Part shown: positions 1 to 64,000 of the stretch, one piece after another
How the letters are laid out: each line of letters begins with the position of its first letter
How positions within the stretch are numbered: position 1 is the first letter of the stretch
Assembly: GCA_964587855.1 (NCBI GenBank)
Contig: CAZPLT010000001.1
Location: forward strand, 83,523-147,522
DNA length: 64,000 nt
Direction: 5' to 3'
Source of the DNA: an uncultured Muribaculaceae bacterium
GTDB taxonomy: Bacteria > Pseudomonadota > Alphaproteobacteria > Rs-D84
Position numbers and translations under genes: made by a program
The notes under the pieces: model-generated
Databases searched by the model: none
What the model was told of the DNA's origin: nothing
The model's input: the letters and a program-made list of their open reading frames with translations, nothing else

Positions 1-97
1 TGGGTATGCCGGAAAAAGTCAAGGAAACAACAGAAACGCAAAAGATTTATAATTTATTTTATAATTGTTTTGCGATTGCTATTTAAGGAGCAAAACT

Positions 98-961
98 ATG
101 GCATTGCCAAAATTTACCATGAAACAATTGATGGAAGCCGGTGTTCATTTCGGCCATCATACTCGTCGTTGGAACCCACTTATGGGGGCTTATGTTTACG
201 GGGTCAAAGATAAGATTCACATTATTAACTTAAATAAAACTGCACCAATGCTTTATCGTGCTTTGGATGCGCTGGAAAAAATTACAGCTGCCGGTGGCAA
301 GGTTTTATTCGTTGCAACAAAATACCAAGCCAAAGATATTGTAAAAGATGCCGCTGAACGTTGCGGACAATTTTATGTTAACAATCGTTGGTTGGGTGGA
401 ATGATAACTAACTGGTCAACAGTTTCACAATCGATTCGTCGTTTGAAAAAGCTGGAGGCAGATATTGAAAACTTTGAAAAGCTTGGATTTACCAAGAAAG
501 AAGTCGGTGTAATGCAAAAAGAATCAGAAAAATTGCGCGAAATTTTCGGCGGAATTTTGGATATGCATGGAACACCCCAGGCAGTTGTTATTATCGATAT
601 GCCACGCGAAATGAATGCAGTTCGTGAAGCAAAAGTTTTGGATATTCCAACAATTGCAATTGCAGATACAAATGCAAACCCAGAATTGGTTGATTATCCT
701 GTTCCTGGAAATGATGACGCTTCGCGTGCAATTCAATTATATTGTGACTTGTTCGTAGATGCTATTTTGTCTGGAATTGAAAAACGTTTGGGCGGCGCCC
801 AAGGTAAGAAAGTCGTATCCAGTGATATGGCACCAGATCCAATAGAAATAATTGAAGAAACTGCAAAAGAAAAAGAAGCAAAAATAAAATCCAAAGCCAG
901 TGAACAACGTGAAACTCGTCGTGAAAAATTGGTCGAAAAACTTGAAGAAAAAGGTGAATAA
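98..961 (+). CDS. rpsB: 30S ribosomal protein S2
   Basis: Translation MALPKFTMKQLMEAGVHFGHHTRRWNP... is canonical S2. RBS-like aaggag upstream. tsf follows. Confidence 0.95.
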   Translation: MALPKFTMKQLMEAGVHFGHHTRRWNPLMGAYVYGVKDKIHIINLNKTAPMLYRALDALEKITAAGGKVLFVATKYQAKDIVKDAAERCGQFYVNNRWLGGMITNWSTVSQSIRRLKKLEADIENFEKLGFTKKEVGVMQKESEKLREIFGGILDMHGTPQAVVIIDMPREMNAVREAKVLDIPTIAIADTNANPELVDYPVPGNDDASRAIQLYCDLFVDAILSGIEKRLGGAQGKKVVSSDMAPDPIEIIEETAKEKEAKIKSKASEQRETRREKLVEKLEEKGE

Positions 962-962
962 T

Positions 963-1832
963 ATGGCAGAGATTACAGCAAAATTAATTCAAGAACTGCG
1001 CGAAAAAACATCCGCAGGAATGATGGATTGCAAAAAAGCTTTGATTGAAAATAATGGAGATGTCCAGGCAGCTGCTGACTGGTTGCGTCAAAAAGGTATT
1101 GTAAAGGCTGCATCTAAAGCTGGTCGTGTTGCATCCAGTGGATTGGTCACCGTTGTTAAATGCGATGGAATGGGATGTGTTGTTGAATTAAATGCAGAAA
1201 CAGACTTTGTTGCGAAAAATGAAAAGTTCCAAAAATTGGTCGCGGATGTCGCGAATAAAGCTTTGGAATTAGGCGGTGATTTTGATGCAACAATGAATGC
1301 GGTCAAAGATGATATTGCAGCCACGATTTCAACAATCGGCGAAAATATGAATTTGCGCAGAATTACGAAAGTCAATGGTCAACATATTTATTCTTATGTT
1401 CATAACGCATTGGTTCCAGGCATGGGACAAATCGGTGTAATCGTTGCTTTGGACGGGGATAAAGCTGGTGCGGACGAAGTTGGTCCAAAAATTGCAATGC
1501 ACATTGCTGCAAACAAACCAGAATTTATGACAATTGATAATGTTGATCCTGTATCAGTTGAGCGCGAAAAGAAAATTTTCATTGAATCAGGCGCAACAAA
1601 TGGAAAACCGGAAGCTGTCGTTGAAAAGATGGTTGCTGGTCGTATTCAAAAATATTATGGCGAGTCTGTTTTAGAAGAACAACCATTTGTAATGGATCCA
1701 TCTAAAACCATTAAACAAGTTGCAGCAGACGCAGGCGTAAAACTGGCTGGCTTTGCTTATTACTTGTTGGGCGAAGGTATCGAAAAGCGCGATGATAATT
1801 TGGCGGATGAAGTAGCAAAAATGCTGAAATAA
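963..1832 (+). CDS. tsf: Elongation factor Ts
   Basis: MAEITAKLIQELREKTSAGMMDCKKAL... UBA-like N-terminus plus EF-Ts core. Conserved rpsB-tsf pairing. Confidence 0.95.
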   Translation: MAEITAKLIQELREKTSAGMMDCKKALIENNGDVQAAADWLRQKGIVKAASKAGRVASSGLVTVVKCDGMGCVVELNAETDFVAKNEKFQKLVADVANKALELGGDFDATMNAVKDDIAATISTIGENMNLRRITKVNGQHIYSYVHNALVPGMGQIGVIVALDGDKAGADEVGPKIAMHIAANKPEFMTIDNVDPVSVEREKKIFIESGATNGKPEAVVEKMVAGRIQKYYGESVLEEQPFVMDPSKTIKQVAADAGVKLAGFAYYLLGEGIEKRDDNLADEVAKMLK

Positions 1833-1849
1833 AACAAATCCGAACAAAT

Positions 1850-1890
1850 TAAAAAAAATCGCGCACCCGCGCGATTTTTTTTATTACAAA
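1850..1890 (+). terminator. Rho-independent terminator after tsf
   Basis: Hairpin tcgcgc-accc-gcgcga with A-run before and T-run after. Confidence 0.7.
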
Positions 1891-1934
1891 ACTTTTAACA
1901 ATAAATATGTTAAAATAAAAAAACGAGTTAAATT

Positions 1935-3146
1935 ATGAAAACAATATCTGATAAAACTTCATTGGCTATACTGAAATGGTCCGAGGCATGTATTTATTTT
2001 ATGCCAATTATTCCAGTCATAGTTTTATTATACCAGGGCAAAAATGTTTCCGTTGGGGATTTCTTTTTAATCCAAGGAATATTTCGCCTGGTATCTTTCT
2101 TGTTTGAAATTCCATCAGGCTATTTGGCCGATGTGTTTTCACGCAAAAAGATATTATTAATTGGGGCAGCGGTTCAATTTTTATCAATGCTTTGGCTGAT
2201 TTGGGCGGATGGTTTTTTTGGTGTCATGTTGTGCGAGGCAGGCCTTGGTTTGGCTGCTGCACTGTTTTCCGGTACAGGGGAAGCATACACATTTGATTTA
2301 TTAAAACGTATGAATAAAGAAAATCAATACTTAAAGGAAAATGGGAGTATTCGTACTTTTGCTCAAACATCTACATTTATTGCGACATTGATAGGTGGAG
2401 TGGTTTTTGCGTTTAGTGTTGATTTATTGCTGGCAATAGAAGCAATGGCGGCATTTGTCGGACTTTTATTGATCGCGCGTTTGCCAGAATTGCACGAAGT
2501 TCGTCGTAAAATCGCACCTGAAACCAGTCCTTTGCGTGATTTGATAGGTATTACAAAAATGTCTATAAAACATCCTGAAATTAAATGGTTGATGACATTC
2601 CCTGCGATTTATGGAGGATTTACCTTAATTATGTTTTGGGTTTTGCAGCCGATGATGACGGCAGCAATGGTTCCCGTTGCTTTGTTTGGTTTGTTTGTTG
2701 GTATAAACCAAGGAAGCCGAGCGATATTTTCAAAAATAGCGCATAAAGCAAAAGAATTACTGGGGGTCAGAAACCTTTTGTTCTTATGCCTGGGGCTTTT
2801 GGCAGCGGGATTCATCGCTGCAATACTTGCTGTGCATGCGGCAGGCAATATAGCTTTGGTTTATGCTCTCAGTGGATTTGTTGCGATAATTCCAGCAACT
2901 CAAACGATGGCGGCGTTGATTTTTAAAGATTATATTCATAATAAGATAAAATCTGATGAACGTGGAACAATATTATCTATTAACTCTATGTTCAGTACAG
3001 GTATAACAGGAATAATGATGATTTTGGTAAAACCTATGTTGGATAATCTTGGCATTGTTACGACATTGCTTGTTTGCCTTGGGGCATTGATTATGATACT
3101 ATTTCCATTAAAGAAAGTCTTGGCAATAAAAGGGATAAAAAAATGA
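1935..3146 (+). CDS. MFS-type transporter (12-TM membrane protein)
   Basis: Multiple hydrophobic helices. MFS motif-A-like GYLADVFSRKKILLIG. Confidence 0.55.
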   Translation: MKTISDKTSLAILKWSEACIYFMPIIPVIVLLYQGKNVSVGDFFLIQGIFRLVSFLFEIPSGYLADVFSRKKILLIGAAVQFLSMLWLIWADGFFGVMLCEAGLGLAAALFSGTGEAYTFDLLKRMNKENQYLKENGSIRTFAQTSTFIATLIGGVVFAFSVDLLLAIEAMAAFVGLLLIARLPELHEVRRKIAPETSPLRDLIGITKMSIKHPEIKWLMTFPAIYGGFTLIMFWVLQPMMTAAMVPVALFGLFVGINQGSRAIFSKIAHKAKELLGVRNLLFLCLGLLAAGFIAAILAVHAAGNIALVYALSGFVAIIPATQTMAALIFKDYIHNKIKSDERGTILSINSMFSTGITGIMMILVKPMLDNLGIVTTLLVCLGALIMILFPLKKVLAIKGIKK

Positions 3147-4357
3147 CACAGAAATTATTTGATATGTTGCAAGAGCGTGGGTTCGTCAAAGATATGACCC
3201 ACCCACAACAGATAAAAGATTTATTGAATGGCAATAAAAAAATAACTTTTTATGTTGGGATTGATCCAACGGCAGATTCTTTGCATATTGGGCATTTTTT
3301 CGCTCTGCGTATGGCGCGGCATTTGCAAAATGCAGGACACCAAGCAATCGTTTTAATTGGTGGCGCAACAGCGCTGGTTGGTGATCCAACTGGAAAATCT
3401 GATATGCGTAAAATGCTGACCAAAGAGCAAGTCGCACATAATATGGCCGAAGTGGAAACATTGGCGCGGCGTTTTGTTTTACCAGAAACCAAGTTTGTAA
3501 ATAATGCAGATTGGATAAATAAATTTTCTTATGTGGATTTTATGCGTTTGGTTGGCACTCATTTCAATGTTAATACAATGTTGGCGTCCGAGGCCTATGC
3601 CCGCCGTCGTGAAAATGGTGGTCTGACATTTTTGGAAATGGGATATATGCCGATGCAGGCGTATGACTTTGTTCATCTGAATGATGCGGAAAATTGTGTT
3701 CTACAGATTGGCGGCAGTGATCAATGGGGAAATATCGTTGCAGGCACGGAATTATTCAGAAAGAAAAATATTGCCGAAGGTAAAGACGCGGGCGAAATAT
3801 ACGGCCTGACCGCGCCACTTCTTATGACAGTTGATGGTAAAAAAATGGGTAAAACTGAAAAGGGAACATTGTGGGTTGCCCGTGATAAAACCACCCCGTT
3901 TGAGTTTTATCAATATTTTTACAATATGCCGGACGAAAATACAGGCTTGCTGTTGTCTTTATTTACAGATATACCAATGTCGGAAATAGTTGCAATGTGC
4001 ACGAACGACATTGTTGCATCCAAGAAAAAAATGGCATACGAAGTTACTAAATTGATTCATGGTGAAATGTTGGCGGTTGATGCTGCCGCAACGGCCAAGT
4101 CTTTATTTTGTGGTGGCGCAGAAAGCACCGGAATTCCAAGTAAAAAAATGGCAATGTCTGGGGCTGTGAACATCGTTGATTTTTTGGTTCAATCTGACAT
4201 TGTTCCATCTAAATCCGAAGCGCGCCGGGCAATAGAGCAGGGCGGGATTCAGCTGGATGGAGTCAAAATTATTGATAAAGATTTTATGGTCCCCCCCGCA
4301 GAATCAATAATGATTCAGAAAGGCAAAAAGACTTTCTTGAAAATAGTAACTAAATGA
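3143..4357 (+). CDS. tyrS: Tyrosyl-tRNA synthetase
   Basis: HIGH motif (DSLHIGHF), KMGKT (KMSKS-like), C-terminal S4-like domain. Start taken at MTQKLF. 4-bp overlap (atga) with upstream gene. Confidence 0.9.
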   Translation: MTQKLFDMLQERGFVKDMTHPQQIKDLLNGNKKITFYVGIDPTADSLHIGHFFALRMARHLQNAGHQAIVLIGGATALVGDPTGKSDMRKMLTKEQVAHNMAEVETLARRFVLPETKFVNNADWINKFSYVDFMRLVGTHFNVNTMLASEAYARRRENGGLTFLEMGYMPMQAYDFVHLNDAENCVLQIGGSDQWGNIVAGTELFRKKNIAEGKDAGEIYGLTAPLLMTVDGKKMGKTEKGTLWVARDKTTPFEFYQYFYNMPDENTGLLLSLFTDIPMSEIVAMCTNDIVASKKKMAYEVTKLIHGEMLAVDAAATAKSLFCGGAESTGIPSKKMAMSGAVNIVDFLVQSDIVPSKSEARRAIEQGGIQLDGVKIIDKDFMVPPAESIMIQKGKKTFLKIVTK

Positions 4358-5430
4358 AAAAGTACCTTTATTTTTTAACTTTTGTTTTTTTTATCTTAGG
4401 TTCTGCTTATGCGGCGCCGAATGAATTGGCTGCGGTAAAAAAACAAATTACCCAGGTTGAACAGCAAAATAAAAAGATAGAACAACAGGTTAAAACGTCG
4501 GATCGCCAAGTTGAGAAAACAAAAAATCAATTGGTTGGTGCTGCAGAAAGTCTGGATAAAATTGAAAATCAACGCGGTGAAATCCAAGATAAAATTAAAA
4601 GTTTAGATGCACGTCGAGATGTCTTGATGGCATCGATTGTTACGAACCAGGGACGTTTGGCCGAAGCCGCGGCAGGATTGGTAACTATTTCTGAAAATCC
4701 TTCATTTTCTGCATCTGATACCCATGAATATATTTTGACATCGGCTTTGTTAACAGGCGTTTCTGATGGGTTTGATTCTGAAATAAAATCGGCGGGGGAA
4801 AAAATCGCCGAACTGGAAAAAGTTATGAACGCCAGAAAAGAACAACAAAAAAATCTTGATAAAACAGCAAAGAAATATGCCGAAAATAAAGATTATTTGG
4901 ATAAGTTGATGAGAACACGTTCCGCACAAAATGAAAAATTAAAATCCAAGCAATATGAATTACAAAAAAAATTACGTGATTTATCTGTTCGCGCAAAAAG
5001 CTTGTCTGAATTGACAGCTGGATTATCGCGGGCCGAGGTTTCATCCGATGATTCATTCAGTTGGCGTAAAATGCGGGCACCTGTATCTGGGATTATGTTG
5101 CGCAGATTCGGCGAAACATCCCCATTGGGTTTGGTATCTGATGGTTGGCTGATAAAGACGCGCAGTGGTGCGTTGGTGACGGCGCCTGCCGATGGTCGTG
5201 TTGAATTTGCAGATGATTTCCGTAAAAATGGTCGAGTGGTAATACTTTCACATAAAAATTCATATTATTCGGTTTTGACCGGACTTGCAACGACAGATGT
5301 TTTGCTGGGCCAAGATGTTTTGGCGGGCGAGCCAATTGGCCGTATGCCCGAAGATCGCGCTGAAATGTATCTGGAACTGCGCCGCGGAACAAAAGCAGTT
5401 GACCCTGCAAAATTATTCAAAGAACCATAG
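4354..5430 (+). CDS. M23 family peptidase / murein hydrolase activator (EnvC-like) with coiled-coil N-terminus
   Basis: Signal peptide, long coiled-coil region. C-terminal LytM/M23 domain (RRFGETSPLG...PADGRVEF...). Confidence 0.75.
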   Translation: MKKYLYFLTFVFFILGSAYAAPNELAAVKKQITQVEQQNKKIEQQVKTSDRQVEKTKNQLVGAAESLDKIENQRGEIQDKIKSLDARRDVLMASIVTNQGRLAEAAAGLVTISENPSFSASDTHEYILTSALLTGVSDGFDSEIKSAGEKIAELEKVMNARKEQQKNLDKTAKKYAENKDYLDKLMRTRSAQNEKLKSKQYELQKKLRDLSVRAKSLSELTAGLSRAEVSSDDSFSWRKMRAPVSGIMLRRFGETSPLGLVSDGWLIKTRSGALVTAPADGRVEFADDFRKNGRVVILSHKNSYYSVLTGLATTDVLLGQDVLAGEPIGRMPEDRAEMYLELRRGTKAVDPAKLFKEP

Positions 5431-5463
5431 TTTTTTTTGTAAAATTAGACAAATATTTAATAC

Positions 5464-5491
5464 TTGACAAATATACAAATCATACTATACT
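5464..5491 (+). promoter_or_regulatory. sigma70-like promoter (TTGACA-16-TATACT) immediately upstream of ATG at 5498
   Basis: -35 TTGACA 5464-5469, -10 TATACT 5486-5491. ATG only ~6 nt after the -10, implying a leaderless transcript. Confidence 0.45.
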
Positions 5492-5497
5492 TATTGT

Positions 5498-6418
5498 ATG
5501 AAAATTAGGAAATTACAAAATCATGGTCGCGAGACTTACGCTGTTTATTACGGCGATGGGTTTGTTTTAAAACGTCCTTTGCCAAATTTTGGAGAAGAAG
5601 CACAAGAAAAATGGCTTGCTAAACAACATAAGACTAAGCAGGTTATTGATGAAATTTATGCCGTAGGGAACCCGACTTACAATATTCCAAGAATGGTTTA
5701 TATTAATGATGATGAGTATCAAGTTCTCGAAGAACGTGCCTTGGGTGGGCCTTTAACGAAAGAATTATATAGAACCTTGACCCGTCGTCAACAGTTGGAA
5801 ATTGTAAACGGGTTGTCAAGTTTTTTGGTGGATATGAATGAATTAAAGCCAACAAAAGAAATTGTAAATCATAAGATAACATCAGAAATAAAATTTTCTA
5901 GATTTGAAAACTTTGTAGAAAATAAAATGTCAGATTGGTTTGCGGTAAATGATGTTAAATATATGATAAAAGTTAAAAATCAAATAAGTCAATTTGAATA
6001 TAAAACTATGGAAGCATGGTCTCATGGGGATTTAAATGCGGGGAATGTGCTTTATAATAAAGATACCAGCAAATTATCTTTTATAGATTTTGCAGAAGCA
6101 AGTTATAAATTTATTTATCGGGATATTTTTGCTTCTTTACAAATAGAACTTGATATTTGTAAACCGGTTTATGAAATTTATAAAAAGTTTCATGTTCAAA
6201 GAAAATATAAAATGCCCGGTATAGGTTCTTCTGAATTACAGGATATAATGAAAAATCGAATAACTATAGTATGGCTAAAGCGTTTTATTAAGGCTTCGGA
6301 TGACTTACGGCAAAATACAGAAACAGAAAAAGGGGAAAAAAATAACACAGAGAAAGTAAAATTCATGTGTGAAACTATACATAATTTAAAAAACTTAGAT
6401 AGAAAGTTTTCTAGATAA
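5498..6418 (+). CDS. Kinase-fold protein of APH/choline-kinase/Kdo-kinase type
   Basis: Catalytic-loop-like HGDLNAGNVLY, metal-binding IDFAEAS (D-F/W-x motif), N-terminal FVLKRP lysine. Own promoter and terminator. Confidence 0.45.
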   Translation: MKIRKLQNHGRETYAVYYGDGFVLKRPLPNFGEEAQEKWLAKQHKTKQVIDEIYAVGNPTYNIPRMVYINDDEYQVLEERALGGPLTKELYRTLTRRQQLEIVNGLSSFLVDMNELKPTKEIVNHKITSEIKFSRFENFVENKMSDWFAVNDVKYMIKVKNQISQFEYKTMEAWSHGDLNAGNVLYNKDTSKLSFIDFAEASYKFIYRDIFASLQIELDICKPVYEIYKKFHVQRKYKMPGIGSSELQDIMKNRITIVWLKRFIKASDDLRQNTETEKGEKNNTEKVKFMCETIHNLKNLDRKFSR

Positions 6419-6450
6419 ATCCCCTCTTGCGTGGGGGATTTTTTTTTGCT
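6419..6450 (+). terminator. Rho-independent terminator
   Basis: atcccc-tcttgcg-tgggggat followed by T9. Confidence 0.7.
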
Positions 6451-6479
6451 AAATTTTGTTAATTGTAAAGGGGGTTTTT

Positions 6480-7790
6480 ATGAAAAAGATTTTAATTTCG
6501 ATTTTATTATCATTTGTGGTTGTTTTTAGTGCGACAGCGGCAGAAAAGAAAGCACCTGTAAAACATCTGACAGATGCCCAAATTTATGAACAATTGAAAA
6601 AATTTGCATTGGTATTTGAAACAGCACGTGAAAATTTCGTAGAAGAAGTTGATGAAAAGAAAATGCTGGAAGCAGCTATGAACGGAATGTTGATGGAATT
6701 GGATCCTCATTCTTCGTATTTGAATGCTGATGACTTGAAAGATTTTGACGATAAATCTTCGGGCAGTTTTGGTGGCGTCGGTATTCAAATTACATCGGAC
6801 AAGGGCGCAATCAAGGTTATTTCCCCAATTGATGACACCCCAGCTTATCGTGCTGGGATAAAGGCTGGCGATTATATAACTCATATTGATGGGCAACAAG
6901 TTTTTGATATGTCTTTGAATCAAGCCGTTAAAAAAATGAAGGGGCGTCCAGGGACCAAGATAAAATTAACAATTGTTCCCGAAGAACGTGGCGAGCCAAA
7001 AACAATTACCCTTACTCGCGATATAATCAAAGTTAAATCAATAAAATTTGCTGCCAAGGGGGATGATAAAAAAATTGGATATATTCGTGTTTCTGATTTT
7101 GGCGCAACTACAGCCAAAGAATTAAAAGAAGCCATAGAAAAATTAGAAAAACAGAAAGTTATAGGCTATGTGTTGGACGTTCGTAATAATCCAGGTGGAT
7201 ATTTGATTGCGGCCATTGAAGTTTCTGATGCTTTCTTGGATAGTGGTGAAATAGTTTCAACCCGTGGTCGTGGCAAAGAAGATATTGATCGCAGTATGGC
7301 AAAGCCTGGTGATTTAACACATGGAAAACCAGTTGTTGTTTTGATAAACCATGGATCTGCATCAGCATCAGAAATTGTTGCAGGCGCGCTTCAGGATAAT
7401 AAACGTGGATTGGTTATGGGCAGTCAATCATTTGGTAAGGGTAGCGTTCAACAACAAAAACCTTTTGGCGATGGCACAGCAATTCACTTGACCATTGCGC
7501 GGTATTACACCCCATCTGGTAAATCAATCCAGGGCGAAGGAATTACTCCGGACGTAGAAGTATTGCAATCCAAAGTAGAAGTTTTGGAAAAGAAAAACGA
7601 TATCTTTTCCGAGGCCAGCTTTAAAAATGCTTTGAAAAATGAAAAAGCTAAAAAGCAAGATGCAAAAGATGATGAAGAAGATGATGATTCTAAATTAACA
7701 GATGCTGAAAAAGATGCCCGCGATTATCAATTGCAACGTGCAATGGATATGGTTCGTGCAATGTCTAAATTAAAGCCTGTGAAAAAATAA
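6480..7790 (+). CDS. ctpA: Carboxy-terminal processing protease (S41, PDZ-containing)
   Basis: Signal peptide, PDZ region, S41 core (GGYL..., SASASEI). Start at MKKILIS. Confidence 0.85.
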   Translation: MKKILISILLSFVVVFSATAAEKKAPVKHLTDAQIYEQLKKFALVFETARENFVEEVDEKKMLEAAMNGMLMELDPHSSYLNADDLKDFDDKSSGSFGGVGIQITSDKGAIKVISPIDDTPAYRAGIKAGDYITHIDGQQVFDMSLNQAVKKMKGRPGTKIKLTIVPEERGEPKTITLTRDIIKVKSIKFAAKGDDKKIGYIRVSDFGATTAKELKEAIEKLEKQKVIGYVLDVRNNPGGYLIAAIEVSDAFLDSGEIVSTRGRGKEDIDRSMAKPGDLTHGKPVVVLINHGSASASEIVAGALQDNKRGLVMGSQSFGKGSVQQQKPFGDGTAIHLTIARYYTPSGKSIQGEGITPDVEVLQSKVEVLEKKNDIFSEASFKNALKNEKAKKQDAKDDEEDDDSKLTDAEKDARDYQLQRAMDMVRAMSKLKPVKK

Positions 7791-7805
7791 TTATAAAAAA
7801 TTAAA

Positions 7806-7838
7806 TAAAAAAGCGGTAATTGACCGCTTTTTTTATTG
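7806..7838 (+). terminator. Rho-independent terminator after ctpA
   Basis: aagcggt-aatt-gaccgctt followed by T-run. Confidence 0.7.
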
Positions 7839-7917
7839 TCAATATATGGTTCAATGCTTGTTTTACGTCTTCCAAAATACTATAATTCATATCCGTGACC
7901 AAAAAAAGGAAGTAGTT

Positions 7918-10900
7918 ATGACCAAGATGATAGTTGATGGTAATTGGGCCGCAGCAGATGTGGCATATCGATGTAGTGAATTTTCAGCAATATATCCAAT
8001 AACACCCAGCAGCACCATGGGTGAGTTGGCAGATGAATGGGCGTATCAGCATAAAAAGAATATTTGGGGCGCAGTGCCCGGAATAATTGAAATGCAGTCT
8101 GAGGGTGGCGCAGCCGGCGCAGTTCATGGCGCGTTGCAGATGGGCGCATTGGCGACGACTTTTACCGCGTCCCAGGGTTTGCTGTTGATGATTCCAAATA
8201 TGTATAAAATTGCAGGGGAACAAACACCATTTGTTATGCATGTTGCGGCGCGTGCTTTGGCGACACATGCTTTGTCTATATTTGGTGATCATTCTGACGT
8301 TATGTCAGTTCGTGGAACTGGTTTTGCATTATTATCTTCGCATAATGTTCAGCAAGCCCATGATATGGCTGCAATAGCACATAGCGCAACACTTCGCGCG
8401 CGCGTTCCGTTTTTACACTTTTTTGATGGTTTTCGTACCAGCCATGAAGAATCCAGAATTGAATATATTCCAGATGAAGTTTTACAGGAATTAATTCCAA
8501 CAGATTTAATGTTAGATGCGCGCAATCGCGGTATGACTCCGGATGCGCCAACGATTCGCGGAACCGCGCAAAACCCAGATGTATTTTTCCAAGGGCGCGA
8601 GGCCGCAAACAAATTCTATGATGCGGTTCCAGAAATTGTTCAAAATGTTATGAATAAATTTGGAAAATTGACGGGACGTAAATATGGCTTGGTTGAATAT
8701 ACTGGTGACAAAAAAGCCGAAAATGTAATTGTTGTAATGGGCAGCGCGGCAGAAACAATAACTGAAACTTTGCCACATTTGCCAAAGGGCGTTGGAATGA
8801 TAGCGGTGCATTTGTATCGTCCATTTCCGACAGATGCATTTTTAAAAGTTTTGCCAGACAGTGTTAAAAATATTGCCGTATTGGACAGGACAAAAGAGCC
8901 CGGTTCAATCGGTGAACCATTGTACCAAGATGTTGTAACCGTATTGCAAAATCGTGGTATAAAAATCTTTGGTGGGCGTTATGGTTTGGGTTCCAAAGAG
9001 TTCAAACCCCGTGATGTCCAGGCTGTGGTTGAAAATTTAATCAATGGAAAACTTCATCATAATTTTACTGTTGGTATTACAGATGATGTTACGAAATTGT
9101 CGCTGAAAACGGATCCAAAGTTTGCAAATGATGTTGCTGGAAAATCAGCAATACTTTACGGAATCGGATCTGACGGAACAGTTGGCGCGGTTAAGAATAT
9201 AGTTAAAATAGTTGGGGATAATTCTGATTTGTATCCGCAATCTTATGCAGTTTATGATTCCAAAAAGTCAGGGGGACTTACTGCTTCGCATTTGCGATTC
9301 GCACCAAAGCCAATACAATCACAATACTTGGTGGAATATGCGGATTTTATTTCTGTTTCTAATTTTACCATTGCACAAAGATTTGATGTTTTTAGTGGGT
9401 TGAAACCTGGTGGAATTGTGATGATAAACACAGGGCATAATCCAGACGAAGCTTTTGCAATGTTGCCACGTGATGTCCAAGAACATTTGATTAAACAAAA
9501 AGCCAAAGTATATTTCTTGGATGCGAATCGCGCAGCGCGTGAATTGGGACTAGGGAACAGAATAAATACTTTTATAATGTTGAACTTTTTCAATTTAACC
9601 AAAGTAATAAATCCATCTATCGCGGCAAAATCTGCAAAAGATGCGATTGAAAAAACTTATCATAAAAAAGGTGAGGATGTTGTTGCTGCAAACTGGGCAG
9701 CGGTTGATAAAGCGGCAGAGTTTTTGCATGAATATACTTTGCCAGCACAGCCATCAAAATCAGCACCGGATTGGATCCCTGCGATGACGGCTAATGCGCC
9801 AGCATGTATTATGAATACTTTGGGTGAAATGGCCGCAATGTGTGGTGATGATTTACCTGTATCTGCAATGGCAAATTCAGGGGAATTCCCAGTTGGAACT
9901 TCGAAATATGAAAAACGTGGAATCAGTGAAAATGTTGTTGTGTGTGATTTAAGTAAATGTATTCAATGTGGAAAATGTTCAATGTTGTGTCCGCATGCTG
10001 CGATTCGTATGAATGCGGGTAAAAATATTGGTGGTGTTCCAATGAAGACATCTGAACTGGGTGAAGATATGGAATTTTTACTGACAATTTCACCAGCAGA
10101 TTGCACAGGATGCCAGGTTTGTGTAAAAAATTGTCCGGTTGGCGCATTAAGTGTTGTTCCAATTGAACAAGCACAAAAATTGGGCGCCCAAGAAGCATTT
10201 GATAAAGCAGCAAAATTGCCTCCAGTGCCAAAGGATAAATTAAATACTAATTTACCAAAGCATATAGAACTGTCTGAACATATGTTTGAATTCCCAGGCG
10301 CATGTGCGGGTTGTGGTGAAACACCTTATATAAAATTAGTAACACAATTATTTGGTGATCATATGGTTGTTGCAAATGCAACTGGGTGTTCATCAATTTA
10401 TGGTGCGAATTTGCCAACTACTCCGTATACATCAGATTCGAATGGTCGCGGACCTGCATGGTCTAATTCATTATTCGAAGATAATGCAGAATATGGATTG
10501 GGAATGCGTATGGCATTAAATCAACGTCGCGAAATGTTAAAGGGTTTATTATTCAAAGTCTTTGATGATAAAGATGATAAGATTATTGAATCTTTATTTG
10601 ATGAAAAAGATATCGTAAAGCAGCGCGAAAATGTTGAATTGGTTCGTAAAAAAGCCAAAGGCGATAAACAAATCGAATCGCTGCTGGATGCGCTTGTTGA
10701 TAAATCTGTATGGATAATCGGTGGTGACGGATGGGCTTATGACATTGGATACGGTGGTTTGGACCATGTCCTGCATAGCGGTCAAAATGTTAATGTCTTG
10801 GTTATGGATACCGAGGGTTATTCAAATACTGGTGGTCAACAATCCAAAGCAACACCTTTTGGTGCTTCGATGAAATTTGCCGTCAGTGGTAAAGAAATAG

Positions 10901-11382
10901 CCAAGAAAGATTTGGGATTGATTGCGATGATGTCGGGTGCTTATGTTGCTCAAATCGCAATGGGTGCAGATCAAATGCAGGCTATTCGTGCAATCAAAGA
11001 AGCCGAAGCATTCAATGGACCATCAATAATTTTGGCATACAGTCCATGTATTGCGCATGGTTATAACTTATCAAATGGACCAGCACATCAAAAGATGTTG
11101 GTTGATTCTGGTGTATGGCCATTGTATCGTTTTAATCCAGCTTTGATAGAGCAGGGTAAAAATCCACTGATAATGGATTCTGATGCCAGTACAGCAGCAA
11201 GCTTGGAAGATTTCTTGAAAACCGAGGGCCGTTTTAATGCTGCTCGTGCAATGAATCCGAAAAAGTTTGCAGGGTTGGTAGAATGCGCAATAACTGACAA
11301 TGAATATAGATGTGAATTAAAAAAACACATTGCTTCATTTGCTCTTTTGCGCAATAGTCCAAAAAAGAATGGGGAAGGTTAA
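7918..11382 (+). CDS. nifJ: Pyruvate:ferredoxin/flavodoxin oxidoreductase (PFOR, NifJ/YdbK-type, single polypeptide)
   Basis: 1150+ aa. N-terminal MTKMIVDGNWAAADVAYRCSEFSAIYPITPSS (PFOR domain I). Two 4Fe-4S CxxCxxCxxxCP motifs (CIQCGKCSMLCP, CTGCQVCVKNCP). TPP-binding GGDGW C-terminal domain. Confidence 0.9.
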   Translation: MTKMIVDGNWAAADVAYRCSEFSAIYPITPSSTMGELADEWAYQHKKNIWGAVPGIIEMQSEGGAAGAVHGALQMGALATTFTASQGLLLMIPNMYKIAGEQTPFVMHVAARALATHALSIFGDHSDVMSVRGTGFALLSSHNVQQAHDMAAIAHSATLRARVPFLHFFDGFRTSHEESRIEYIPDEVLQELIPTDLMLDARNRGMTPDAPTIRGTAQNPDVFFQGREAANKFYDAVPEIVQNVMNKFGKLTGRKYGLVEYTGDKKAENVIVVMGSAAETITETLPHLPKGVGMIAVHLYRPFPTDAFLKVLPDSVKNIAVLDRTKEPGSIGEPLYQDVVTVLQNRGIKIFGGRYGLGSKEFKPRDVQAVVENLINGKLHHNFTVGITDDVTKLSLKTDPKFANDVAGKSAILYGIGSDGTVGAVKNIVKIVGDNSDLYPQSYAVYDSKKSGGLTASHLRFAPKPIQSQYLVEYADFISVSNFTIAQRFDVFSGLKPGGIVMINTGHNPDEAFAMLPRDVQEHLIKQKAKVYFLDANRAARELGLGNRINTFIMLNFFNLTKVINPSIAAKSAKDAIEKTYHKKGEDVVAANWAAVDKAAEFLHEYTLPAQPSKSAPDWIPAMTANAPACIMNTLGEMAAMCGDDLPVSAMANSGEFPVGTSKYEKRGISENVVVCDLSKCIQCGKCSMLCPHAAIRMNAGKNIGGVPMKTSELGEDMEFLLTISPADCTGCQVCVKNCPVGALSVVPIEQAQKLGAQEAFDKAAKLPPVPKDKLNTNLPKHIELSEHMFEFPGACAGCGETPYIKLVTQLFGDHMVVANATGCSSIYGANLPTTPYTSDSNGRGPAWSNSLFEDNAEYGLGMRMALNQRREMLKGLLFKVFDDKDDKIIESLFDEKDIVKQRENVELVRKKAKGDKQIESLLDALVDKSVWIIGGDGWAYDIGYGGLDHVLHSGQNVNVLVMDTEGYSNTGGQQSKATPFGASMKFAVSGKEIAKKDLGLIAMMSGAYVAQIAMGADQMQAIRAIKEAEAFNGPSIILAYSPCIAHGYNLSNGPAHQKMLVDSGVWPLYRFNPALIEQGKNPLIMDSDASTAASLEDFLKTEGRFNAARAMNPKKFAGLVECAITDNEYRCELKKHIASFALLRNSPKKNGEG

Positions 11383-11384
11383 TT

Positions 11385-11816
11385 ATGAAACGGATTGGTT
11401 TTTATTTTTTGTTATTTTTAACATGTGCTTGCACTTTTCAGACCAAGCATAGGGGATATGTTTTCCCAGATGATTTGGATCAGCAAGCATCCAAGATAAA
11501 AACCACTGCCGTTCTAGAAGAAAAATTCGGCAGTCCCCAAGTAAAAACTATAAATGGTGATTCGGTTTGGATTTATTATGGAACTGATGAAAATTATCAT
11601 GGACCAATGCCACTGACTTATGATGAAAAGACAGCGATGTTGGTGTGGGTTGATGGAAATACTGTTTCACATATTAAAATTTTACGGGATAAAGAATTAC
11701 CAGATGTTAAAATTGCAGATGGGGAAACACCGATACCAGCCGCGATAGAGCTTAATGCGCTGGAAGAACTGGTGAATAATGTTGGAAGATTTAAACCTGC
11801 GGGACTCGGACAATAA
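11385..11816 (+). CDS. Lipoprotein, BamE (SmpA/OmlA)-like
   Basis: Lipobox LTCAC. SmpA/OmlA-like core (GSPQVKTINGDSVWIYYG...LVWVDGNTVSHI). Confidence 0.5.
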   Translation: MKRIGFYFLLFLTCACTFQTKHRGYVFPDDLDQQASKIKTTAVLEEKFGSPQVKTINGDSVWIYYGTDENYHGPMPLTYDEKTAMLVWVDGNTVSHIKILRDKELPDVKIADGETPIPAAIELNALEELVNNVGRFKPAGLGQ

Positions 11817-11874
11817 ATTGTGCTTGCTTTATAATGTGATTTTTTTATAAAATACGGGACAGGGAGAATTCATC

Positions 11875-12483
11875 ATGAAACTTAAATTTTTTACATCGTT
11901 CTTGGCGTTAACATTAATTTTAATAGCCCCCGAATGCCGTAGTGAAGATACAAATCTTATTTTTGCAGATTGTGGCGCTGGTTGGGTATTATCAAGCTCT
12001 ACAAGTATAGATGGCATAAAATCAGAAACATGTGAAAAATTATGGTGCTATGATTTAGAAACTGGTAAATCAATGGGAGCTGGCGATAAAGCTAATGCTG
12101 GATATGTTATAACAACTGACCCAGTTGTTGTGGAATCTTTGGACAGTGAGGGTAATTTAACCTCTATAGAATGCTTTGGACAACGCAAATGGTGTTCCGG
12201 CGAAACGGCTGGGGTATGGAATGCTAAATATGGTGCGTATACCAAGAAAGGTGAAGATAGTAACATATTTTTATCTGTTAAACGTGGGGATTGTTTTTCG
12301 TGGGGCTCAACTTCTTCTGTCGTAGCCGAATGTAAAGATGGTCAAATACCTATTTTGGTTAATGGACAATGGGTTTGTTCTGCTCGTAAATCTGGGGTTG
12401 CTACTAGTAATATGGGTACCAAAACTGTAGCAGGAGTTACTTCTACAATACATCGCAGTTCAACAGTAAAAAAAGCGAAATAA
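11875..12483 (+). CDS. Secreted cysteine-rich protein, unknown function
   Basis: Signal peptide. 12+ Cys spread across the protein. No recognisable domain. Confidence 0.5.
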   Translation: MKLKFFTSFLALTLILIAPECRSEDTNLIFADCGAGWVLSSSTSIDGIKSETCEKLWCYDLETGKSMGAGDKANAGYVITTDPVVVESLDSEGNLTSIECFGQRKWCSGETAGVWNAKYGAYTKKGEDSNIFLSVKRGDCFSWGSTSSVVAECKDGQIPILVNGQWVCSARKSGVATSNMGTKTVAGVTSTIHRSSTVKKAK

Positions 12484-12580
12484 CTTTTATAGATTTCGCA
12501 ATTACTAAAGTTTGAAATCCTGATTTTTTTATGATATAATATCAAGTATTGAGAGAATGCCAACACAAAGGGCGTGGCTG

Positions 12581-13138
12581 ATGGCAGCAAAAAAATTAGA
12601 TTTTAAAACTGGACAGTTCGTTGTCTATCCGACCCAAGGCGTCGGCAAGGTTGTTCGTATCGAAGAACAATCGTTTGGTGGCCAAAAAGTTTCTTTATTA
12701 GTAATTGATTTTGAACGCAGCAAGATGACTTTGCGCGTCCCGTTGGATCGTGCAGAAATATCTGGATTACGTCCATTAGTTACTCAAAAGAAAATGAATG
12801 AAGCCATCGAAAGCGCAAAGGGTAAAGCCGGTGTAAAACGAATGATATGGGCGCGTCGTGCGGCAATTTATGAAGATAATATAAATTCTGGCGATGTTAT
12901 GAAGGTTGCCGAGGTCGTTCGTGATTTACAAAGACGTGCATCTGCCGACCAGATGACTTTCTCTGCACGTGGCTTATATTTGCGCGCACTGGAAAGAATG
13001 GCCCAGGAATATTCAGCATTGTATAAATTGGATTTGGATGAAGCCTCTGAAAAGATCGAAGAAATAATAGGTGTTCCAAAAGAAATAGATTTAAATGCAG
13101 CCGAAGATGACGATGGCGATGTAGATGATTTAGAATAA
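12581..13138 (+). CDS. cdnL: CarD/CdnL-family RNA-polymerase-binding transcription factor
   Basis: N-terminal FKTGQFVVYPTQGVGKVVRIEE...KMTLRVPLDRAEISGLRPL matches the CarD_TRCF RNAP-interaction domain. Alternative start at 12557. Confidence 0.75.
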   Translation: MAAKKLDFKTGQFVVYPTQGVGKVVRIEEQSFGGQKVSLLVIDFERSKMTLRVPLDRAEISGLRPLVTQKKMNEAIESAKGKAGVKRMIWARRAAIYEDNINSGDVMKVAEVVRDLQRRASADQMTFSARGLYLRALERMAQEYSALYKLDLDEASEKIEEIIGVPKEIDLNAAEDDDGDVDDLE

Positions 13139-13170
13139 AAAAAACCGGCGAAACGCCGGTTTTTTAAAAT
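13134..13170. terminator. Bidirectional terminator between convergent cdnL and ssb
   Basis: A8-ccggcg-aaa-cgccgg-T6. Confidence 0.75.
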
Positions 13171-13625
13171 GGTATATCATCACCAATTTGTGAAACATTA
13201 ATTTCTTCGGGAGCAGATGATGTATTTTGCCCACTTGTGTTTTGTGAACTGTAATCACCACCATCCATTGCTTTTGCGCCGCTTAATATTACCAGTTGTC
13301 CAGAAAATTGGTTCAAAACGATTTCGGTTGTATAAACATCTTGGCCTTGTTGATTTTGCCATTTTCTGGTTTTCAATTGACCTTCTATATAAAGTTTAGT
13401 TCCTTTTTGCAACATGCGTTCAGCAACATCAGCCAAATTAGAATTAAATATTACAATACGATGCCATTCAGTTTGTTCTTTTTGTTCGCCTGTTTGACGA
13501 TCTTTCCAACGATCAGATGTAGCAAGTGAAAAATTAACTACTTTTTGTCCATTACTGGTAGTTCTGACCTGGGGATCGGTGCCGATATTTCCAACAAGAA
13601 TTACTTTGTTTATGCTGCCTGCCAT
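13164..13625 (-). CDS. ssb: Single-stranded DNA-binding protein
   Basis: OB-fold N-terminus ([15 protein letters not shown]...WHRIVIF), Gly/Gln-rich tail ending in the acidic DDIPF tip. Confidence 0.95.
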
Positions 13626-13693
13626 TGTGTCTTCCTTTTTTTAGTATAGCTTGATTTGACTATATTTTTTTAGAAAAATCAATATTAAACTTT

Positions 13694-13879
13694 TTATTTC
13701 TTTACGGCCCAAAATAAAGCAAAAACCCAGCCAATCCCAGTCCAGCCCAACAGCCAACTGGCACTGCGTACAATGCCATGGTCCAATTTATCTTTTTTTG
13801 TTTGGCTGACGAACCATGCAGGCGCCATCATTATCGCGAATATTAGTAAAACAGCCAAGATGTATTTTATTGTAATCAA
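13694..13879 (-). CDS. Small 2-TM membrane protein, superinfection-immunity (Imm)-like motif
   Basis: [26 protein letters not shown] resembles the Imm_superinfect signature (H-x-N...LLGWTxIGWxxALxWA). Confidence 0.45.
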
Positions 13880-15123
13880 ATTTTATTAGAATATTTTGCT
13901 TTGTTACCTAATTCTTCTTCTATACGCATAAGCTGATTATATTTTGCCATTCTGTCGGTGCGCGACATACTGCCTGTTTTAATTTGTCCGGCATTTGTTG
14001 CAACCGCCAAATCCGCAATAGTCGTATCTTCGGTTTCGCCACTGCGATGAGAAATTATAACACCATAACCAGCATCTTGGGCAATTTTAATAGTATCCAT
14101 GGTTTCAGTAATAGTTCCGATTTGATTTGGCTTTATTAAAATAGCATTTGCAATTTTGTTATCAATTCCACGTTTTAATCGAACAGGATTTGTTACGAAC
14201 AAGTCATCACCAACCAGTTGAACTTTTTTGCCAATGCTCTTGGTCATTTCTTTCCATCCATTCCAATCATCTTCGGCCAATCCATCTTCTATGGAAATAA
14301 TTGGATAATCCAAAACTAGTTTTTTATAAAATTCTATCATTTGGTTTGATGATAATTTTTTATTTTCAAATTTATAAATTCCATTTTTATAAAATTCAGA
14401 TGCAGCGACATCCAGACCCAAAGCAACATCTTTGCCAGGGTTATATCCAGCGGCTTTTATCGCCTGGGTGATTAAATCAAGTGCATCGCGAGTGTTTTTT
14501 ATGTTTGGTGCAAAGCCACCCTCATCTCCAACATTTGTTGAATAGCCTGATTTCTTTAGAATAGCTTTTAGATTATGAAAAACTTCACTGCCTATTTTAA
14601 TTGATTTAGTTTCGTTTTTTACGATTGGAATAATCATAAATTCTTGGACATCTAAACCATTATCAGCATGTGCGCCACCATTGATTACATTCATCATTGG
14701 GCGAGGTAACAAAGTTCCAGTACCTAAATACTTATAAAATGATTTTCCAGATTGTTTTGCTGCGGCATGTGCCGCCGCCATAGATACTGCCAAGATAGCG
14801 TTCGCCCCTAATTTTGATTTATTAGGGGTTCCATCAATTTCAATCATCTTTTTATCTATTACGGATTGTTTGCTGGCATCCATTTTCAAAAGAGCAGGAG
14901 CTATGATTTTATTTACATTTTTTACCGCTTTTAAAACACCTTTGCCCATATAGTCCAAGCCGCCGTCGCGTAATTCCAATGCTTCGTGAGTTCCAGTTGA
15001 AGCCCCAGATGGCACACTGGCACGACCAATTATCCCGCTGCTTAAAAAAACGTCACATTCAATGGTGGGATTCCCGCGGCTGTCCATAATTTGTCTGGCA
15101 TGAATATTTTTTATTTTGAACAT
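13876..15123 (-). CDS. eno: Enolase
   Basis: [25 protein letters not shown]..., full-length, unmistakable. Confidence 0.95.
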
Positions 15124-15143
15124 TTCCCTTCCTTAAAGAATAT

Positions 15144-15872
15144 TTACATTTTAAAATTTTCACCCAAATAAACACGTCGTACCATTGGATCTTTGATAAT
15201 TTTATCGGTTGTTCCATGAATCAATATTTTCCCATCATGTAAAACATAAGATCTGTCTGTAACGCCCAAAGTTTCACGAACATTATGATCGGTAATAATA
15301 ACGCCCAAACCACGATTTTTTAATTGGGACACCAATGTGCGGATTTCATTTACAGCTATTGGATCAATCCCAGCAAATGGTTCGTCCAATAAAATAAATT
15401 TAGGATCATTTGCCAACGCACGGGCAATTTCAACACGTCTGCGTTCGCCACCAGATAAAGAAGTAGAAGGCGAAGTTCTTAAATGTTCAATTGAAAATTC
15501 ATGTAATAATTCATTTAATTTTTTTTCACGTTTTTCAGGATCTGTTTGTATAACTTCCAATATCGCCATAATATTTTGTTCTACGGATAAACCATGAAAA
15601 ACACTGTTTTCCTGGGGCAGATATCCAATATGTAAACGTGCACGTTGAAAGAAAGGCAAGTGAGTAATGTTTTGACTGTTTAAAAAAATTTGTCCGCTGG
15701 TGGATTGTATCTGTCCCGTGATGCAATAAAACGCCGTTGTTTTTCCAGCACCATTTGGACCCAGTAATCCGACGGATTCTCCCTGGCGGACGTCAATAGA
15801 AATATCCTTTAAAACTGTGCGTTTTCCATAGTTTTTGGAAAGATGTTCAATTTTTAAAATACTTTGTTTCAT
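15144..15872 (-). CDS. lptB: LPS export ABC transporter ATP-binding protein
   Basis: Walker A GPNGAGKTT, ABC signature LSGGERRR. Sits downstream of an OstA-like gene. Confidence 0.9.
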   Translation of the reverse strand: MKQSILKIEHLSKNYGKRTVLKDISIDVRQGESVGLLGPNGAGKTTAFYCITGQIQSTSGQIFLNSQNITHLPFFQRARLHIGYLPQENSVFHGLSVEQNIMAILEVIQTDPEKREKKLNELLHEFSIEHLRTSPSTSLSGGERRRVEIARALANDPKFILLDEPFAGIDPIAVNEIRTLVSQLKNRGLGVIITDHNVRETLGVTDRSYVLHDGKILIHGTTDKIIKDPMVRRVYLGENFKM

Positions 15873-16348
15873 AATTTTATCACCAATTCTTCTGTAATTA
15901 TTTGGTCCCCATTACTAGAATTAACACGAACGTTACCGGACAATGTTACGTCTTTTTTTAGTTTATCATATTTTCCAGTTTTTGCGCGAATATTATCTGT
16001 GATATTTTGCCCATTTGATACCCTGGTAATTTTTGCACGAATATTATCCAAAAAAACAAAGTTTGGAATGTCGTATTCTTGTCTGGCAATATCTGCATGC
16101 ATTGTAAATGGGTGTCCATCTTTATCTATTCCAGAAAATGAGGGATTTGTCATTTTAAATTGATTTTGCATTACGTCTGATAAATTAATTCCTGAAATAG
16201 GCATCCATCGTAAATTTTTAGAAATCATAGAGCCAGCAATCAGGGCGCCAATCAGAACCAGTCCCCAGCCAGTAAATATAAATTGCCACAAGCGCTGACC
16301 GCGCCGATAATTACTGGAAATAAGAAAATTTCTGTTTGACCATTCCAT
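15869..16348 (-). CDS. lptC: LptC/LptA (OstA)-family LPS transport protein with N-terminal membrane anchor
   Basis: Single N-terminal TM followed by OstA-like beta-jellyroll repeats (DNIRAKTGKYDKLKKDVTLSGNVRV). Upstream of lptB. Start chosen at MEWSNRNF. Confidence 0.6.
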   Translation of the reverse strand: MEWSNRNFLISSNYRRGQRLWQFIFTGWGLVLIGALIAGSMISKNLRWMPISGINLSDVMQNQFKMTNPSFSGIDKDGHPFTMHADIARQEYDIPNFVFLDNIRAKITRVSNGQNITDNIRAKTGKYDKLKKDVTLSGNVRVNSSNGDQIITEELVIKL

Positions 16349-16418
16349 TTCAATAATCCTATTGCAAAAGAGTTTGATTTGCAACATGTTTTCTGTTAGA
16401 ATAAGCTCAAGAGAGAAT

Positions 16419-17216
16419 ATGAAAAAAACAATAATCTTTTTTTGTTCGATGTTCTTTGCCTTGTGCTATTTGAATGGGGCTGTGGCTGCTATTAAAAAGG
16501 CTTCATCTGTATCTGAACAAACTTCACAAGGGGCTGCGGGATTGATGGCTGGCAACAGCTTGATTCCTACTGCTTTGGGTTTGGTTGGAAATGTTATGGA
16601 ATTAAATAAACAACAGGCAGCTTTATCCGCAGAATGTGTTCCTTCGGATTCTGAAATTGAATTTGTAAAAAAGTTAGTCCAAGAATGGGCCAAGGCTGGC
16701 GGCACAATTGATATGTCTGGTCGTACAGCATGTCTGGGTAAAGATGGAAAAAATTATGCTTTCAGTGTTAAATGGGCTATGGATGGGTCCCCTTGTTATG
16801 ATGCATTTAATGATGAAAATCAAATTTATAAAAATTATCCTTATCCAGGTAAAGGATTTGTGTTAAAAGATCAATCGCTGGAAGATAGTGATAAAAATAG
16901 AATTACTAAATCCGATATTTATGAAATATTTCCAAAAATTGGATTTGAAGATGCGGATTATTTGGCAAGTGAAGTTTCAATGGTTGCGAAATTAAAAGAA
17001 AAAGCGATAAAATGTGCCTCTGAAAAATTAAGTGCGAAACAACGTGAATTATGGGGTAATATGTTGACTCAGACAGTTGGTGGATTGGGGCAAAAACAAA
17101 ATGCTGGAACAACAATGCAACAGGTTGGTTCTGTTCTGCAAAGTGGTGGAAACAGCCCACTTGGGACATTGGGTGGAACAGTTAATATTTTAACTGGATC
17201 GCTTTTAGCACAATAA
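16419..17216 (+). CDS. Secreted protein, unknown function
   Basis: Signal peptide (MKKTIIFFCSMFFALCYLNGAVA). Gly/Gln-rich C-terminus. Divergent from lptC. Confidence 0.5.
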   Translation: MKKTIIFFCSMFFALCYLNGAVAAIKKASSVSEQTSQGAAGLMAGNSLIPTALGLVGNVMELNKQQAALSAECVPSDSEIEFVKKLVQEWAKAGGTIDMSGRTACLGKDGKNYAFSVKWAMDGSPCYDAFNDENQIYKNYPYPGKGFVLKDQSLEDSDKNRITKSDIYEIFPKIGFEDADYLASEVSMVAKLKEKAIKCASEKLSAKQRELWGNMLTQTVGGLGQKQNAGTTMQQVGSVLQSGGNSPLGTLGGTVNILTGSLLAQ

Positions 17217-17232
17217 AATATTTCCAAAAATT

Positions 17233-17769
17233 TTATTTAATTAAAATTAGAAATCTTGCACGACCATAAGATTTGTCTTTGATAATTTTCAAATCTGTGG
17301 GCAGGGTGGGGATATCAAAAGTTTTCTCTGTTTCCCATACAATTATTGCACCAGTTTTAGCCACAGGTGCAATTTTTTTAATAAATTCAACGCCTAATCC
17401 GGCATTTGAATATGGTGGATCAATAAATATTAAATCGGCATCAGATCCGAACTTCGAAATTGCGGAAAGTGCATCAATTTGAACAATTATGCCGTTTGCA
17501 CCATCCAATAACGCCAGATTTCTTTTAATGGTTTTTATTGATTCTGCATTAGTATCTGTAAAAATTGCTTTGGAATTTTGTGCTCGTGACAGCCATTCCA
17601 GCCCAAATTCACCACTGCCAGCAAAAGCATCCCAAACGATATGGGGGGAAATATTTCCCAACATATTGAACAAAGCAATTCGTGCTTTGTTTTGTGTTGG
17701 TCTGGCATTTAGCGGTAGATGTAATTTTTTACCACGCCATTTTCCTGAAATGATTTGCAAATTTGAATC
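17233..17769 (-). CDS. rsmD: 16S rRNA (guanine966-N2)-methyltransferase
   Basis: SAM-binding DAFAGSG and catalytic DPPY motifs. RsmD-type N-terminus (ISGKWRGKKL). Confidence 0.8.
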   Translation of the reverse strand, partial: DSNLQIISGKWRGKKLHLPLNARPTQNKARIALFNMLGNISPHIVWDAFAGSGEFGLEWLSRAQNSKAIFTDTNAESIKTIKRNLALLDGANGIIVQIDALSAISKFGSDADLIFIDPPYSNAGLGVEFIKKIAPVAKTGAIIVWETEKTFDIPTLPTDLKIIKDKSYGRARFLILIK

Positions 17770-17791
17770 CATAGGGTAAAGTATAAAACAA

Positions 17792-18238
17792 ATGAATAAA
17801 TTTATCAAAGAAACTTTGAAACTGGCGCGCAAAGCCTCATCACATGGGGATGTGCCGGTTGGTGCGGTCATTGTTCGTGATGGTAAAATTATCGCGCGCG
17901 GGGAAAATCAGGTTCAATTAAAGCGTAATCCAACATTGCACGCGGAAATTATTGCTATAAATAAAGCATGCAAAAAACTGGGCGAAAAATTTTTAACTGA
18001 TTGTGAAATGTATGTCAGCTTGGAACCTTGTGCAATGTGCGCTACGGCTATTTCTTTTGCACGACTTAAACGTGTAATTTTCGCAGCAACCGATGAAAAG
18101 GGCGGGGGAATATTGCATGGGGCGTGTGTGTATGAAACACAGAAAAACCTGTGGAAACCATTTGTTTCCCAAATGCCAGAGTTTGCAAACGAATCGGCAA
18201 AATTATTGAAAGATTTTTTCAAGCAAAGACGAGTTTAA
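17792..18238 (+). CDS. tadA: tRNA-specific adenosine deaminase
   Basis: CDA zinc motifs HAE...PCAMC. ~148 aa. Confidence 0.9.
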   Translation: MNKFIKETLKLARKASSHGDVPVGAVIVRDGKIIARGENQVQLKRNPTLHAEIIAINKACKKLGEKFLTDCEMYVSLEPCAMCATAISFARLKRVIFAATDEKGGGILHGACVYETQKNLWKPFVSQMPEFANESAKLLKDFFKQRRV

Positions 18239-19692
18239 ATCAAACTTTTTCCCGTCATTTCTTTTGGTTTTTTCAGGTCCAAAATTTTCAGCATGGTTGG
18301 TGCAATGTCTGACAGATCGCCACTTTTTAATTTAACTCGATTTGACCCAACAACAATAAATGCAACCCGATTCGTTGTATGTGATGTCCATGGGGCATTT
18401 AGTTTATAATTCCACATCTTTTCAGCATTGCCGTGATCAGCAGTTATTAGAACCGTTCCCCCCAGATTTAAAACAGCGGGCACTAAACGCGCCAATTGTG
18501 CATCTAAAACCTCCATCGCGCGAATCGTTGCGGCTTCGTTACCAGTGTGTCCAACCATATCGCCATTTGCATAATTAAGTATTACAACATCAAATTTTTT
18601 TAATTTTGGCAGCAGTACATCAGTAATTTTTATTGCGGACATTTCGGGCTTTAAATCAAATGTCGCAATGTTTGGTGATGGAATTAAAACCTTTTCTTCG
18701 CGGGGAAATTTAATGGTTCTTTCCGCATCAAAAAAGTAAGTAACGTGATTATATTTTTCTGTTTCAGCGATTCGCAATTGTGATAAACCATTATCTGCCA
18801 AAACATCGCCCAAGGTGTTTTTTACGGGCAGGTCTGGCAACAAAGATGGGGTTTTATCTTCTAACCCTGCTTGGGAAAATACAATTGTGCGTGCATTTAT
18901 TTTATTCAACATTTGTAAAATTTGTCTGACCCTGTCTGAACGATAATTTGTAATAAGAATCCCATCTTTGTTTGTAATTACAGATTTTTTAATAATTATT
19001 GGTTTGATAAATTCATCCGATTCTCCGCGAGCATATGCCGCACTCAATGCATCATCAATTGTCAGTGCGGAAAACTTTGCATGTCCCAAGGCAATCGCAT
19101 CAAACGCTAGTTTTGTTCTGTTAATATTTTGATTTCGATCCATTGCAAAATAACGACCAACCAGTGTTCCAAACCACCAAGAATTATTTTTGGGTAATCC
19201 ACGGCGTAATTTATTTATGAATTTCTGTGCGCTTTTGGGCGGAGTATCACGTCCATCTGAAAAAAAGTGGATACATATTTTAAGCCCAGATTTTAATAAT
19301 CTGTTTGCTATTAAAATAGTTTCGTTTATATCGGCGTGGATTTTTCCGTCTGACATCAAACCCATAAAATGAACAATTCCACCACGCTTTTTCATATCTT
19401 TTATAAATTCGGATAATGGACTATTTTTATTCCAGTTTTCTAAATCAAATCTGCGCAAGAATTGGTTTACAATTCTGCCACTGCCAATCGTTATATGTCC
19501 AACTTCGCTGTTACCCATGATGCTTGGCGGCAGCCCGACTGCTGTGCCACTGGCGCGCAAAGATGTGGCTGGGTATTTCTTTTTTAGATTATTTAAAAAA
19601 GGCATTTTAGCCAGTGCAACAGCATTATGCTTTTTTGTCGTACTGATACCAACACCATCCATTATGCAAAGAACAACTGGTTTTGTATTCAT
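18235..19692 (-). CDS. gpmI: 2,3-bisphosphoglycerate-independent phosphoglycerate mutase
   Basis: iPGM N-terminus (VVLCIMDGVGIS), metalloenzyme domain, ~485 aa. Confidence 0.9.
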   Translation of the reverse strand: MNTKPVVLCIMDGVGISTTKKHNAVALAKMPFLNNLKKKYPATSLRASGTAVGLPPSIMGNSEVGHITIGSGRIVNQFLRRFDLENWNKNSPLSEFIKDMKKRGGIVHFMGLMSDGKIHADINETILIANRLLKSGLKICIHFFSDGRDTPPKSAQKFINKLRRGLPKNNSWWFGTLVGRYFAMDRNQNINRTKLAFDAIALGHAKFSALTIDDALSAAYARGESDEFIKPIIIKKSVITNKDGILITNYRSDRVRQILQMLNKINARTIVFSQAGLEDKTPSLLPDLPVKNTLGDVLADNGLSQLRIAETEKYNHVTYFFDAERTIKFPREEKVLIPSPNIATFDLKPEMSAIKITDVLLPKLKKFDVVILNYANGDMVGHTGNEAATIRAMEVLDAQLARLVPAVLNLGGTVLITADHGNAEKMWNYKLNAPWTSHTTNRVAFIVVGSNRVKLKSGDLSDIAPTMLKILDLKKPKEMTGKSLI

Positions 19693-19768
19693 GTTATATA
19701 TTATATCATAAATATGCTTGATTGAATTCTATAAATTTCGTATAATGTCTAATAAGAAAGGAAATAAT

Positions 19769-21139
19769 ATGAAGAAAATTTTTACTCTCTTTGGATTGTT
19801 GGTGGTTACTGCTTGTGCTAATCTTGGCAATACCCAGGAATCCGAAACAACATATTCGACCCCAACCGTTGATTATATTGAACAGTTGGATATAAAAACA
19901 TCGACTCAGGCGGATTCTTTCTTGATTCAATTAGCGATGAATTATCGTTCTTATGCTATATTTAATGCCCGCCAATCTGGATATCCAGATATCGGTGAAA
20001 TATTTGCTCAAAAAGCAATCGTGGCATTTTCTGGGGAAACCCCAATGCCTGAATCCGTTGATAATTGGCAGGTCGAAGATCAAGATTTGGGTTTTGAATT
20101 ATCTGGGGCATGCCAAGAATTAATCAACATGTTGAAAAACGATATGACAGATTATTGCCCAATAGAAGCAGCCGAAGCCCAGGCAAAATTTGATTGTTGG
20201 TTGACTGCCGTGACAAGTGGGCAAACCGCAACTGCAAATGAATGCCGTACTAGATTTAATAGTGTAATGGATGTCTTGCGCAAGGGCGGACCAAATGGAT
20301 GTGGAACCCCAAAACTGGCTAGTAAAGCGACACCAAAAAATAATATATCTGTAGAATCTGAATACTATCCAGAACCAATTGCAATAAAACCCAGCCAATT
20401 GCGTGCCAGGGACGGTATTGTGATTGTAAATAATATTAATGTTGATCCTGTCCCTCCGGTTATGTTCAACCAGAATATTTACAGTGGTGGTGATAGAAAT
20501 ATAATTACTGAAAATACTGGTAATAATGAAAAAGTAGTAGAAGAAAAACCGGTTGCTGCTGTAGCAGTTCCCAGCGACACTGTTTCTCGTCAAGAATTTA
20601 TTGAAATGATGCAAGCAATGCGTGAAGAAATTCGTGCAATTAATGAACGCTTGGACAAGCAAGCAAAAAATGAAGATATTGCTGTATTGAAAGTTCAACA
20701 AATTCCGTTGGAGCCAAAACAACATGTAATGGAAGAAGTTTTCGAAGTTCATTTTGACTTTAATAAAGCGATAATAAAACCAGAATATGAAAAAGTTATT
20801 AAAAAATTGGCCGCAACAACCCAAGAAAATCGTAATGTAAAGATTTCTGTGGTTGGTCATACAGATACCAAAGGCTCGCAAAATTATAATTTTGCTTTGG
20901 GTGGACGCCGTGCACGGGCGGTGCGCAATATGTTGGTGAAATACGGTATCCCATCAGATCAAATAGTTATGGTGTCTTCTGGTGAAAATGATTTGAAAGT
21001 ACAAACCAAAGACGGGGTAAGTAATAAAGAAAATCGCCGTGCCCGGGTTATCAAAGAACAAAGATATATAGAACAGCAGAAAGTTAGTGAAGAACTAAAT
21101 TTACCAGAAGAAGAAAAAGTAGAAACAGTTAAAGAATAA
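19769..21139 (+). CDS. OmpA-family lipoprotein (C-terminal OmpA/peptidoglycan-binding domain)
   Basis: Lipobox VTAC. C-terminal VVGHTDTKGSQNYNFALGGRRARAV (OmpA_C signature). Confidence 0.8.
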   Translation: MKKIFTLFGLLVVTACANLGNTQESETTYSTPTVDYIEQLDIKTSTQADSFLIQLAMNYRSYAIFNARQSGYPDIGEIFAQKAIVAFSGETPMPESVDNWQVEDQDLGFELSGACQELINMLKNDMTDYCPIEAAEAQAKFDCWLTAVTSGQTATANECRTRFNSVMDVLRKGGPNGCGTPKLASKATPKNNISVESEYYPEPIAIKPSQLRARDGIVIVNNINVDPVPPVMFNQNIYSGGDRNIITENTGNNEKVVEEKPVAAVAVPSDTVSRQEFIEMMQAMREEIRAINERLDKQAKNEDIAVLKVQQIPLEPKQHVMEEVFEVHFDFNKAIIKPEYEKVIKKLAATTQENRNVKISVVGHTDTKGSQNYNFALGGRRARAVRNMLVKYGIPSDQIVMVSSGENDLKVQTKDGVSNKENRRARVIKEQRYIEQQKVSEELNLPEEEKVETVKE

Positions 21140-21144
21140 AATAC

Positions 21145-21173
21145 TTGACGAATAATAGTTTTTAGGCTATATT
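21145..21173 (+). promoter_or_regulatory. sigma70-like promoter TTGACG-17-TATATT upstream of small ORF
   Basis: Shares the aatacTTGAC context with the rho promoter and the 5464 promoter. Confidence 0.45.
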
Positions 21174-21206
21174 TATAAAAATAAAAAATAATTTTGAGGT
21201 AAAAAG

Positions 21207-21344
21207 ATGGCAGAAATAAAAAAAGGACCCGGCTTTAAAAAGGCAACAACGGCGTTAACTTTTGATTTAATAAAGCATATGAAAAATGCCGGAATTAATA
21301 CATCTGATTTTGTGGGTAAGGAAATTGGTGAAAAAGTAATATAA
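21207..21344 (+). CDS. Small protein (45 aa), unknown
   Basis: MAEIKKGPGFKKATTALTFDLIKHMKNAGINTSDFVGKEIGEKVI. GAGG-like RBS, own promoter and terminator. Below the ORF-track size cutoff. Confidence 0.45.
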   Translation: MAEIKKGPGFKKATTALTFDLIKHMKNAGINTSDFVGKEIGEKVI

Positions 21345-21365
21345 ATTACGGATTCTTATTTTTTA

Positions 21366-21395
21366 ATCCCCCGTCAGGGGGATTTTGTTTTTCTT
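21366..21395 (+). terminator. Rho-independent terminator
   Basis: atccccc-gtca-gggggat followed by T-run. Confidence 0.7.
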
Positions 21396-21420
21396 AAATT
21401 TGTTTATTATTTGAAAATAC

Positions 21421-21449
21421 TTGACTTTCAAGGCTTTTTTAGCTATTAT
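21421..21449 (+). promoter_or_regulatory. rho promoter TTGACT-17-TATTAT, followed by a leader palindrome ggtgcag-ttc-tgcacc (21465-21481)
   Basis: Near-consensus spacing. The 7-bp inverted repeat lies in the 5'UTR, ~20 nt before the rho start codon. Confidence 0.55.
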
Positions 21450-21501
21450 GTAACTATCAAATCGGGTGCAGTTCTGCACCAAATTCTCAAGAGGTAAAAT
21501 C

Positions 21502-22770
21502 ATGCACGTTAATGAATTAAAGGCAAAGTCGCCCCAGCAATTATTAAAAATGGCCGAAGAAATGGGGATTGAAAATCCATCACAATTGAACGTCCAGCAA
21601 CTTCGTTTTGCGGTTTTGCGTGTTATTTCTATGGATAAAAAAACAACATTGGTTGGCGATGGTGTTTTAGAACGTATGCAGGATGGATTCGGTTTTTTGC
21701 GCGCGCCGGAATCAAATTATTTGGCTGGACCAGATGATTTGTATGTTTCTCCTAATTTAATTAAGAAATATGGATTAAAAACTGGTGACTATGTCGAGGG
21801 TAAAATAGATGCCCCACAAAACGAATCCGAACGTTATTTTGCATTGGAAACAATTGAAAAAGTAAATGGCGAAGCACCAGAAAAATTGAAACATCGTGTT
21901 TCTTTTGATGATATGACACCATTATATCCAGATAAAATGTTAAAAATGGAAACAGAAAACGATAAGGACAAGGGTCGTTCACTTTCTGCGCGTGTTATTG
22001 ACTTGATTTCCCCAACGGGCAAGGGACAACGTTCTTTGATTGTTGCGCCTCCACGCACTGGTAAAACGGTTATGCTGCAAAATATAGCAAACAGTATTTC
22101 AACAAACTATCCGGATGTCAGCTTGATTGTTCTTTTGATTGATGAAAGACCAGAAGAAGTTACAGATATGAAACGCAGCGTTAAGGGAGAGGTTATTTCC
22201 AGTACTTTTGATGAGCCAGCCGCGCGCCATATTCAGGTTGCAGAAATGGTTATTGAAAAAGCAAAAAGATTGGTAGAAGGCGGCAAAGATGTCGTTATCT
22301 TGTTGGATTCAATCACCAGACTTGGTCGCGCTTATAATACGGTTGTGCCATCCAGTGGTAAGGTTTTAACTGGTGGTGTTGATGCGTATGCTTTGCAACG
22401 TCCAAAAAGATTCTTTGGTGCGGCCCGAAATATAGAAGAGGGCGGCAGTCTGACAATTATTGCGACGGCATTGGTTGATACCGGCAGTAAAATGGACGAA
22501 GTTATTTTTGAAGAGTTCAAAGGAACCGGTAACAGCGAAATTATTTTGGATCGCAAATTATCCGATAAACGTGTTTATCCTGCAATTGATATTACTCGTA
22601 GCGGTACGCGCAAGGAAGATTTGTTGGTTGAAAAAGATATCCTATCCAAAATGTATGTTTTACGCAGAATTATCAATCCAATGGGAACTTTGGAAGCAAT
22701 GGAATTTTTATTAGATAAATTACGCACTACAAAAACTAATGCGGATTTTTTCGGTGCAATGAATACATAA
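21502..22770 (+). CDS. rho: Transcription termination factor Rho
   Basis: N-terminal insertion/OB domains, Walker A PPRTGKT, full-length hexameric helicase core. Confidence 0.95.
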
Positions 22771-22789
22771 AAGAGTTAAAACAAAACAT

Positions 22790-22820
22790 AATAACGCCGC
22801 ATTTGCGGCGTTTTTTAATA
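22790..22820 (+). terminator. Rho-independent terminator after rho
   Basis: acgccgc-atttg-cggcgt-T6. Confidence 0.75.
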
Positions 22821-22833
22821 CGAAAGGTAAAAT

Positions 22834-23064
22834 ATGAAAAAAACAATAATTATTTGGGGATTGGCGGGGGTAATAACAATTTCGGCGTATTTTTTTGGAA
22901 AAACACTCGGGAATAAAGAGTGCCAAATAGAAACCGCCAAACAAATAAATATAAAACAAGATGAAATTATAAAAATAAGGGAGAAAATAAATGCGGAAAC
23001 TTTTAATACTGGGGTGTCTGATATTCGTCAGCGGTTGCGCGAAAAATGGACCATCCACAATTAA
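22834..23064 (+). CDS. Small secreted/membrane-anchored protein (76 aa), unknown
   Basis: N-terminal hydrophobic segment. Overlaps the next ORF in another frame. Confidence 0.35.
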   Translation: MKKTIIIWGLAGVITISAYFFGKTLGNKECQIETAKQINIKQDEIIKIREKINAETFNTGVSDIRQRLREKWTIHN

Positions 23065-23176
23065 CACAATTAAAATATGTGAACCAATTTATGGGCGTGA
23101 TTCAGATTGGAATGTAATCAGTGATGATTTTGCGCGAAATATTTATCGGCATAACAGATTATGCCAAGAGCAATAG
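22991..23176 (+). CDS. Small lipoprotein (61 aa), unknown
   Basis: Strong RBS agggag. Lipobox LILGCLIFVSGC. Overlaps the preceding ORF by 74 bp. Confidence 0.4.
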   Translation: MRKLLILGCLIFVSGCAKNGPSTINTIKICEPIYGRDSDWNVISDDFARNIYRHNRLCQEQ

Positions 23177-23178
23177 TA

Positions 23179-24240
23179 TTATTCTGATGCGGCTTCTGCC
23201 TGGGATATAACTGCTTCACCAGCAGTTTTTAAATTAGTTAAATATGTTTTATAACTGGTGCAATCCCTGGAAATTTCGGATTTATAAGAATCGCGCAGGT
23301 TTGAAACCATATAAAAACACCCTTTCAAATGTTGAACACAGTAATTATGGCCGATCAAGAATGCGTTTTGTCCACGCAGGCTATCATCGGTTTCATCCGG
23401 CCAGTCTATATCCAGCGCATCGTTTAAAGATGCCATATCATTTGTGCCAGTATGTTCATAGAAAGTATCCTGCCATAGGTCTTCTAGTTCGGCATCTGTA
23501 ATACTGGTACTGGATGAACCGCCATTTTTTATAACAATTATTTGTTGTAAAATATTTTCTACTTCGGGACGCAGGGTATTGTCTATGTTAGCTAACTCAT
23601 CACTGCAAAAACAACGATTATAAGCAGCGTTTTTTCGTTCACAATATCCATCCATACAAGATCTGTAATCAGCCAAACATTGTGATGTGCTTACCGAAGT
23701 ATCAGAAACAGTGGTTATTGTTGTGTCAGAAGAGCGAGTTGAAGTATCCCCGCGTGAAGATCGTGCAGATACGGTTCTGTTTTGGATTCCCCTGGCAGAT
23801 GAAGAATGTGTTGTGGCGCTTTTTGCGGTTGAACCGCTTCGCGCAACCACTCTCTTGGTGCCCGATGAAGAATATGTTGAACCGCTTCGCGCGACTACCC
23901 TTCTGGTGCCAGATGAAGTAGAAGAATTGGTCCTGGATGTGGTACCGCTGCGTGCTAATTTTGCCCCAGACGTATTGCCAGAACCCGTGGCCGCACGCGC
24001 AAAAGCAGAAGATGTGTCAGGTGTATATTCAGTATTGCTGGAATATAAAGAAGTCTGCATTTTTTCATTCATAAATGGTCGCATTGTATTATAAGTTGCA
24101 GGATTTATGTAATTTGATGCGGTTGCTGATTCGGCATTATTAAAACAAGTAAAAGAAAGTGTAAACAAAATGGCAAAAGTCATCATGCGTGCAAAAAAAG
24201 CATGTTTATAGTTTGCTATTTTGTTTCTTTCAGGGCTCAT
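23179..24240 (-). CDS. Secreted Ser/Thr-rich tandem-repeat protein with Cys-rich C-terminal domain
   Basis: Signal peptide. TRRVVARSGST... ~19-aa repeats (57-bp DNA tandem repeat ~23825-23940). 9 Cys in C-terminal 150 aa. Immediately downstream of a GT-like gene. Confidence 0.55.
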   Translation of the reverse strand: MSPERNKIANYKHAFFARMMTFAILFTLSFTCFNNAESATASNYINPATYNTMRPFMNEKMQTSLYSSNTEYTPDTSSAFARAATGSGNTSGAKLARSGTTSRTNSSTSSGTRRVVARSGSTYSSSGTKRVVARSGSTAKSATTHSSSARGIQNRTVSARSSRGDTSTRSSDTTITTVSDTSVSTSQCLADYRSCMDGYCERKNAAYNRCFCSDELANIDNTLRPEVENILQQIIVIKNGGSSSTSITDAELEDLWQDTFYEHTGTNDMASLNDALDIDWPDETDDSLRGQNAFLIGHNYCVQHLKGCFYMVSNLRDSYKSEISRDCTSYKTYLTNLKTAGEAVISQAEAASE

Positions 24241-24242
24241 TT

Positions 24243-25061
24243 TTATTTTCCAATCCAATATTTTCTGATCCATTTGGTCGGACGAACGTGTCGTAAACCA
24301 AATTTTGCGGTATATCCGTTCATGGCTTCTTCATTAATTGGTCTTCCGTGGAAAATAACAACTTTTGCACCAACTGGTAATTTAGGTGTAATAAACCAAT
24401 TAAATGGGAATTTTAAAAGACAGCAATATTTGAATGATCGTACCCAAGATTTACACATTGGGCATTCTTCGCCGTTCCAAAAGCTGAAAATGCCTTTTTT
24501 ATGCATTTCACGGGACATATAAGCCTGCTCGTGACGCACTTCGTGACGAATTTGTTCAAAATTTTTCTCGAAATAATCCAAAATATCTTGATGTTTACCA
24601 ATTTCAAATCTAAATACGGATGAATTTCCAACAGAATTATCGTTTGCTCTGTCCCTAGAGATAATAAATTTACCAGGTTGACGGAATAAATCATCAATAT
24701 TATCTATGATTACAACGTCCAAGTCCAAGAAAAGACCAATTCCTTTTAAATTTCCCAGTTTTTCAGATAATAATCCCAGTTTTTTCCATCCACGTTCAGG
24801 CAGTCCATTACGTAATTTTACAGGTGGTAATGAAAATGTTTCGATACCCTTGTCTAAGCCTTTGGGATCTTCGGTAAAACAAACAAACCGATGGGGCAGG
24901 GTCAGGTTTTTTTCAACCATACGATACAGGCGATTTACATATTCTTTGCTGAATTTTTCACTGCCATCTTCGCGTCGCCACCACATACAAACTACATTTA
25001 ATTCTTGTTTATTGGCGGATTTTACGGGTTTAACGGTTTTTTTTGTCGTTATTTTTGGCAT
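24243..25061 (-). CDS. Putative GT-A-type glycosyltransferase (DxD-like LDLDVVIID motif)
   Basis: 272 aa, no TM. Acidic motif FLDLDVVIIDNIDDLF typical of nucleotide-sugar transferases. Identity not established. Confidence 0.35.
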   Translation of the reverse strand: MPKITTKKTVKPVKSANKQELNVVCMWWRREDGSEKFSKEYVNRLYRMVEKNLTLPHRFVCFTEDPKGLDKGIETFSLPPVKLRNGLPERGWKKLGLLSEKLGNLKGIGLFLDLDVVIIDNIDDLFRQPGKFIISRDRANDNSVGNSSVFRFEIGKHQDILDYFEKNFEQIRHEVRHEQAYMSREMHKKGIFSFWNGEECPMCKSWVRSFKYCCLLKFPFNWFITPKLPVGAKVVIFHGRPINEEAMNGYTAKFGLRHVRPTKWIRKYWIGK

Positions 25062-25237
25062 TTATCGTCCTTCCTTTGATTTAGATTATAGAACATTATA
25101 TTTATTTATTGCAATCAAGAATTTTTATTATAACATTATTAATGTTATGAAAAATCGTTCGATTTTTTTATCTGTTTTCTTTCACCACGCCTGCGCGGGC
25201 GTGAATTTATAGCTATTTATACTCAGAACAAACAATA

Positions 25238-25253
25238 CTTGCCGAGTTCGGCA
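25238..25253 (+). promoter_or_regulatory. Perfect 7-bp inverted repeat ttgccga-gt-tcggcaa overlapping the putative hisS -35
   Basis: The repeat lies inside acTTGCCgagttcggcaaaatattgcTAATAT, a candidate operator. Confidence 0.35.
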
Positions 25254-25296
25254 AAATATTGCTAATATAAAAAAAGTAAAAAATAGGGAAAAGAAA

Positions 25297-26589
25297 ATGG
25301 ATCTTAAACCAACAAAACCTTTATCTGGATTTATAGAATTGCTGCCGGTTCAACAGCGGTGCTTTGATGAATGCGCCAATAGAATGCAGCAAGTCTTGAA
25401 AACCGCCGGATTTGCACGGTTAGACTTGCCGGCCATAGAACGTGCCGAGGTTTTAACCGATAAAGATAATTGGGACGAAATTGAAACTCAAATGTTTATG
25501 TTTCAAAAGGGCGATACAAAAATGGGGCTGCGGTATGATGGTACTGTCGGGCTGGCTCGTTATGTATCTGGTCACCTGAATGATTTGGTTTTTCCTTTTC
25601 GTGCGTATCAATTTGCCAGAAATTATCGTGGTGAACGTCCGCAAAAAGGGCGTTATCGCGAATTTTATCAAATGGATTTAGATGTTTTGGGTATAAACGA
25701 GCTGTCATTAAATTATGATGCTGAAATTGTTGCTGTTTTGGCACGAGCCTATGAATCTTGTCGTGAATTTATTGGTGGGACTAATATTCGTGTTGGTTCA
25801 CGCCCATTTTGGAATGCTTTTTTTGAATTATTGGGTTTGTCCAAAGAACAATCCAGGGCAGCGTTTGTTTTAATAGATAAAAAAGACAAATTGGATGATT
25901 TTCAGGGCGCTTTGGCAGAAGAAATCGGGGATAAATCAATTGAAATTATAAAAGTATTTTCAGACGGTTATCAATCATTCTTGAAAAAGAGTGTAAAGTT
26001 AGATTCTGCTATTTCTGAAATGGATAAATTCATGAAACAATTGGCAATAATGGGTATAAAAAATGCCAAAATTGATTTGGGAATTATGCGTGGTCATGCA
26101 TATTATACCGGTTTAGTGTTCGAGTTCTTTTTGGATGATTTTCCGTCTTTGGGCGCTATCGGTGGTGGTGGCAGATACGAAGATTTAGCCGGAAAATTCA
26201 GTAAAACCAAGATAATCGGTGTTGGTGCAGCAGTTGGTTTTTCTAGAATAATGATCGCTTTATTAGAAGATAATAAAATAAAACTGAATAAATTTGAATC
26301 TCCAGTAATGGTTTCTGTTTTGGTGATGGGTGAAAATACCGTTCCGTTCGCAATGTCTGTTCTGTCTGAACTGCGTGGGGCTAATATCGTCTCGATTCCG
26401 TATCTGGACGCCGATAAAAAGTTCAAAAATCAAATAGAGTTTGCTGATAAAATAAAAAGCAAATTCAGTATAATAGTAGGAGAAGATGAAGTTAAATCTA
26501 ATACTGTTACAGTCAAAGATATGGTTACTGGTAAACAGCAAAATTTACCATTATCTGATGCAATTAATATGTTAAAGAAAGTAAAATGA
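25297..26589 (+). CDS. hisS: Histidyl-tRNA synthetase (class II)
   Basis: Motif 3-like AIGGGGRYEDL. C-terminal anticodon-binding alpha/beta domain. ~430 aa. Somewhat divergent N-terminus. Confidence 0.7.
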   Translation: MDLKPTKPLSGFIELLPVQQRCFDECANRMQQVLKTAGFARLDLPAIERAEVLTDKDNWDEIETQMFMFQKGDTKMGLRYDGTVGLARYVSGHLNDLVFPFRAYQFARNYRGERPQKGRYREFYQMDLDVLGINELSLNYDAEIVAVLARAYESCREFIGGTNIRVGSRPFWNAFFELLGLSKEQSRAAFVLIDKKDKLDDFQGALAEEIGDKSIEIIKVFSDGYQSFLKKSVKLDSAISEMDKFMKQLAIMGIKNAKIDLGIMRGHAYYTGLVFEFFLDDFPSLGAIGGGGRYEDLAGKFSKTKIIGVGAAVGFSRIMIALLEDNKIKLNKFESPVMVSVLVMGENTVPFAMSVLSELRGANIVSIPYLDADKKFKNQIEFADKIKSKFSIIVGEDEVKSNTVTVKDMVTGKQQNLPLSDAINMLKKVK

Positions 26590-27662
26590 TAGAAAATAAG
26601 CTAAAAGATATTCAAAAACGTTCAACCGAGATAGAAACATTGATGAACTCTGGTAATATATCAGGGGCGGAGCTGTCTAAACTGTCAAAAGAGTATTCTC
26701 GGCTATCGGAAATTATCCCGATAGTTTCCGAATATTTCAAAATCCAGGCCGGAATTCAGGATGCAAATGATATGTTGCGTGAGCCCGAATTAAAATCAAT
26801 GGCCGAAGAACAATTATCTGAATTCAAAAAGTTATTTGAAGAAGTTGAACAAAGACTTCAAATAGCTTTGCTGCCAAAAGACGATGCGGATGATCATAGT
26901 GTTATTATGGAAATTCGTGCCGGGGTTGGGGGTGAAGAATCTGCTTTGTTTGCTTTTGATTTGTTTCAACAATATAAATCTTACTCGCTTCGGTATGGGT
27001 GGAAAATTGAAATCATAGAAGAAAATGCAACTAGTTTGCGTGGGTATAAAGAAATTGTTTTTAAAATTGATGGCCATGGGGCGTATTCTCGCCTTAAATT
27101 TGAATCTGGGATTCATCGTGTTCAACGTGTTCCGGAAACCGAGGCATCTGGACGTATTCATACCAGTGCAGTATCTGTCGCGGTAATGCCCGAAGCCGAA
27201 GAAATAGACGTCGTTATAGAAGAAAAAGATTTAAGAATAGATACTTATCGTTCCCAAGGGGCAGGTGGTCAACACGTTAACAAAACAGATTCCGCTGTCC
27301 GCATAACGCACTTGCCAACCGGCATTGTAGTCAGCAGCCAAAATGAACGTTCACAGATTCAAAATCGTGCTTTTTGTATGGATGTGTTGCGTTCAAAACT
27401 TTACGAAAAACAAAGAATTGAACAAGAAACTTCAAGTAATGCATCAAGAAAATCTATGGTGGGTTCTGGGGATCGCAGCGAAAAGATTCGTACGTATAAT
27501 TTCCCAGAACAAAGGGTCACGGACCACAGAATAAAACTGACATTATATAAATTGGATGATATTTTGGCTGGTGGGGAAGGTTTAGACGAAATGATAGATG
27601 CCGTAATCGCGGCAAATCATTTGGAACAATTGGCAAATATGGGCGAAGACGTTAGTAAATAA
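26586..27662 (+). CDS. prfA: Peptide chain release factor 1
   Basis: GGQ motif, RF1-type PET (PxT) tripeptide. 4-bp overlap with hisS. Confidence 0.9.
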   Translation: MIENKLKDIQKRSTEIETLMNSGNISGAELSKLSKEYSRLSEIIPIVSEYFKIQAGIQDANDMLREPELKSMAEEQLSEFKKLFEEVEQRLQIALLPKDDADDHSVIMEIRAGVGGEESALFAFDLFQQYKSYSLRYGWKIEIIEENATSLRGYKEIVFKIDGHGAYSRLKFESGIHRVQRVPETEASGRIHTSAVSVAVMPEAEEIDVVIEEKDLRIDTYRSQGAGGQHVNKTDSAVRITHLPTGIVVSSQNERSQIQNRAFCMDVLRSKLYEKQRIEQETSSNASRKSMVGSGDRSEKIRTYNFPEQRVTDHRIKLTLYKLDDILAGGEGLDEMIDAVIAANHLEQLANMGEDVSK

Positions 27663-27668
27663 TAGAAA

Positions 27669-28475
27669 TTACTTACATAATATGTTTTTCATTTCTTCTA
27701 CAGGGAAACGTTCCTGGACCCAGCTGTCAGTATCGTACCCTTTCCAACCATTAGCTGATCCACCACTTGGGTTTTTTACCATAGTATTAACTATATTTCT
27801 ATTTGTATCCCGTATCTTTGTATTATAAAACATTATTTCATCTATGATTCTGGAAAGATATTCATCAATTCTGAAACTTTCAGGTTGTTTGTTGCCTTGG
27901 CAAAATTCTTGATAGGTAAGGCATTTGCTGCCTGTATTTATTCTGTATGGATCGTCAAACCCACGTGTAGCATATGCAAATCCCAGCGCAAAACACCAAT
28001 AAGAATAGTTAAGAAAATCACAAGTTATATCCAGTCTTGTATTTGATGGAGCCTTTTTAGCTGCGCTAATTTCCCCGCTAAGGGTTGAGTCATGATCAAA
28101 AAATGCAACATATTTATTATATTTATTTGTGCAATCTTCTTTATTTCCAACAACCGAATCTTTGAGAAAGCTTATATATTCTGTTTTGGTTTGAATAGGT
28201 TGGTCCAAAGTATCGTATTTTTTTGAATAATAACTTGTAGATGATGAATCTGAATCGTTAATACGTGGGGACGATCCCCTGGTGCTAGAAGAAGACGTAG
28301 TTGGATTTGTTCGTGGCATGACCAGCGAACGGACAAATGTAGGCATGTCTGAGTAAAGATCTGAATATGCCGAAGAAAGCAATGATTCTTCAGGTGTTCG
28401 AGAATTTTGCCTTTGTGAAGAAAAAGCTACAATCGGAATAAATAGTAAAGCAGTTAAAGTATAAAGTTTTCGCAA
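27669..28475 (-). CDS. Secreted Ser-rich protein, unknown
   Basis: Signal peptide, S/T-rich low-complexity region, Cys-containing C-terminal domain. Confidence 0.5.
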   Translation of the reverse strand: MRKLYTLTALLFIPIVAFSSQRQNSRTPEESLLSSAYSDLYSDMPTFVRSLVMPRTNPTTSSSSTRGSSPRINDSDSSSTSYYSKKYDTLDQPIQTKTEYISFLKDSVVGNKEDCTNKYNKYVAFFDHDSTLSGEISAAKKAPSNTRLDITCDFLNYSYWCFALGFAYATRGFDDPYRINTGSKCLTYQEFCQGNKQPESFRIDEYLSRIIDEIMFYNTKIRDTNRNIVNTMVKNPSGGSANGWKGYDTDSWVQERFPVEEMKNILCK

Positions 28476-28546
28476 AATCTCCCCCCTTGTATTTATTCTA
28501 TATCACTATATTTTAACAGAAAAATACGATTTTTAAAAGGTTATTT

Positions 28547-28622
28547 TGGTGATCCCAGCAGGAATCGAACCTGCATCTAATTCTTAGGAGGAACTTGTTC
28601 TATCCAATTGAACTATGGGATC
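28547..28622 (-). tRNA. tRNA-Arg (anticodon CCT)
   Basis: Reverse complement GATCCCATAGTTCAATTGGATAGAACAAGTTCCTCCTAAGAATTAGATGCAGGTTCGATTCCTGCTGGGATCACCA folds as a cloverleaf. Anticodon loop CTCCTAA. Confidence 0.85.
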
Positions 28623-28733
28623 AGTGGATATTATTTTAATCCTTAGTTAATATGATTGCAAGCCGAGTATTTTAATCCTATATTATTTTTATAAAAAATG
28701 ATATTATAATGGGCAAAGAATAAGGAGGGAATA

Positions 28734-28883
28734 ATGCCACTTATCAAAGGTTGCACACGCAAAACTATTTCTGAAAATATTCGTACAGAAATCAAGGCAG
28801 GGAAACCACAAAAACAGGCCGTTGCGATTGCCTTATCAATTGCCGACAAAAATGCATATAAATGTGCAACAAGAAAAAAATAA
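28734..28883 (+). CDS. Small basic protein (49 aa), unknown
   Basis: Perfect SD AAGGAGG 7 nt upstream. TATAAT-like -10 upstream. MPLIKGCTRKTISENIRTEIKAGKPQKQAVAIALSIADKNAYKCATRKK. Confidence 0.5.
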   Translation: MPLIKGCTRKTISENIRTEIKAGKPQKQAVAIALSIADKNAYKCATRKK

Positions 28884-28926
28884 AAAATTATTGCACATAT
28901 GTTTTATGCAATGTATGGTATAAAGT

Positions 28927-29481
28927 ATGTATAATTATTTAGATATAAATTTAGATAAACCAATAGTAATGGTTGGTTTAATGGGTGCTGGGAAAACGTC
29001 TGTTGGGCGAATGTTAGCACGTCGACTGGATATTCCTTTTGTTGATTCTGATAAAGAGATTGAGGCCGCTGCCGGCTGCAGTGTGGTTGATATTTTCTCT
29101 TTATATGGTGAAGCAGAATTTCGCCGTGTAGAAGAACGGGTTTTCAAACGTTTGTTAAATTCTCCGCCATATTTAAAAGTTATTTCAACGGGCGAGGGGG
29201 CATTTATTACTCCGACTGTTCGTGAATTAGCGCACAAAAAAGCGATAACAGTATGGCTAAAAGCGGATGTAGATTTATTGGTAAAACGTACGACTTTTCG
29301 TGATACCAGACCACAATTATTAAATGCGGATCCCAAGAGAATTCTTTCTACTTTGATTGCGGAAAGATATAAAATTTATGCCCAGGCTGATATAATTGTT
29401 GAAACAAATGATGAGCATGTTTCAAAAACACTTACCAAAACATTAAATGCTATAAAAAAATATCAAAAGGATAAAAAATGA
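28927..29481 (+). CDS. aroK: Shikimate kinase
   Basis: Walker [10 protein letters not shown]. Shikimate kinase length and LID region. Confidence 0.85.
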
Positions 29482-29993
29482 TGGGAAATTTTTTTGCCGA
29501 ATTTCGAGAATTTGCTGAACGTGGCAATGCGATAGATATGGCTGTCGGTGTTATTGCCGGCGCGGCAATGAATGGCGTTGTAAATTCTTTGGTCAAAGAT
29601 GTTATTATGCCACCAATCGGTTTAATGTTAGGTGATATGGATATGTCGGCAATCTCTATAACTTTATCTGGTAATACCAGAATAGGAATAGGGCTGTTTA
29701 TGAATTCTATAATTGGTTTTATCTTAACCATGTTAGGTGTTTTTCTGTTTGTCAGATTTTTAAATAAAATGCAGATTAAAAAAGCATCTGATAAACGTTC
29801 TTGTCCATTTTGTTTTTCCAGTATTTCTACGAAAGCTATTAAATGTCCTTATTGTTGCTCGGTTGTAGAGCCTATTAAAGGGGCTTTGGTTAAAAATAAT
29901 AGATTAGACAAACTGATTGGTGGGATTGGCGAAATAGACCCAATAAAAAGTCTTAAAAAAGTCAAAAAACATATAAAAAAGATAGTAAAATAA
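29478..29993 (+). CDS. mscL: Large-conductance mechanosensitive channel with C-terminal CxxC...CxxC zinc-ribbon extension
   Basis: N-terminal [28 protein letters not shown] is classic MscL TM1. Extra ~45-aa tail CPFCFSS...CPYCCS. Confidence 0.85.
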
Positions 29994-30058
29994 TTACTGA
30001 ATTTTTTAGCTATTTTTACTTTGACACTTGTTTTATCTGATAGTATGATAATTTCACT

Positions 30059-31333
30059 ATGTTAAACTGGATAGCCAGACAATATTCTTCCCTAGCATCT
30101 CTTTTGACCGCGCCTTTTCGTGCAGTGTGGCGCGTGATATGCAGATTGTTTCCAGAACGGGATATAACAATTATTTCTGGTGGGGATTTAATTTCTTATC
30201 GTCAAACATCGTTTTGGCGGATTGCGCGTGGCTTGGGCAAGATTATTTTGATTATCTGGGCAATATGGGCAACTTATGTATTTGTTTATCATCGTCCATT
30301 GTTACAAAAACGTACTCGGCAATTGGAAGAGGCTCGTGCACAGCATGTTCAATATATGTCTGATCTGAATTCTTTTTATGCGAAATATTCTGCATTACAT
30401 GAAGAAATGAACGATATAGATGATCAGTTGATAAATAGTAAAAATATGAAAAAAGCCGCGCAAGAGGCATTGTTAAAACGTCGTGTGAATACTTGGGCCC
30501 AGATTGAAATGTTGGGAACACGTATAAAAAATATGATGACTGACAGCAATTATACTCCAGAAATCAAGAATTTATCTGAACTTTCTGTAGAATACGAACT
30601 TACACGTGAAGAAAACCGTCAATTATTTGAATCTAATCAAGAAATGGAAAAATCCATAGTTATCATCAGTGACGCAACAAATCAAATTTATGATCGTGTA
30701 TCAAAATTAACCAAAGAAAATTTAACCCAAATTAATAAAAATATGTCAAAGCTTCAAGGTTCTTTGGCCAATTTGGGACTGAATACACGTACGTTGTCGC
30801 AAAAAGCCTTAGCTGTAAATAACAGTATTGTCGGGGGTGCAATTTCCCCAATGGATTTAGATAAAGATATAGATCCAAAATACAAAGAATTAGCAGACAA
30901 GATAGAATTATGGCAAGGATTATCACGTGCAGCGGCTATACTGCCAATGGGCGCACCTGTAAAAAATGCAGTCATAACTTCAAAATATGGGGATCGTGTA
31001 CATCCATTAGATGGCGTAATTAAACCACATAGCGGATTAGATTTTGTTGGAACCGTAGGTACGCCTTTATACGCGGTTGCTCCAGGCAAAGTCGTTTTTG
31101 TTGGTGATAAAACTGGATATGGCAAGGTTGTAGAAATTGATCATGGAATGGGCTTTACTACTTTATATGCACATTTATCAAAATTTCGTATTCAACGTGG
31201 CGATACGGTACATGCCAAAGATATAGTTGGATTGGCTGGAAATTCTGGTCGTACAACGGGGCCTCATTTACATTATGAAGTCAGATACAATGATCGTCCA
31301 TTTAATCCGTACAGCTTTGTAAAGGGGAAATAA
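30059..31333 (+). CDS. Membrane-anchored M23 peptidase (coiled-coil plus LytM domain)
   Basis: TM near N-terminus, coiled coil. C-terminal HSGLDF...GYGKVVEIDHGMGFTTLYAHL...GPHLHYE (HxxxD and HxH zinc motifs). Confidence 0.8.
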   Translation: MLNWIARQYSSLASLLTAPFRAVWRVICRLFPERDITIISGGDLISYRQTSFWRIARGLGKIILIIWAIWATYVFVYHRPLLQKRTRQLEEARAQHVQYMSDLNSFYAKYSALHEEMNDIDDQLINSKNMKKAAQEALLKRRVNTWAQIEMLGTRIKNMMTDSNYTPEIKNLSELSVEYELTREENRQLFESNQEMEKSIVIISDATNQIYDRVSKLTKENLTQINKNMSKLQGSLANLGLNTRTLSQKALAVNNSIVGGAISPMDLDKDIDPKYKELADKIELWQGLSRAAAILPMGAPVKNAVITSKYGDRVHPLDGVIKPHSGLDFVGTVGTPLYAVAPGKVVFVGDKTGYGKVVEIDHGMGFTTLYAHLSKFRIQRGDTVHAKDIVGLAGNSGRTTGPHLHYEVRYNDRPFNPYSFVKGK

Positions 31334-31334
31334 G

Positions 31335-31691
31335 ATGTTTGCGTTTACAAATTCTAAAGAAAAAAATAGTCCTACAATTATTGGAGCAGGTGCCAAAATA
31401 ATTGGTGATATCAAGGGTGGTAATATCGTTCAAATTCATGGTCAAATAAATGGCAAGGTTATGGCAGATACGTTAGTTGTTGGACGCGGGGGCAAGATTA
31501 TAGGTAAAGTTGTTGCAAAGAATCTGTTTCTACATGGTATGATTGATGGTCCAGCAACGGTTGATATTGCAAATATCTTTTCTGATGCTGAAATGACGGG
31601 AGTTTTGTCTTATAAAAAGCTAAATATTACAAATAACAACAGATTGGATTGCAAATTAGTTTGCAGAAAGGGTGGAGAGTGCAATGTTTAA
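31335..31691 (+). CDS. Bactofilin (DUF583 beta-helical cytoskeletal protein)
   Basis: Repetitive IxGxxxG beta-helix pattern (IIGAGAKIIGDIKGGNIVQIHGQINGKV...). 118 aa. 1 bp after the M23 gene. Confidence 0.7.
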   Translation: MFAFTNSKEKNSPTIIGAGAKIIGDIKGGNIVQIHGQINGKVMADTLVVGRGGKIIGKVVAKNLFLHGMIDGPATVDIANIFSDAEMTGVLSYKKLNITNNNRLDCKLVCRKGGECNV

Positions 31692-32124
31692 TGGCAATAT
31701 TTATATTTCTTCGGATCATCGTGGGGTTGGGTTGAAACTGTATTTGACCGAAATGTTATCAGCATCTGGTTATAAAGTAGTAAATTTGGGTACAGATAAT
31801 CCAAAAGATGATGTAGATTTTCCAGAAATTACTAAACGTGTAACAGATGCTATACTAACAGATAGTTCGGCACGCGGTATAGTTATATGTGGGACAGGTG
31901 CGGGGGTTCAAATTGCAGCAAACAGATATAAACATATACGCGCAACCAGATGCGAACGTCCAGAGCAGGCTCGTGCAGATAGATTTCATGATGATATAAA
32001 TGTACTTGCGCTGGCAGCTGATGAAACAGATCCTGAAATGGCAATGGCATGTGTTTCCGAGTTTCTAGAAACCCAATTCGACGCGATAGAACGCAGAGTC
32101 CGCAGAATCAAAGAAATTTCTTAA
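31684..32124 (+). CDS. rpiB: Ribose-5-phosphate isomerase B
   Basis: RpiB/LacAB fold. ISSDHRG and CGTGAGVQIAANR motifs. Confidence 0.85.
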   Translation: MFNGNIYISSDHRGVGLKLYLTEMLSASGYKVVNLGTDNPKDDVDFPEITKRVTDAILTDSSARGIVICGTGAGVQIAANRYKHIRATRCERPEQARADRFHDDINVLALAADETDPEMAMACVSEFLETQFDAIERRVRRIKEIS

Positions 32125-32135
32125 AAAGATAAAAA

Positions 32136-32864
32136 ATGTCGTTAAAAAAAATAGCAATAAATTTATTATGCGGATTTATCCCATTTGAAAGAAACAGAAG
32201 GGTTTTGCGAGGTTTTTTATCCGGCAAAGCAAGAAATAATCAAATAATTTTTGTAAAAAATGGAAAACAATATAAAAAAAGATTTTGGAATTTTATCCCT
32301 GGGCTTTCAATAAAAATTGCTGGGAATAACAATAAAGTTATTTTAGTTTTGCCAATAAAAGCAATAAATTCTCAAATAGATATAGATGGGGATAATTGCC
32401 ATGTTGAAATAGGAAAGACGGATAAATTCTATAATGTAAAAATTCATTTATGGGATGGGGACAATCAAATCCTTACAATTGGGGACAATACAACAATACG
32501 TGGCGCAGAATTTAGAATGGCGAACAGTAATACAATGATTAAAATCGGAATTAATTGTATGTTTTCTTGGGGGATTTCAATTTTTGCTACGGACAGCCAT
32601 ACGATTTTTGATAAAGACACAAAAGAAATTTTAAATAAACAAAAAGAACCTTTGATAATAGGGGATAATTGTTGGATAGCAAATAATGTAATTTTTACTA
32701 AAAATGCCCAAATCCCAGACAATACTATTATAGGGATGTTTTCGTTAGTTTCTAAGAAATTCACAGAACCGTTTACGATTATTGCGGGAAACCCAGCAAA
32801 AATTGTAAAACAAAATGTATCGTGGACGGAAAAAGAAATATATTTGGTTGAAAAAAATGTGTAA
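32136..32864 (+). CDS. Hexapeptide-repeat (left-handed beta-helix) acetyltransferase
   Basis: C-terminal IGDNCWIANNVIFTKNAQIPDNTIIGMFSLV (LbH repeats). Confidence 0.7.
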   Translation: MSLKKIAINLLCGFIPFERNRRVLRGFLSGKARNNQIIFVKNGKQYKKRFWNFIPGLSIKIAGNNNKVILVLPIKAINSQIDIDGDNCHVEIGKTDKFYNVKIHLWDGDNQILTIGDNTTIRGAEFRMANSNTMIKIGINCMFSWGISIFATDSHTIFDKDTKEILNKQKEPLIIGDNCWIANNVIFTKNAQIPDNTIIGMFSLVSKKFTEPFTIIAGNPAKIVKQNVSWTEKEIYLVEKNV

Positions 32865-32884
32865 AATAAAAAAAAGGAGAAACA

Positions 32885-33235
32885 ATGGCATATTTTATGA
32901 TTCTGGCAATAGCTGTATTATGTATAGTTTTATTGATTTTTTTGATTCAAATCCCGGTATTAATTGCTCGTGGTCGCAGTTTGTCGGCATCTGATATAAC
33001 AACAATCACTATTTTATCGTGGTTTGGGCTGATTTTCGGGGTTACTTGGTTTGTTGCGCTGGTTTTATCACTGGTATGGCGACCTGGGCAGTGGACAGGC
33101 AGATGTGAAGCATGCGGTGGCACCAAACCGACGGTTGATGCAGCAGAGCAATTAGAAAAATTGGACAAGTTAAAAAAGCGTGGGGTAATTACACAAAAAG
33201 AATTTGATGCGCAAAAGAAAAAGATTTTGGGATAA
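32885..33235 (+). CDS. Membrane protein with Imm-like 2-TM N-terminus and C-terminal SHOCT domain
   Basis: Two TM helices with a W/GW-rich motif. C-terminal LEKLDKLKKRGVITQKEFDAQKKKIL is a SHOCT motif. Confidence 0.5.
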   Translation: MAYFMILAIAVLCIVLLIFLIQIPVLIARGRSLSASDITTITILSWFGLIFGVTWFVALVLSLVWRPGQWTGRCEACGGTKPTVDAAEQLEKLDKLKKRGVITQKEFDAQKKKILG

Positions 33236-33291
33236 AAATAATTGTAAAATTATATTAAAAAACAAAGAGTTCCGTTAAAAAGGGAACAACG

Positions 33292-33320
33292 AAATATATG
33301 GGGAAATCCCATATATTTTT
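33292..33320 (+). terminator. AT-rich hairpin terminator (11-bp stem aaatatatggg/cccatatattt plus T-run)
   Basis: Perfect 11-bp inverted repeat with 5-nt loop followed by ttttt. Confidence 0.5.
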
Positions 33321-33361
33321 GATACTTAATAAGCGCATAATGTATATTATGTATAGTTTAA

Positions 33362-33411
33362 GATGTATAGAATTATGGGGCTATTCAATTAGCCCCATAA
33401 TTCTATACATC
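33362..33411. repeat. 22-bp perfect inverted repeat (hairpin, 6-nt loop)
   Basis: gatgtatagaattatggggcta-ttcaat-tagccccataattctatacatc. Flanked by further near-palindromic AT-rich sequence. Confidence 0.9.
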
Positions 33412-33566
33412 GCAAGATTTGTAAACAATACATAATATATCATATCAAACGAAAACAAAATTAAATTACGCTCATTCTTAAAAAACTGGCGGCTGTTTCT
33501 CTCTCTTTTTTATTTTCAGATTTTTCTTTTTATTTCTAACTCGTTTTATGCTAAAATGCCGGTATT

Positions 33567-34289
33567 ATGCGTATAGATGTTTATCTTACTCAACAAAAAT
33601 TATACCCGACCAGGGCAAAAGCGGCCGCTGCGATCGATATGGGCCTGGTTTTTATAAATTGTAAATTATGCAAAAAATCCAGTCAAATCATAAAAGAAAA
33701 TGATAGTGTTAAAGTAAACTCTCTACCTTTTGTGTCGGGACGCGGTAGTTTAAAACTGGCGCACGCTTTGGACCATTTTAAAGTCGATCCGACCGGCCTT
33801 ACCTGTCTTGATATTGGTGCCAGTACCGGTGGTTTTACCGAAATTTTATTAAATCGTGGTGCTGCTCAAATTTTTGCCGTGGATGTCGGAACCAATCAAC
33901 TGATTCCAGAGCTTCGCACAAATAAACGAGTAACATCATTTGAAAATACTGATATTCGTACTCTGCCCGTTATTAAACCTGTGGATTTAGCGGTAATCGA
34001 CGTGTCTTTTATATCACTAAATGATATTGCGCAATCGGTCGTTAATTGGAATCCAAAGCAAATTATCGCATTGATAAAGCCCCAGTTCGAGGTTAAAAGC
34101 AGCGTTTCTGCTAAATTTCACGGTATTATAAAAGATGAAAAATATCATGCAGAATCAATCAAAAACACCGTAATAGCATTTGCTAAATTTGGTTATATTG
34201 CATCAAATGCTATAAAATCCCCCATCAGGGGCGGCAGTGGGAATATAGAGTATTTAATTATGTTTAATATTGGTGAAAAAAGCCGGTAA
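33567..34289 (+). CDS. tlyA: TlyA-family rRNA 2'-O-methyltransferase (S4 + FtsJ-like domains)
   Basis: S4-like N-terminus (MRIDVYLTQQKL). SAM motif LDIGASTGGFTE. ~240 aa. Confidence 0.85.
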   Translation: MRIDVYLTQQKLYPTRAKAAAAIDMGLVFINCKLCKKSSQIIKENDSVKVNSLPFVSGRGSLKLAHALDHFKVDPTGLTCLDIGASTGGFTEILLNRGAAQIFAVDVGTNQLIPELRTNKRVTSFENTDIRTLPVIKPVDLAVIDVSFISLNDIAQSVVNWNPKQIIALIKPQFEVKSSVSAKFHGIIKDEKYHAESIKNTVIAFAKFGYIASNAIKSPIRGGSGNIEYLIMFNIGEKSR

Positions 34290-34291
34290 TT

Positions 34292-34705
34292 TTAGCCGCC
34301 CATACTTTCAAGTAATGCCATAATATGTTTACGCATATCATTATTGGGTAACTTCCAGTATAAATTTATCAATTTCAAGGTTTCATTACTGGACATTGGA
34401 TCTGTATGGTCTGGTTCTGCTACGCGAAGCTTTTTATCACCACTTTCAGTATTTGCATGTTCTGTGGTTAATCCGGAAAAAAAGAATCCGATTGGTGTTT
34501 CCAACGCGGTCGCAATTTGGAAAAGACGTGAAACAGATATTCTATTTCCTGAAGTTTCATATTTTTGAATTTGTTGAAATGTTACGCCACATCTTTGAGC
34601 CAAATCTTTTTGTGTGATTGCCATTATATTACGGCGCAGACGAATGCGTTGTCCGATATAGACATCGACCATGTTGGTCGCAACTGATTTTTTATTCATT
34701 GCCAT
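34292..34705 (-). CDS. XRE-family helix-turn-helix transcriptional regulator
   Basis: ITQKDLAQRCGVTFQQIQKYETSGNRISVSRLFQIATAL is an HTH_3 signature. Confidence 0.65.
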   Translation of the reverse strand: MAMNKKSVATNMVDVYIGQRIRLRRNIMAITQKDLAQRCGVTFQQIQKYETSGNRISVSRLFQIATALETPIGFFFSGLTTEHANTESGDKKLRVAEPDHTDPMSSNETLKLINLYWKLPNNDMRKHIMALLESMGG

Positions 34706-34749
34706 AATCTATATTTATAGGAAATTTTTCAAATTTAAGCAAGGGAAAA

Positions 34750-34832
34750 AGAAAAAGGGGCGACCCGATATGAAGCGCTGGGCTGCTGGTTTCCCCCTGA
34801 CCCGCTGGCGCCCTGCTTCGTCCGCCCTGATG
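34750..34832 (-). ncRNA. ffs: Signal recognition particle RNA (4.5S / small bacterial SRP RNA)
   Basis: Minus-strand GGGCGGACGAAGCAGGGCGCCAGCGGGUCAGGGGGAAACCAGCAGCCCAGCGCUUCAUAUCGGGUCGCCC carries the domain IV consensus GGUCAGG...GNRA...CAGCAGCC. Terminal helix GGGCG/CGCCC. Followed by a U-rich terminator. GC-rich island in an AT-rich spacer. Confidence 0.75.
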
Positions 34833-34858
34833 AAATTTATAATGTTTTTATGCAAAAG

Positions 34859-35521
34859 TCAAATAAGATTGCCATCTTGTAATATTTTTTTATCATCCAT
34901 CATCATTCCAGAATAAATTTTCGTTCCTGTTTTTACACCCAGTCTTGCACTGATTAAAACCCGTTCTGCTGTATTCTTTTTACCAGAAAACAAAGGAATA
35001 ATTTCAATTTCCCCCGCTTTACCGTTATGTAATGCCGCGATAATTTCACTGATTACTGTGCTGTCTGCGATCGCTAAAAAGTATCCACGTGGACGAACAC
35101 GTTTCAAACAAGCGCGTGTCCATTCGGTTAAATTTACATTATGATGTGCGCCGTGTCCCGCTGCACTGCCCTTGAAATAAGGTGGATTAGTAATAACTGC
35201 ATCAAATGTTTTTGATGTATTCCAATTTAGAATATCTGTATTTAATAATTCTATTTTTCTTTTATTTAATTCAGCATTTTTTTCACACTCGTCCAATCTT
35301 TGTTCTGATATATCAATACCTGTAATTTCCAGATTTGGATTATGTTCTAATAAACAAAGAGAAACACCACCAGTGCCAATGCCTACATCTAGAACAGTTT
35401 TAATTTTAGCCTTGGCTGCCCATGCCGCCAACCAAACTGCATCGCTGGTTATATTATAGTCCCCGCGATAAAATTTGACTCGGTTTCCCAGTGCGGTAAA
35501 AAAAACTTGTTTTTGGTTCAT
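34859..35521 (-). CDS. Class I SAM-dependent N6-adenine-type methyltransferase (NPPY motif; TrmN6/YfiC-like)
   Basis: VLDVGIGTGGVSL (motif I) and ITNPPYF (motif IV). Confidence 0.65.
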   Translation of the reverse strand: MNQKQVFFTALGNRVKFYRGDYNITSDAVWLAAWAAKAKIKTVLDVGIGTGGVSLCLLEHNPNLEITGIDISEQRLDECEKNAELNKRKIELLNTDILNWNTSKTFDAVITNPPYFKGSAAGHGAHHNVNLTEWTRACLKRVRPRGYFLAIADSTVISEIIAALHNGKAGEIEIIPLFSGKKNTAERVLISARLGVKTGTKIYSGMMMDDKKILQDGNLI

Positions 35522-35571
35522 ACACTCTTATAATATACATTCGTATAAAAAACGCAAATAAAAGGTTATTT

Positions 35572-36600
35572 ATGTTTGACCCAACATTAGTAGTTCAATC
35601 GGCAATAAGCAGTTTTAATAATATCGCATTGCACAGTCCAGACTTTTTTTGGAGCACCCTGCTCTGTCTACCTATTTTCGCAGTATTCTGGATTTTTGCT
35701 CCAGAAATCACCACAAGATTTTTGCCAGATTCAAAAAAGCGCTTAAAAACAATTGCAACGTGGAGTATTGCTTTTATTGCGATATGGTTATTAAGTCACG
35801 AAAGTTTTAACGCTTTGCGTGATGGAATTTCTTTGGGAATTTCTGCATTAACTGCTGCATGCGTTTTTGTTTTATCTTTGTTTGCTGGCTGGCATGTTCC
35901 GTCGTTTAGCAATCTTGTAAATATTAAAGAAAAATGGCGCAAAAAAGCAGATATAGTTGCACCAATAATTGCTGCGGCATTGATTGGATTATGTGCGTGG
36001 GGGACATGGCAGACAATTTTGGTTCAATTTATTGCGACTTTGTTCGGTTTTTATGCTGGGCGTTTAATGGTTTATCGTAATCGTCACAAAATGGGTTCAG
36101 AAAGTTTAGTAATATTATTGATGGGGTTATTGCTTTTTGGTTTAGTTATGCAGCCCGAGTTTTTCCGATTCGGTCAATTGGGTCATTTGACCATAATTCA
36201 TACTTTGTCTTTAATATTTACTTTGGTAACAATAATTGTCAGCATTATGATGCGTTCGGTCAGACCAACTGGCTGGTTAAAAAAATCACATTATAAAAAA
36301 TTAATGTGGTTAATGCGTGCCGGTATTATATTAGCATTGGTATTATTTTTGATGACAGAAAATGCTCTGGCTTTTGCAGTATTGGGTATGGGTATTTTTG
36401 TTCAATCATTCATAGTTATACGTCATCGTGCTCCATCGGATAGCAATTTATTAAAAAATTGGTCCGAAGATTTATGGATTTTATCTTTGGGATTATTTGG
36501 TTTATTAACAACAATGCCCACAATAATTTGTGCGGTAATAATTTTGGTTCGTACAAGGGTCAAATTTAGCGCCAAGGCAGCAATTAAAAGCGTGTTATAA
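35572..36600 (+). CDS. Polytopic integral membrane protein, unknown
   Basis: ~9-10 predicted TM helices. No recognisable motif. Confidence 0.5.
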   Translation: MFDPTLVVQSAISSFNNIALHSPDFFWSTLLCLPIFAVFWIFAPEITTRFLPDSKKRLKTIATWSIAFIAIWLLSHESFNALRDGISLGISALTAACVFVLSLFAGWHVPSFSNLVNIKEKWRKKADIVAPIIAAALIGLCAWGTWQTILVQFIATLFGFYAGRLMVYRNRHKMGSESLVILLMGLLLFGLVMQPEFFRFGQLGHLTIIHTLSLIFTLVTIIVSIMMRSVRPTGWLKKSHYKKLMWLMRAGIILALVLFLMTENALAFAVLGMGIFVQSFIVIRHRAPSDSNLLKNWSEDLWILSLGLFGLLTTMPTIICAVIILVRTRVKFSAKAAIKSVL

Positions 36601-36654
36601 TTCGTTATATTAATTGAATACATATTTGACGTGGCGGAGTTTATAATTCTGCCT

Positions 36655-37446
36655 ATGATTCACGAAACAGCAATAGTTCATCCAAAAGCAAAACTGGGTG
36701 CCGATGTAAAAATCGGACCATTTTGTATAATTGGCGAAAATGTAGTTCTGGGCGATCGCGTGGAACTGATATCAAATGTAATTATCGATGGTGATACCGA
36801 AATCGGTGACGATACAATCGTGTATCCTTTTGCCGTTTTGGGTGTAATGAGCCAGGATCTTAAATTCCAAGACGCCGAAGCAATGACAGGTCTGCGTATC
36901 GGCAAAAGAAATCGTATTCGCGAATATGTAACAATACATTCGGGCACCCCTGCAAGTGATGGGACAGAAATCGGCGATGATTGCCAAATTATGGTGAATG
37001 CTCATATTGGGCATGATTGCAAATTGGGTAACGGAATTGTTTTATCTAATTTGGTTCAAATTGCTGGACATGTTGAAATAGAAGATTTTGTTATTGTGTC
37101 TGCGTGCAGCGCAATACATCAATTTGTTCGTATCGGCCGTAATGCTTTTATTGGTGGAATGACCGGTATAGGTACAGACGTGGTTCCTTATTCTATATTC
37201 GAGGGACGCCCAGGTATTTACAGAACAATAAATAAAGTTGGCTTAATGCGTCATGGATTTACAACCGAAGATATTCATGCAATACATGCTGTTTATGCAG
37301 CCTTTTTTGCCAAGGACGAAGGTGAAACTACTTCTTCGGACAGATTAAAGAATGTCCGCAAAGAAGTTAAAAATAGTAAATATGCGATGGACGCAATAGA
37401 CTTTATTGAAAATCGTTCTACGCGTGGCGTTTCGGCAAAACAATGA
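36655..37446 (+). CDS. lpxA: UDP-N-acetylglucosamine O-acyltransferase
   Basis: MIHETAIVHPKAKLGADVKIGPFCIIGENV hexapeptide repeats. Followed by lpxB. Confidence 0.9.
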   Translation: MIHETAIVHPKAKLGADVKIGPFCIIGENVVLGDRVELISNVIIDGDTEIGDDTIVYPFAVLGVMSQDLKFQDAEAMTGLRIGKRNRIREYVTIHSGTPASDGTEIGDDCQIMVNAHIGHDCKLGNGIVLSNLVQIAGHVEIEDFVIVSACSAIHQFVRIGRNAFIGGMTGIGTDVVPYSIFEGRPGIYRTINKVGLMRHGFTTEDIHAIHAVYAAFFAKDEGETTSSDRLKNVRKEVKNSKYAMDAIDFIENRSTRGVSAKQ

Positions 37447-38549
37447 AATCCCTAAAAATTTTTATAATTGCTGGTGAAGTTTCTGGCGACGTTCTGGGCG
37501 AAAAAATAATGCGCGCCCTGCCACGTGATACCAAATTTATGGGTATAGGCGGACAGCATATGCAAGCGGCGGGGCTGCGCCCTATTTTTCCAATTTCTGA
37601 TTTAGCAGTAATGGGTGTGTTTGAAGTTTTAGCAAATGTTAAAACATTAACCCGCAGAATAAATGAAACCGCAGATGCGATAATCAAATTCGGGCCGGAC
37701 ATAGTTCTGACCATAGATAGTCCCAGTTTTGCAAAACGCGTTATTAAAAAAGTTCGTGGTCGTATAAAGACTAAATTTTATCATGTTGTTGCTCCCCAGG
37801 TTTGGGCATGGGGTGAAAAGCGCGCGAAAAAATTCGCCAAAATTTTTGATAAGCTTTACGCATTTTTTGATTTTGAAAAACCTTACTTTGAAAAATATGG
37901 TTTGCCAGTTGTCGCGGTCGGACATCCAATTGCAGACGGATTGAAACCGGTGGCAAAGAGCAAAAAGAAAAAAGATAAAAACATTGCATTGATTCCAGGC
38001 AGCCGTATGTCCGAAGTAAAAAAGTTGCTGCCATTAATGCGCACCGCGGCGGAAAAAATGTGCCACCAGAAACCTGATGTTTGGTATAATTTTTATATTC
38101 CAGTGGTTGAAACCACTTTTGAATATATTAAAAAAGAAACCGCGGATTGGTGCACCAAACCAGAATTAGTTCCAGCATCCCAACGTTATGAATTATACAA
38201 AAAAACCGATATTGCGATTGCCGCCAGTGGCACAATTTCAGCCGAGCTGGCAATAATGCATATCCCCGCAATTGTTGTTTATAAAATGAACCCTTTGACC
38301 GAAATGTTGGCACACATATTATTGAAAATTAAATGGGCGTCATTAGTAAACATTTTGATGAATAAAACAATTTTTCCAGAATTATTGGGACGAAATGCAA
38401 CAGCGGAAAATATAATCCGCGAAATTCATAAACTGGAAAATCCAGCGGTGCGTGAAAAAATGATTGCTGATTTAAGCAAAGCAGACAAGATGTGGCGTCG
38501 CGCCCGCCCCGCTGCCGAACTCATCGCTAAAGATATTGTTGGAAAATAA
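37443..38549 (+). CDS. lpxB: Lipid-A-disaccharide synthase
   Basis: KIFIIAGEVSGDVLG N-terminus, GT19 family length. 4-bp overlap with lpxA. Confidence 0.9.
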   Translation: MKSLKIFIIAGEVSGDVLGEKIMRALPRDTKFMGIGGQHMQAAGLRPIFPISDLAVMGVFEVLANVKTLTRRINETADAIIKFGPDIVLTIDSPSFAKRVIKKVRGRIKTKFYHVVAPQVWAWGEKRAKKFAKIFDKLYAFFDFEKPYFEKYGLPVVAVGHPIADGLKPVAKSKKKKDKNIALIPGSRMSEVKKLLPLMRTAAEKMCHQKPDVWYNFYIPVVETTFEYIKKETADWCTKPELVPASQRYELYKKTDIAIAASGTISAELAIMHIPAIVVYKMNPLTEMLAHILLKIKWASLVNILMNKTIFPELLGRNATAENIIREIHKLENPAVREKMIADLSKADKMWRRARPAAELIAKDIVGK

Positions 38550-38552
38550 ATA

Positions 38553-38586
38553 AAAAAATCGCGCCGACGCGCGATTTTTTTATTTA
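38553..38586 (+). terminator. Rho-independent terminator after lpxB
   Basis: atcgcgc-cgac-gcgcgat plus T-run. Same stem sequence as the tsf terminator. Confidence 0.75.
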
Positions 38587-38594
38587 TATATTTA

Positions 38595-40529
38595 TTATTT
38601 TAATGGGGGGTAGCATTCGCCGTCCGCTATCGCGCAGCATGCATAGCCATTCATACTTTCTACCCATCTAAAACTTTCCCCTGAGCAACAACCATTTTCA
38701 TCTGGGGCGTCGCCACTGGTGCATAATTGCGAAGAAACTGTATTATGTTCTTCATTGTAATTTGATGGACCATGTACTGGATATTCTGGTTTCAGTGGTA
38801 ATGTTATTGTTGATTTTTCATCTGGAACGGATATAACCTCTGGCTCTGGTTCTTGTACGGGTTCAGGCTCGGCAATTGGTGCGGGCATTGGTTCTGGTTC
38901 CGCCACAGGTTCTGGCATTGCGACTGGCGCGGGCATTGGTTCTGGTTCAATGACTGGCGCTGGTTGTGGTTCCGGTTCTGTGATAACTGGGACTGGCTGT
39001 GGTTGTGGTTTTACAATCGGTGCTGGCTGAGGCATGGGTTGTGGTGCCGGTTCCGCAACTGGTTCTGGCTGGGGCATTATAAATGCAGATTCATTTGTTT
39101 GTGGTGCTGGTGCGGTTTCTGTCGGAACATTTTCAGAAACGACACTGGGTTGCGCCAGATTTGGTGTTCCAGATTTATCCATTCTGGATTGATAAATAGA
39201 CAAAGTTAAAATGCAAAGTCCGATTAAAATAACCAACATTATATAATAAACAAAGCTGGGCTTTTTTGCCCCAACAGGTGGGTGCAAAACTGTAACATCA
39301 GGATTTGTTATTGGGGATGCGGGTCTTTCCATTTCAACCGGCGGCACCACTGGCGGAACGGTTGGTTCTGATAACTTTGCAATAGGCTGTTGTTGTGGTA
39401 CAGCAATAGTTTGCTGAGGCATATTCACAGGTATAGTTGTTGGTTCAGTCGTATTGATAACCGGTTCAACAACAGTTGGTTCAATCGGCTGTGGTGCAGT
39501 GAAAGTTATCGAATCGGGGGTTGTTGTGTTGTCTTCCGAATTTGTTTGCTTGATATTAAATTCTGTTGGATTAAATGAAGGTGTTTCAAATCCAATCGGT
39601 TGGAAAGCAATTTTATCATCTATTATTTCAGGATCTTTGTTAAACAAAGGTTTTGGTTCATCTGCCATTCTTGGCTCCTGTGATTTTTCTATATTTATTA
39701 AATCTTTGACGTTATTTGTCGCCTTTAATACATTGCGTGCTGCGGTTGAATCATTTCTTGCATCTTCCAGTCTTTTTTTTGCGCGACGCAATCTGGCCTT
39801 TGCCCGTTTTTCTTTTTCGTTTACTTTATCCATTTGGGATTGGACTTTTAATATTTTTGCTGCGGATTCTTTTGTTGGTTTTTTCCCAACTTCACTGCGT
39901 ATTTTGTTCAACTTTGTTTTCAAAGATTTGATATTAGAATGTAATTTAATCAGGGATTCTTCGGTTTTTTTAATGGTTTCGGTTGAAATCTCAATTTCAC
40001 GCATAGCAGCATTTAATCTGGCCTGGGCCAATTCTTGACCGACAGTTATTCTAAACTTATTTAAATTATCCAATGCATTATCTATGGTTCCACCTGTTTT
40101 ATAATCAGCAATAAGTTGCCCATAAACAGGCAATCCTGTATAATTTATATCCAGCTTTTGATATTTATTATTTTTCTTTGGACGGACGTCTTCCAAATCC
40201 ATTTTATAATCATTGCTTAAAATATCGTCCCATTTGCGCCCTTCCCGATCCGCAATTATCAATAATATATTCGGAGTGTTTTCGGTACGTGTTTCATCCA
40301 ACACAAATATAAGTTTGTGATCAGCATCATAAAAAGCAGAAAATTTATTTCCAGAGATGTTAAAAGATTCCGTCATAATTTTATCAGTATATTTAGAATT
40401 ATTGAAAGAAAATACAGGCATGTCAGAATCTGGCATGGTTGCGATATGTGTGCTAGAAAAATTTTCTCTCTCGTTATTTGCCATTTTTAAGACTTCTTTG
40501 GTGGTGGCATTTGGTATGCTGCGCGGCAA
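38595..40529 (-). CDS. Bitopic protein with PEPxPAP-type proline repeats and Cys-rich C-terminal domain
   Basis: ~430-aa N-terminal region with coiled coil (KLNKIRSEV...RAKARLRRAKKRLEDAR). Single TM (YYIMLVILIGLCILTLSIY). >15 Pro-rich degenerate repeats. C-terminal 10-Cys domain. Alternative start 40484. Confidence 0.55.
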   Translation of the reverse strand: MPRSIPNATTKEVLKMANNERENFSSTHIATMPDSDMPVFSFNNSKYTDKIMTESFNISGNKFSAFYDADHKLIFVLDETRTENTPNILLIIADREGRKWDDILSNDYKMDLEDVRPKKNNKYQKLDINYTGLPVYGQLIADYKTGGTIDNALDNLNKFRITVGQELAQARLNAAMREIEISTETIKKTEESLIKLHSNIKSLKTKLNKIRSEVGKKPTKESAAKILKVQSQMDKVNEKEKRAKARLRRAKKRLEDARNDSTAARNVLKATNNVKDLINIEKSQEPRMADEPKPLFNKDPEIIDDKIAFQPIGFETPSFNPTEFNIKQTNSEDNTTTPDSITFTAPQPIEPTVVEPVINTTEPTTIPVNMPQQTIAVPQQQPIAKLSEPTVPPVVPPVEMERPASPITNPDVTVLHPPVGAKKPSFVYYIMLVILIGLCILTLSIYQSRMDKSGTPNLAQPSVVSENVPTETAPAPQTNESAFIMPQPEPVAEPAPQPMPQPAPIVKPQPQPVPVITEPEPQPAPVIEPEPMPAPVAMPEPVAEPEPMPAPIAEPEPVQEPEPEVISVPDEKSTITLPLKPEYPVHGPSNYNEEHNTVSSQLCTSGDAPDENGCCSGESFRWVESMNGYACCAIADGECYPPLK

Positions 40530-41008
40530 TGTTCATAACAATATGGTTTGCCGGGAAAAACCTTGGCTCCACAAAAATGGAAATTTTCTGAATCTGGATT
40601 GCCAATTGGCCAACGACATTGGTCTGGTCTTAACATTGCCAATTCAACAGCGTGCTGAATCATATGTTGATGCGCGACCAGGTTTTTTTTGCTGGTTACA
40701 GTAGTTTTGTTTGCTGGGGCCTTTGGGGATGGCGCTGTGACTTTTTTAGTTTTTGCGGTATTAGCCGGAACTTTTTTAACATTATCTTTTTTTGCTGGTT
40801 TAACCTTTATAACAATTTCTTTCTTTGCAGGTGCTTTTTTATTAGCATTAGCAACAGATTTGTTGTTCCAGCCCAGGCGATTCAGTTTGCCTACAACGGC
40901 ATTTTTGGACATGCCGATTTTTTTGCCGATTTCAGAAGTGCTCATGCCCTTTTCTAGCAAGGCTTTCATTTTGTTTAAGGTTGCGGGGGTCCATCCGATA
41001 GATGCCAT
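40487..41008 (-). CDS. gcrA: GcrA cell-cycle regulator
   Basis: N-terminal W-T-x-x-x-x-x-x-L-x-x-L-W-x-x-G-x-S-x-x-x-I-x-x-x-x-G (MASIGWTPATLNKMKALLEKGMSTSEIGKKIG...NAVVGKLNRLGW). C-terminal CRWPIGNP...FHFCGAKVFPGKPYCYEH. Confidence 0.85.
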   Translation of the reverse strand: MASIGWTPATLNKMKALLEKGMSTSEIGKKIGMSKNAVVGKLNRLGWNNKSVANANKKAPAKKEIVIKVKPAKKDNVKKVPANTAKTKKVTAPSPKAPANKTTVTSKKNLVAHQHMIQHAVELAMLRPDQCRWPIGNPDSENFHFCGAKVFPGKPYCYEHCRAAYQMPPPKKS

Positions 41009-41089
41009 GATATTGCTCTCTGTTTATTATTTTCTTTTATTATTTATCAAATTGTAGCATAATTAAAAAAAGAAAAACAAGGGGAAAAA

Positions 41090-41533
41090 ATGTTAGCGAT
41101 TTTTATAATTTTATTACTAGCAGCAGTGTTTTGCGCGGCTATGATGTGCAAAAATGATTGGAAAAACAGAATAATACCAGATGTTTATCTTTTCCCTTTT
41201 ATGTTAATTGGGTTATTAGTGGTCACATTTTTCCCATGGTTCTTTGATTTTGGGGAATCTGTGATTGCCGGCACGATTGGTTATGGGCTGGGAATTATTA
41301 TGGGATTGCTGTTCAAAAAAAAGTCCCCCGAAGCTATTGGAATGGGCGATGTAAAATTGATGGCAGCTGGTGGTATATGGTTGGGCGCCAGCGGTTTGGC
41401 AGTTTCTTTGATAATATCTTGTGTTTTGGGCGGAGTATGGGGAATGCTTAAAAAACAAAAATTTATTCCATTTGCCCCTTTCTTTTTTATCGGCGCAATT
41501 TGTTCTTTAATAATAATGGGAATAATGATATAA
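41090..41533 (+). CDS. A24-family prepilin peptidase, CpaA/TadV-like (short form)
   Basis: Two catalytic-Asp contexts (IPDVY..., GMGDVKL). 5 TM. 147 aa. Confidence 0.55.
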   Translation: MLAIFIILLLAAVFCAAMMCKNDWKNRIIPDVYLFPFMLIGLLVVTFFPWFFDFGESVIAGTIGYGLGIIMGLLFKKKSPEAIGMGDVKLMAAGGIWLGASGLAVSLIISCVLGGVWGMLKKQKFIPFAPFFFIGAICSLIIMGIMI

Positions 41534-41546
41534 TTGACCAGAGAGA

Positions 41547-42641
41547 ATGAAAAAAGTATACGCTTTTTCAATGGCTGTTGCATGCTGGATAATCCCCGCT
41601 GGGATCGCATGCGCTACAGATTTCCCATTGTCCCAATACGGTCAGATTCAAAATGTCCAAAGCTATTCTTCTAACCCTTTTTATAATCCAGACAGCCCTT
41701 ATAATCAGCGCATGCCGACAGCAATTTATGCCCAGGGAACAGAATTAAATGCTGGGGAATGTCGCAATGTTGTTGATGTAATAGTCGGTGGATTATGCGC
41801 ACAACGTAATAATTGCGAAGGATTAAGTTTATCTGATATTCGTCCATCGGTGGTAATCCAATTATCAAATTTGACTGGACATAACTATGTTACGGCTTGT
41901 AATGGTTATATTCAACCATCATTTGAAGATTATATGAAAAATAACAGTGCGGTAAAAGTTACTGGCTTTCCATCGGCTTTTCCAACAGTTAATTCAACAC
42001 AAACAGAAAATTCATCCAGTGAATTGATTTTAAGTAATCCTTATGAATTGAAAAAAGCAGATTGGGAGAACAATAAAACTGCACGTCAAAATGAACTGCG
42101 TGCTTTACAAAGACAAAATGGTTCTGATGATGTAGCGTTGGCAGCAACAAAATTTCCAACAACTTATGCTGATTTATCTTTTACAGAAAGAATGGAAAAT
42201 GACCAGGCTGGATATGAACCATGGAAAGATGCCCAGGCTTATAAACCAATTAAAATAGAAGACGATGAAACAAGATATGAAAGAGAAAACGAACTCGCCC
42301 AACAACAATTAGAATTAGCAAAAAAACAAGATGAATTGTTACAGGTTACAAGTCAATGTACATGGTGTTATAACAATCAAACAAAATGTTATAATGATTT
42401 AGCCAAACAAGTTAATGATTTAAACAAGAGCAGAAAAGATAATGCTTGTTCAGAAAAGGTCTCTGGAACAGACACTTCATATATCGCACAAGATGTAGTC
42501 TCAGATGCTAAGTGCGGCTGGATTCTAAAAGATAATGTCAGAACGGTAACTTTAACCGACGCGGATTGTGGCACACCGTCTAATGGAAATAATACCGGAA
42601 ATGGTTCAAGTGATAATCCTATAGTTATTGATCTAGGGTAA
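41547..42641 (+). CDS. Secreted protein (364 aa), unknown
   Basis: Signal peptide. Cys pairs. Asn/Gln-rich. No domain recognised. Confidence 0.5.
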   Translation: MKKVYAFSMAVACWIIPAGIACATDFPLSQYGQIQNVQSYSSNPFYNPDSPYNQRMPTAIYAQGTELNAGECRNVVDVIVGGLCAQRNNCEGLSLSDIRPSVVIQLSNLTGHNYVTACNGYIQPSFEDYMKNNSAVKVTGFPSAFPTVNSTQTENSSSELILSNPYELKKADWENNKTARQNELRALQRQNGSDDVALAATKFPTTYADLSFTERMENDQAGYEPWKDAQAYKPIKIEDDETRYERENELAQQQLELAKKQDELLQVTSQCTWCYNNQTKCYNDLAKQVNDLNKSRKDNACSEKVSGTDTSYIAQDVVSDAKCGWILKDNVRTVTLTDADCGTPSNGNNTGNGSSDNPIVIDLG

Positions 42642-42643
42642 AA

Positions 42644-43741
42644 ATGAAAAAATATTTGAATATTTTTATTATATTCATTTTTATAGGCTGTTTTTATAGC
42701 GCTAGAAGTTATGGAGAAAATAATCCAACAAGTGCGTTTGAAGAATGTATGCAAAGGATACTTGCGGCTGATGATAATAAAAATGGCAAATCTGATTTTG
42801 CAGAAGAACTTGATAAACTGTTGGGAAATCCGAAAGATATAGAAAGTTTTACATCAGCTGCTAATTCAAAAGCCAATATAATAGCAGTTGCGATTACTGG
42901 TGCAGCATTTCATAAAGAAGATGGATTTTGTAATGATTTAATAATGAAAATTGCAAATGAGACAAAAGAATCATTTACCTTTGGATTAAAAAAGTTTGAT
43001 AAAACAGTACAATTTAAAATTAGTAAAAACAAGTTATTAGAACAATATAAAGTTGCGCTTGGAATACTTGTTGCGAATACTTCATCCTGGCAATATCCAA
43101 AAGTTATAGACAGAGATTATATTAGCGAAAAAACATGGGATAATGATTGCTCAGATTATTCATCTAAAAATCCATTTGATTCTGTTTATGATAGCGACCC
43201 TGTAAATATAGCTATGCAAAAAATAAAAGGTGACAGCGAAGAATATTTTATTGATGAACCAGAACATATGCACGCTTTCCCAGGATTGATAATAGAGGAT
43301 GTTACGTATCAAGATTTAGCTAATTTAGTTATTATGGATAATATTCCGATGGCAAAAGAGGAGATAACTAAATTTGCAACAAATGTAGCATCTTTATCTG
43401 GTGAATGCAAAGGGCATTATGCATATCTTGTATCGTATGTTGTCCCTGAAAAAATTAATACAGGGGTTGGACCTGGGCAAAGATGGGGAACAAATTTTGC
43501 CGTAGCCGGTATAACTGTAGCTGCTATTGGTGGTGCTACGGCTACTTGGGCTTCCGGTTCTCTTTTAGCGGGTATATTTGCTACAGCTGAAGTGTCTTCG
43601 GTAGTTCCAGTTGTTGGTTGGATAGTAGCAGCAGCATTAGTAGTAGTTGGTGGGGTTGTTGCCCTTGTTTCTTCTACGTCTACAGAAACTTTGGCAGATT
43701 TGCCACAAATGATGGTTGTAGATGGCCCATATCCATTATAA
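42644..43741 (+). CDS. Secreted protein with C-terminal Gly/Ala-rich hydrophobic segment (365 aa), unknown
   Basis: Signal peptide. C-terminal AGITVAAIGGATATWASGSLLAGIFA...VVGGVVALV (glycine-zipper-like). Confidence 0.5.
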   Translation: MKKYLNIFIIFIFIGCFYSARSYGENNPTSAFEECMQRILAADDNKNGKSDFAEELDKLLGNPKDIESFTSAANSKANIIAVAITGAAFHKEDGFCNDLIMKIANETKESFTFGLKKFDKTVQFKISKNKLLEQYKVALGILVANTSSWQYPKVIDRDYISEKTWDNDCSDYSSKNPFDSVYDSDPVNIAMQKIKGDSEEYFIDEPEHMHAFPGLIIEDVTYQDLANLVIMDNIPMAKEEITKFATNVASLSGECKGHYAYLVSYVVPEKINTGVGPGQRWGTNFAVAGITVAAIGGATATWASGSLLAGIFATAEVSSVVPVVGWIVAAALVVVGGVVALVSSTSTETLADLPQMMVVDGPYPL

Positions 43742-43789
43742 ATAATTATATAAATAATAAAAAACCGCCGAATTGGCGGTTTAATTTTT

Positions 43790-43863
43790 TGGTGCGGGCG
43801 GCGGGAATCGAACCCGCGTCTCGAGCTTGGAAGGCTTGCATTCTACCATTGGACTACGCCCGC
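43790..43863 (-). tRNA. tRNA-Gly (anticodon TCC)
   Basis: Reverse complement GCGGGCGTAGTCCAATGGTAGAATGCAAGCCTTCCAAGCTCGAGACGCGGGTTCGATTCCCGCCGCCCGCACCA. Anticodon loop CTTCCAA. Confidence 0.85.
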
Positions 43864-43876
43864 GATGCAAATTTTT

Positions 43877-43962
43877 TGGTGGGAGCGGTTGGAGTCGAAC
43901 CAACTCAAGCAAAGCTAACAGATTTACAGTCTGCCCCGGCTCTCCGACTCCGGCGCGCGCCC
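43877..43962 (-). tRNA. tRNA-Tyr (anticodon GTA), long variable arm
   Basis: Reverse complement GGGCGCGCGCCGGAGTCGGAGAGCCGGGGCAGACTGTAAATCTGTTAGCTTTGCTTGAGTTGGTTCGACTCCAACCGCTCCCACCA. Anticodon loop CTGTAAA. T-arm GTTGG-TTCGACT-CCAAC. C at position 8 and a C4.U69 acceptor mismatch are noted. Confidence 0.7.
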
Positions 43963-44017
43963 TAAAAATAAAAATAAAAAGACGAAAAAACGCTGTTGCG
44001 CTCTTTCGTCCAGATTT

Positions 44018-44093
44018 TGGCAGCCCCAACCGGAGTCGAACCGGTGTTCTCGCCTTGAAAGGGCGGTGTCCTGGGCCTCTAGACGATGGGGCC
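44018..44093 (-). tRNA. tRNA-Glu (anticodon TTC)
   Basis: Reverse complement GGCCCCATCGTCTAGAGGCCCAGGACACCGCCCTTTCAAGGCGAGAACACCGGTTCGACTCCGGTTGGGGCTGCCA. Very close to canonical bacterial tRNA-Glu. Confidence 0.85.
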
Positions 44094-44100
44094 AAAAATA

Positions 44101-44177
44101 TGGCGGGATTGACGGGGATCGAACCCGCGACCTTCTGCGTGACAGGCAGACGCTCTAACCAGCTGAGCTACAACCCC
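44101..44177 (-). tRNA. tRNA-Asp (anticodon GTC)
   Basis: Reverse complement GGGGTTGTAGCTCAGCTGGTTAGAGCGTCTGCCTGTCACGCAGAAGGTCGCGGGTTCGATCCCCGTCAATCCCGCCA. Confidence 0.9.
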
Positions 44178-44327
44178 AATTATCATCTTATGCTAATCCG
44201 TGGGATTAAAGATGAAGGCTCGCCAAGTTTATACTTTTCAATAATAAAAATCAAGGCTTTTTTTCATCTGGGTAAGAGCTGCTTGCCTCCCTGCTCTTTT
44301 TCGTGTTATAATAATTATTCAGAGAGA

Positions 44328-46169
44328 ATGAAAAAACAAATCGGATTTTTTGCAATTATTTTTTGCGCTGTTTTTTTAGTGTCTGGTTTTATTTATGCTG
44401 ATGATTTACAAACCCCGGATGTTCAGGGTATTGTTGATAGTATATCAACACCTAAAACTTCGGAAAATACTATTCAGGCAACATGTGCTCAACAAGTTTT
44501 TGCCCAGGCATTAATTGCAGATGCTGCATCGGTTAATGAAGACTCGCCCGAGGTCGATATCCAGGCATGGATATATAAAAATTTCCAAAGTCCCAATACA
44601 ATACAAAAAGTTTTGAATTGCACCGAAATAAGTCAATTGGCGGATGATGATACAATGACTGTTCCACCTGTAGAATATAGATTCCCAGCGGGGCGTAAAA
44701 TAGTTGTAAATTATGAAACCCAGCCGAAAATTTTAAAACAACGTTTATTAATTGCTAATAAGCGTGCAATCCCTTGTACTACCGATGATTGTATATCACC
44801 AAAAATTGGTGCGGCAAATGACCCAAATCTTTGGACCAATACCGAGCCAGCATGGTATGGAATTTTGGTTGTTCAAGCTGGCGCATTGGATCCTTATATT
44901 GGTGAAGAAAAAAATAATGTAATTGCATTAAAATATATAGAAGAAAACGTCGATATTTTTTATCCGCATAATTATAATAAAACTTTAATACATACTAATT
45001 CTGGTCCCAGATGTACTTCGCGCAGTGCTTTTGCAAATGACAGCGATATTGTAAATCTAGCAACAACTAAATCTGTCGGAATTGAATCTTATGGGGATGA
45101 AGATGGTGATGGGCAAAAAGATACAAATGATTACTATGTTGCAGGTGATGTTAACTTACAATGGGTTGCCTGGTCCGAGATTGCATTGGATGTTGTAATA
45201 ACCGTTGCAACAGTTGGCGGTGGAACAATATTAATTGGTGCAACCAAGGGTTTGCGAGCAGCCAAAGCAGCAAAAAATTTAGCTAAGAGCATAAAAGTTT
45301 TAAAAGAAGCAGATGCAGTTAAAGATTATATAAGTCTTGTAAATAAAGCGTCAAAAGCCGCAGAAGAATTAAAAGCTATAGACAAAGTAACAGATGCAGC
45401 TAAATGGGCCAAGAAATCAGATGAAATAAAAGATCTAGAAAAAACGATAAAAGAAACAGAAAAAGTAGGTGATGTAAAAAAATATAAAGAAGCAGTTTCG
45501 ACTTTCGGAAAGATACAAGATTTACGACGAGGAATGAAGGCTTGGAAAATACCACAACGTGGAAATGTTATTGCTCGTAGTTGGCGTGTAGCCAAGAATT
45601 TTACTAAATTATTAAGAAGTGGAAAAACAATAAGCAAGGCGGAACGAGTCGCTCGTGCTGGTATGAAATCCGGAAAACTTCGTAATTGGTTGTTTGTTAG
45701 CACCATGAAAAATGTGGGTCGTTTGGCAAGAATGGAACGACAAGCCGGAATACTTTATGGCGCTATGACACTTATTGAAGGGGCGTATGATTGGACCGAA
45801 ACTTCAACAGGGGAATTTTCTAGCAATATAGAATTAAAGCCATTTTGCTTATTATCAGCCGATGATTTGCCTGGTGGACAAGACAATATAGTTAATTATG
45901 GTATGTGGTTGATGTGGGCGGGGGATTCTTTGTCTGCCGAAGATGATGATGCGGCATTTTTACAAGCAATGGATTTTGCAAATAAATTCCACCAAGATAT
46001 GCAAGAAACTCAATATGAAGAAACCGAAAAAGGCCGCAGTAATAATGACATGTGTGATGTTGATATATTCGTTGTGCGACCAATCATCAAAAATCCAGAT
46101 TCAGATAATCCAGAACTTTATTATCTTATTATGAATGATGTTCCATGGAGTATTCGTACAGCTGAGTAA
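44328..46169 (+). CDS. Large secreted protein (613 aa), unknown; Lys-rich central coiled region
   Basis: The ORF-track 5' extension (43827-44327) runs antisense through the tRNA array and is spurious. Real start is MKKQIGFFAIIFCAVFLVSG after a GAGAGA RBS. Confidence 0.55.
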   Translation: MKKQIGFFAIIFCAVFLVSGFIYADDLQTPDVQGIVDSISTPKTSENTIQATCAQQVFAQALIADAASVNEDSPEVDIQAWIYKNFQSPNTIQKVLNCTEISQLADDDTMTVPPVEYRFPAGRKIVVNYETQPKILKQRLLIANKRAIPCTTDDCISPKIGAANDPNLWTNTEPAWYGILVVQAGALDPYIGEEKNNVIALKYIEENVDIFYPHNYNKTLIHTNSGPRCTSRSAFANDSDIVNLATTKSVGIESYGDEDGDGQKDTNDYYVAGDVNLQWVAWSEIALDVVITVATVGGGTILIGATKGLRAAKAAKNLAKSIKVLKEADAVKDYISLVNKASKAAEELKAIDKVTDAAKWAKKSDEIKDLEKTIKETEKVGDVKKYKEAVSTFGKIQDLRRGMKAWKIPQRGNVIARSWRVAKNFTKLLRSGKTISKAERVARAGMKSGKLRNWLFVSTMKNVGRLARMERQAGILYGAMTLIEGAYDWTETSTGEFSSNIELKPFCLLSADDLPGGQDNIVNYGMWLMWAGDSLSAEDDDAAFLQAMDFANKFHQDMQETQYEETEKGRSNNDMCDVDIFVVRPIIKNPDSDNPELYYLIMNDVPWSIRTAE

Positions 46170-46237
46170 TCAGTATTTATTCTTATTGTATTATTTGAAA
46201 ATATTTTCTATTATTATTTTGATAAAGAGGTTTTAGC

Positions 46238-46555
46238 ATGAAAAAAATATTTATTTTTGGATTATTGATAACAATTTGTGCATCTGCGGGTGCTTATACT
46301 CTTAAATCACAAAAAGAGTTAGGCAAAGATGATGCAAAAAATCAAAATATGGTTGTTCAGTGCACTACTACAAATGGCAAAGTATCAAGTCAAACCTGCC
46401 AATTACGTCGTTATGCAAAATGTAAAAAAACTTCATCAGGTAAGCAAAATTGCAGTGGATGGCAACAATGGCAAGATTTACGTAATCCTGGGGCTGGATA
46501 TTCTGATTGGCGCAAAGCAGCCGAAGCTTGCTGTCAATCCAAGGGGTTAAGATAA
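46238..46555 (+). CDS. Small secreted Cys-rich protein (105 aa)
   Basis: Signal peptide. 8 Cys. RBS aagagg. Confidence 0.5.
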   Translation: MKKIFIFGLLITICASAGAYTLKSQKELGKDDAKNQNMVVQCTTTNGKVSSQTCQLRRYAKCKKTSSGKQNCSGWQQWQDLRNPGAGYSDWRKAAEACCQSKGLR

Positions 46556-46584
46556 AAAATCCGCCATTTGGCGGATTTTTTAAC
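46554..46584. terminator. Bidirectional terminator
   Basis: A6-tccgcc-atttg-gcgga-T6 between convergent genes. Confidence 0.75.
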
Positions 46585-46599
46585 AATTTTATTGATTTA

Positions 46600-46950
46600 T
46601 TATCTGCTGTGAACAGCGGCTAAAGAATATATTTCAGCAAAGTCTTTTTCATCAATAGTGTTATGACTTTCAGGACTGGTTGAATCAGTTAAAGAATTAT
46701 TAATCTTACCGTTAACAAAATGGCGATCCTTTTTTGTAAAAATCTGCCCATTAAATTCAATAGTTGAACGTCCAAGTTTGTAATTCTCACGGATTTTCGC
46801 GATTTCTTTACCATTTTGCGATACTGAAAATATTTCTATATTGTCATCCCCCAGCTGTTTTACCTGCCCTTCTGTTATCGCTGTTATTAATAATTTTTTA
46901 ATACTTGCATCAAATATGGATTTCTTTCCAAAATTAGTTTTAATTTCCAT
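46600..46950 (-). CDS. Hypothetical protein (116 aa)
   Basis: ORF with no recognisable motif. Convergent on the terminator. Confidence 0.35.
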   Translation of the reverse strand: MEIKTNFGKKSIFDASIKKLLITAITEGQVKQLGDDNIEIFSVSQNGKEIAKIRENYKLGRSTIEFNGQIFTKKDRHFVNGKINNSLTDSTSPESHNTIDEKDFAEIYSLAAVHSR

Positions 46951-47033
46951 TTTTTTACCTCTTGTATATTTATATAATGTAATTATGGATTATTTACAGT
47001 GAATTTTCAATATAAATATGAAGTTATATCAAT

Positions 47034-47762
47034 CTATTGTACACTGGCATTTGATGGGAAGAAAGTCAGCTGAATAGTCTTCCATTTTTCATACTCATTT
47101 TCAGGAAGCATACTGAAAGGCTGACAGTTTGAAACGGCCGAGCGAATGGTTTCAAAAATGTATGCCATGGCCGGGTCGTTAGCGGCGGCGGATTCTTGTT
47201 CAAACCACAGACTTTGCACGAAGCCGCGTTGATTCATAGACAGATGTGCAACAGCGCGAATATTTTCAATCCCCGGATAGGTTTTATTAAATACCCAACA
47301 ACGTGTCATTGCAAAACGCAGTGCATCAACCACAGAAACTGTCATGGTGCGGTTCAAACTGGTTGTTTCACGATTAACACGAACAATAGTGGTTGCTTTT
47401 TGCGCATTTGGGGTTGGCTTGGTATCGGTTTTTTTAACCGGATCCGGCAAAGCAGTCATTTTTTCTATTTTTTTATCATCGTCCCCCAGTGGTTCAACTG
47501 GTTCAGGCTTTTTTTCTTGTTTTTTCTGTTGTTGTTCATCTTTTGGCAATTCGGGGGCTTCGGTATTAAATACAAGTGTTTCGTCGCCTTTTATTTCAAC
47601 ACGGGATAAATCTATATCATAAATTTGAACATGGTCAGACATAACAATCTGGTCCATAGGGTTCAATATTGCAAACGAAGTAATCATTATGGCAAGAATG
47701 CTCAAATGCCCCGCAACGGATGCCAATAAGTTTTCTGAAAAAAATGATTTTTTATTTTTCAA
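47034..47762 (-). CDS. tolA: TolA-like protein (N-terminal TM, charged linker, TolA/TonB-type C-terminal domain)
   Basis: Position downstream of tolQ-tolR. Single TM. Lys/Glu/Pro-rich linker (KDEQQQKKQEKKPEPVEP). Confidence 0.6.
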   Translation of the reverse strand: MKNKKSFFSENLLASVAGHLSILAIMITSFAILNPMDQIVMSDHVQIYDIDLSRVEIKGDETLVFNTEAPELPKDEQQQKKQEKKPEPVEPLGDDDKKIEKMTALPDPVKKTDTKPTPNAQKATTIVRVNRETTSLNRTMTVSVVDALRFAMTRCWVFNKTYPGIENIRAVAHLSMNQRGFVQSLWFEQESAAANDPAMAYIFETIRSAVSNCQPFSMLPENEYEKWKTIQLTFFPSNASVQ

Positions 47763-48163
47763 TTTTCAATTTTTGTTCGCAGACCAACTTTTTGAAATCC
47801 AGCATCTTTTAGTGCGCCCATCATTGACATAACCGCGCCATAGTTAGCATTTTTATCACCATTAATCATAATGGTCAGTTTTGGGTTTTCCCCACGCATA
47901 GCGATTAAACGATTAACAATTTCTTTTTTTGAATGTTCTTCTTTGCCGACAAAGTATCTGCCACTGGTATCAACACCAATTTGTATTGCATGATCATCAC
48001 CGGACATTGCACTGTGCCCTGCTTTGGGCAAATCAAGATCAATTCCGCTGGTCAACATTGGTGCAGTAACGACAAACACCGCCAGCAAAACAGTCATAAC
48101 GTCAATCATAGGCGTCATAACAATCAAAGAATTTGAATCAACTGATTTTCTTCTGCGTGGCAT
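47759..48163 (-). CDS. tolR: TolR/ExbD family biopolymer transport protein
   Basis: ExbD/TolR signature (INVTPMIDVMTVLLAVF, 134 aa). Confidence 0.85.
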   Translation of the reverse strand: MPRRRKSVDSNSLIVMTPMIDVMTVLLAVFVVTAPMLTSGIDLDLPKAGHSAMSGDDHAIQIGVDTSGRYFVGKEEHSKKEIVNRLIAMRGENPKLTIMINGDKNANYGAVMSMMGALKDAGFQKVGLRTKIEN

Positions 48164-48164
48164 T

Positions 48165-48656
48165 TTATTTTCTCTTCAATTCTTTGATTTGGGAATCTAT
48201 TTTGTTATAAAACTCGTCAGATTTTTTGCTGAAGAATTGATAAAAAACTGCGGCTGGGATTGCGACAAACAGACCCAATGCGGTTTCGCCCAACGCAACC
48301 GCCAGTCCAGGTGCAATAACCGCCAGACTGGTAGAATTATTTGCCCCAATTGCGCTGAACAAATGCATAATCCCCCAAATTGTTCCAAACAATCCAACAA
48401 ATGGCGCAACAGCCGAAGCCATTGATAAAAACCATAAATTTTTATCATAAGGTTCAATAATTTTATCAGTGAATGTTTCCAGATTATCTTCACGGGAAAC
48501 CTTGATTTGGCGACCTTTGGTTTCTTTCCATAAACGGAGTTTACCAATAATAATAGTCCAAGATATAACGCTGGCTGCAACCAACATAATGGATGTTAAA
48601 AAAGCCACCGGGTCGGTCGGTGAAAAAATTGATAGAAATGAAAAGTTATTTTGCAT
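48165..48656 (-). CDS. tolQ: TolQ/ExbB/MotA-family proton channel (short, 163 aa)
   Basis: MotA_ExbB C-terminal region (GLFGTIWGIMHLF...APGLAVALGETALGLFVAIPAAVFYQ). Confidence 0.8.
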   Translation of the reverse strand: MQNNFSFLSIFSPTDPVAFLTSIMLVAASVISWTIIIGKLRLWKETKGRQIKVSREDNLETFTDKIIEPYDKNLWFLSMASAVAPFVGLFGTIWGIMHLFSAIGANNSTSLAVIAPGLAVALGETALGLFVAIPAAVFYQFFSKKSDEFYNKIDSQIKELKRK

Positions 48657-48669
48657 TTTGTTTTTCCTT

Positions 48670-49044
48670 TTATTTTATTTTCTTTATATATTCTTCGGGT
48701 ATTCGTTTAGGTTTCATGTCGGCACCGATATAGGCAGCGGTGCCATGCAGTATAGCATAAATTTCGCCGTCTTTCACGAACTTTTGTTCAACTTTTATTG
48801 ATGCTGCGCCAATTTCAGTCGCATGAGTTTCGACAACAAAATTATCGCCCAATTTCAGTGGTTTTTTATATTTCATATTTAATTCGCGAATTACAAATCC
48901 GATATCTCCATTTGTTGGCGCGGCGTCCATCATCCACTTCATCCGTGCGCGTTCTGCGATTTCAATATATCGTGCATGATACACAATGCCGCCAGCATCA
49001 GTATCAGCATAAGCAATTGAAAAATTAAATTTATGTAGATTCAT
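48670..49044 (-). CDS. ybgC: Tol-Pal-associated acyl-CoA thioesterase (4HBT hotdog)
   Basis: YADTDAGGIVYHARYIEIAERAR hotdog motif. Precedes tolQ. Confidence 0.8.
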   Translation of the reverse strand: MNLHKFNFSIAYADTDAGGIVYHARYIEIAERARMKWMMDAAPTNGDIGFVIRELNMKYKKPLKLGDNFVVETHATEIGAASIKVEQKFVKDGEIYAILHGTAAYIGADMKPKRIPEEYIKKIK

Positions 49045-49066
49045 TTTATCTTATAATTTCTTTATT

Positions 49067-49561
49067 TTAATTATAACATAAATCAGAGTAAACAATTGGA
49101 ACACGCTGTTTTACAATGGATAAAGGACGTTTTAAATAATTTTCTAGTAATTTTATTTTTTCTGGTTGAATAGAGCAAGCAGGAGAGCCAACCATTCTTG
49201 CTATTTCTTTTAATTTAGCATATTGTACCATTGTTATTTCATTTTTATTTATTCCCATTTCTATGGATTTTATATCGTAATTGCAACTTGCGAAATATAA
49301 AAAAGAGTGTTTGGGTTTTCCTGTGGATGTTAAACCAGAAAAATCACCTAGGAAAATAAAATTTGAATATGGAATTAACAGACCAAGTTCTTCAAAAGTC
49401 TCGCGTTTAATTGCTTGTAATGATGTTTCCCCAGGGTCAAGTTGACCACCGGCAGATGTATCCCATCTGTTAGGATTGCGTTTTTTATTTGGTCCGCGAA
49501 GTTGAATTAAAAATTCCCCAGTTAATGAATTCATCAGCCATAATGATGTGGTCAGTTTCAT
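49067..49561 (-). CDS. NUDIX hydrolase
   Basis: Nudix box [24 protein letters not shown]. Confidence 0.8.
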
Positions 49562-50550
49562 TTTTTTAATCCCAAATGTTCATACCCATGTTCGGTAATT
49601 ATGCGACCGCGCGGGGTGCGTTGAATGAAACCCTGTTGCATTAAATATGGTTCTATCACATCTTCTATTGTGTCGGCGGGTTCGGATAAAATCGCACTCA
49701 GGTTTTCAATACCGACTGGACCGCCAGCATAATGTTTAACGATAGCATTCATATATTCACGATCTATTTCATCCAGTCCGCGTTTATCAATATGCAATTG
49801 AAACAATGTTGTTTTAATGGTGTCGTCCGTAATATCTTTATTTCCCAATGCCGTGGCAAAATCACGGGCACGTTTTAATAATCTGTTTGCAATACGTGGT
49901 GTGCCACGTGCAGACTGAGCCAGATTCATTGCGCCCTGCTCGGCTATTGGGATTCCCAAAATATTTGCACTGCGTTTGATAATTTTCCCCAAATCATCTG
50001 ATGAATAAAAATTCAATCGTAAATCAATTCCGAATCGATCACGCAAAGGATTAGAAAGTAATCCTGTCCGTGTTGTTGCACCAACCAATGTAAATTGTGG
50101 TAAATCTATACGAACGCTTTTCGCGGATGGTCCATCCCCAAGCATAATATCTAATTTGAAATCTTCCATTGCGGAATACAAGACTTCTTCGATTGCGGTC
50201 GGCAAGCGATGAATTTCATCAATAAACAAAACATCGTTTGGCTCCAGGGATGTTAAAATAGCCGCCAAATCCCCCTGTTTGGTCAGCATGGGTGCAGCAG
50301 TTGCACGAAAATTCGTCCCCAGTTCGTTTGCGACAATATGTGCCAACGTTGTTTTGCCCAGTCCCGGGGGACCATATAAAAGCACATGATCCATTGCTTC
50401 GCCACGTGAACGTGCGCCAGTGATAAAAACGTTCAAGTTTTGTTTCAGTGATTCTTGGCCCACAAAATCAGCCAGTTTCTTTGGGCGAATTGTCGCCGCC
50501 ATTTCATCTGGGATTTCCGGATCTAAAAATCTTTCATTTTCATTTTTCAT
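49558..50550 (-). CDS. ruvB: Holliday junction branch migration ATPase RuvB
   Basis: AAA+ Walker [10 protein letters not shown], RuvB N/C domains, 330 aa. Confidence 0.95.
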
Positions 50551-51209
50551 TATAATAATTTATCGTCTTCGTTTTCGCGACCTACATAGGCCTTGATATC
50601 GTTATATAATTGTTTTAGCTCGGCGGGTGTTGCATATTCAGCGGTTGCGTCTTTTATTTTTATTGTTTCTACGATTATTTGCGCTTGTTTTTTCAAAATC
50701 TGTGTCAGATGAACACCAAAGGCATGTGCGTCTTCGCTTTCTTTGCTGCCCTGTATCATCAAACCACGATTTGGACGTGGTGATAAAAATGTAAAATCAC
50801 TGACTGATGAATCTGGTGATACCAGTGTGAAACCGCTGACCTCTGGTCTGCGCATCATTGCCTGGATTGCATACCATGCACCCAAGTGATTTCCGGCCAA
50901 CCATAATCTGTCACTTTCTTCGTTTTGATTTTGTATCCAATCAATTACGGTTGCGATATCAATCATATTGTCCGAAGTTGTTCCCAATGTACCTTCGGAA
51001 TCACCAACGCCACGATAATTAAAACGAACAACTGAAAATCCAATATCCATATAAGCCCGAAACATAGCATAAGATACACGATCGTTCATATGATACCCAG
51101 TATGGGGATTTCCAGGCAAAATTACAGCCAAAGGTGCCGCTTCGGTGGCGGATTTATGATAAACCGAATGAATTTTTCCAGTATCGCCAGAAATTATAAC
51201 ATCAACCAT
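50550..51209 (-). CDS. Alpha/beta hydrolase-fold protein
   Basis: [11 protein letters not shown] and nucleophile-elbow-like GNHLG (His in place of the usual Ser). Occupies the position where ruvA is usually found. Confidence 0.5.
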
Positions 51210-51361
51210 TTATTACTCCCTTGGGACATTTAATATAAATTTTGCCCTGTAATATATTTGTTATACACCAAATGATTTCTAAATTTCAACACTATTTTTT
51301 TGCTTTGACATGTGTTGCCAAAATAGTTTAACATTAAATCAAAATAACAAGGGTAAATATC

Positions 51362-52282
51362 ATGGCAATATTTATGGGTGCATTTAAAAAGGCAAAAACA
51401 TTCGGTTTATTGGCATTGGTCGCGGCTACTTTTCCATTTGCGTCAAGCATAGCCGAAGAATTACAAACAATTTATACAGATATTCCGGCTGCTTCATACT
51501 ATGCACGCCCAGATGATCCGAACTTTGTTCCAGAAACAGAATTTATGCAACGTACAGACTCGCTGAATTATGACGACAATATAATTGCTGCGCAATCTGA
51601 ACAAACCGATGCAATGCCAGGGGTTCGTTTTACGGACAGACCGGCGGTTGTTTGCCGTGATTTTGGCTGTACCCGTTTGAATGATCGTATTACCAGAACC
51701 TTTTTATTTAACAGCTTGTCTGGCGTGTTTATGACTAATGCCCATTCTCAGGTTCATATTTGTGAGGCGGATCCATTTTCACGTGTTTGTTTGCAATCTG
51801 GAATCAGTTTCCCAGTACGGGTTGGAATTGCAAATGCTTTGGTAAAAATCCCCCAGGCAACAATCACCCAGGTAAATATATCCACAGGATTGTCAAAAAC
51901 TACCATAGGGATGAGCTATGATTTCTTGGTAAATGGCATCAGTGTTCAATGTGCACCAGCATTAGTAGATTTGGTTATCCCTGCTAATTCCCAGGCTACA
52001 TTGGCTACTCGTGAATTTTCATGCAATATGACTACAGATGGTTTGACCAATGTTTCTTTATTGATAAATGTTGATTATATTGACTTAGACTTTGGTATGA
52101 TTGGTGGGTATTACTCATTGGGATTACAGGGCCCAGCGATTGGTGGTGGTACTGGATATGCTTTGTTTAAGATGGAGTTTGCAAACAAGGGTATGACAAT
52201 GCAAGCAGCCACCGATGAGAAAAAGCCAGAAGCTATAACAATTCAACCCGGAGAATATGCGGTTGAACCGATGGAAAAATAA
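51362..52282 (+). CDS. Secreted protein (306 aa), unknown
   Basis: Signal peptide (ALVAATFPFASSIA). No domain recognised. Confidence 0.5.
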   Translation: MAIFMGAFKKAKTFGLLALVAATFPFASSIAEELQTIYTDIPAASYYARPDDPNFVPETEFMQRTDSLNYDDNIIAAQSEQTDAMPGVRFTDRPAVVCRDFGCTRLNDRITRTFLFNSLSGVFMTNAHSQVHICEADPFSRVCLQSGISFPVRVGIANALVKIPQATITQVNISTGLSKTTIGMSYDFLVNGISVQCAPALVDLVIPANSQATLATREFSCNMTTDGLTNVSLLINVDYIDLDFGMIGGYYSLGLQGPAIGGGTGYALFKMEFANKGMTMQAATDEKKPEAITIQPGEYAVEPMEK

Positions 52283-52312
52283 TAATCCCCCTTGTTTGCG
52301 GGGGAAATAAAT

Positions 52313-52936
52313 ATGAAAAAAACTGTTCTTATTATTGATGATGATGACTTGTTGCGTGGCAGTTTAGCCAAAGGTCTTAAATCCGAGTCTTTTGCCGTAA
52401 TAACCGCTGAATCTGCGGAAACAGCCACAGAAATATTAAAAAGAATATCTGTTGATGCAATCGTTTTGGATAGAATGATGGTTGGTGTTGATGGGTTAAC
52501 TTTCTTAAAAGGTTTACGTGCATCTGATAATCAAACACCTGTTATAATGCTGACGGCGTTATCTGGACCGGAAAATGCAATTGTTGGACTTTCTGGTGGT
52601 GCAGATGATTATTTGGCAAAGCCTTTTCAGTTAAAAGAGCTTGTTTTACGCCTTAAAAACATAATGCGTCAGTCAGAAAGTAAATTATCTAGGGAAAGAA
52701 ACGCTTTGCCAAGGGGACTTGCATTTTCGGATAATGAGTTCTATATTAATGATAAGTTGTTGGGATTATCAATAGCCGAGAAAGAATTGTTAAAAAATTT
52801 GACTTTTCCGGTAGGAAATATTGTGCCTGCAACCCCTATGGTCGCGAAACGTATGCGCGAAAAATTATTAAGTGTGTTAGATGGTGTTGAAATGGTCACT
52901 GTACGTGGCAAAGGATATAAATTGGTGATAAAGTGA
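52313..52936 (+). CDS. OmpR-family response regulator
   Basis: Receiver domain (DDDD...D...K pattern) and winged-helix C-terminus. Confidence 0.85.
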   Translation: MKKTVLIIDDDDLLRGSLAKGLKSESFAVITAESAETATEILKRISVDAIVLDRMMVGVDGLTFLKGLRASDNQTPVIMLTALSGPENAIVGLSGGADDYLAKPFQLKELVLRLKNIMRQSESKLSRERNALPRGLAFSDNEFYINDKLLGLSIAEKELLKNLTFPVGNIVPATPMVAKRMREKLLSVLDGVEMVTVRGKGYKLVIK

Positions 52937-54210
52937 AATTATTTCCAAAATCATTTTTATGGAGAACGGTTCTGATGATAATGGTGCCATTGATAGTGGC
53001 TCAAATCATCATGGCAAACGTGTTCTTTGGTAATCACTGGCAACGTGTTCATGCATCTATGGCACGGTCTTTGTCTGGTGAAATTACAACTATGTTAAAT
53101 CTGTGGGACAGCGGAAACATCAAAGCAGTTTCTACTATGGCGCATGATACAGGAATAAATGTTTCTGTGAATGAACATTTAAATCGGCCACGGGAAAACG
53201 ATAATAAATCCCGTGAAGCTGGGCAATTGGCGCAAGATTTAAAATTTAAAGTTAAAAACCCAGTAAATATATATATTGATCGCGCTAATCGTTTGCTTTA
53301 TGTCGATGTGCCACGCGATGATAAAATAATGACTTTTGCGACATCTCTTCGTCGTGTTTATTCCACCAGTACCGAAGTATTTATAATTTGGTTAATCGGT
53401 TCGGTTTTAATAGTTGGAATTTTAATAGCCCCATTTATAATTATGCATACACGTTCTATTCATAAAATTGCACGTGCAGCAAACAAATTTGGTCGTGGAT
53501 TGGATGATCCTAATTTTAAACCAATGGGCAGTCGTGAAATCCGCGAGGCCAGTCGAGCACTTATTTTAATGAAAGAACGTTTGAATCGTTATAATCGTAC
53601 CAGAACGGATATGTTAAATGCGGTCAGCCATGATTTAAAGGCCCCACTGGCACGTATGCGATTGGCGGTTGAAACCGAGAGCTCGGATAAAAATGTTTTA
53701 CTGCGCGATATTGATCGTATGTCTGAAATGGTTAATGGATATTTGGCGTTTGCGCGTGGTGAAATTCCAGAAATAGAGCAAGATATTTCTTTGCCACCAA
53801 TGTTGACACGTATTGCTCGTGATGCGATTGGGAAAAAGAAATTGGAAACTGATTTTCCATCCCCTGCTGCTAATTTTTATGCCAGACCAACTGCCTTGGC
53901 CAGTGCATTCCAAAATATAATTGAAAACGCTGCCAGACATGCCAAAAAGAAAGTTTTAATTACCGAGCATGACGGTATAGAATCTGTAGAAATAACCATA
54001 GATGATGATGGTCTGGGAATTCCAGAGGATAAACGTGCAGATGCTTTACGCCCATTCGTCAGATTGGATGCAGCACGTGGCAAAGATACCGGTGGAACCG
54101 GATTGGGATTATCTATCGCACAAACAGCTATTGAAAATCATGGTGGGCAATTATTACTGGAAGATTCACCACTGGGTGGATTACGTGTCCGCGTGATATT
54201 GCCGATATAA
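52933..54210 (+). CDS. Sensor histidine kinase (EnvZ-like: 2 TM, HAMP, HisKA, HATPase)
   Basis: H-box SHDLKAPLARM, N/G boxes (GGTGLGLSIAQ). 4-bp overlap with the regulator gene. Confidence 0.85.
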   Translation: MKLFPKSFLWRTVLMIMVPLIVAQIIMANVFFGNHWQRVHASMARSLSGEITTMLNLWDSGNIKAVSTMAHDTGINVSVNEHLNRPRENDNKSREAGQLAQDLKFKVKNPVNIYIDRANRLLYVDVPRDDKIMTFATSLRRVYSTSTEVFIIWLIGSVLIVGILIAPFIIMHTRSIHKIARAANKFGRGLDDPNFKPMGSREIREASRALILMKERLNRYNRTRTDMLNAVSHDLKAPLARMRLAVETESSDKNVLLRDIDRMSEMVNGYLAFARGEIPEIEQDISLPPMLTRIARDAIGKKKLETDFPSPAANFYARPTALASAFQNIIENAARHAKKKVLITEHDGIESVEITIDDDGLGIPEDKRADALRPFVRLDAARGKDTGGTGLGLSIAQTAIENHGGQLLLEDSPLGGLRVRVILPI

Positions 54211-54211
54211 A

Positions 54212-54988
54212 ATGAAAAAATTACCAAAAATTTCTGTAATAATCCCAATGCGCGATACTGAAAAATATATCGGAGAGTGTCTTGATTCTGTGATGTCTCA
54301 AACTTATCCAAATTTGGAAATAATCGTTGTTGATGACGGCAGTACAGATAACAGTGTTTTAATTGCTAAATCATATAAAGTAAAAGTTATTCAGCAAAAA
54401 AAGATGGGTGTTTCTGTTGCCAGAAATACAGGAATTGATACGGCAACTGGTGAATATTTACATTTTATTGATGCAGATGATAAACTTTTAAATAAAGATT
54501 TTTATGAAAATGTGATGGCTGGTATTGGTAACACAGATATTGCGATAGTTGGAGTTGTTGATGAAAAATATGGTGATAAACCAGTTGAAAATTTTAAAAG
54601 TGTTAAAATTTATCACAGCAAGCAATCAAAGATAAACATCAGCAAAGTTGCACGCCGTCCAGCAGTTTGGCGATTTATATTTCGCCGCGATTTTTTAATA
54701 AAAAATAAGTTGCGATTTGAACCTGGGCGAGTTACCAGTCAAGATGTTATGTTTACTATTCCTGCCGTATTTTATGCAAATTCAATAGCTACAATCCCAA
54801 ATACTTTTTATTGGTACAGACGCGCGCCACTGGGCGCAATGCGTGACCCTGCCCGCGCTTTTGCACGCGAACAAAACAAAAAGATAGTATGGGATCGTGC
54901 AGTTAAATTTGCAGTTAAAAATAAATTTTTTTTGGGATTTCGCCGCAGCTTTTTCAAATGGTTGAAAATACTCTTTATTAGAAAATAA
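54212..54988 (+). CDS. Family 2 glycosyltransferase
   Basis: ISVIIPMRDTEKYIGECLDSVMSQTYPNLEIIVVDDGSTDNS is a GT2 N-terminal signature. DAD motif. Confidence 0.8.
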   Translation: MKKLPKISVIIPMRDTEKYIGECLDSVMSQTYPNLEIIVVDDGSTDNSVLIAKSYKVKVIQQKKMGVSVARNTGIDTATGEYLHFIDADDKLLNKDFYENVMAGIGNTDIAIVGVVDEKYGDKPVENFKSVKIYHSKQSKINISKVARRPAVWRFIFRRDFLIKNKLRFEPGRVTSQDVMFTIPAVFYANSIATIPNTFYWYRRAPLGAMRDPARAFAREQNKKIVWDRAVKFAVKNKFFLGFRRSFFKWLKILFIRK

Positions 54989-54991
54989 AAA

Positions 54992-55252
54992 TTATTTTGA
55001 GTTTTCTATTTCAGATTTAAGTTTTTCAATTCTATCTCTGGTAGAACGCATTAATTTTTTATTTGCTTTATTTACTTTTAGCCAGCCTTCTATCTTTTTT
55101 ATCTTTCGAATAAAAAGAAATCTATTTTGAGATTGTAAAGCATTAGCCAAAGTTTTTAATTCTAAAATATCCTCTTCAAATTCAGAAAAGTCGTTTTTTG
55201 GCGCATCTGCGCCACCATTTTGTTTAAGTGTATTTTGCCTTTGATCGTTCAC
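54992..55252 (-). CDS. Small coiled-coil protein (86 aa), unknown
   Basis: ORF only. Confidence 0.3.
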   Translation of the reverse strand: MNDQRQNTLKQNGGADAPKNDFSEFEEDILELKTLANALQSQNRFLFIRKIKKIEGWLKVNKANKKLMRSTRDRIEKLKSEIENSK

Positions 55253-55276
55253 ATAACACCTCTTATATTTAGGAGG

Positions 55277-56470
55277 TTATTTTTTTACAGGTATTTTCAA
55301 TTTTTGTTTTGGATATATCAAATTTGGATTTTCTATTTTGTTTGCATCAACAATCATTGTATATCTGATGCCACGACCCAAAAAGTTTCTGGCAATTATC
55401 CATAAAGAATCATCACGGCGTACAACATACCATGTATCATCGCCCGGTAACATTTCTGGCATTGTAAATGGATATTTTATCAATGCGGCTACTTTGTCAG
55501 AGCCATCATGCATTTGAATGCGAATGGTATATTTGTTGCCTGGTTTCAATTCGCCAACATTTGCGCCCAATCCAAAGTTTTTATGATCAGATACATGCGC
55601 CATTCCCAAAATTTTATCGTCCAGTGCCAATGTTACGCGTGTACGTGGTATAGCAACACCTTGGACTACGATTCTTTGAGTTTCCAAATAATCAATCTTT
55701 GTGACCTTTAAATCGCCATCTTTTAATATAGGTGATTGTAAGAATTTAGAACCATTTTTATCCATCAGCAAAGACATTGAATTTTCACCGCCTTTTTCAG
55801 ACACATAAACAAATACATCAGATTCCGAGTTTAATTCCTGTTCTACCCCGGACAGACGAATTATATAATTTCCAGCAGCAAAACTTTTTGTTGGGGAATA
55901 AACAAATTCACCATTCTTATCAGTTTTTTCTGTAGATATGATTTTATTGTTTACTTTTATTGATACACTGTGATTTGGTAACCAACGTCCAGCAACCAAT
56001 ATTTTTCCATCTTTATCAATTCTTACTAAATCAAAGCTGGGCATTTCGGTCTTTTGTACTTCTTGAGCTTGTTCAACTTTGGTTTGAATAGGTTGAATAG
56101 TTGGTTCTGGAACATTATTTGTTTTTTTGTCTTCTACAGAACATTTTGGTGACAGCAAAACATAAATCAGCATAATCATTACCGCCAAAGCACAAATAAT
56201 TGGGAACCAATATGTCAACATCCAATGGTTTGTTTTTTTCTGAGCCTGTGGTTTGTTTTGTTTTGCATTAACTGTTTTTTTTGCAGGAACCAAAGCGGCA
56301 GGAACAGCAGGTTTTGCAAATATATTTAATTTGCGCAAAACCTTGATAGCAATAGCGCTGCGTCTGGCCATCCAGCTGTTTTGACGGCTGACAGCATTAT
56401 CAATAATCAAATTAGTTGATTTTTTTGTTTTGCCCATATCTGCAAAACGTTCTTTTTTTTGAAACCACAT
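55277..56470 (-). CDS. Bitopic LysM-domain protein
   Basis: N-terminal cytoplasmic region, TM (YWFPIICALAVMIMLIYVLL), periplasmic beta-rich region. C-terminal LysM (YVVRRDDSLWIIARNFL...YPKQKLKIP). Confidence 0.65.
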   Translation of the reverse strand: MWFQKKERFADMGKTKKSTNLIIDNAVSRQNSWMARRSAIAIKVLRKLNIFAKPAVPAALVPAKKTVNAKQNKPQAQKKTNHWMLTYWFPIICALAVMIMLIYVLLSPKCSVEDKKTNNVPEPTIQPIQTKVEQAQEVQKTEMPSFDLVRIDKDGKILVAGRWLPNHSVSIKVNNKIISTEKTDKNGEFVYSPTKSFAAGNYIIRLSGVEQELNSESDVFVYVSEKGGENSMSLLMDKNGSKFLQSPILKDGDLKVTKIDYLETQRIVVQGVAIPRTRVTLALDDKILGMAHVSDHKNFGLGANVGELKPGNKYTIRIQMHDGSDKVAALIKYPFTMPEMLPGDDTWYVVRRDDSLWIIARNFLGRGIRYTMIVDANKIENPNLIYPKQKLKIPVKK

Positions 56471-56590
56471 AGGCGTGCCCTTTGTCAGGTTATATATTTG
56501 TTTCTCTCCGCCTCTCGTTCCAAATAATAGCCAAAATAAGTTTTATTGTCAATCCAAATTATGATAAGATATAAATAAAGAGGATATATT

Positions 56591-57673
56591 ATGAAAAAAA
56601 TTGGAATAATGACAACCGGTGGGGATTGCAGTGGGTTAAATGCCGCTATTATGCGACTGGTTGCTGGTGGAATTGGTCGTGGATACCAAATGTTTGGGAT
56701 TTTGGACGGAACGGATGGTTTGATTGAAAATCCACCCGCTATAATTAAATTTGATGATAATTTACCACCTCCAGAATACATCAGAATGTCGGGCAGTTTT
56801 TTAAAAAATGGTAATGCAAAGGCTGAAAACTTTAATACCGCGGCACGTGCAGGTAAGTTAAAAGATTTTCAAAGCAAATTAAAGAAATCTATAGAAAAGC
56901 TGGATATGGATGCTTTGATTTTGATTGGTGGAAATGGTAGTTTAAGTTTAGCGCATAATAATCGTCATGTTTATTCTAATGTTCAGATAGTTTGTATTCC
57001 AAAAACAATAGATATGGATATACCATTGACTGAAAGAACAATCGGTTTTGATACTGCGGTTCAGGGATTAACTGCTTTTTGCGACCAATTAATGCAAACT
57101 GCACGCTCACATCACAGATGGTTCGTTGTGCAATCAATGGGTCGCGATACGGGACATCTGGCTTTGCACGCTGGGGTTGCGGTTGGTGCTTCGGCGATTT
57201 TAATTCCAGAAATTAAATTTTCAATGAATACTTTAACTAAACATCTCAAAAATTCCCCACGGGATTATGGTGTAATTGTGGTTGCCGAAGGCATTAAAAT
57301 GCGTGGGCATTCTGGCGAAGCAGCTGATATGGTTGCACGGGAATTAAAAAAGAATGGTTTTGCGGTTCGTACCGCTTTTCCAGAACATATTCAGCGTGTT
57401 GGTGATACAACTGCAGCAGACAGAATTTTAGCATCACGGTTTGCTGATGCAGCATTAAGTGCTATAGAAAATAATGAAACCTATGTAATGACTGCATTGG
57501 TGGATGGTGTTGCTAAAAGCGTTCCATTAACTGATATGTTTAATTCAGGCGAAGTATCGTCAGATCCAACAATTCCAAATTTAAATGTTTCAAATTCATT
57601 TGTTCCGTTAAGCAGTCCCCTGCTGACTGCGGCAATTTCCATGGGCGCGTATGTTGGTGAAATTAAAAAATAA
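56591..57673 (+). CDS. pfk: 6-phosphofructokinase (PFK-A family; ATP vs PPi dependence undetermined)
   Basis: MKKIGIMTTGGDCSGLNAAI, IGGNGS, PKTIDMDI, and MGRDTGHLAL motifs. Confidence 0.85.
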   Translation: MKKIGIMTTGGDCSGLNAAIMRLVAGGIGRGYQMFGILDGTDGLIENPPAIIKFDDNLPPPEYIRMSGSFLKNGNAKAENFNTAARAGKLKDFQSKLKKSIEKLDMDALILIGGNGSLSLAHNNRHVYSNVQIVCIPKTIDMDIPLTERTIGFDTAVQGLTAFCDQLMQTARSHHRWFVVQSMGRDTGHLALHAGVAVGASAILIPEIKFSMNTLTKHLKNSPRDYGVIVVAEGIKMRGHSGEAADMVARELKKNGFAVRTAFPEHIQRVGDTTAADRILASRFADAALSAIENNETYVMTALVDGVAKSVPLTDMFNSGEVSSDPTIPNLNVSNSFVPLSSPLLTAAISMGAYVGEIKK

Positions 57674-57703
57674 AAAAATCCCGCAATTGCGGGATTTTTA
57701 ATT
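57673..57703 (+). terminator. Rho-independent terminator after pfk
   Basis: atcccgc-aattg-cgggat plus T-run. Confidence 0.75.
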
Positions 57704-57868
57704 AAATTACATTCTTTCTAGTATTTGATTAAATTTATAATAAATATGAAATGCTTTATTGTCTGAGGCTTTGTTAAGTTTTAAATGTAAAAATTCCATT
57801 TCTTTTTTAATAAGCTCTTTTTTGTTTTCCGAATCTGGCATAGCTTCAAATTTTCTAAATTTATTTAA

Positions 57869-58168
57869 TTATTTAGCATAGAGATCAATAACGGATTGGT
57901 TTTCTAAATATAATTTTTTAGTAGGACAAGAAACTTTATTTGATCTATTAGTTTCGTTAATACCGCGTTCTATTTGTAAATAGTCAGATATTGCCTTAAT
58001 GCCAACTTCCGAAGAATAGCCAAATTCGTCGGAAAGAATATATAAATAAGCGAGTGCACGCACAGGTGTATTTCTTTGTGGAAGTTTGAATAACTCGACA
58101 GCTATTTCATTTGCTGTTTTCCCTTCTATTTTAGATTTTGAAATGTTATAAACATCTTTAGATCTCAT
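57869..58168 (-). CDS. Hypothetical protein (99 aa)
   Basis: ORF in an AT-rich spacer between pfk and dnaK. Paired with the next ORF. Confidence 0.35.
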   Translation of the reverse strand: MRSKDVYNISKSKIEGKTANEIAVELFKLPQRNTPVRALAYLYILSDEFGYSSEVGIKAISDYLQIERGINETNRSNKVSCPTKKLYLENQSVIDLYAK

Positions 58169-58189
58169 TTTATACCCTTTTTTACATTT

Positions 58190-58558
58190 TTATAAATGAT
58201 TTTGAAAACTTTTTGCAATAAAATATTGTTGATATCTGCCTTGTAAAGGATAATGTTCTAATATCCCAGCCGCAATTCCCAACGAAACTAATTTATCCAT
58301 ATCATTATGAAATGCGGTCCAAAAAGTACCATTTTTTGTTATTAATAAGTTTGCAAAAGATAGTGGCATATTAACATATTCCAATTGAGATATAAGTGAT
58401 TTTATAATATTTTTTCTTTTATTTACAATGTCAGGATTAAATCGGGTTTCCCCTGTTTTTGTACCTTTAACAAGAACGCTGTTTTGTAAAGTTGCGTTTT
58501 TTTGACATTCTGTAAAGATTTGTTGCACTAATTTGGCCGTTAATGTTGGTGTACTCAT
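58190..58558 (-). CDS. Hypothetical protein (122 aa)
   Basis: ORF 21 bp upstream of the 99-aa ORF on the same strand. Confidence 0.35.
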   Translation of the reverse strand: MSTPTLTAKLVQQIFTECQKNATLQNSVLVKGTKTGETRFNPDIVNKRKNIIKSLISQLEYVNMPLSFANLLITKNGTFWTAFHNDMDKLVSLGIAAGILEHYPLQGRYQQYFIAKSFQNHL

Positions 58559-58717
58559 TGTTTTTACCTTTAAATTTAATAATTTGGATTACTAAAATGG
58601 TGCAAAAAATCATTTTGTCAAGTGGATTATATTCTTTTATAGTTCCGCCCCTTGACGGGGGAATTTTTTTAACTATATCCCCAAGAGTAAATCAATAAAG
58701 ATTAAGGAGTATGAAAA

Positions 58718-60598
58718 ATGTCAAAAGTATTGGGTATTGATTTGGGTACAACCAACAGCGCTATGGCGTTTATGGATGGCACAGATCCAAAGATTATTGA
58801 AAATGCCGAGGGTCAGCGTACTACGCCGTCAATTGTCGCATTTGCTTCAAATGGCGAACAATTGGTTGGTATTACCGCTAAAAACCAAGCGGTTACAAAT
58901 CCTGTAAATACAGTTTATGAAATTAAACGTTTAATGGGACTGCGCTTTGATTCCGCAGAAGTGAAAGAAATTCAAAAACATATTCCATATAAAATTGTTG
59001 CGGGCGATAATACTGGGGACGCCTGGGTTGAGATTGATGGGAAAAAATATGCCCCATCACAAATTAGCGCGATGATTTTGGGCAAATTGAAAAAAGATGC
59101 TGAAAGTTATTTGGGCGAAAAGATTTCAGATGCGGTTATAACTGTTCCTGCATACTTTAACGACGCTCAACGTCAAGCAACCAAAGATGCTGGTCGTATT
59201 GCGGGCTTGAATGTTTTGCGTATTGTTAACGAGCCAACCGCTGCTGCATTGGCATACGGTTTGGACAAGAACAAAAATGGCACAGTTGCTGTTTATGACC
59301 TTGGTGGTGGAACATTTGATATATCCATTTTGGAAATTATTGATGGAGTGTTCGAAGTTAAATCCACAAACGGCGATACTATGCTGGGTGGAGCAGACTT
59401 TGATGCGCGCATCTTGCAACACCTGATTGCAGAGTTCAAATTGCAAAGCGGAATTGACATCAGCGGCGATAAACTGGCACTGCAACGCTTGAAAGAGGCC
59501 GCGGAAAAGGCAAAAATTGAATTGTCCAGCAAAACATCAACTGACATCAATTTGCCATTCTTGACCGCAACAGCTTCGGGTCCGGTGCATTTCAACACTA
59601 ACCTGTCGCGCGCCAAATTGGAATCTTTGGTTGCAGATTTGATTGATCGCACAATTGAACCCTGCAAGAAAGCATTAAAAGACGCTGGAATTGAAAAATC
59701 TCAAATTAACGAAGTTATTTTGGTCGGTGGTCAAACCCGTATGCCAAAGGTTATGGAGGTCGTTAAAGAATTCTTTGGACGCGAACCACATAAAGGCGTT
59801 AACCCTGATGAAGTTGTTGCGTTGGGTGCGGCAATACAGGGCGGTGTTTTAAAAGGTGATGTCAAAGACGTTTTATTATTGGATGTTACCCCATTATCGC
59901 TGGGTATTGAAACTTTGGGCGGTGTTTTCACACGCTTGATTGATAGAAATACAACTATTCCAACAAAGAAATCCCAAGTATTTTCAACTGCTGAAGATAA
60001 TCAAAATGCGGTTACAATTCGTGTTTTCCAGGGTGAACGAGAAATGGCGGCGGACAATAAATTGTTGGGACAATTTAATCTAGAAGGTATTGCACCTGCT
60101 CCACGTGGTATGCCCCAGATAGAAGTATCATTTGATATTGATGCAAATGGTATCGTTCATGTGTCAGCCAAGGACAAAGGCACCGGTAAAGAACAAATGA
60201 TTTCCATTAAATCTGACGGCGGTTTGTCCGAAGAAGAAATCAAAAAAATGATGTCCGAAGCTGAAGCAAACGCAGAAACCGATCGCAAAAAGCGTGAATT
60301 GGCCGAAGCCAGAAATCAAGCTGAAACCGCAGTTTTTGCAACTGAAAAATCATTAAAAGAACACGGGGACAAGGTTGACGCTGCAACCCGTGATGCAATA
60401 GAATCAGCCAAAAAAGCAGTAAGCGAAGAATTGGCTAAATCAGATGCCACGGCAGAAGATTTAAAAACTGCGACAGAAAAATTGACCGAGGCCGCAATGA
60501 AATTGGGCGAAGCAATTTATAAAGCGCAGCAAGCCGAAGCCAAACCAGATGAAAAACCTGATGACGGCGTACAAGATGCCGAAGTCACGGAAAAATAA
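58718..60598 (+). CDS. dnaK: Chaperone DnaK (Hsp70)
   Basis: [27 protein letters not shown] and full-length Hsp70. Confidence 0.97.
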
Positions 60599-60603
60599 AC
60601 AAA

Positions 60604-60636
60604 TGGGGTGATGTTTCAAACATCACCCTTTTTTAT
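60604..60636 (+). terminator. Rho-independent terminator after dnaK
   Basis: ggtgatg-tttcaaa-catcacc plus T6. Confidence 0.75.
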
Positions 60637-60671
60637 TGGTTTATTTTATATTTTATTTTATAATCTCTTTT

Positions 60672-61514
60672 ATGAAACATATACCGGTTCTTTTGGAAAG
60701 CGTTTTGAAAACTCTGGGCGACATCAGTGGTAAAACTGTTATTGATGGTACATTTGGCGCGGGTGGTTATACACGCGCTTTCCTGCAGCGTGGTGCAAAT
60801 GTAATTGCTTTCGATAGGGATTCGTCTGTTATTCCAATAGCAGAAAGTATTTCCAAAGAATTTAAGAATAAATTTCAACTTATAAATTCCCCTTTTTCTG
60901 AATTAAATAAATTATCAAAATCAGTGGACGCGATTGTTTTTGATTTTGGTGTTTCTTCTATGCAGATTGATACGCCCGAGCGTGGGTTTTCATGGCGGTT
61001 TGATGCGTCATTGGATATGCGTATGGGGAATGGTGAAACAGCAGCTGATTTAATTGCGCGTTTATCTGTATCGGATTTAGCAAAAATTTTGGCCGAATAT
61101 GGTGATGTTAAGAAAGCGGGATCAATTGCGCGTGCAATGAAAGAATCCCTGCCCCAAACTACTTTTCAGTTGCGGAATTTGATTTATAATCCAAAAGATA
61201 TTGCACTTGTATTTCAAGCTTTGCGTATCGCGGTAAACGATGAATTGGGCCAAATTTCTGCCGCATTGGACGCTGTGCCAAATCTTTTAAATACGGGTGG
61301 GGTTTGTGTTTGTGTAACATTTCATTCGCTAGAGGACAGAATTGTAAAATCAAAATTTCACGAATGGACAACGCCAATTGGCGATCCACGATTTCTCGCC
61401 GCGCCTGCCCCATTCGAGGCATTAAAAACTTATCGTCCATCTGAATCTGAAATAGAGTTAAATTCTCGGGCTAGATCGGCTCATTTACGTGCGGTAAGAA
61501 AAATAAAAATATAA
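60672..61514 (+). CDS. rsmH: 16S rRNA (cytosine1402-N4)-methyltransferase
   Basis: MKHIPVLLESVL...IDGTFGAGGY...VTFHSLEDRIVK are RsmH/MraW signatures. Confidence 0.9.
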   Translation: MKHIPVLLESVLKTLGDISGKTVIDGTFGAGGYTRAFLQRGANVIAFDRDSSVIPIAESISKEFKNKFQLINSPFSELNKLSKSVDAIVFDFGVSSMQIDTPERGFSWRFDASLDMRMGNGETAADLIARLSVSDLAKILAEYGDVKKAGSIARAMKESLPQTTFQLRNLIYNPKDIALVFQALRIAVNDELGQISAALDAVPNLLNTGGVCVCVTFHSLEDRIVKSKFHEWTTPIGDPRFLAAPAPFEALKTYRPSESEIELNSRARSAHLRAVRKIKI

Positions 61515-61565
61515 TTGACGTATAATGCGAAATTTTGTAATCTGCTGACGCAAAAAGGAAGAAAA

Positions 61566-62078
61566 ATGAAAAAGATTTTATCATTATCATTATTTGGTAT
61601 TTTATTATATGCTATTGGGATTAGCGCGGTATCTGCAGTGTGTCCTGTATGTACGGTTGCAGTTGGCGCTGGGCTTGAGGGCGCACGTTTATTGGGCGTA
61701 GATGATGTAATTACTGGAATTTGGGCCGGAGCATTGACTTTATCAATGTTTTTCTGGACAGTTGGATGGCTTAAAAAGCGCAATGTAAAAAGCTTGCTTT
61801 TACAAATAATTTTACCATTTGTTTTGTATTATGCATTATTGGCGGGTGTTTATTTAATGCCTGGAATAAATTTTGGCGAACAAAAAATGTTCGGAATTGA
61901 TAAGTTTTTGCTGGGCGTGATTGTCGGAACAATTTCATTCTATTTTGGCGCACGTTGGTATAAAAAGATAAAGCGCGATAATGGCGGACATGCAAAATTC
62001 GCATTTCAGAAAGTTATAGTTCCAATTTGTTTCTTGCTGATTGCGACAGCAATCTTTGCAACAATAGTATATTTATAA
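61566..62078 (+). CDS. Membrane protein with CPxC motif (171 aa), unknown
   Basis: 4-5 TM. AVCPVCTVAVGAG near the N-terminus. Confidence 0.45.
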   Translation: MKKILSLSLFGILLYAIGISAVSAVCPVCTVAVGAGLEGARLLGVDDVITGIWAGALTLSMFFWTVGWLKKRNVKSLLLQIILPFVLYYALLAGVYLMPGINFGEQKMFGIDKFLLGVIVGTISFYFGARWYKKIKRDNGGHAKFAFQKVIVPICFLLIATAIFATIVYL

Positions 62079-62096
62079 ACAAAGGATGATTGAAAA

Positions 62097-62690
62097 ATGA
62101 AGAAGAAAGTTGAAAAAAAATTAACTTTGGAACAATTGATTGAAAAAGCGGATAATGTGAAGAAAGCAAATCCATTGGATTTATCTTCGGATCAAGATTT
62201 AACAATTGCTTTGATGAATTTGGTATCACTGGAAGAACATTTTTTCTTTTCTGGTGCAAAAACCGGCAAAGTTGGTTTTTACGATTTGATAAATACAGTT
62301 CGTGATATGCGTAAAGAATTGATGTTGCGTATTGTAAAATCTAATGACTCAAAAAATGGCGAAGTATGGTGTATTTCAAAGCATTTATTGGCTGCATCAA
62401 TGAGATTAAAAGAAGTTGGCGATAAAGCAAATGCCCAGGGTAAGAAAAAAGACGCCCAAGATTTGTATGAGAAAGCATATGATTTGTATTCTTTGTTCTG
62501 GGGAATCAATATGAATTTAATTGATATGGATGGGGTAAAGAAAATTGATGGTGAAATTTTGCCTTATAAATCTGGCGAAGATTGTGAAGAAATGAAAATA
62601 AAGTTCGCAAAAAAAACACTTACAAAAAAATCAACGACCAAGCGTTTGGGTGATTGGGTTCGTAATGCGGTTAATTGCTGTATAGAATAA
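62097..62690 (+). CDS. Hypothetical protein (197 aa)
   Basis: ORF with RBS aaggatg. No recognisable motif. Confidence 0.4.
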   Translation: MKKKVEKKLTLEQLIEKADNVKKANPLDLSSDQDLTIALMNLVSLEEHFFFSGAKTGKVGFYDLINTVRDMRKELMLRIVKSNDSKNGEVWCISKHLLAASMRLKEVGDKANAQGKKKDAQDLYEKAYDLYSLFWGINMNLIDMDGVKKIDGEILPYKSGEDCEEMKIKFAKKTLTKKSTTKRLGDWVRNAVNCCIE

Positions 62691-62761
62691 AAAGTTCCCC
62701 TAATTATTGGGAAATTTTTATTTGCTTTTTAAATTGTGTTAATTAAAATAGCAGTTGCGTC

Positions 62762-62835
62762 GCGGGCGTAGTCCAATGGTAGAATGTAAGCTTCCCAAGC
62801 TTGAGACGAGGGTTCGATTCCCTTCGCCCGCACCA
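62762..62835 (+). tRNA. tRNA-Gly (anticodon CCC)
   Basis: GCGGGCGTAGTCCAATGGTAGAATGTAAGCTTCCCAAGCTTGAGACGAGGGTTCGATTCCCTTCGCCCGCACCA. Near-identical in architecture to enterobacterial glyU. Confidence 0.9.
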
Positions 62836-62853
62836 AAATAATAGGATAGTGTA

Positions 62854-63153
62854 ATGAAAGTTATAACAATGTGTGGTTCCTTAAAATTCGAGTCAGAATT
62901 TAAACACTGGTCTGAAAAATTAGAATTAGATGGTAATTGCGTTTTATCTATAATTTACCCAACTATTCCTGATAAAGATGCGTATACACCAGAGCAACAT
63001 GAGATTCTTGATATTATGCATAAAAAAAGAATTGATATGTCAGACGCTATTTTTGTAATAAATAAGAACGGTTATATTGGTGGTAGCACAAAGGCAGAAA
63101 TTGAATATGCCAAAGAAAAAAATAAAGAAATTTTATTTATGGAAAATAACTAA
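62854..63153 (+). CDS. Small Rossmann-like protein, possibly nucleoside 2-deoxyribosyltransferase-like fold (99 aa)
   Basis: MKVITMCGSL...NGYIGGSTKAEIEYAKEKNKEILF pattern. Immediately 3' of tRNA-Gly. Confidence 0.35.
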   Translation: MKVITMCGSLKFESEFKHWSEKLELDGNCVLSIIYPTIPDKDAYTPEQHEILDIMHKKRIDMSDAIFVINKNGYIGGSTKAEIEYAKEKNKEILFMENN

Positions 63154-63171
63154 TAAAATTAAGGTTTTAAA

Positions 63172-64000
63172 ATGATAGATTATAATAAAATCGCATCTGA
63201 TGTTTTGGATACAGAAATCAAGGGGTTAAGTGAATTAAAAACAGCGTTGATTGCGGACCCCGCATTTGGACGTGCTGTGGATTTGTTGGTACAAAGACGT
63301 GGCTCAATTGTTGTGACTGGAATGGGGAAATCAGGACACATTGCCAGAAAAATAGCAACAACAATGTCCAGTACAGGCAGCCGTGCATTTTTCTTGCATC
63401 CAGGCGAAGCATCACATGGTGATATGTCTATTATTTCTTCGGATGAAATTATTATTGCACTTTCTAATTCTGGTGAAACCAGAGAATTATTGGATATTGT
63501 CGGATATTCTAAACGATTTAATGTTCCCCTTATTTCAATTACCAGGGCTGAAAATTCTGCTTTGGCGCGTGCTGCTACGGTTTCTTTGGTTATGCCAGCT
63601 ATACCAGAATGTTGTATAATTGGTAAAGCACCAACGACCAGTATGTTACAGACAATGGCGTTGGGTGATGTGCTAACTGTTATTTTGGAACATGTAAATA
63701 ATTTAACCCCAGATATGTATAAAAGTTGGCATCCAGGTGGGAAATTAGGTGCATCTCTTATACGTGTATCAGATTTAATGCATAAAGGCGATGAATTACC
63801 AATTGTAAAAGAAAATGATTTATTTGAAACCGCGGTAGAGGTTATGGGACGCCCTGTTCGCTTTGGTTGTGTCGGAGTTGTTGATAATAATGGAAAATTG
63901 CTAGGTGTTTTCACCGATGGTGATATTCGCCGTCAAATTTCAAATGGGTTGCTTGGTAAGCAAATGAATGAAATTATGAAAACAAATCCACTGACAGTCA
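63172..64000 (+). CDS. kdsD: Arabinose-5-phosphate isomerase (SIS + CBS domains), 3'-truncated by window end
   Basis: Translating 63172 onward gives MIDYNKIASDVLDTEIKGL...GSIVVTGMGKSGHIARKIATTMSSTGSRAFFLHPGEASHGD...CVGVVDNNGKLLGVFTDGDIRR (SIS then CBS). It is absent from the ORF track because it has no stop in the window. The antisense ORF 63180-63914 is spurious. Confidence 0.85.
   Translation, partial: MIDYNKIASDVLDTEIKGLSELKTALIADPAFGRAVDLLVQRRGSIVVTGMGKSGHIARKIATTMSSTGSRAFFLHPGEASHGDMSIISSDEIIIALSNSGETRELLDIVGYSKRFNVPLISITRAENSALARAATVSLVMPAIPECCIIGKAPTTSMLQTMALGDVLTVILEHVNNLTPDMYKSWHPGGKLGASLIRVSDLMHKGDELPIVKENDLFETAVEVMGRPVRFGCVGVVDNNGKLLGVFTDGDIRRQISNGLLGKQMNEIMKTNPLTV

Follow-up and report, generated by a model that had tools for sequence, protein, structure and literature searches.

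A chromosomal dif site with a hairpin-linked inverted copy of its XerD arm in an uncultured family of Alphaproteobacteria

Introduction

The dif/XerCD system is among the best-studied site-specific recombination systems, and medically important phages and genomic islands enter the genome through it. Its minimal site of 28 bp is generally treated as sufficient. XerD-only sites (XDS) are dispersed over the terminus region, and Val et al. in 2005 reportedly described a CTX-phi-type attP that folds into a forked hairpin in single-stranded DNA.

In Bacillus subtilis and Staphylococcus aureus, SMC complexes are unloaded at the terminus by XDS, a result of Karaboja et al. 2021 described in two sources (PMC9226527, PMC12322038). 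In an XDS, a degenerate centre of 5-6 bp precedes the five innermost bp of a second, XerD-type arm (PMC9226527). The attP of CTX-phi-type IMEX contains a pair of inverted dif-like sites with a spacing of about 90 nt and folds into a forked hairpin in ssDNA (PMC9226527). The D modules of Acinetobacter are bounded by inverted pdif sites with their XerD sides inward (PMC13141974, PMC6449649).

Here we analyzed a palindrome upstream of tlyA in a window of 64 kb, i.e., the whole stretch of DNA under study. It belongs to an uncultured family of Alphaproteobacteria, with many gut and rumen members, in which the XerD side of dif is decorated with hairpin-linked, inverted and sometimes arrayed putative half-sites.

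The palindrome and the dif site

The features of the locus are as follows.

33292-33323, + strand, intrinsic-terminator-like hairpin AAATATATGGG-gaaat-CCCATATATTT followed by TT, ending the SHOCT-domain gene just left of dif
33330-33357, + strand, dif (whole), 11-6-11 layout, TAAGCGCATAA-TGTATA-TTATGTATAGT
33330-33340, + strand, dif XerC-binding arm TAAGCGCATAA, aligning to the E. coli dif left arm GGTGCGCATAA
33341-33346, + strand, dif central region TGTATA, same as in E. coli and invariant in 88 related genomes
33347-33357, + strand, dif XerD-binding arm TTATGTATAGT, also part of the left outer arm of the large repeat
33343-33360, + strand, outer left arm of the large inverted repeat, including the dif XerD arm
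33362-33383, + strand, palindrome left arm GATGTATAGAATTATGGGGCTA, 22/22 complementary to the right arm
33384-33389, unstranded, loop TTCAAT, the symmetry centre, read from the sequence
33390-33411, + strand, palindrome right arm, 22/22 complementary to the left arm
33412-33421, + strand, asymmetric bulge of 10 nt, GCAAGATTTG, joining inner stem and outer arm in ssDNA folds
33422-33439, - strand, inverted copy of 4 bp of the dif central region, the XerD arm and the GTTT flank, reading TATA-TTATGTATTGT-TTA on the minus strand
33567-34289, downstream of the palindrome, tlyA, with FtsJ and S4 domains

The preliminary description had reported a perfect 22-bp palindrome with a 6-nt loop and a negligible chance expectation in 64 kb, and both claims hold. 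The palindrome is the longest in the window, and in 40 dinucleotide shuffles of the 64-kb window the longest stem had a mean of 10.4 bp and a maximum of 13 bp. The two flanking near-palindromes, cataatgtatattatg and cataatatatcat, are also real and are complementary to each other. The nested repeats do belong together, as had been supposed. The palindrome is not free-standing and forms the apex of an inverted repeat of about 100 bp on the XerD side of dif, because cataatatatcat is an inverted copy of the dif XerD arm. An inverted-repeat search found 33343-33360 and 33422-33439 to be complementary over 18 nt (94%), and 33337-33436 overall to be an inverted repeat with 47-nt arms, which as ssDNA folds at -33.2 kcal/mol (z = -10.8). 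In the window, an asymmetric bulge (1 nt on one side, 10 nt on the other) lies between the inner 22-bp stem and the outer arms, and similar bulges were found in two relatives (CGCAAATAGC in L008 and GCATGGCTGC in L031).

Only 4 bp separate dif from the palindrome. In the left arm of the palindrome, the XerD-arm core recurs in direct orientation and degenerate form (ATGTATAG), and TTATGGGG comes after it. This left arm is partly conserved in L008, L005, L011 and L147. An assembly artefact was ruled out as the source of the palindrome, because the intergenic region including it is base-for-base identical in three independent Logan assemblies (L001-L003), and the palindrome with its flanks is identical also in a fourth (L010).

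The near-palindromic cataatgtatattatg forms the core of the chromosomal dif. The window dif is identical to that of E. coli at 23 of 28 positions, including an exact run of 20 nt, and the inner 5 bp of its arms (CATAA/TTATG) are palindromic around the 6-bp central region. When checked on E. coli, the dif query matched one place per chromosome, next to hipA, in 5371 of 5426 genomes. The site is unique in the 64-kb window, where the next best match has at least six mismatches, and 119 genome contigs had one match apiece, each contig coming from the genome of a different species. A metagenome scan for the dif subtype of the window returned three loci only, two of them already known. The 25-mer GCGCATAATGTATATTATGTATAGT was 100% conserved at the same locus in L005-L009, and TlyA is only 76-84% identical in relatives whose syntenic dif 25-mer is invariant. 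XerC and XerD are predicted to bind the site and to recombine it under the control of FtsK. Among the four options offered earlier for the palindrome, a replication or partition element came nearest; dif and its inverted XerD arm had gone unrecognised.

KOPS, skew and the replication terminus

FtsK-orienting polar sequences (KOPS, GGGNAGGG-like) converge on dif. On the top strand of the window, the KOPS-like G[AG][AG]NAGGG occurs nine times left of dif and never right of it; on the bottom strand it occurs once left and eight times right (strand flip at dif, Fisher p about 2e-4). Across the 88 genomes, the KOPS-type GGGCAGGG was counted 20/0 left of dif and 0/47 right of it.

No switch of GC skew or gene orientation was found at dif in the 88 alphaproteobacterial genomes. 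Their top-strand GC3 skew is positive on both sides (left +0.27/+0.26, right +0.28/+0.17), and 65-69% of the genes are on the + strand on either side. The replication-linked skew component (r) in the window goes from about +0.19 to about +0.06 across dif, without inversion. In deltaproteobacterial-type genomes with the same dif 20-mer, the skew and orientation switch is normal. A replication origin beside dif was considered as the cause of the unchanged skew and was rejected: the window has no DnaA-box cluster, the DnaA-box enrichment just right of dif in the 88 genomes is weak (0.70 vs. about 0.3 per kb), and origin-type genes were not found. In one contig, L011, two halves that probably come from lineages about 12% apart meet exactly at dif.

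Operator, RNA, terminator and MITE readings

An 11-bp-stem, AT-rich hairpin had been noted before the palindrome, and it is real (33292-33318, an 11/11 inverted repeat). A hairpin is present at the same position in L005 and L008. In the window, the hairpin at 33292-33323 was not listed by a simple terminator scan because its T-run overlaps the stem. The palindrome was not listed in the terminator scan of the window either, and the earlier remark that it is no simple terminator was borne out: there is no T-run after 33411 on the + strand or before 33362 on the - strand.

The palindrome could also work at the RNA level, whether as an sRNA, as a site for RNase III, as a structured 5'-UTR of tlyA or as a terminator of unusual type. 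The position of the hairpin between two same-strand genes would suit such an element, and so would the fold of the intergenic region as RNA (-83 kcal/mol, z = -8). However, neither strand has a U-tract after the stem, the upstream gene is already ended by the separate terminator-like hairpin at 33292-33323, and the repeat, anchored on the dif arm, shows its symmetry on either strand and tracks dif rather than any gene. In a search of the window against Rfam 15, tRNAs alone passed their thresholds. The best local match was a plant microRNA model with 33.6 bits against a threshold of 96.2, and the microRNA-like matches, all at least 60 bits below threshold, were spurious. In eight related loci, no RNA families were found. 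For the sRNA or RNase III hairpin proposed earlier, no Rfam family matched, and an RNA-level element is very improbable.

We also considered that the palindrome might be a protein operator, with the neighbouring XRE-family regulator as one possible ligand, or a promoter element for the control of tlyA. A dimer could bind the perfect 22-bp dyad, close relatives retain part of the left arm as ATG-ATAG-TTATGGGG, the XRE gene is syntenic, and the inverted arm includes -10-box-like sequences. However, the XRE protein is 91-93% identical in relatives, its N-terminal half (HTH_3 domain) being almost unchanged, while the dyad diverges: the stems are degenerate in L005, different in L008 and unrelated in L031. 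The structure stays by dif despite an intervening ACT-domain gene (L008) or an abhydrolase insertion (L011, L147). The same architecture is found where the right-hand neighbour is not tlyA, which lies within 4 kb in only 33 of 89 cases. The XRE operator of the preliminary description is disfavoured by these data, and we regard control of tlyA or binding by a local regulator as very unlikely.

A MITE, which had likewise been suggested, fares poorly. The element is single-copy in 64 kb, where no other copy of the 22-mer was found at up to three mismatches, and it occupies the orthologous position in relatives with diverged sequence. We infer that the palindrome is not an operator, a terminator or an sRNA, and that it is probably not a MITE.

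The extra inverted XerD arm in the window and its relatives

The segment at 33425-33435 (ACAATACATAA) matches the reverse complement of the dif XerD arm at 10 of 11 positions, with CAATAC in place of CTATAC. The 10 nt at the position of a XerC arm beside it match at 3/10, as read from the sequence. The repeat 33422-33439 thus lacks a XerC arm and is therefore a candidate extra XerD-only half-site.

Among the 88 related alphaproteobacterial genomes, in which matches within 95 nt of dif were counted, the inverted arrangement of GTTT, XerD arm and TATA lies right of dif in 46, at a distance of 15-76 nt. Only one comparable inverted-arm match was found left of dif. In about 30 deltaproteobacterial-type genomes with the same dif 20-mer, this arrangement was not found within that 95-nt range. 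The conserved block of the proximal inverted element is AAA-ATACATAATAT. The extra arms are on the XerD side only and essentially always inverted, and just two direct-orientation copies of the XerD arm were found. In all species the duplication has the same outer limit: it stops after TATA and never enters the XerC arm.

The spacer between dif and the arm forms a hairpin that varies in sequence between species, each version being self-complementary. When the 110 nt from the central TATA were folded, genomes with the arm had a mean of -18.8 kcal/mol (z = -5.75) and those without it a mean of -3.3 kcal/mol (z = -0.58). The individual stems differ in sequence yet remain strongly self-complementary (z = -12.5 in the window, -7.8 in L008 and -6.7 in L031), and a reading of L016 against L057 revealed a symmetric shortening of both arms by one base. 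In a sequence-based alignment of four relatives analysed with RNAalifold, the inner stems were misaligned and covariation was weak, and per-sequence folds were therefore relied on.

Presence and absence of the arm are intermixed on the TlyA tree, and about half of the species lack it, so the extra arm cannot be essential. The genomes without it have a GT-rich, apparently degenerate sequence at the same place.

Arrays and distal lone arms

Many relatives carry tandem arrays of a hairpin plus an inverted XerD arm, with two to seven or more units. The array of L072 consists of 7.3 copies of 45 bp, and that of L129 of 4.6 copies of 66-68 bp with a higher-order unit of 135 bp. Array units with unrelated spacers retain the core ACATAATATA (L077, L111, L076 and L082).

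In 15 species, a lone AAACTATACATAAT with unconserved flanks was found 350-700 nt right of dif, against an estimated chance expectation of about 0.25 genomes. This distal inverted arm, about 500 bp from dif, is orthologous and perfectly conserved across species. The retention of the core in the arrays and of lone distal arms amid unconserved flanks suggests that the XerD arm itself is under selection. An inversion switch was considered for the roughly 500-bp segment between dif and the distal arm and was rejected, since the conserved motif within it keeps one orientation in 48 genomes and is reversed in three; the loop TTCAAT also had a single orientation in all five copies seen.

These structures might instead be functionless by-products, i.e., palindromes made repeatedly beside dif by template switching or fold-back synthesis, as dif would be a site of frequent protein-DNA blockage and nicking, and then corrected on the hairpin as template before they decay. 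The frequent gain and loss, the arm being missing in half of the species, would fit such an origin, as would near-perfect stems of unrelated sequence, which are expected of young duplications. The higher-order periodicity of the arrays is typical of unequal crossover or slippage, and the GT-rich, apparently degenerate sequence of arm-less genomes would fit as well. However, the constant duplication boundary, the strictly constant side and orientation, the lone distal arms kept amid diverged flanks and the arm core kept by array units with unrelated spacers all argue against neutrality. We therefore consider a purely neutral origin unlikely.

Microviridae prophages at dif

Xer-exploiting elements use this dif as an integration site. 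Microviridae prophages encoding a Phage_F capsid and Rep are inserted at dif in L008 and L012, and both insertions duplicate GCG(C/T)ATAATGT, therefore placing the crossover at the border between the XerC arm and the central region. The attL ends of the two prophages have CTX-phage-like inverted XerC arms around small hairpins, with the inner stem of the L012 end also resembling the XerD arm (GATTATGTT/AACATAATC).

The hairpin with its inverted XerD arm might accordingly be a scar or a miniature hitch-hiker of Xer-exploiting mobile elements (IMEX), with ssDNA phages such as these Microviridae carrying a dif-mimicking hairpin attP and the arrays recording successive integrations. The prophages with attP-like ends sit at this very dif, CTX-type integration predicts the order dif, loop, inverted dif-like site at one junction, to which the arrangement here is similar, and the presence and copy number of the units vary among species. 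However, both prophages are on the XerC side and all extra arms are on the XerD side. A CTX-type scar should have an inverted XerC arm beside the inverted XerD arm, and none was found right of any dif. Integration of a hairpin on the XerD side predicts alternating direct and inverted XerD arms, but direct copies are almost absent. The distal lone arm, orthologous and perfectly conserved, is also unlike a decaying scar. In the viral collection scanned, no contig had a XerD-arm palindrome flanked by dif-type sequence: the bare palindrome pattern gave 12 matches, which were unrelated AT-rich palindromes in large phage contigs, and the inverted-XerC-arm hairpin and the dif 20-mer gave none (0 matches each). 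An origin from mobile elements is thus rather unlikely.

Proposed role of the extra arms

We give roughly an even chance to the extra arms being accessory, XerC-independent XerD-binding half-sites of dif that arose by inverted duplication, a reading based on sequence comparison. They would act as DNA, accompanying dif, and might be functionally comparable to the XerD-only sites at which Bacillus unloads SMC complexes in its terminus; another possibility is that they tune the activity of XerD and FtsK at dif. New half-sites would arise by inverted duplication of the XerD flank of dif, and a young copy such as that of the window would therefore be a near-perfect palindrome. On the lagging-strand template the palindrome could form an extruded hairpin; otherwise it could form a cruciform with its branch point inside the dif central region. 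Correction within the palindrome would keep the arms alike, older spacers would decay, and arrays would grow through tandem duplication. The 1-nt versus 10-nt asymmetric bulge should hinder branch migration of a cruciform into dif.

Several points speak against XerD-binding half-sites, among them this bulge. Some half of the species lack the feature, the extra arm of the window has its one mismatch, the second half-site that defines the Bacillus XDS is not conserved, the proximal inverted arm could persist passively through gene conversion with the arm of dif itself, and XerD binding alone would not require a palindromic spacer.

A further reading, which we hold to be improbable, takes the XerD side of dif as a self-building platform. 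Its palindromes, extruded as hairpins or cruciforms with the branch point in the dif central region, would mimic Holliday junctions and would make up, with the arrays of inverted half-sites, an undescribed Xer-linked mechanism. Its role may be XerD-dependent SMC unloading or FtsK control in Proteobacteria, or a XerD-driven generation and amplification of DNA units. It would operate in a clade in which the convergence of KOPS on dif may be uncoupled from the skew-defined terminus and dif may also be a breakpoint for exchange between lineages.

If XerD binds the extra arms, XerC-independent XerD sites would reach beyond the Firmicutes, and the arms would offer a sequence handle on the coordination of SMC, FtsK and Xer at the alphaproteobacterial terminus. 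Further leads are the ssDNA Microviridae with a CTX-phi-like hairpin attP and, in the 88 genomes, a dif that lies apart from the GC-skew switch. For annotation, long perfect palindromes next to AT-rich dyads centred on TGTATA should be checked against dif.

Comparison with known systems

The window dif resembles that of E. coli (GGTGCGCATAA-TGTATA-TTATGTTAAAT) in its 11-6-11 layout, its identical central region and 23/28 bases. As with known chromosomal dif sites, it is single-copy (one match in the window and per relative's contig), has KOPS-type convergence and is used for integration by Xer-exploiting phages. However, a switch of GC3 skew and gene orientation would be expected at a dif, and the present clade does not have it there. 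In the canonical descriptions of dif in the literature searched, neither a flanking hairpin nor an inverted XerD-arm copy is mentioned, and no earlier account of such a structure beside dif was found there.

Like the XDS, the extra sites here lie in the terminus region, have a bona fide XerD arm without a XerC arm, and would bind XerD independently of recombination. They differ from XDS in that the second half is not conserved: the window has GATAT against CATAA (3/5), and 44 proximal and 15 distal extra arms displayed no conservation beyond TATA(A). In addition, they abut dif, are essentially always inverted to it, are often hairpin-linked and sometimes tandemly arrayed, and belong to another phylum.

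The CTX-phi attP is similar in having a dif-like site and an inverted partner with a hairpin-forming spacer of comparable size, and here too the folding of a single strand makes the XerD arm double-stranded. The partner here, however, has no XerC arm, and the first site is the presumably functional dif of the host. The locus is chromosomal, vertically inherited and syntenic in relatives, and it is on the host side of the prophage junction.

The D modules of Acinetobacter likewise present a segment between inverted Xer sites, with the XerD arms facing the segment, and several units may follow one another. However, those modules carry genes between complete XerC plus XerD sites on plasmids, while the segment here is a 64-nt gene-less hairpin spacer whose distal site is a XerD half-site only.

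Palindrome and nested inverted repeat

The preliminary description reported a palindrome with 22-bp arms and a 6-nt loop upstream of tlyA. This palindrome was confirmed at 33362-33411 (GATGTATAGAATTATGGGGCTA-TTCAAT-TAGCCCCATAATTCTATACATC, 22/22 arm positions paired) and was the longest perfect hairpin of the 64-kb window. Its chance expectation had been called negligible, in agreement with 40 dinucleotide-preserving shuffles of the window, whose longest stems were 10.4 bp on average and 13 bp at most. The neighbouring 11-bp AT-rich hairpin was present at 33292-33318, and so were the flanking AT-rich near-palindromes (33343-33360 and 33422-33439), which turned out to be complementary to each other (18 nt at 94%). 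The nested repeats combined into an inverted repeat with 47-nt arms (33337-33436), which as single-stranded DNA gave -33.2 kcal/mol (z about -11, both strands). Every base of the intergenic region was the same in three assemblies from independent SRA runs (L001-L003), and the palindrome and its flanks were also identical in a fourth assembly (L010). An assembly artefact is therefore excluded.

As described before, no T-run followed the stem. The missing U-tract and the absence of any Rfam match speak against a terminator or an RNA element, including the sRNA or RNase III hairpin proposed earlier. The suggested MITE-like origin seems less likely given the single copy in the window, where no second 22-mer was found with up to 3 mismatches allowed, and the orthologous position in relatives. 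The window had two other long perfect hairpins, probably terminators of the bidirectional or ordinary kind, at 38546-38587 (19-bp stem, 4-nt loop, between lpxB and a convergent 644-aa gene) and 1850-1883 (15-bp stem, immediately behind tsf).

Identification of dif

[quoted passage not shown] A dif-type layout was detected at 33330-33357 (TAAGCGCATAA-TGTATA-TTATGTATAGT), matching E. coli dif (GGTGCGCATAA-TGTATA-TTATGTTAAAT) at 23/28 positions with an exact run of 20 nt. Used as a query, it hit a single chromosomal locus in 5371 of 5426 complete E. coli genomes. This locus adjoins hipA and yneE and is the established location of E. coli dif. Five relatives, with TlyA only 84% (L005-L007) or 76% (L008, L009) identical to that of the window, had the 25-mer GCGCATAATGTATATTATGTATAGT unchanged in the syntenic gap that separates tlyA from the SHOCT-domain gene. 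When species-representative genomes were scanned, the 20-mer ATAATGTATATTATGTATAG was found on 119 contigs with a single match in each. These contigs belonged mostly to uncultured Alphaproteobacteria, many from gut or rumen (Candidatus Enterousia and relatives), while Desulfobulbales-type genomes formed a second set.

Among 88 alphaproteobacterial genomes, KOPS-type G-rich octamers changed strand exactly at dif. The top/bottom counts were 20/0 left and 0/47 right for GGGCAGGG, and 35/2 left and 1/65 right for GGCAGGG. In the window, G[AG][AG]NAGGG gave 9/1 left of 33.3 kb and 0/8 right. We regard the identification of 33330-33357 as dif as secure.

At 32913-32927, about 430 bp left of dif and inside the SHOCT-domain gene in its 5' part, 15 nt repeated the XerD arm and flank in direct orientation (TATTATGTATAGTTT; estimated chance expectation about 1e-3 per window). 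This copy occurred in the window strain and L011 and was absent from L005 and L008, all three being relatives.

The palindrome in relation to dif

The right-hand cataatatatcat motif was the reverse complement of the dif XerD arm, extended by the GTTT flank and by the 4 bp of central region next to the arm. The minus strand of 33422-33439 read TATA-TTATGTATTGT-TTA, i.e., an inverted XerD arm with one mismatch and without a XerC arm, and the locus is therefore ordered as follows:

XerC arm, TGTATA, XerD arm (dif)
TTAA
22-bp stem, loop, 22-bp stem
10-nt bulge
inverted XerD arm, TATA

An inverted repeat thus starts within dif and has the 22-bp palindrome at its apex. The left arm of the palindrome also contained a degenerate direct copy of the XerD-arm core (ATGTATAG), recognisable in L008, L011 and L147 as well. 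We hold with high confidence that the palindrome belongs to a dif-anchored XerD-arm inverted repeat.

Comparative anatomy of stems and inverted arms

At the palindrome position, L008 carried ATGCATAGTTTATGGGGT-gtaaaaaat-ACCCCATAAACACTATGCAT followed by AAACAATACATAATATA. The species-representative locus L031 had a wholly different stem of at least 15 bp (AATAAACAGATATGG / CCATATCTGTTTATT) between GATGT...ACATC and the same inverted arm. The L005 stem was degenerate, and L011 and L147 had a different hairpin without the inverted arm. The three intact stems (window, L008 and L031) gave z = -12.5, -7.8 and -6.7 against shuffles. The preliminary description had also considered an operator bound by the neighbouring XRE protein. 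In relatives, that protein was 91-93% identical and nearly invariant in its N-terminal half (HTH_3 domain), yet the dyad changed, and the structure followed dif rather than tlyA or XRE, which argues against this function.

The inverted GTTT, XerD arm and TATA were found 15-76 nt right of dif in 46/88 alphaproteobacterial genomes. In folds of 110 nt from the central TATA of dif, genomes with the inverted arm averaged -18.8 kcal/mol (z = -5.75; 95% under z = -2), compared with -3.3 kcal/mol (z = -0.58) for those without it (n = 43) and -6.7 kcal/mol (z = -0.24) for the Desulfobulbales-type genomes (n = 30). The spacer sequence varied by species, with a GC-rich tip TGC-TGNC-GCA common to many, and by our reading its changes were symmetric, such as GTTC/GAAC (L016) to GTC/GAC (L057). 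The unit of spacer hairpin, inverted arm and TATA was frequently repeated in tandem, with 3-5 units in L033, L082, L099, L105, L106 and others, 7.3 copies of 45 bp reaching past the contig end in L072, and 4.6 copies of 66-68 bp plus a 135-bp higher-order repeat in L129. Extra arms were confined to the XerD side, only one weak match lying left of any dif, and none was found in the Desulfobulbales-type class. Presence and absence of the inverted arm were interleaved on the TlyA tree, indicating that units were often gained and lost.

The surroundings of dif also differed among relatives. Contig L011 (1-11867, compared with window 31684-42202 and L147) was a mosaic with its breakpoint exactly at dif: the left side was 99.9-100% identical to the window strain, and the right side was 88.7% identical to the window and 94.9% to L147, another lineage. 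Side-specific bases from both halves occur in the k-mers across the junction, so that a k=31 assembly chimera seems unlikely, and the mosaic may reflect natural between-lineage exchange at dif. The window strain, L010 and L011 had a hexapeptide-repeat transferase gene (window 32136-32864) separating rpiB from the SHOCT gene. No such gene stood there in L005, L008 and L147, indicating a lineage-specific insertion beside the dif region. In the L011/L147 sister lineage, an insertion of about 0.9 kb with an Abhydrolase_2-like ORF (L011 2116-2538, L147 1156-1758) parted dif from tlyA, and tlyA was called as split or truncated ORFs with a separate S4-domain piece, which may reflect frameshift or decay.

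Evidence for constraint on the XerD arm

The core ACATAATATA(A) was kept in arrays with unrelated spacers (L077, L111, L076 and L082). A lone AAACTATACATAAT was detected 350-700 nt right of dif in 15 species, against a chance expectation that we estimate at about 0.25 genomes; its 14 positions were at least 90% conserved, with flanks at background. Direct-orientation copies numbered only two, both weak. The conserved block of the proximal copies ended sharply after TAT(A) and never reached TG or the XerC arm; if a duplication took in the XerC arm as well, the product would be a whole inverted dif and presumably harmful. Origin as a neutral by-product of template switching would fit the turnover of the units. 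It would explain neither the conserved lone arms nor the fixed duplication boundary.

In L031, the distal lone inverted arm (about +491 nt) was directly followed by TAGTTCGAATCCAACTGCCCGAGCCA, which resembles a tRNA gene 3' end (T-loop and acceptor stem) and may represent part of a tRNA or the remains of an attachment site.

Microviridae prophages at dif

Two genomes carried Microviridae prophages of 4.4-5.1 kb (Phage_F capsid, Rep), with the insertion point where the XerC arm meets the central region:

L008, 4352-9520: Microviridae prophage
L012, about 3090-7500, minus orientation: Microviridae prophage

Both insertions duplicated GCG(C/T)ATAATGT, the hallmark of a Xer-exploiting element integrating on the XerC side. 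The attL ends showed inverted XerC-arm copies around small hairpins, a CTX-phi-like forked-hairpin attP architecture on ssDNA phages. The L012 prophage end read GGCGTATAATGT-gatacgt-GATTATGTT-loop-AACATAATC-ccg-CATTATGCGCC, and its Rep ORF crossed attR.

Since phages with such ends do use this dif, it is attractive to regard the unit as a scar of a Xer-exploiting mobile element (IMEX). However, the prophages sit on the XerC side. Right of dif, the inverted XerC arm predicted by such an origin was missing, as were direct XerD arms, and the unit occurred in no phage of the viral collection scanned.

Skew and replication terminus

Skew and strand bias were calculated for window 1-64000 and for about 3-8 kb each side of dif in L012-L130, the species-representative loci. 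For genes of either strand, the 88 alphaproteobacterial genomes had a strongly positive top-strand GC3 skew both left (+0.27/+0.26) and right (+0.28/+0.17) of dif, and the + strand carried 65-69% of genes on both sides. In the Desulfobulbales-type genomes, which share the dif 20-mer, the skew switched normally. The replication-linked skew component of the window fell from about +0.19 to about +0.06 without inversion. As the octamers switch at dif and GC3 skew does not, KOPS convergence is uncoupled from the terminus inferred from skew, at least within the 8-30 kb examined. It seems that dif is displaced from the skew-defined terminus, or that replication is unusual in this alphaproteobacterial clade. 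A replication origin adjoining dif, considered as an explanation of the unswitched skew, was unsupported.

A conserved non-coding motif, AAAAATGGCGGATTTCTGCGG(G/T)TTT, occurred in 51/88 related genomes (e.g., L033, L043 and L121), at about +350 to +800 nt on the right of dif, and was absent from the window. It was preceded by a bottom-strand KOPS-like GCCCTATTCTG, had a fixed orientation (48 top, 3 bottom) and no Rfam match, and several spacers carrying it contained iteron-like GTCGCTGAAAATCGATT motifs.

Proposed mechanism and comparison with known systems

The constant inverted orientation, dif adjacency and palindromic spacers point to inverted duplication of the XerD flank of dif as the likely source of new sites. 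The perfect stem of the window would then be a young copy, or its symmetry may be maintained via correction between the arms, and the degenerate L005 stem would be a decaying copy. The dif-linked inverted repeat could fold as a hairpin on single-stranded DNA. For short uninterrupted versions (e.g., L086 and L111), the cruciform branch point would fall inside the dif central region, and the four arms (XerC arm, XerD arm, unrelated DNA, XerD arm) might mimic the Xer Holliday-junction intermediate. The asymmetric bulge of the window (1 nt versus 10 nt) would impede branch migration. Judging from sequence, we see about an even chance that the extra arms are XerC-independent XerD-binding half-sites accompanying dif and that the palindrome functions through XerD binding.

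While dif itself is textbook knowledge, hairpin-linked inverted XerD arms and arrays beside it appear to be new; no mention of them beside chromosomal dif was found in the literature searched, including a large dif-site survey and a Xer review. Unloading of SMC complexes at the terminus is the role of XerD-only sites in Bacillus and Staphylococcus (PMC9226527; PMC12322038). Those sites are defined by a second half-site, which was not conserved in the extra arms, and we therefore claim no membership, only that the extra arms may work like XerD-only sites, their closest functional analogue.

Follow-up and report, generated by a model that had tools for sequence, protein, structure and literature searches.

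The window, a stretch of 64,000 nucleotides, carries on its minus strand a gcrA gene (40487-41008; 173 aa), followed on the same strand by a gene for a membrane protein (38595-40484, with the stop codon at 38595-38597). The gcrA product matched the Pfam profile PF07750 GcrA across residues 6-167 (E 1.5e-32, 113.6 bits; cut-off 26.9). Since its score against the NCBIfam profile sig70cofacGcrA was 89.7 bits, under the equivalog cut-off of 280, we call this product a GcrA-family protein only, with a putative role in the order Rs-D84. The open reading frame of the membrane protein (38595-40529, minus strand) encodes 644 aa when read from a TTG codon at 40529, as in the earlier note on this DNA. 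This frame exists; however, homologue comparison showed that N-termini of the family begin M-x-x-E-R-E-N and match the ATG at 40484, so the real start is probably this ATG, giving 629 rather than 644 aa. Residue numbers below refer to the 629-aa form. The TTG start would add 15 residues and a 43-nt overlap with gcrA, whereas from the ATG the two genes do not overlap: the gcrA TAA is followed by 'aa' and then the ATG. The previously described overlap or abutment therefore becomes a 2-nt gap, and the order is the reverse of the one proposed, gcrA lying 5' of the membrane protein gene rather than downstream of it.

This arrangement was strongly conserved. In all 79 testable species-level loci, gcrA was located 5' of the membrane protein gene on the same strand, and the gap between the gcrA stop codon and the ATG had a median of 18 nt, lying between 2 and 54 nt in 75 of 78 loci. 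Adjacency to gcrA, the loss of which among relatives would have counted against the earlier proposal, thus held throughout. Downstream neighbours varied by subclade (lpxB, ACPS, or a giant protein) while the adjacency to gcrA stayed constant, indicating that the gcrA–membrane protein gene pair is the conserved unit. Taken together, their order, the very short spacing, and the absence of a terminator in between indicate that the two genes form an operon with a single transcript, gcrA being the first gene, and they are possibly translationally coupled. A terminator-like hairpin (38546-38587), with a 19-pair stem and A and T runs on both flanks, is located between the convergent lpxB and membrane protein genes and probably ends this transcript.

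The gcrA promoter region (41009-41089, minus strand) is common to a divergent gene on the plus strand encoding a short A24 prepilin peptidase (41090-41533; Pfam Peptidase_A24, E 1.4e-17), which is followed by a conserved gene for a secreted 364-aa protein of unassigned function (41547-42641, plus strand). The A24 peptidase gene adjoined gcrA in 78 of 80 species loci, and most of these also contained a homologue of the 364-aa protein. The promoter region of the window contains TTGTTT as a -35-like element and an extended -10 element, TGCTACAAT; the clade consensus of the intergenic region upstream of gcrA, derived from the window and 83 further loci (84 sequences), was TTTTTCCCCCTTGCCTTTCGATTCGnAACTATGCTACAAT. 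GANTC was present in the gcrA upstream region of 75 of these 84 sequences and absent from that of the window and its closest relatives. Across the window GANTC occurred at chance frequency (159 sites versus 168.8 +/- 11), a count that is uninformative on CcrM methylation. The full CtrA box (TTAA-N7-TTAA), the TTAACCAT half site, and the DnaA box (up to one mismatch) were absent upstream of gcrA at every locus compared.

More than 150 homologues of the membrane protein were found. Relatives are encoded by uncultured Alphaproteobacteria from the gut that belong to the order Rs-D84 (Ca. Enterousia), in 280 species-level genomes. The lineage is this gut order and not Rickettsiales or Holosporales, as had been hinted. 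Rs-D84 genomes are smaller than 1 Mb (PMC12306168), and the gene pair was kept even in the 716-kb complete chromosome L059. Its retention with gcrA in hundreds of species whose genomes have shrunk to 0.7-1 Mb makes it very likely that the gene is important. It is a genuine, strongly conserved single-pass membrane protein, to which no function is assigned.

The cytoplasmic part of the protein agreed with the earlier description of a long N-terminal region containing a coiled coil and Pro-rich stretches. The AF2 model reached pLDDT values above 90 at residues 40-260, except for one loop near residue 110, and at residues 590-629. An N-terminal alpha/beta domain, hereafter the head (residues 36-134; 40083-40379, minus strand, as are all features of the protein), consists of a beta-meander followed by helices, and its invariant polar residues lie in RKWDD and RPKKxNKYQKLDIEY. 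It leads into a rigid, basic antiparallel helical hairpin (39681-40082; helices 135-197 and 204-268 in the AF2 model). The core of the hairpin (residues 135-250) measured exactly 116 aa in each of the 112 sequences and contains an invariant Arg ladder of R227, R231, and R238; its net charge was +10 at the median (range +4 to +22), and residues 141-260 of the window protein carry +18. The most conserved stretch of the protein, VGKKPTKESAAKILK (39846-39890; family consensus IG[KR]EPTKxSAAKIL), is located at the hairpin turn in the model. The predicted hairpin could belong to an oligomer.

Beyond the hairpin, an acidic linear motif, RMADEPKPLFNKDPEIIDDKIAFQPIGF (39588-39671; consensus MAEEVKPLFxKDPEIxDExIAFKPIEF), stands in an otherwise variable region and retained eight invariant positions across 23 diverse members; its AF2 pLDDT of about 60-68 would fit a partner-binding peptide. 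The motif is followed by a disordered, Pro-rich, acidic linker of variable length (39267-39587; pLDDT <50; 29% mean identity; family median net charge -21.5), which contains a small RPxSPITG motif (39303-39326) shortly before the transmembrane (TM) segment. Mean identity across the family was 56% in the head, 74% in the hairpin tip, 62% in the acidic motif, and 27-29% in the tethers.

A single TM helix, FVYYIMLVILIGLCILTLSIYQ (39189-39254; residues 411-432, AF2 helix 411-436), was 56% identical across the family, with the pattern YY...L..LI.LS..TLWLYQ. Kyte-Doolittle windows exceeded 1.6 only in this region, and both this profile and the AF2 model showed only one hydrophobic segment, in agreement with the single TM segment recognized earlier. 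It is followed by an acidic periplasmic tether (38724-39188) with a core of X-Pro dipeptides (38823-39077). Residues 470-554 were 34% Pro, and Pro autocorrelation alternated between 18-22 (even lags) and 0-4 (odd lags). The Pro-rich tract described after the TM segment is thus real in the form of a period-2 X-Pro tract; more than 15 PEP(V/M)(A/P)EP repeats, however, was an overstatement, as the tract holds 7 PEP and 12 EP, and Tandem Repeats Finder detected just 1.9 copies of a 30-nt unit in its DNA. The DNA periodicity reported for the tract proved genuine: 14 GGTTCTGG-like octamers (up to one mismatch) were located within 38842-39110, and the window total was 67 versus 26 expected by chance. 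Indels in the X-Pro tract separated close relatives, and tether plus tail ranged from 153 to 318 aa.

The protein is predicted to reside in the inner membrane, its N-terminus facing the cytoplasm and its C-terminus the periplasm. This topology is supported by the near absence of Cys from the cytoplasmic part and by an acidic C-terminal half that is nearly free of Lys and Arg. Among family members, the cytoplasmic part contained a median of 0 Cys residues (maximum 2) versus a median of six in the tail, and the part C-terminal of the TM segment was approximately 3.6% Lys plus Arg, with a median net charge of -36. In the window protein, Cys is absent from the cytoplasmic part, occurs once in the TM segment, and occurs six times at the C-terminus.

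These six Cys residues form a 42-aa C-terminal knob (38598-38723; AF2 pLDDT 92-94, with a beta-hairpin at residues 603-618), for which the commonest spacing was C-x10-CC-x14-CC-x6-C, then [FY]PP. The C-terminus is Cys-rich, as noted earlier, but the sequence that had been quoted as a 10-Cys module contains six. All six were invariant in an alignment of 26 modules. The module was carried by 78 of 112 family members, and approximately 30% had other tails instead.

The six-Cys module was also found in stand-alone membrane-anchored proteins of 75-93 aa (P0253, P0258, P0270, P0272, P0274, and others) from Rs-D84-like MAGs. There it occupies the extreme C-terminus with the spacing C-x10-CC-x13-15-CC-x4-6-C-[FY]PP and is 36-49% identical to the window knob. 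These proteins have a basic, Lys-rich N-terminus and a TM segment or signal anchor to which the module is attached directly and, unlike the gcrA-linked protein, have neither tether nor cytoplasmic domain; their layout suggests that the module is located outside the cytoplasm. The two stand-alone proteins for which context was examined were encoded not with gcrA but in operons that also contain genes for a MacB_PCD/FtsX permease and an ABC ATPase, predicted to constitute a MacB/Lol-type ABC transporter. The suggestion that the gcrA-linked protein spans the envelope is weakened by these versions, in which the module is anchored to the inner membrane without a spacer, and by the members with other tails.

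Searches for relatives of known structure or family were empty, in line with the earlier observation that the protein matches none of the TonB/TolA/RodZ/PodJ class by motif. Against Pfam and NCBIfam, the whole protein gave coiled-coil noise alone (Snapin, KxDL, SMC, Rad50), far under the cut-offs; a Walker A P-loop of the SMC/Rad50 type and a returning C-terminal head half were absent. The full-length alignment profile matched in the PDB only a Pro/Glu-rich stretch of cyclin B1 (E 0.18), which we dismissed as compositional. Foldseek searches with the full model found nothing in the PDB at E<=1e-3, the structures listed (p85 iSH2, AhlC, HP0958, the YscO homologue CT670, and SteB) all being generic helical hairpins, and the head had no match in BFVD. 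When scanned against Pfam, neither 33 head domains nor 26 Cys modules yielded anything recurrent above chance; the Cys module profile had no match in Pfam or the PDB, and the Granulin profile matched none of the 26 modules at E<=10. A clear N-terminal homology to a known family, such as the RodZ HTH, would have spoken against the earlier proposal, and the head showed none. As head and knob had no relatives in Pfam, NCBIfam, and the PDB, both are candidate new folds or modules. Literature searches returned no earlier description of a membrane protein linked to gcrA.

With a probability of roughly 0.45, we regard the protein as a clade-specific scaffold or adaptor in the inner membrane, encoded by the second gene of the gcrA operon throughout Rs-D84; we infer a cell-cycle or polarity role only from the operon structure. 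At least one partner in the cytoplasm would be bound by the head, hairpin, and acidic motif, the candidates being GcrA, the RNA polymerase or DNA on which GcrA sits, and a cell-cycle or division protein. A further partner, in the periplasm or outer envelope, would be bound by the tethered Cys knob, linking an envelope process to that phase of the cell cycle in which GcrA acts. Since approximately 30% of members do not have the knob, such a periplasmic partner would not be universal. The conserved adjacency could mean shared expression timing alone, and the functional link could be to the divergent A24 peptidase and secreted proteins rather than to GcrA.

The position directly behind a regulator gene, universal in the clade, also suits a membrane-anchored "anti-GcrA factor", the head or hairpin of which would sequester GcrA at the membrane until a periplasmic cue acting via tether and knob released it, for example, by regulated proteolysis. 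A single-pass N-in/C-out protein with a folded cytoplasmic domain and a Pro-rich extracytoplasmic part, encoded in this order, reproduces the classical sigma/anti-sigma layout, and conservation of the head and hairpin was about equal to that of GcrA across the same loci. This reading is nevertheless unlikely: no anti-sigma domain was matched in Pfam or NCBIfam, the cytoplasmic part of approximately 410 aa far exceeds the anti-sigma domains known to us, of about 80-90 aa, and we know of no anti-GcrA factor in any organism.

In nearly all loci the pair is accompanied by the genes for the A24 peptidase and the secreted 364-aa protein, which points in another direction, namely to a structural or alignment part of an envelope machine, a Tad-like type IV filament or some other, belonging to the divergent unit, with gcrA between the units or regulating them. 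PodJ of Caulobacter, a bitopic scaffold needed for pilus assembly, offers a parallel. However, pilin, ATPase, platform, and secretin genes were not seen in the conserved block, where the neighbours otherwise had no Pfam matches, and the membrane protein gene is placed on the gcrA transcript rather than that of the peptidase, making this role decidedly unlikely. Still more improbable is a nucleoid-membrane tether, in which the basic hairpin would bind DNA and hold chromosome regions, or methylated promoters occupied by GcrA, at the inner membrane; the median charge of +10 and invariant Arg ladder of the hairpin core and the predicted co-expression with a DNA-binding regulator favour it, but no DNA-binding family or fold was found, and basic coiled coils bind many acidic partners, the protein's own acidic linker included. 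An energy transducer of the TonB/TolA type is scarcely credible, as is the lineage's own orthologue of RodZ or PodJ: the protein shares with TonB and TolA a periplasmic Pro-rich spacer and small C-terminal domain, and with RodZ and PodJ an overall bitopic layout, but its TM segment begins at residue 411 of 629 rather than at the N-terminus, TonB_C, TolA_C, RodZ HTH, RodZ_C, TPR, and PG-binding domains were all absent in Pfam and NCBIfam scans, and elsewhere in the window a ybgC-tolQ-tolR cluster (47759-49044) precedes a TolA-like ORF (47034-47762), the N-terminal anchor of which contains GHLS.

GcrA is one master regulator of the alphaproteobacterial cell cycle; we know of no report, and literature searches yielded none, of a dedicated partner protein encoded alongside it. 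If the membrane protein binds GcrA or ties it to the envelope, it would illustrate how transcription timing and envelope events are coupled in a minimal alphaproteobacterium. Sequestration of GcrA, if true, would constitute trans-envelope signalling into the alphaproteobacterial cell-cycle circuit, unprecedented in Caulobacter or elsewhere. If there is no link to GcrA, the protein would still be an uncharacterised envelope protein that defines an abundant gut lineage of presumed obligate symbionts.

Among known systems, membership tests largely refuted identity with TonB, TolA, RodZ, and PodJ, and the layout described earlier (cytoplasmic domain, TM segment, Pro spacer, and terminal module) was borne out, as was its placement outside these four families. 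The likeness to TonB and TolA lies in a Pro-rich, probably extended (X-Pro)n periplasmic spacer bearing a small C-terminal domain. Those proteins, however, have an SHLS-type N-terminal anchor and no large cytoplasmic domain, whereas the first 410 residues here are predicted to be cytoplasmic, and the C-terminal domain is unrelated; TonB_C was unmatched, no TolA profile matched, and the gene lies apart from the tolQ-tolR cluster. As for RodZ, neither the protein nor 33 N-domain members matched the HTH or RodZ_C profiles of Pfam (E<=1), and the AF2 head is a beta-meander with helices, not an HTH.

Resemblance to anti-sigma factors of the RseA, RsiW, RskA, and FecR type comprises a gene immediately 3' of that of a transcription factor and an N-in/C-out single-pass protein with a cytoplasmic binding domain and an extracytoplasmic part that is often Pro-rich. 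Gene order, co-transcription, and the single-pass N-in arrangement agree, but the regulator is GcrA, a sigma-70 cofactor rather than a sigma factor, and the cytoplasmic part is an orphan fold with a long hairpin; the zf-HC2, RskA, RseA, and FecR classes had no domain match in Pfam or NCBIfam.

PodJ and SpmX are likewise alphaproteobacterial bitopic proteins. In the cytoplasm each has an N-terminal part that is folded or forms a coiled coil, followed by a long, disordered, Pro-rich linker and a TM segment, and PodJ additionally has a periplasmic C-terminal part. The periplasmic part of the gcrA-linked protein is a disordered tether with a 42-aa knob. This part had no TPR/Sel1 or peptidoglycan-binding match in Pfam, and the head had no lysozyme-like domain. 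No sequence or fold similarity to PodJ or SpmX was detected, and Pfam and NCBIfam scans returned no match named PodJ. The gene of the gcrA-linked protein is inside the gcrA operon, unlike podJ and spmX, neither of which, to our knowledge, belongs to that operon. Both PodJ and SpmX are connected with the cell-cycle circuit of GcrA and CtrA, GcrA being an activator of podJ, and by analogy these bitopic polarity scaffolds may be the closest functional counterparts of the protein.

The target open reading frame (ORF) occupies 38595-40529 of the minus strand and encodes 644 residues when read from a TTG start. Its immediate 5' neighbour, in the same orientation, is a gcrA-family ORF (40487-41008), which matched Pfam PF07750 (E 1.5e-32, 113.6 bits) and scored 89.7 bits, below the equivalog cut-off, against the NCBIfam model 'cell cycle sigma 70 cofactor GcrA'. 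Because the N-termini of all target homologues read M-x-x-E-R-E-N, sequence conservation places the true start almost certainly at the ATG at 40484, giving a protein of 629 aa, from which residues are numbered here. This ATG sits 2 nt past the gcrA stop codon (...AAG TCT TAA aa ATG GCA AAT AAC GAG). The earlier note described a 644-aa protein encoded upstream of gcrA and overlapping or abutting it; the TTG ORF and the abutment stand, the length is superseded, the overlap (43 nt) arises only with the TTG start, and the order is the reverse, gcrA being the upstream gene and the target the second.

By tblastn, gcrA was found directly 5' of the target and on the same strand in 79 of 80 species loci, the remaining one having just 68 nt of upstream sequence, in which the presence of gcrA cannot be judged; the adjacency that the note had singled out for checking thus held wherever it could be assessed. 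The median gap between the gcrA stop codon and the target ATG was 18 nt, and 75 of 78 loci had gaps of 2 to 54 nt; in the other three, a negative value came from the choice of an earlier in-frame ATG. The 3' neighbours varied, with lpxB occupying this place in the closest relatives only and other loci having ACPS or a 4073-aa protein there. The conserved 5' gcrA, the short gaps, and the changing downstream neighbours together demonstrate that the pair is a conserved operon within a small conserved block. The linkage is robust, and the target is made from the gcrA transcript. Between the target and the convergent lpxB lies a terminator-like hairpin of 19 bp flanked by A and T runs (38546-38587). 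A giant protein is encoded after the target in some Enterousia-like genomes (4073 aa in locus L004, 8399-14082), and the gene in the same position in locus L005 (8399-10429) encodes Flg_new repeats and may specify an adhesin.

Upstream of gcrA and divergent from it, the clade retained a short A24 (CpaA/TadV-like) prepilin peptidase (41090-41533, plus strand) and a secreted 364-aa protein; in the window, two uncharacterised proteins (364 and 365 aa) follow the peptidase, each with a signal-like segment at its N-terminus and neither matching Pfam (41090-43741 for all three genes). The A24-gcrA intergenic region (65-226 nt) was strongly conserved, with the consensus TTTTTCCCCCTTGCCTTTCGATTCGnAACTATGCTACAAT. 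GcrA acts at CcrM-methylated GANTC promoters. The gcrA promoter region of the window (41009-41089) was compared with the regions upstream of gcrA in 83 of the loci L001-L085; of these 84 sequences, 75 contained GANTC, the consensus site sitting in the spacer between the -35 and extended -10 elements, and none had a full CtrA or DnaA box. For most of the clade, regulation of the gcrA operon by methylation or by GcrA itself may therefore apply, which is a lead rather than a result. Both promoter elements persist in the window and in its nearest relatives, L001 and L006-L010, and GANTC, the frequency of which across the window was at chance level, has been lost from them. Farther along are four tRNA genes (Gly-TCC, Tyr, Glu, and Asp; 43790-44177, minus strand), crossed on the opposite strand by a 780-aa ORF from a TTG start (43827-46169), which had no NCBIfam match and probably begins at an internal MKKQIGFFAIIF... 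signal-like sequence.

A protein search retrieved more than 150 full-length relatives of the target (570-900 aa), all of them unnamed or 'hypothetical', their sources being uncultured Alphaproteobacteria that inhabit the guts of animals and termites. With each GTDB species represented by a single genome, 280 genomes encoded a relative; many carry the label Candidatus Enterousia, and some are clearly mislabelled. One relative (L059) was on a complete chromosome of 716,531 bp. The members of order Rs-D84, to which Enterousia belongs, all have genomes of ~0.7-1 Mb and are presumed obligate symbionts (PMC12306168). The window also encodes a pyruvate:ferredoxin oxidoreductase (7846-11382, plus strand), which fits an anaerobic fermentative lifestyle, and a phosphofructokinase (56591-57673, plus strand). 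A profile of the N-terminal head domain, searched against 1.84 billion representative proteins, gave 232 matches at E<=1e-3, of which 222 reached E<=1e-10 and 165 reached E<=1e-30, and detected neither remote relatives nor other architectures. The head was N-terminal in all 150 matches listed, the full-length ones being ~540-890 aa and the shorter entries probably fragments. Since nearly all matches were strong and the head was always N-terminal among those listed, the family is sharply bounded. The target is a conserved, clade-specific bitopic protein of an uncharacterised family and is probably essential.

An AlphaFold2 model built with a 112-sequence alignment had pLDDT >90 at residues 40-260, except for a loop near residue 110, and at residues 590-629. 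The conserved N-terminal peptide M-x-x-ERE-N is followed by an alpha/beta head (residues 36-134; 56% identity across the family), the invariant polar residues of which fall in RKWDD and RPKKxNKYQKLDIEY, and by an antiparallel helical hairpin (helices 135-197 and 204-268), whose core was 116 residues long in all 112 sequences. The turn of this hairpin, the tip IG[KR]EPTKxSAAKIL, was the most conserved segment of the target (74% identity). Next come a conserved acidic linear motif, MAEEVKPLFxKDPEIxDExIAFKPIEF (62% identity), and a disordered, Pro-rich acidic linker ending with RPxSPITG. The motif was modelled with only moderate confidence, as would be expected of a putative partner-binding peptide. 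Judged by alignment, these candidate cytoplasmic binding surfaces are strongly constrained.

The sole transmembrane (TM) helix (residues 411-432) precedes an acidic tether nearly devoid of Lys and Arg, with an X-Pro core. An N-in/C-out orientation is supported by the lack of an N-terminal hydrophobic segment, the sharp charge difference between the two sides of the membrane, the distribution of Cys residues (family median 0 and maximum 2 before the TM segment, median six in the tail; zero and six, respectively, in the window protein), and stand-alone paralogues of the C-terminal module, which place it outside the cytoplasm. The region after the TM segment spanned 153-318 aa across the family, and indels in the X-Pro tract separated close relatives. 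In the target, this dipeptide tract comprises 85 residues with 7 PEP and 12 EP, and its proline autocorrelation was 18-22 at even lags versus 0-4 at odd lags; Tandem Repeats Finder reported just 1.9 copies of a 30-nt unit. The >15 PEP(V/M)(A/P)EP repeats described earlier are this X-Pro dipeptide tract; the DNA periodicity is genuine all the same (14 GGTTCTGG-like octamers at 38842-39110; 67 in the whole window versus 26 by chance).

The protein ends in a 42-aa knob containing a beta-hairpin. Its six Cys residues, miscounted as ten in the earlier note's own quoted sequence, were invariant in a 26-sequence module alignment, most commonly spaced C-x10-CC-x14-CC-x6-C. The knob profile retrieved 56 small proteins, a few of them fragments of long family members. 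Stand-alone module proteins (P0253-P0303) have 75-93 aa, a basic N-terminus, and one TM segment; in eleven sequences of 80-92 aa that were read, one fragment excepted, the module directly followed a Lys-rich N-terminus and a single TM/signal anchor. Sequence comparison thus indicates an autonomous module. Two small module genes (L086, 5001-5276; L088, 5001-5255) share operons with genes for a MacB_PCD/FtsX permease, an ABC ATPase, a lipoprotein-like protein of 442 aa, and further uncharacterised proteins, a set that may be the bacteria's Lol-type lipoprotein system; the window contained neither a second module copy nor such an operon. Among 112 members of the long family, 78 carried the knob, about 19 an acidic, Tyr-rich tail (...EEEAAYQAE...), about 10 a tail of the form ...HDGGQYSIGYTETTY, and about 5 other or truncated ends. 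The tail of these about 10 members (P0083, P0086, P0094, P0100, P0104, P0109, P0112, P0119, and others), which ends ...HDGGQYS[IV]GYTETTY, has a terminal aromatic residue reminiscent of an outer-membrane beta-signal or a strand-augmentation peptide. This variation marks the periplasmic end as a tethered, swappable tip, putatively partner-binding. Since the module stands alone without a spacer, the knob can do without a long one, and it becomes less likely that the target has to span the whole envelope; the tether and tip of the layout proposed earlier remain.

The feature is thus real and its first description was mostly correct. As for function, we infer, at a probability of roughly 45%, that the target would act as a membrane scaffold or adaptor connecting a periplasmic partner with a partner of the GcrA module on the cytoplasmic side. 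An anti-sigma-like factor sequestering GcrA would share the observed operon and topology layout and lacks its other defining features in the target; we consider it unlikely, and the full route, with GcrA released on a periplasmic cue, a little more so. The A24 peptidase and the 364-aa protein adjoin gcrA throughout the clade, and neither pilin nor pilus-assembly genes were seen beside them; that the target is part of an envelope or pilus unit encoded by this divergent cluster is improbable. The hairpin is basic (median net charge +10; +18 at residues 141-260 of the window protein), yet a nucleoid-membrane tether built on it is more doubtful still. The target is of moderate interest and would become highly interesting only if direct interaction with GcrA were demonstrated.

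An orthologue of TonB, TolA, RodZ, or PodJ is hardly credible: the defining features tested were absent from the target, apart from the Pro-rich spacer of TonB, in agreement with the earlier view that it matches none of them by motif. A separate cluster at 47034-49044 (minus strand) encodes a ybgC-like thioesterase, tolQ (MotA_ExbB Pfam match), a tolR-like ORF (134 aa), and a TolA-like ORF (242 aa, no Pfam match) that has GHLS in its N-terminal anchor and a short K/E/P linker; immediately upstream are ruvB and a NUDIX gene. The whole target matched nothing in Pfam or NCBIfam apart from coiled-coil noise, its full-length profile found nothing meaningful among PDB sequences, and a Foldseek search of the full model against the PDB returned generic hairpins only, none at E<=1e-3. 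The remote-homology check proposed for the N-terminal part and the Cys module accordingly matched no known family, and the folded parts of the target have no counterpart in the PDB or the family libraries searched. No homology of the target to PodJ or SpmX was detected in these searches; the likeness to them would be one of functional analogy.

Follow-up and report, generated by a model that had tools for sequence, protein, structure and literature searches.

A core A24 peptidase operon of the order Rs-D84 and its possible link to peptidoglycan hydrolases

Results

A stand-alone A24 peptidase gene and the genes for four Sec-exported proteins (p364, a variable third protein, p613, and p105) form an operon that is a core, vertically inherited trait confined to Rs-D84, an order of genome-reduced gut Alphaproteobacteria (Candidatus Enterousia and relatives). 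We favor, tentatively and with slightly less than even confidence, the interpretation that it encodes an Rs-D84 inner-membrane/periplasmic complex that positions or controls peptidoglycan hydrolases. The operon was analyzed in a 64-kb window (the whole stretch of DNA under study) and compared to 81 loci from GTDB species representatives of the order Rs-D84 and to 10 JGI metagenome contigs.

The cluster consists of five ORFs of 147, 364, 365, 613, and 105 aa, all on the plus strand, and gene spacing within the operon is tight or overlapping (Table 1). The ORF list and a tRNA search reproduced the gene and tRNA positions given by the first-pass annotation of this DNA. Mechanical ORF calling yields a longer p613 (43827–46169, 780 aa) that runs antisense over the tRNAs; alignment with homologs placed the true start at the ATG at 44328. 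On one flank, gcrA and h644 are a pair transcribed divergently from the A24 operon. They occur in 70 and 68 of the 81 loci, respectively, and are always divergent from the A24 gene, even after inversion in loci L005 and L082; a functional tie between this pair and the operon is putative. The other flank has tolQ/tolR (PF01618/PF02472) and an ORF that is weakly TolA-like. Genes in the neighborhood belong to cell-cycle and envelope housekeeping, including gcrA, lpxAB, and tolQR, with ftsB and rodZ present in L082.

Table 1. Features of the A24 operon and its surroundings in the 64-kb window
Feature	Position	Strand	Basis or remark
h644, 644-aa membrane protein	38595–40529	-	ORF and hydropathy
gcrA	40487–41008	-	PF07750
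A24 (GxGD) aspartyl intramembrane peptidase, 147 aa, peptidase domain alone	41090–41533	+	PF01478
p364, Sec-exported, variable signal peptide	41547–42641	+	486 homologs, no Pfam match
p364 module B, putative docking motif	42153–42269	+	Regex and HMM matches
p365, third gene type IV	42644–43741	+	Hydropathy, clustering
Bidirectional terminator-like hairpin	43762–43782		Closes A24-p364-p365 unit
tRNA-Gly(tcc), Tyr(gta), Glu(ttc), Asp(gtc) array	43790–44177	-	tRNA search; Rfam
Extended -10 promoter-like element, TTGCCT-18-TATAAT with TG ahead, and leader CAGAGAGAATGAAAAAA	44283–44349	+	Motif search
p613	44328–46169	+	Homolog alignment, AF2, hydropathy
p105, small basic periplasmic protein	46238–46555	+	Alignment of homologs
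Intrinsic-terminator-like hairpin	46553–46582	+	Closes p613-p105 unit

The arrangement of divergent gcrA followed by the A24 gene, p364, a variable gene, p613, and p105 was found in approximately 73 of the 81 Rs-D84 species-representative genomes. Individually, p613 is present in 81 loci, p105 in 77, p364 in 76, and the A24 gene in 73, in the same order beside gcrA, and all 10 JGI metagenome contigs have the same gene arrangement. The A24 gene adjoins p364 in 73 of the 81 loci, and this adjacency survives inversions and rearrangements in L005 and L082. Median identities to relatives are 61% for p105, 58% for lpxB, 52% for gcrA, 50% for the A24 peptidase, and 48% for p613. By these values, the operon is conserved at the level of housekeeping genes, with p613 and p105 on a par with lpxB. 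The block is thus syntenic across the 81 loci, though functions are unannotated except for that of the peptidase.

GC content of the block is 0.34–0.37, compared to a window background of 0.377 ± 0.030, and codon log-likelihood z-scores range from -0.48 to +1.52 relative to the rest of the window; by both measures, the block matches the remainder of the window. Three signatures of a genomic island were considered and rejected: a patchy distribution (the block is in conserved order in 73–81 of 81 species genomes), an atypical composition (GC content and codon usage are native), and an integrase or direct repeats at the tRNA junction (neither was found).

Three of the four tRNAs in the array pass the Rfam gathering score. 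Only the window, L003, and L004 have the array within the operon, and most relatives have another tRNA array downstream of p105. There is no integrase ORF in the window and there are no att-like repeats flanking the array, the sole repeats being the similar 3' ends of the tRNAs. The array does not belong to the system; it was inserted in one clade, where it divides the operon in two. The 17-mer leader ahead of p613 recurs before p364 (41538–41554; two matches in 64 kb versus 0.04 expected), and a similar TATAAT...GAGAGA-ATG element occurs upstream of p364 and p613 in relatives. In many species, p364 is preceded by an extended -10-like element, which suggests that the A24 gene may be partly transcribed on its own.

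Residues 12–119 of the A24 protein match the Pfam family Peptidase_A24 (PF01478; E = 1.4e-17, 64.5 bits with a cutoff of 26.5), and this domain is present in all of the 120 A24 homologs among the matches listed. A PDB profile search returned no match, and no NCBIfam model matched the protein. Hydropathy identified five hydrophobic segments within the 147 aa, in keeping with a polytopic inner-membrane protein. It has no Cys-rich zinc-finger/methylase domain and the peptidase domain begins at residue 12, and the protein is thus not of the bifunctional PilD type. Conservation of two catalytic Asp residues is universal in the A24 family, with the second one forming part of a GxGD motif, and T4c peptidases are without a methylase domain (PMC10191384). 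D23 (in the motif aD.rRRIIPD) and D87 (in GMGD), which are assigned as the catalytic pair by motif position and not from alignment to a solved structure, are invariant together with D31 in A24 orthologs (46 locus-derived and 42 from databases). The protein resembles TadV/CpaA (T4c, Tad/Flp pilus) and archaeal FlaK/PibD of MEROPS family A24, which are likewise peptidase-only proteins of ~150 aa with approximately five transmembrane (TM) segments, the first Asp near the first TM segment, and the second in GxGD (PMC10191384). The first-pass annotation had called it a short, stand-alone, CpaA/TadV-like A24 peptidase; this description holds, as the enzyme is of the TadV/CpaA/FlaK type, has no methyltransferase domain, and retains both Asp residues. 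The divergent ortholog in L082 has a 100-aa N-terminal extension, and PF01478 is the sole domain detected in it.

Unlike TadV, CpaA, FlaK, and PibD, this peptidase is encoded outside a pilus or archaellum locus, and its constant neighbors are Sec-exported non-pilin proteins. Genes for a pilin, ATPase, platform protein, or secretin were not found nearby in the ~90 loci, with none within ~10 kb in any locus. A Pfam search of the window ORFs (64 kb) identified no Tad/Flp or other type IV filament genes, in agreement with the initial observation that no other Tad/Flp genes or pilin-like small ORFs are nearby. The core type IV filament proteins include an extension ATPase, a platform protein, and, in diderms, a secretin (Table 1 of PMC10191384); none of these occurs among the window ORFs, and the gene tables of L001, L082, and L084 lack them as well. 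Rs-D84 genomes are <1 Mb, and a survey reports type IV pili for another lineage and not for Rs-D84 (PMC12306168).

Cleavage of class III signal peptides after Gly-1 is a property of the A24 family. No T4-pilin or Flp motif was detected in ORFs of at least 35 aa from the window and 1.43 Mb of related loci, and no class III signal peptide turned up in these ORFs. All four partners of the peptidase lack class III signal peptides and have ordinary, variable Sec signal peptides instead. A conserved Gly-1 ahead of a hydrophobic helix common to p613 and its paralogs was not found, nor was any candidate A24 cleavage site in the operon neighbors. The absence of pilus genes nearby, and of Pfam, NCBIfam, PHROG, or PDB relatives of the exported neighbors, bears out the question of what the peptidase processes, which was raised when the locus was first annotated.

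Hydropathy analysis placed an N-terminal hydrophobic segment in each of p364, p365, p613, and p105, and none of the four has Pfam, NCBIfam, PHROG, or PDB relatives. They had been described as having no homology; hundreds of homologs were found per protein, all unannotated save those of the peptidase. The p613 family has at least 585 homologs, is represented by only 136 clusters (50% identity) in a set of 1.84 billion proteins, and has 262 matches in GTDB species genomes, all of them Rs-D84-type MAGs. In p613, a Sec signal peptide (aa 1–24) is followed by an N-terminal periplasmic part (~aa 50–275) with invariant C53, C98, and C229; a Gly-rich TM1 (~aa 279–305; LDVVITVATVGGGT) that includes a strong hydrophobic segment at aa 285–303; a Lys-rich helical bundle (~aa 306–460) of variable length with an invariant PQRGN; a second, weakly hydrophobic segment (~aa 463–488); and a C-terminal part (aa 489–613) with LLSADD, NxGMWxxW, CDVDIxVVRP, and an invariant C576. 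Structure prediction (AF2), run for p613 and p364, modeled the N- and C-terminal parts of p613 with confidence. Both paralog families (p613 and the type III third gene) retain an invariant Cys ahead of TM1 and another beyond the second hydrophobic segment, which fits a location of both parts in the oxidizing periplasm. The most conserved member of the operon is p105, with a mean column identity of 78%, seven Cys in all, a signal peptide ending in AxA, and a mature form of ~85 aa with six invariant Cys.

Clustering distinguished at least four types of third gene. Type III is a full p613 paralog (hhalign P = 100%, E = 1e-47). The type IV protein of the window, p365, has a homolog detectable in only 7 of 81 loci and is composed of a Sec signal peptide, a periplasmic domain, three Gly/Ala-rich hydrophobic segments (aa 285–341), and a conserved tail (..QMMVVDGPYPL). 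Its motifs are collinear with those of p613, a similarity that is not significant (hhalign P = 1.5%). The first-pass annotation had noted a Lys-rich middle in p613, a Cys-rich p105, and a glycine-zipper-like C-terminal hydrophobic segment in p365; all three were recovered, the first as the Lys-rich helical region after aa 285–303 and the last as three segments.

Two modules can be distinguished in p364. In module A (~aa 27–135), a 4-Cys helical domain comes after a disordered Asn/Pro/aromatic motif that is invariant (QYGQIQNVQSYSSNPFYNP..PYNQRMP); module B (~aa 203–241) is FPTTYADLSFTERMENDQAGYEPW, and the C-terminal tail is clade-specific. The AF2 model (pLDDT 72) has helices at residues 69–134 and a disordered module A motif. 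In related loci, both modules are found again in fusion proteins of the GH108, M23, and p613-like kinds, with one to three module-bearing proteins per locus and one in the window. A GH108 (+PG_binding_3) gene is located between p613 and p105 in 20 of the 81 loci, and 4 of the 10 JGI metagenome loci have a hydrolase gene with p364 modules within or beside the operon. Module B is present in all 20 GH108 proteins, and module A accompanies it in some of them. Two p613 homologs, P0079 and P0274, have GH108 as a C-terminal fusion, and L082 encodes fusions of the p364 modules with an M23 peptidase and with a p613-like protein. Identity between p364 and the N-terminal part of the GH108 protein from the same genome is ~86%, while p364 orthologs from L020 and L043 share 49%. 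The module evolves in concert, which points to a shared, co-evolving binding partner. The 64-kb window contains neither a GH108 match nor a hydrolase with docking modules, and as its operon has no peptidoglycan hydrolase, the hydrolase link comes from relatives only.

Discussion

The complex that we tentatively propose would be built on p613, which, in many species together with its third-slot paralog, would form a helical hairpin in the inner membrane. Sequence preceding TM1 and sequence following the second hydrophobic segment would combine into a composite periplasmic alpha/beta domain, and the Lys-rich bundle of variable length between the hydrophobic segments would be cytoplasmic. p364 would bind this platform via modules A and B. 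The same site would be bound by a GH108 muramidase with the same modules in about a quarter of species and by an M23 endopeptidase in one divergent lineage. p105 would be a small disulfide-rich periplasmic subunit. The active site of the A24 protein would lie at the cytoplasmic membrane face, and the enzyme would be a dedicated maturase of the hairpin proteins and not a pilin peptidase. The wall to be cut may be the cell's own or that of a partner cell. Several observations weigh against this proposal: the operon of the window has no hydrolase gene, the partners show neither class III signal peptides nor a shared Gly-1, the second hydrophobic segment is a weak one, the -10-like element ahead of p364 hints at partly separate transcription of the A24 gene, and the hypervariable third gene fits poorly with a housekeeping role.

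FtsEX-EnvC-amidase, flagellar FlgJ, and T4SS VirB1 are envelope machines with dedicated docked peptidoglycan hydrolases. The operon may be analogous to these in that a membrane-anchored scaffold, helical on its cytoplasmic side and with a domain in the periplasm, is genetically linked to a muramidase or M23 protein bearing a system-specific docking module. Its proteins resemble none of these systems in sequence or fold, the operon is without an ATPase, and for the window, as for most species, it includes no hydrolase gene.

To our knowledge, A24 peptidases are viewed as enzymes devoted to type IV pilins and archaellins. The protein could be an ordinary TadV/CpaA-type prepilin peptidase for Flp or other type IV pilins encoded elsewhere, its adjacency to the operon being the frozen gene order of a small genome and no sign of a common function, an alternative we regard as doubtful but deserving of attention. 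As a bona fide A24 protein with an intact dyad and no methylase, it is like the T4c peptidases (PMC10191384), no candidate cleavage site was found in its neighbors, and the promoter-like element between the A24 gene and p364 permits separate expression. Frozen gene order is difficult to reconcile, however, with an adjacency to p364 that is retained in 73 of 81 genomes and through the inversions in L005 and L082. The lack of pilin, ATPase, platform, and secretin genes within ~10 kb in every locus and the survey, which gives type IV pili to another lineage alone (PMC12306168), also argue against it.

Alternatively, the operon may encode an apparatus acting on other cells, as required by a partner-dependent or epibiotic way of life. 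In it, p613 would be a membrane-inserting, translocator-like protein, the p364 modules would mark interchangeable cargo for delivery, among it a muramidase or endopeptidase that breaches the wall of a partner, and the hypervariable third gene would encode an exposed, diversifying part. We consider this unlikely: genes for an outer-membrane channel, a secretin, an ATPase, or an immunity-like protein are all missing from the operon. Polymorphic effector systems combine a conserved N-terminal trafficking module with C-terminal domains that vary, and p364 is like them in that modules A and B are conserved, the C-termini vary (Cys-rich tail, GH108, M23, or p613-like), and the module evolves in concert in a genome; it differs in that toxin/immunity pairs and a known secretion apparatus were not found here and there are only one to three module proteins per locus. 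Weak matches were obtained to T3SS translocators (SseC/IpaB) and to the alpha-helical pore former XaxA, in which two Gly-rich hydrophobic helices likewise flank or adjoin long coiled coils; all of these matches are below significance or family cutoffs and are typical of coiled-coil/Gly-rich composition, and the operon proteins have Sec signal peptides and large, conserved globular parts that are absent in translocators. The housekeeping-like conservation of p613 and p105 and the cell-cycle and envelope housekeeping genes around them also stand against an apparatus of this kind.

A tRNA-flanked locus of lineage-specific effectors or surface proteins, as proposed by the first-pass annotation, or an island of this kind acquired horizontally at a tRNA cluster, would accommodate a tRNA array within the block, proteins without annotated homologs, and a poorly conserved p365, but it is very improbable given the synteny across the whole order, the native composition, an array at this position in three genomes only, the lack of an integrase or att-like repeats, and protein identities of 42–57% among the 81 loci, which exclude recent transfers of one element.

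The preferred reading of a hydrolase-positioning complex can be extended to a broader scenario, to which we give limited credence. Rs-D84 would have lost all type IV filaments and kept a prepilin-type GxGD protease, now put to the maturation of non-pilin hairpin proteins of the p613 family, and the p613-p364-p105 machine, new to science, would dock interchangeable wall hydrolases via a shared linear module and may remodel or breach peptidoglycan at contact with partner cells. If pili prove absent, this would be the first clear case of an A24-class protease serving non-pilin substrates. With the operon come three or four new protein families that are highly conserved, have no detectable fold relatives, and are linked to cell-wall hydrolases, in an abundant, uncultured gut order with genomes of <1 Mb.

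A conserved gene block around an A24 peptidase

Five plus-strand genes, from a 147-aa A24 peptidase gene to p105 (protein names give the length in aa), make up a gene block that recurs across the order Rs-D84. Tentatively, we see in its products a complex of the inner membrane and periplasm, specific to this order, on which peptidoglycan hydrolases dock and whose maturase is A24. The first-pass annotation had the positions of the five ORFs and of the four minus-strand tRNAs exactly right. The block was compared across 81 related loci, 80 from a GTDB species scan and one from a JGI metagenome contig (L001). The canonical order is h644 (a 644-aa protein) and gcrA, then divergently A24, p364, a variable third gene (p365 in the window), p613, an extra gene in some loci, and p105, with short or overlapping junctions. 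Genes are missing from some loci mostly because contigs are short, and h644 always follows gcrA where present. Ten JGI metagenome contigs have the same gene arrangement, and a metagenome scan for divergent paralogues returned this operon and nothing else.

Database searches give over 585 homologues of p613 (45–83% identity), all from MAGs named 'Alphaproteobacteria/Rickettsiales bacterium', and a scan with a single genome for each GTDB species found it encoded in 262 genomes. The titles of these 262 include many Candidatus Enterousia and one closed chromosome of 958,618 bp. Enterousia is a member of Rs-D84, all genomes of which are below ~1 Mb (PMC12306168). Three MAG records titled 'uncultured Muribaculaceae bacterium' or 'Bacteroides fragilis isolate ... 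cleanbin' (L002, L004, L055) bear this alphaproteobacterial operon on contigs of 3–45 kb and are likely mis-binned or mislabelled.

Features of the block and its surroundings in the window, with the number of related loci (of 81) that have a match
Feature	Position	Strand	Remark	Loci
h644	38595-40529	-	beyond gcrA	68
gcrA				70
A24	41090-41533	+	GxGD (prepilin-type) peptidase	73
Start region with CAGAGAGAATGAAAAAA	41530-41568	+	p364 start
p364	41547-42641	+		76
p365	42644-43741	+	third gene
Terminator-like hairpin	43762-43782		3' of p365
780-aa mechanical ORF	43827-46169	+	artefact
Extended -10-like promoter	44283-44312	+	5' of p613
Start region with CAGAGAGAATGAAAAAA	44311-44349	+	p613 start
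p613	44328-46169	+		81
p105	46238-46555	+		77
Terminator	46553-46582		3' of p105
116-aa ORF	46600-46950	-	between p105 and the TolA-like gene
tolA-position ORF	47034-47762	-
ORFs without Pfam match	11385-12483, 16362-17216, 23179-25061, 27669-28475, 35572-36600, 51362-52282, 61515-62690, 63180-63914

In this genome the block falls into two transcription units, set apart by two hairpins and one promoter-like element. An exact 17-nt region, CAGAGAGAATGAAAAAA, is common to the starts of p364 and p613, with a TG-extended TATAAT upstream of both copies; its 15-mer core occurs at these two sites only in 64 kb (0.04 expected). In many relatives TGATATAAT...GAGAGA-ATG precedes p364 and lies within the 3'-terminal part of the A24 gene, suggestive of an internal promoter there. 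Alignment with homologues sets the p613 start at MKKQIG.... The longest ORF at this place, of 780 aa, runs antisense through the four tRNA genes and was rejected for the later start; it is a trap for annotation. An identical public protein (P0001, 659 aa, 100% identity) begins directly behind tRNA-Asp, probably 46 aa ahead of the true start. Exact-sequence contig look-ups for P0001 and the window's A24 gave no match.

The peptidase and its candidate substrates

The A24 product matches Pfam Peptidase_A24 well over threshold and has five hydrophobic segments without a methyltransferase domain. D23 (motif aD.rRRIIPD), D31 and D87 (GMGD) are invariant both in 46 aligned orthologues of the related loci and in 42 aligned protein-database orthologues, so the enzyme looks active. 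Loss of the two catalytic aspartates, which the first-pass annotation had set against its own reading, was seen in none of the aligned orthologues.

Such an enzyme could be an ordinary TadV serving pili encoded elsewhere, which we consider rather unlikely. Type IV filaments are defined by a core of pilin, ATPase, platform, secretin and peptidase (PMC10191384). The ORFs of the window and those in 1.43 Mb of related loci contain no type IV pilin or Flp motif; no filament ATPase, platform or secretin was found in the window or in the long contigs' gene tables; and a survey that covered Rs-D84 genomes names type IV pili for another lineage only (PMC12306168). The question of what the peptidase processes was therefore rightly raised at first pass, and it is now sharper because the association holds across the entire order.

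For A24 as maturase of a hydrolase-docking complex, substrates are proposed from topology. [quoted passage not shown] On these grounds A24 would cleave these hairpin proteins, a step that stays conditional because no conserved Gly-1 junction common to p613 and its paralogues was found. A cut of p613 before its second hydrophobic segment, between GG and LLYG, would free a C-terminal fragment of pilin size. This idea was rejected, save as a bare candidate: type III paralogues do not share the motif, and the segment lacks the necessary length and hydrophobicity. h644 was also rejected as an A24 substrate; its N-in/C-out orientation fits, but its junction, RKP[TS], has no Gly or Ala at -1.

The N-termini of p364, p365, p613 and p105 are of the Sec/SPase I type, with a short basic stretch, a freely variable hydrophobic core, AxA and a strongly conserved mature N-terminus (in p105, for example, ANA followed by YQVLSSKELG). 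Class III signal peptides have the opposite pattern, a hydrophobic helix that is retained and conserved, and these signal peptides were rejected as class III substrates.

Composition, divergence and the tRNA array

The p613 family is narrow in distribution (its profile recovered only 136 clusters among 1.84 billion representative proteins), and the first-pass annotation had seen an effector or surface-protein locus here. In GC content and codon usage the five genes are like the window's other 55. Median identities to relatives are 61% for p105, 50% for A24, 48% for p613 and 43% for p364, next to 58% for lpxB and 52% for gcrA; identities in this range are usual for core genes, not for fast-evolving effectors. 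A partner-directed, effector-like apparatus seems improbable. Still less credible, to the point of dismissal, is the tRNA-associated island proposed at first pass: gene order is shared across the loci, the Gly/Tyr/Glu/Asp array sits inside the operon in the window, L003 and L004 alone, and no att-like repeats surround it.

In most relatives (L001, L007-L031 and others) a Val/Leu/Ala/Leu tRNA cluster adjoins p105 downstream, in either orientation. The window's clade has tolA-like, tolR and tolQ genes at that place, and the operon end seems to be a recurrent rearrangement point. The tolA-position ORF matches the TolA model TIGR02794 weakly over its C-terminal 70 aa (E=0.002; no Pfam match) and is, by this sequence match, a putative, very divergent TolA. 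For the neighbouring 116-aa ORF, neither a homologue in the 81 loci nor a family match was found; it is a clade-specific gene or else no gene at all. Several of the window's Pfam-less ORFs have signal-peptide-like N-termini; outside the A24-p105 block, too, the window encodes many envelope proteins that lack annotation.

Partner proteins and the variable third gene

Searches of the four partners against Pfam, NCBIfam and PHROG gave sub-threshold noise only, including CrcB for the hydrophobic region of p365 and SMBP, CHD5 or DUF5824 for the p613 coil; a match of p105 to EexN lipoprotein (E=2e-4) is due to the signal peptide. Profiles of A24, p613, p364 and p105 found nothing significant among PDB sequences, a TrwJ/VirB5 match (E=0.5) in the coil region being rejected.

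Mature p105 is a basic chain of ~85 aa with six invariant Cys. The N-terminal part of p364 comprises module A, a nearly invariant Asn/Pro/aromatic stretch (disordered in AF2) followed by a small 4-Cys helical domain, and module B, the linear motif FPTT..D.SF.ER....GY.PY; a clade-specific tail follows. The AF2 model of p613 (pLDDT 67) is confident at residues about 50-250 and 500-610, between which lie a Gly-rich hydrophobic helix, a variable-length Lys-rich helical bundle and a second weakly hydrophobic helix. C229, before the first helix, and C576, after the second, are invariant in p613 and its paralogues, from which we infer a membrane hairpin with both globular parts periplasmic.

Clustering gave four main types of third gene: type I (38 members; Cys-rich, glycine zipper), type II (12; C-terminal end CDWNEDDIDMY...), type III (9; a full p613 paralogue from about aa 175, in the mid N-terminal part, to the C-terminus) and type IV, that of p365 (6; Gly-rich hydrophobic segments at the C-terminus). 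Profile comparison confirms the paralogy of type III (hhalign P=100%, E=1e-47). Type IV motifs are collinear with p613, an order suggestive of a degenerate relative, but hhalign gives a non-significant P=1.5%, and p365 was not accepted as a paralogue. Fusions of the third gene to p364 occur in several species.

Link to cell-wall hydrolases and possible part of h644

A GH108 muramidase domain is present at the C-terminus of two p613 homologues, each from a different 50% cluster. The extra gene between p613 and p105 encodes GH108 in 20 of the 81 loci, with PG_binding_3 where checked; all 20 proteins begin with p364 module B, and seven of them have module A as well. L082 represents the most divergent lineage found. 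Here the p364 modules occur in fusion with an M23 peptidase and, one gene on, with a p613-like protein; a 252-aa A24 gene adjoins on the opposite strand, and gcrA-h644 is still divergent from it. In the window, no hydrolase gene with p364 modules was found in 64 kb. Within one genome, p364 and the first 270 aa of the GH108 protein share ~86% identity, against 49% between p364 orthologues of L020 and L043. Such concerted evolution is expected of a docking module fitting the same co-evolving partner, as the p364 modules putatively are.

h644 might belong to the same system. A cytoplasmic domain with a coiled coil is followed by a conserved membrane helix (RPVSPITG...RKPT-YYIMLxxLIxLSIFTLWLYQK), a PEP/PAP-rich periplasmic spacer and a Cys-rich C-terminal knob (C..G.APD.NGCC.GE...CC...G.CFPPL). 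Its weak PHROG tape-measure match (E=1.7e-8) is probably due to coiled-coil composition.

The A24 enzyme adds a member to a known family; what is new is its constant non-pilus context, together with the p364, p613 and p105 families.
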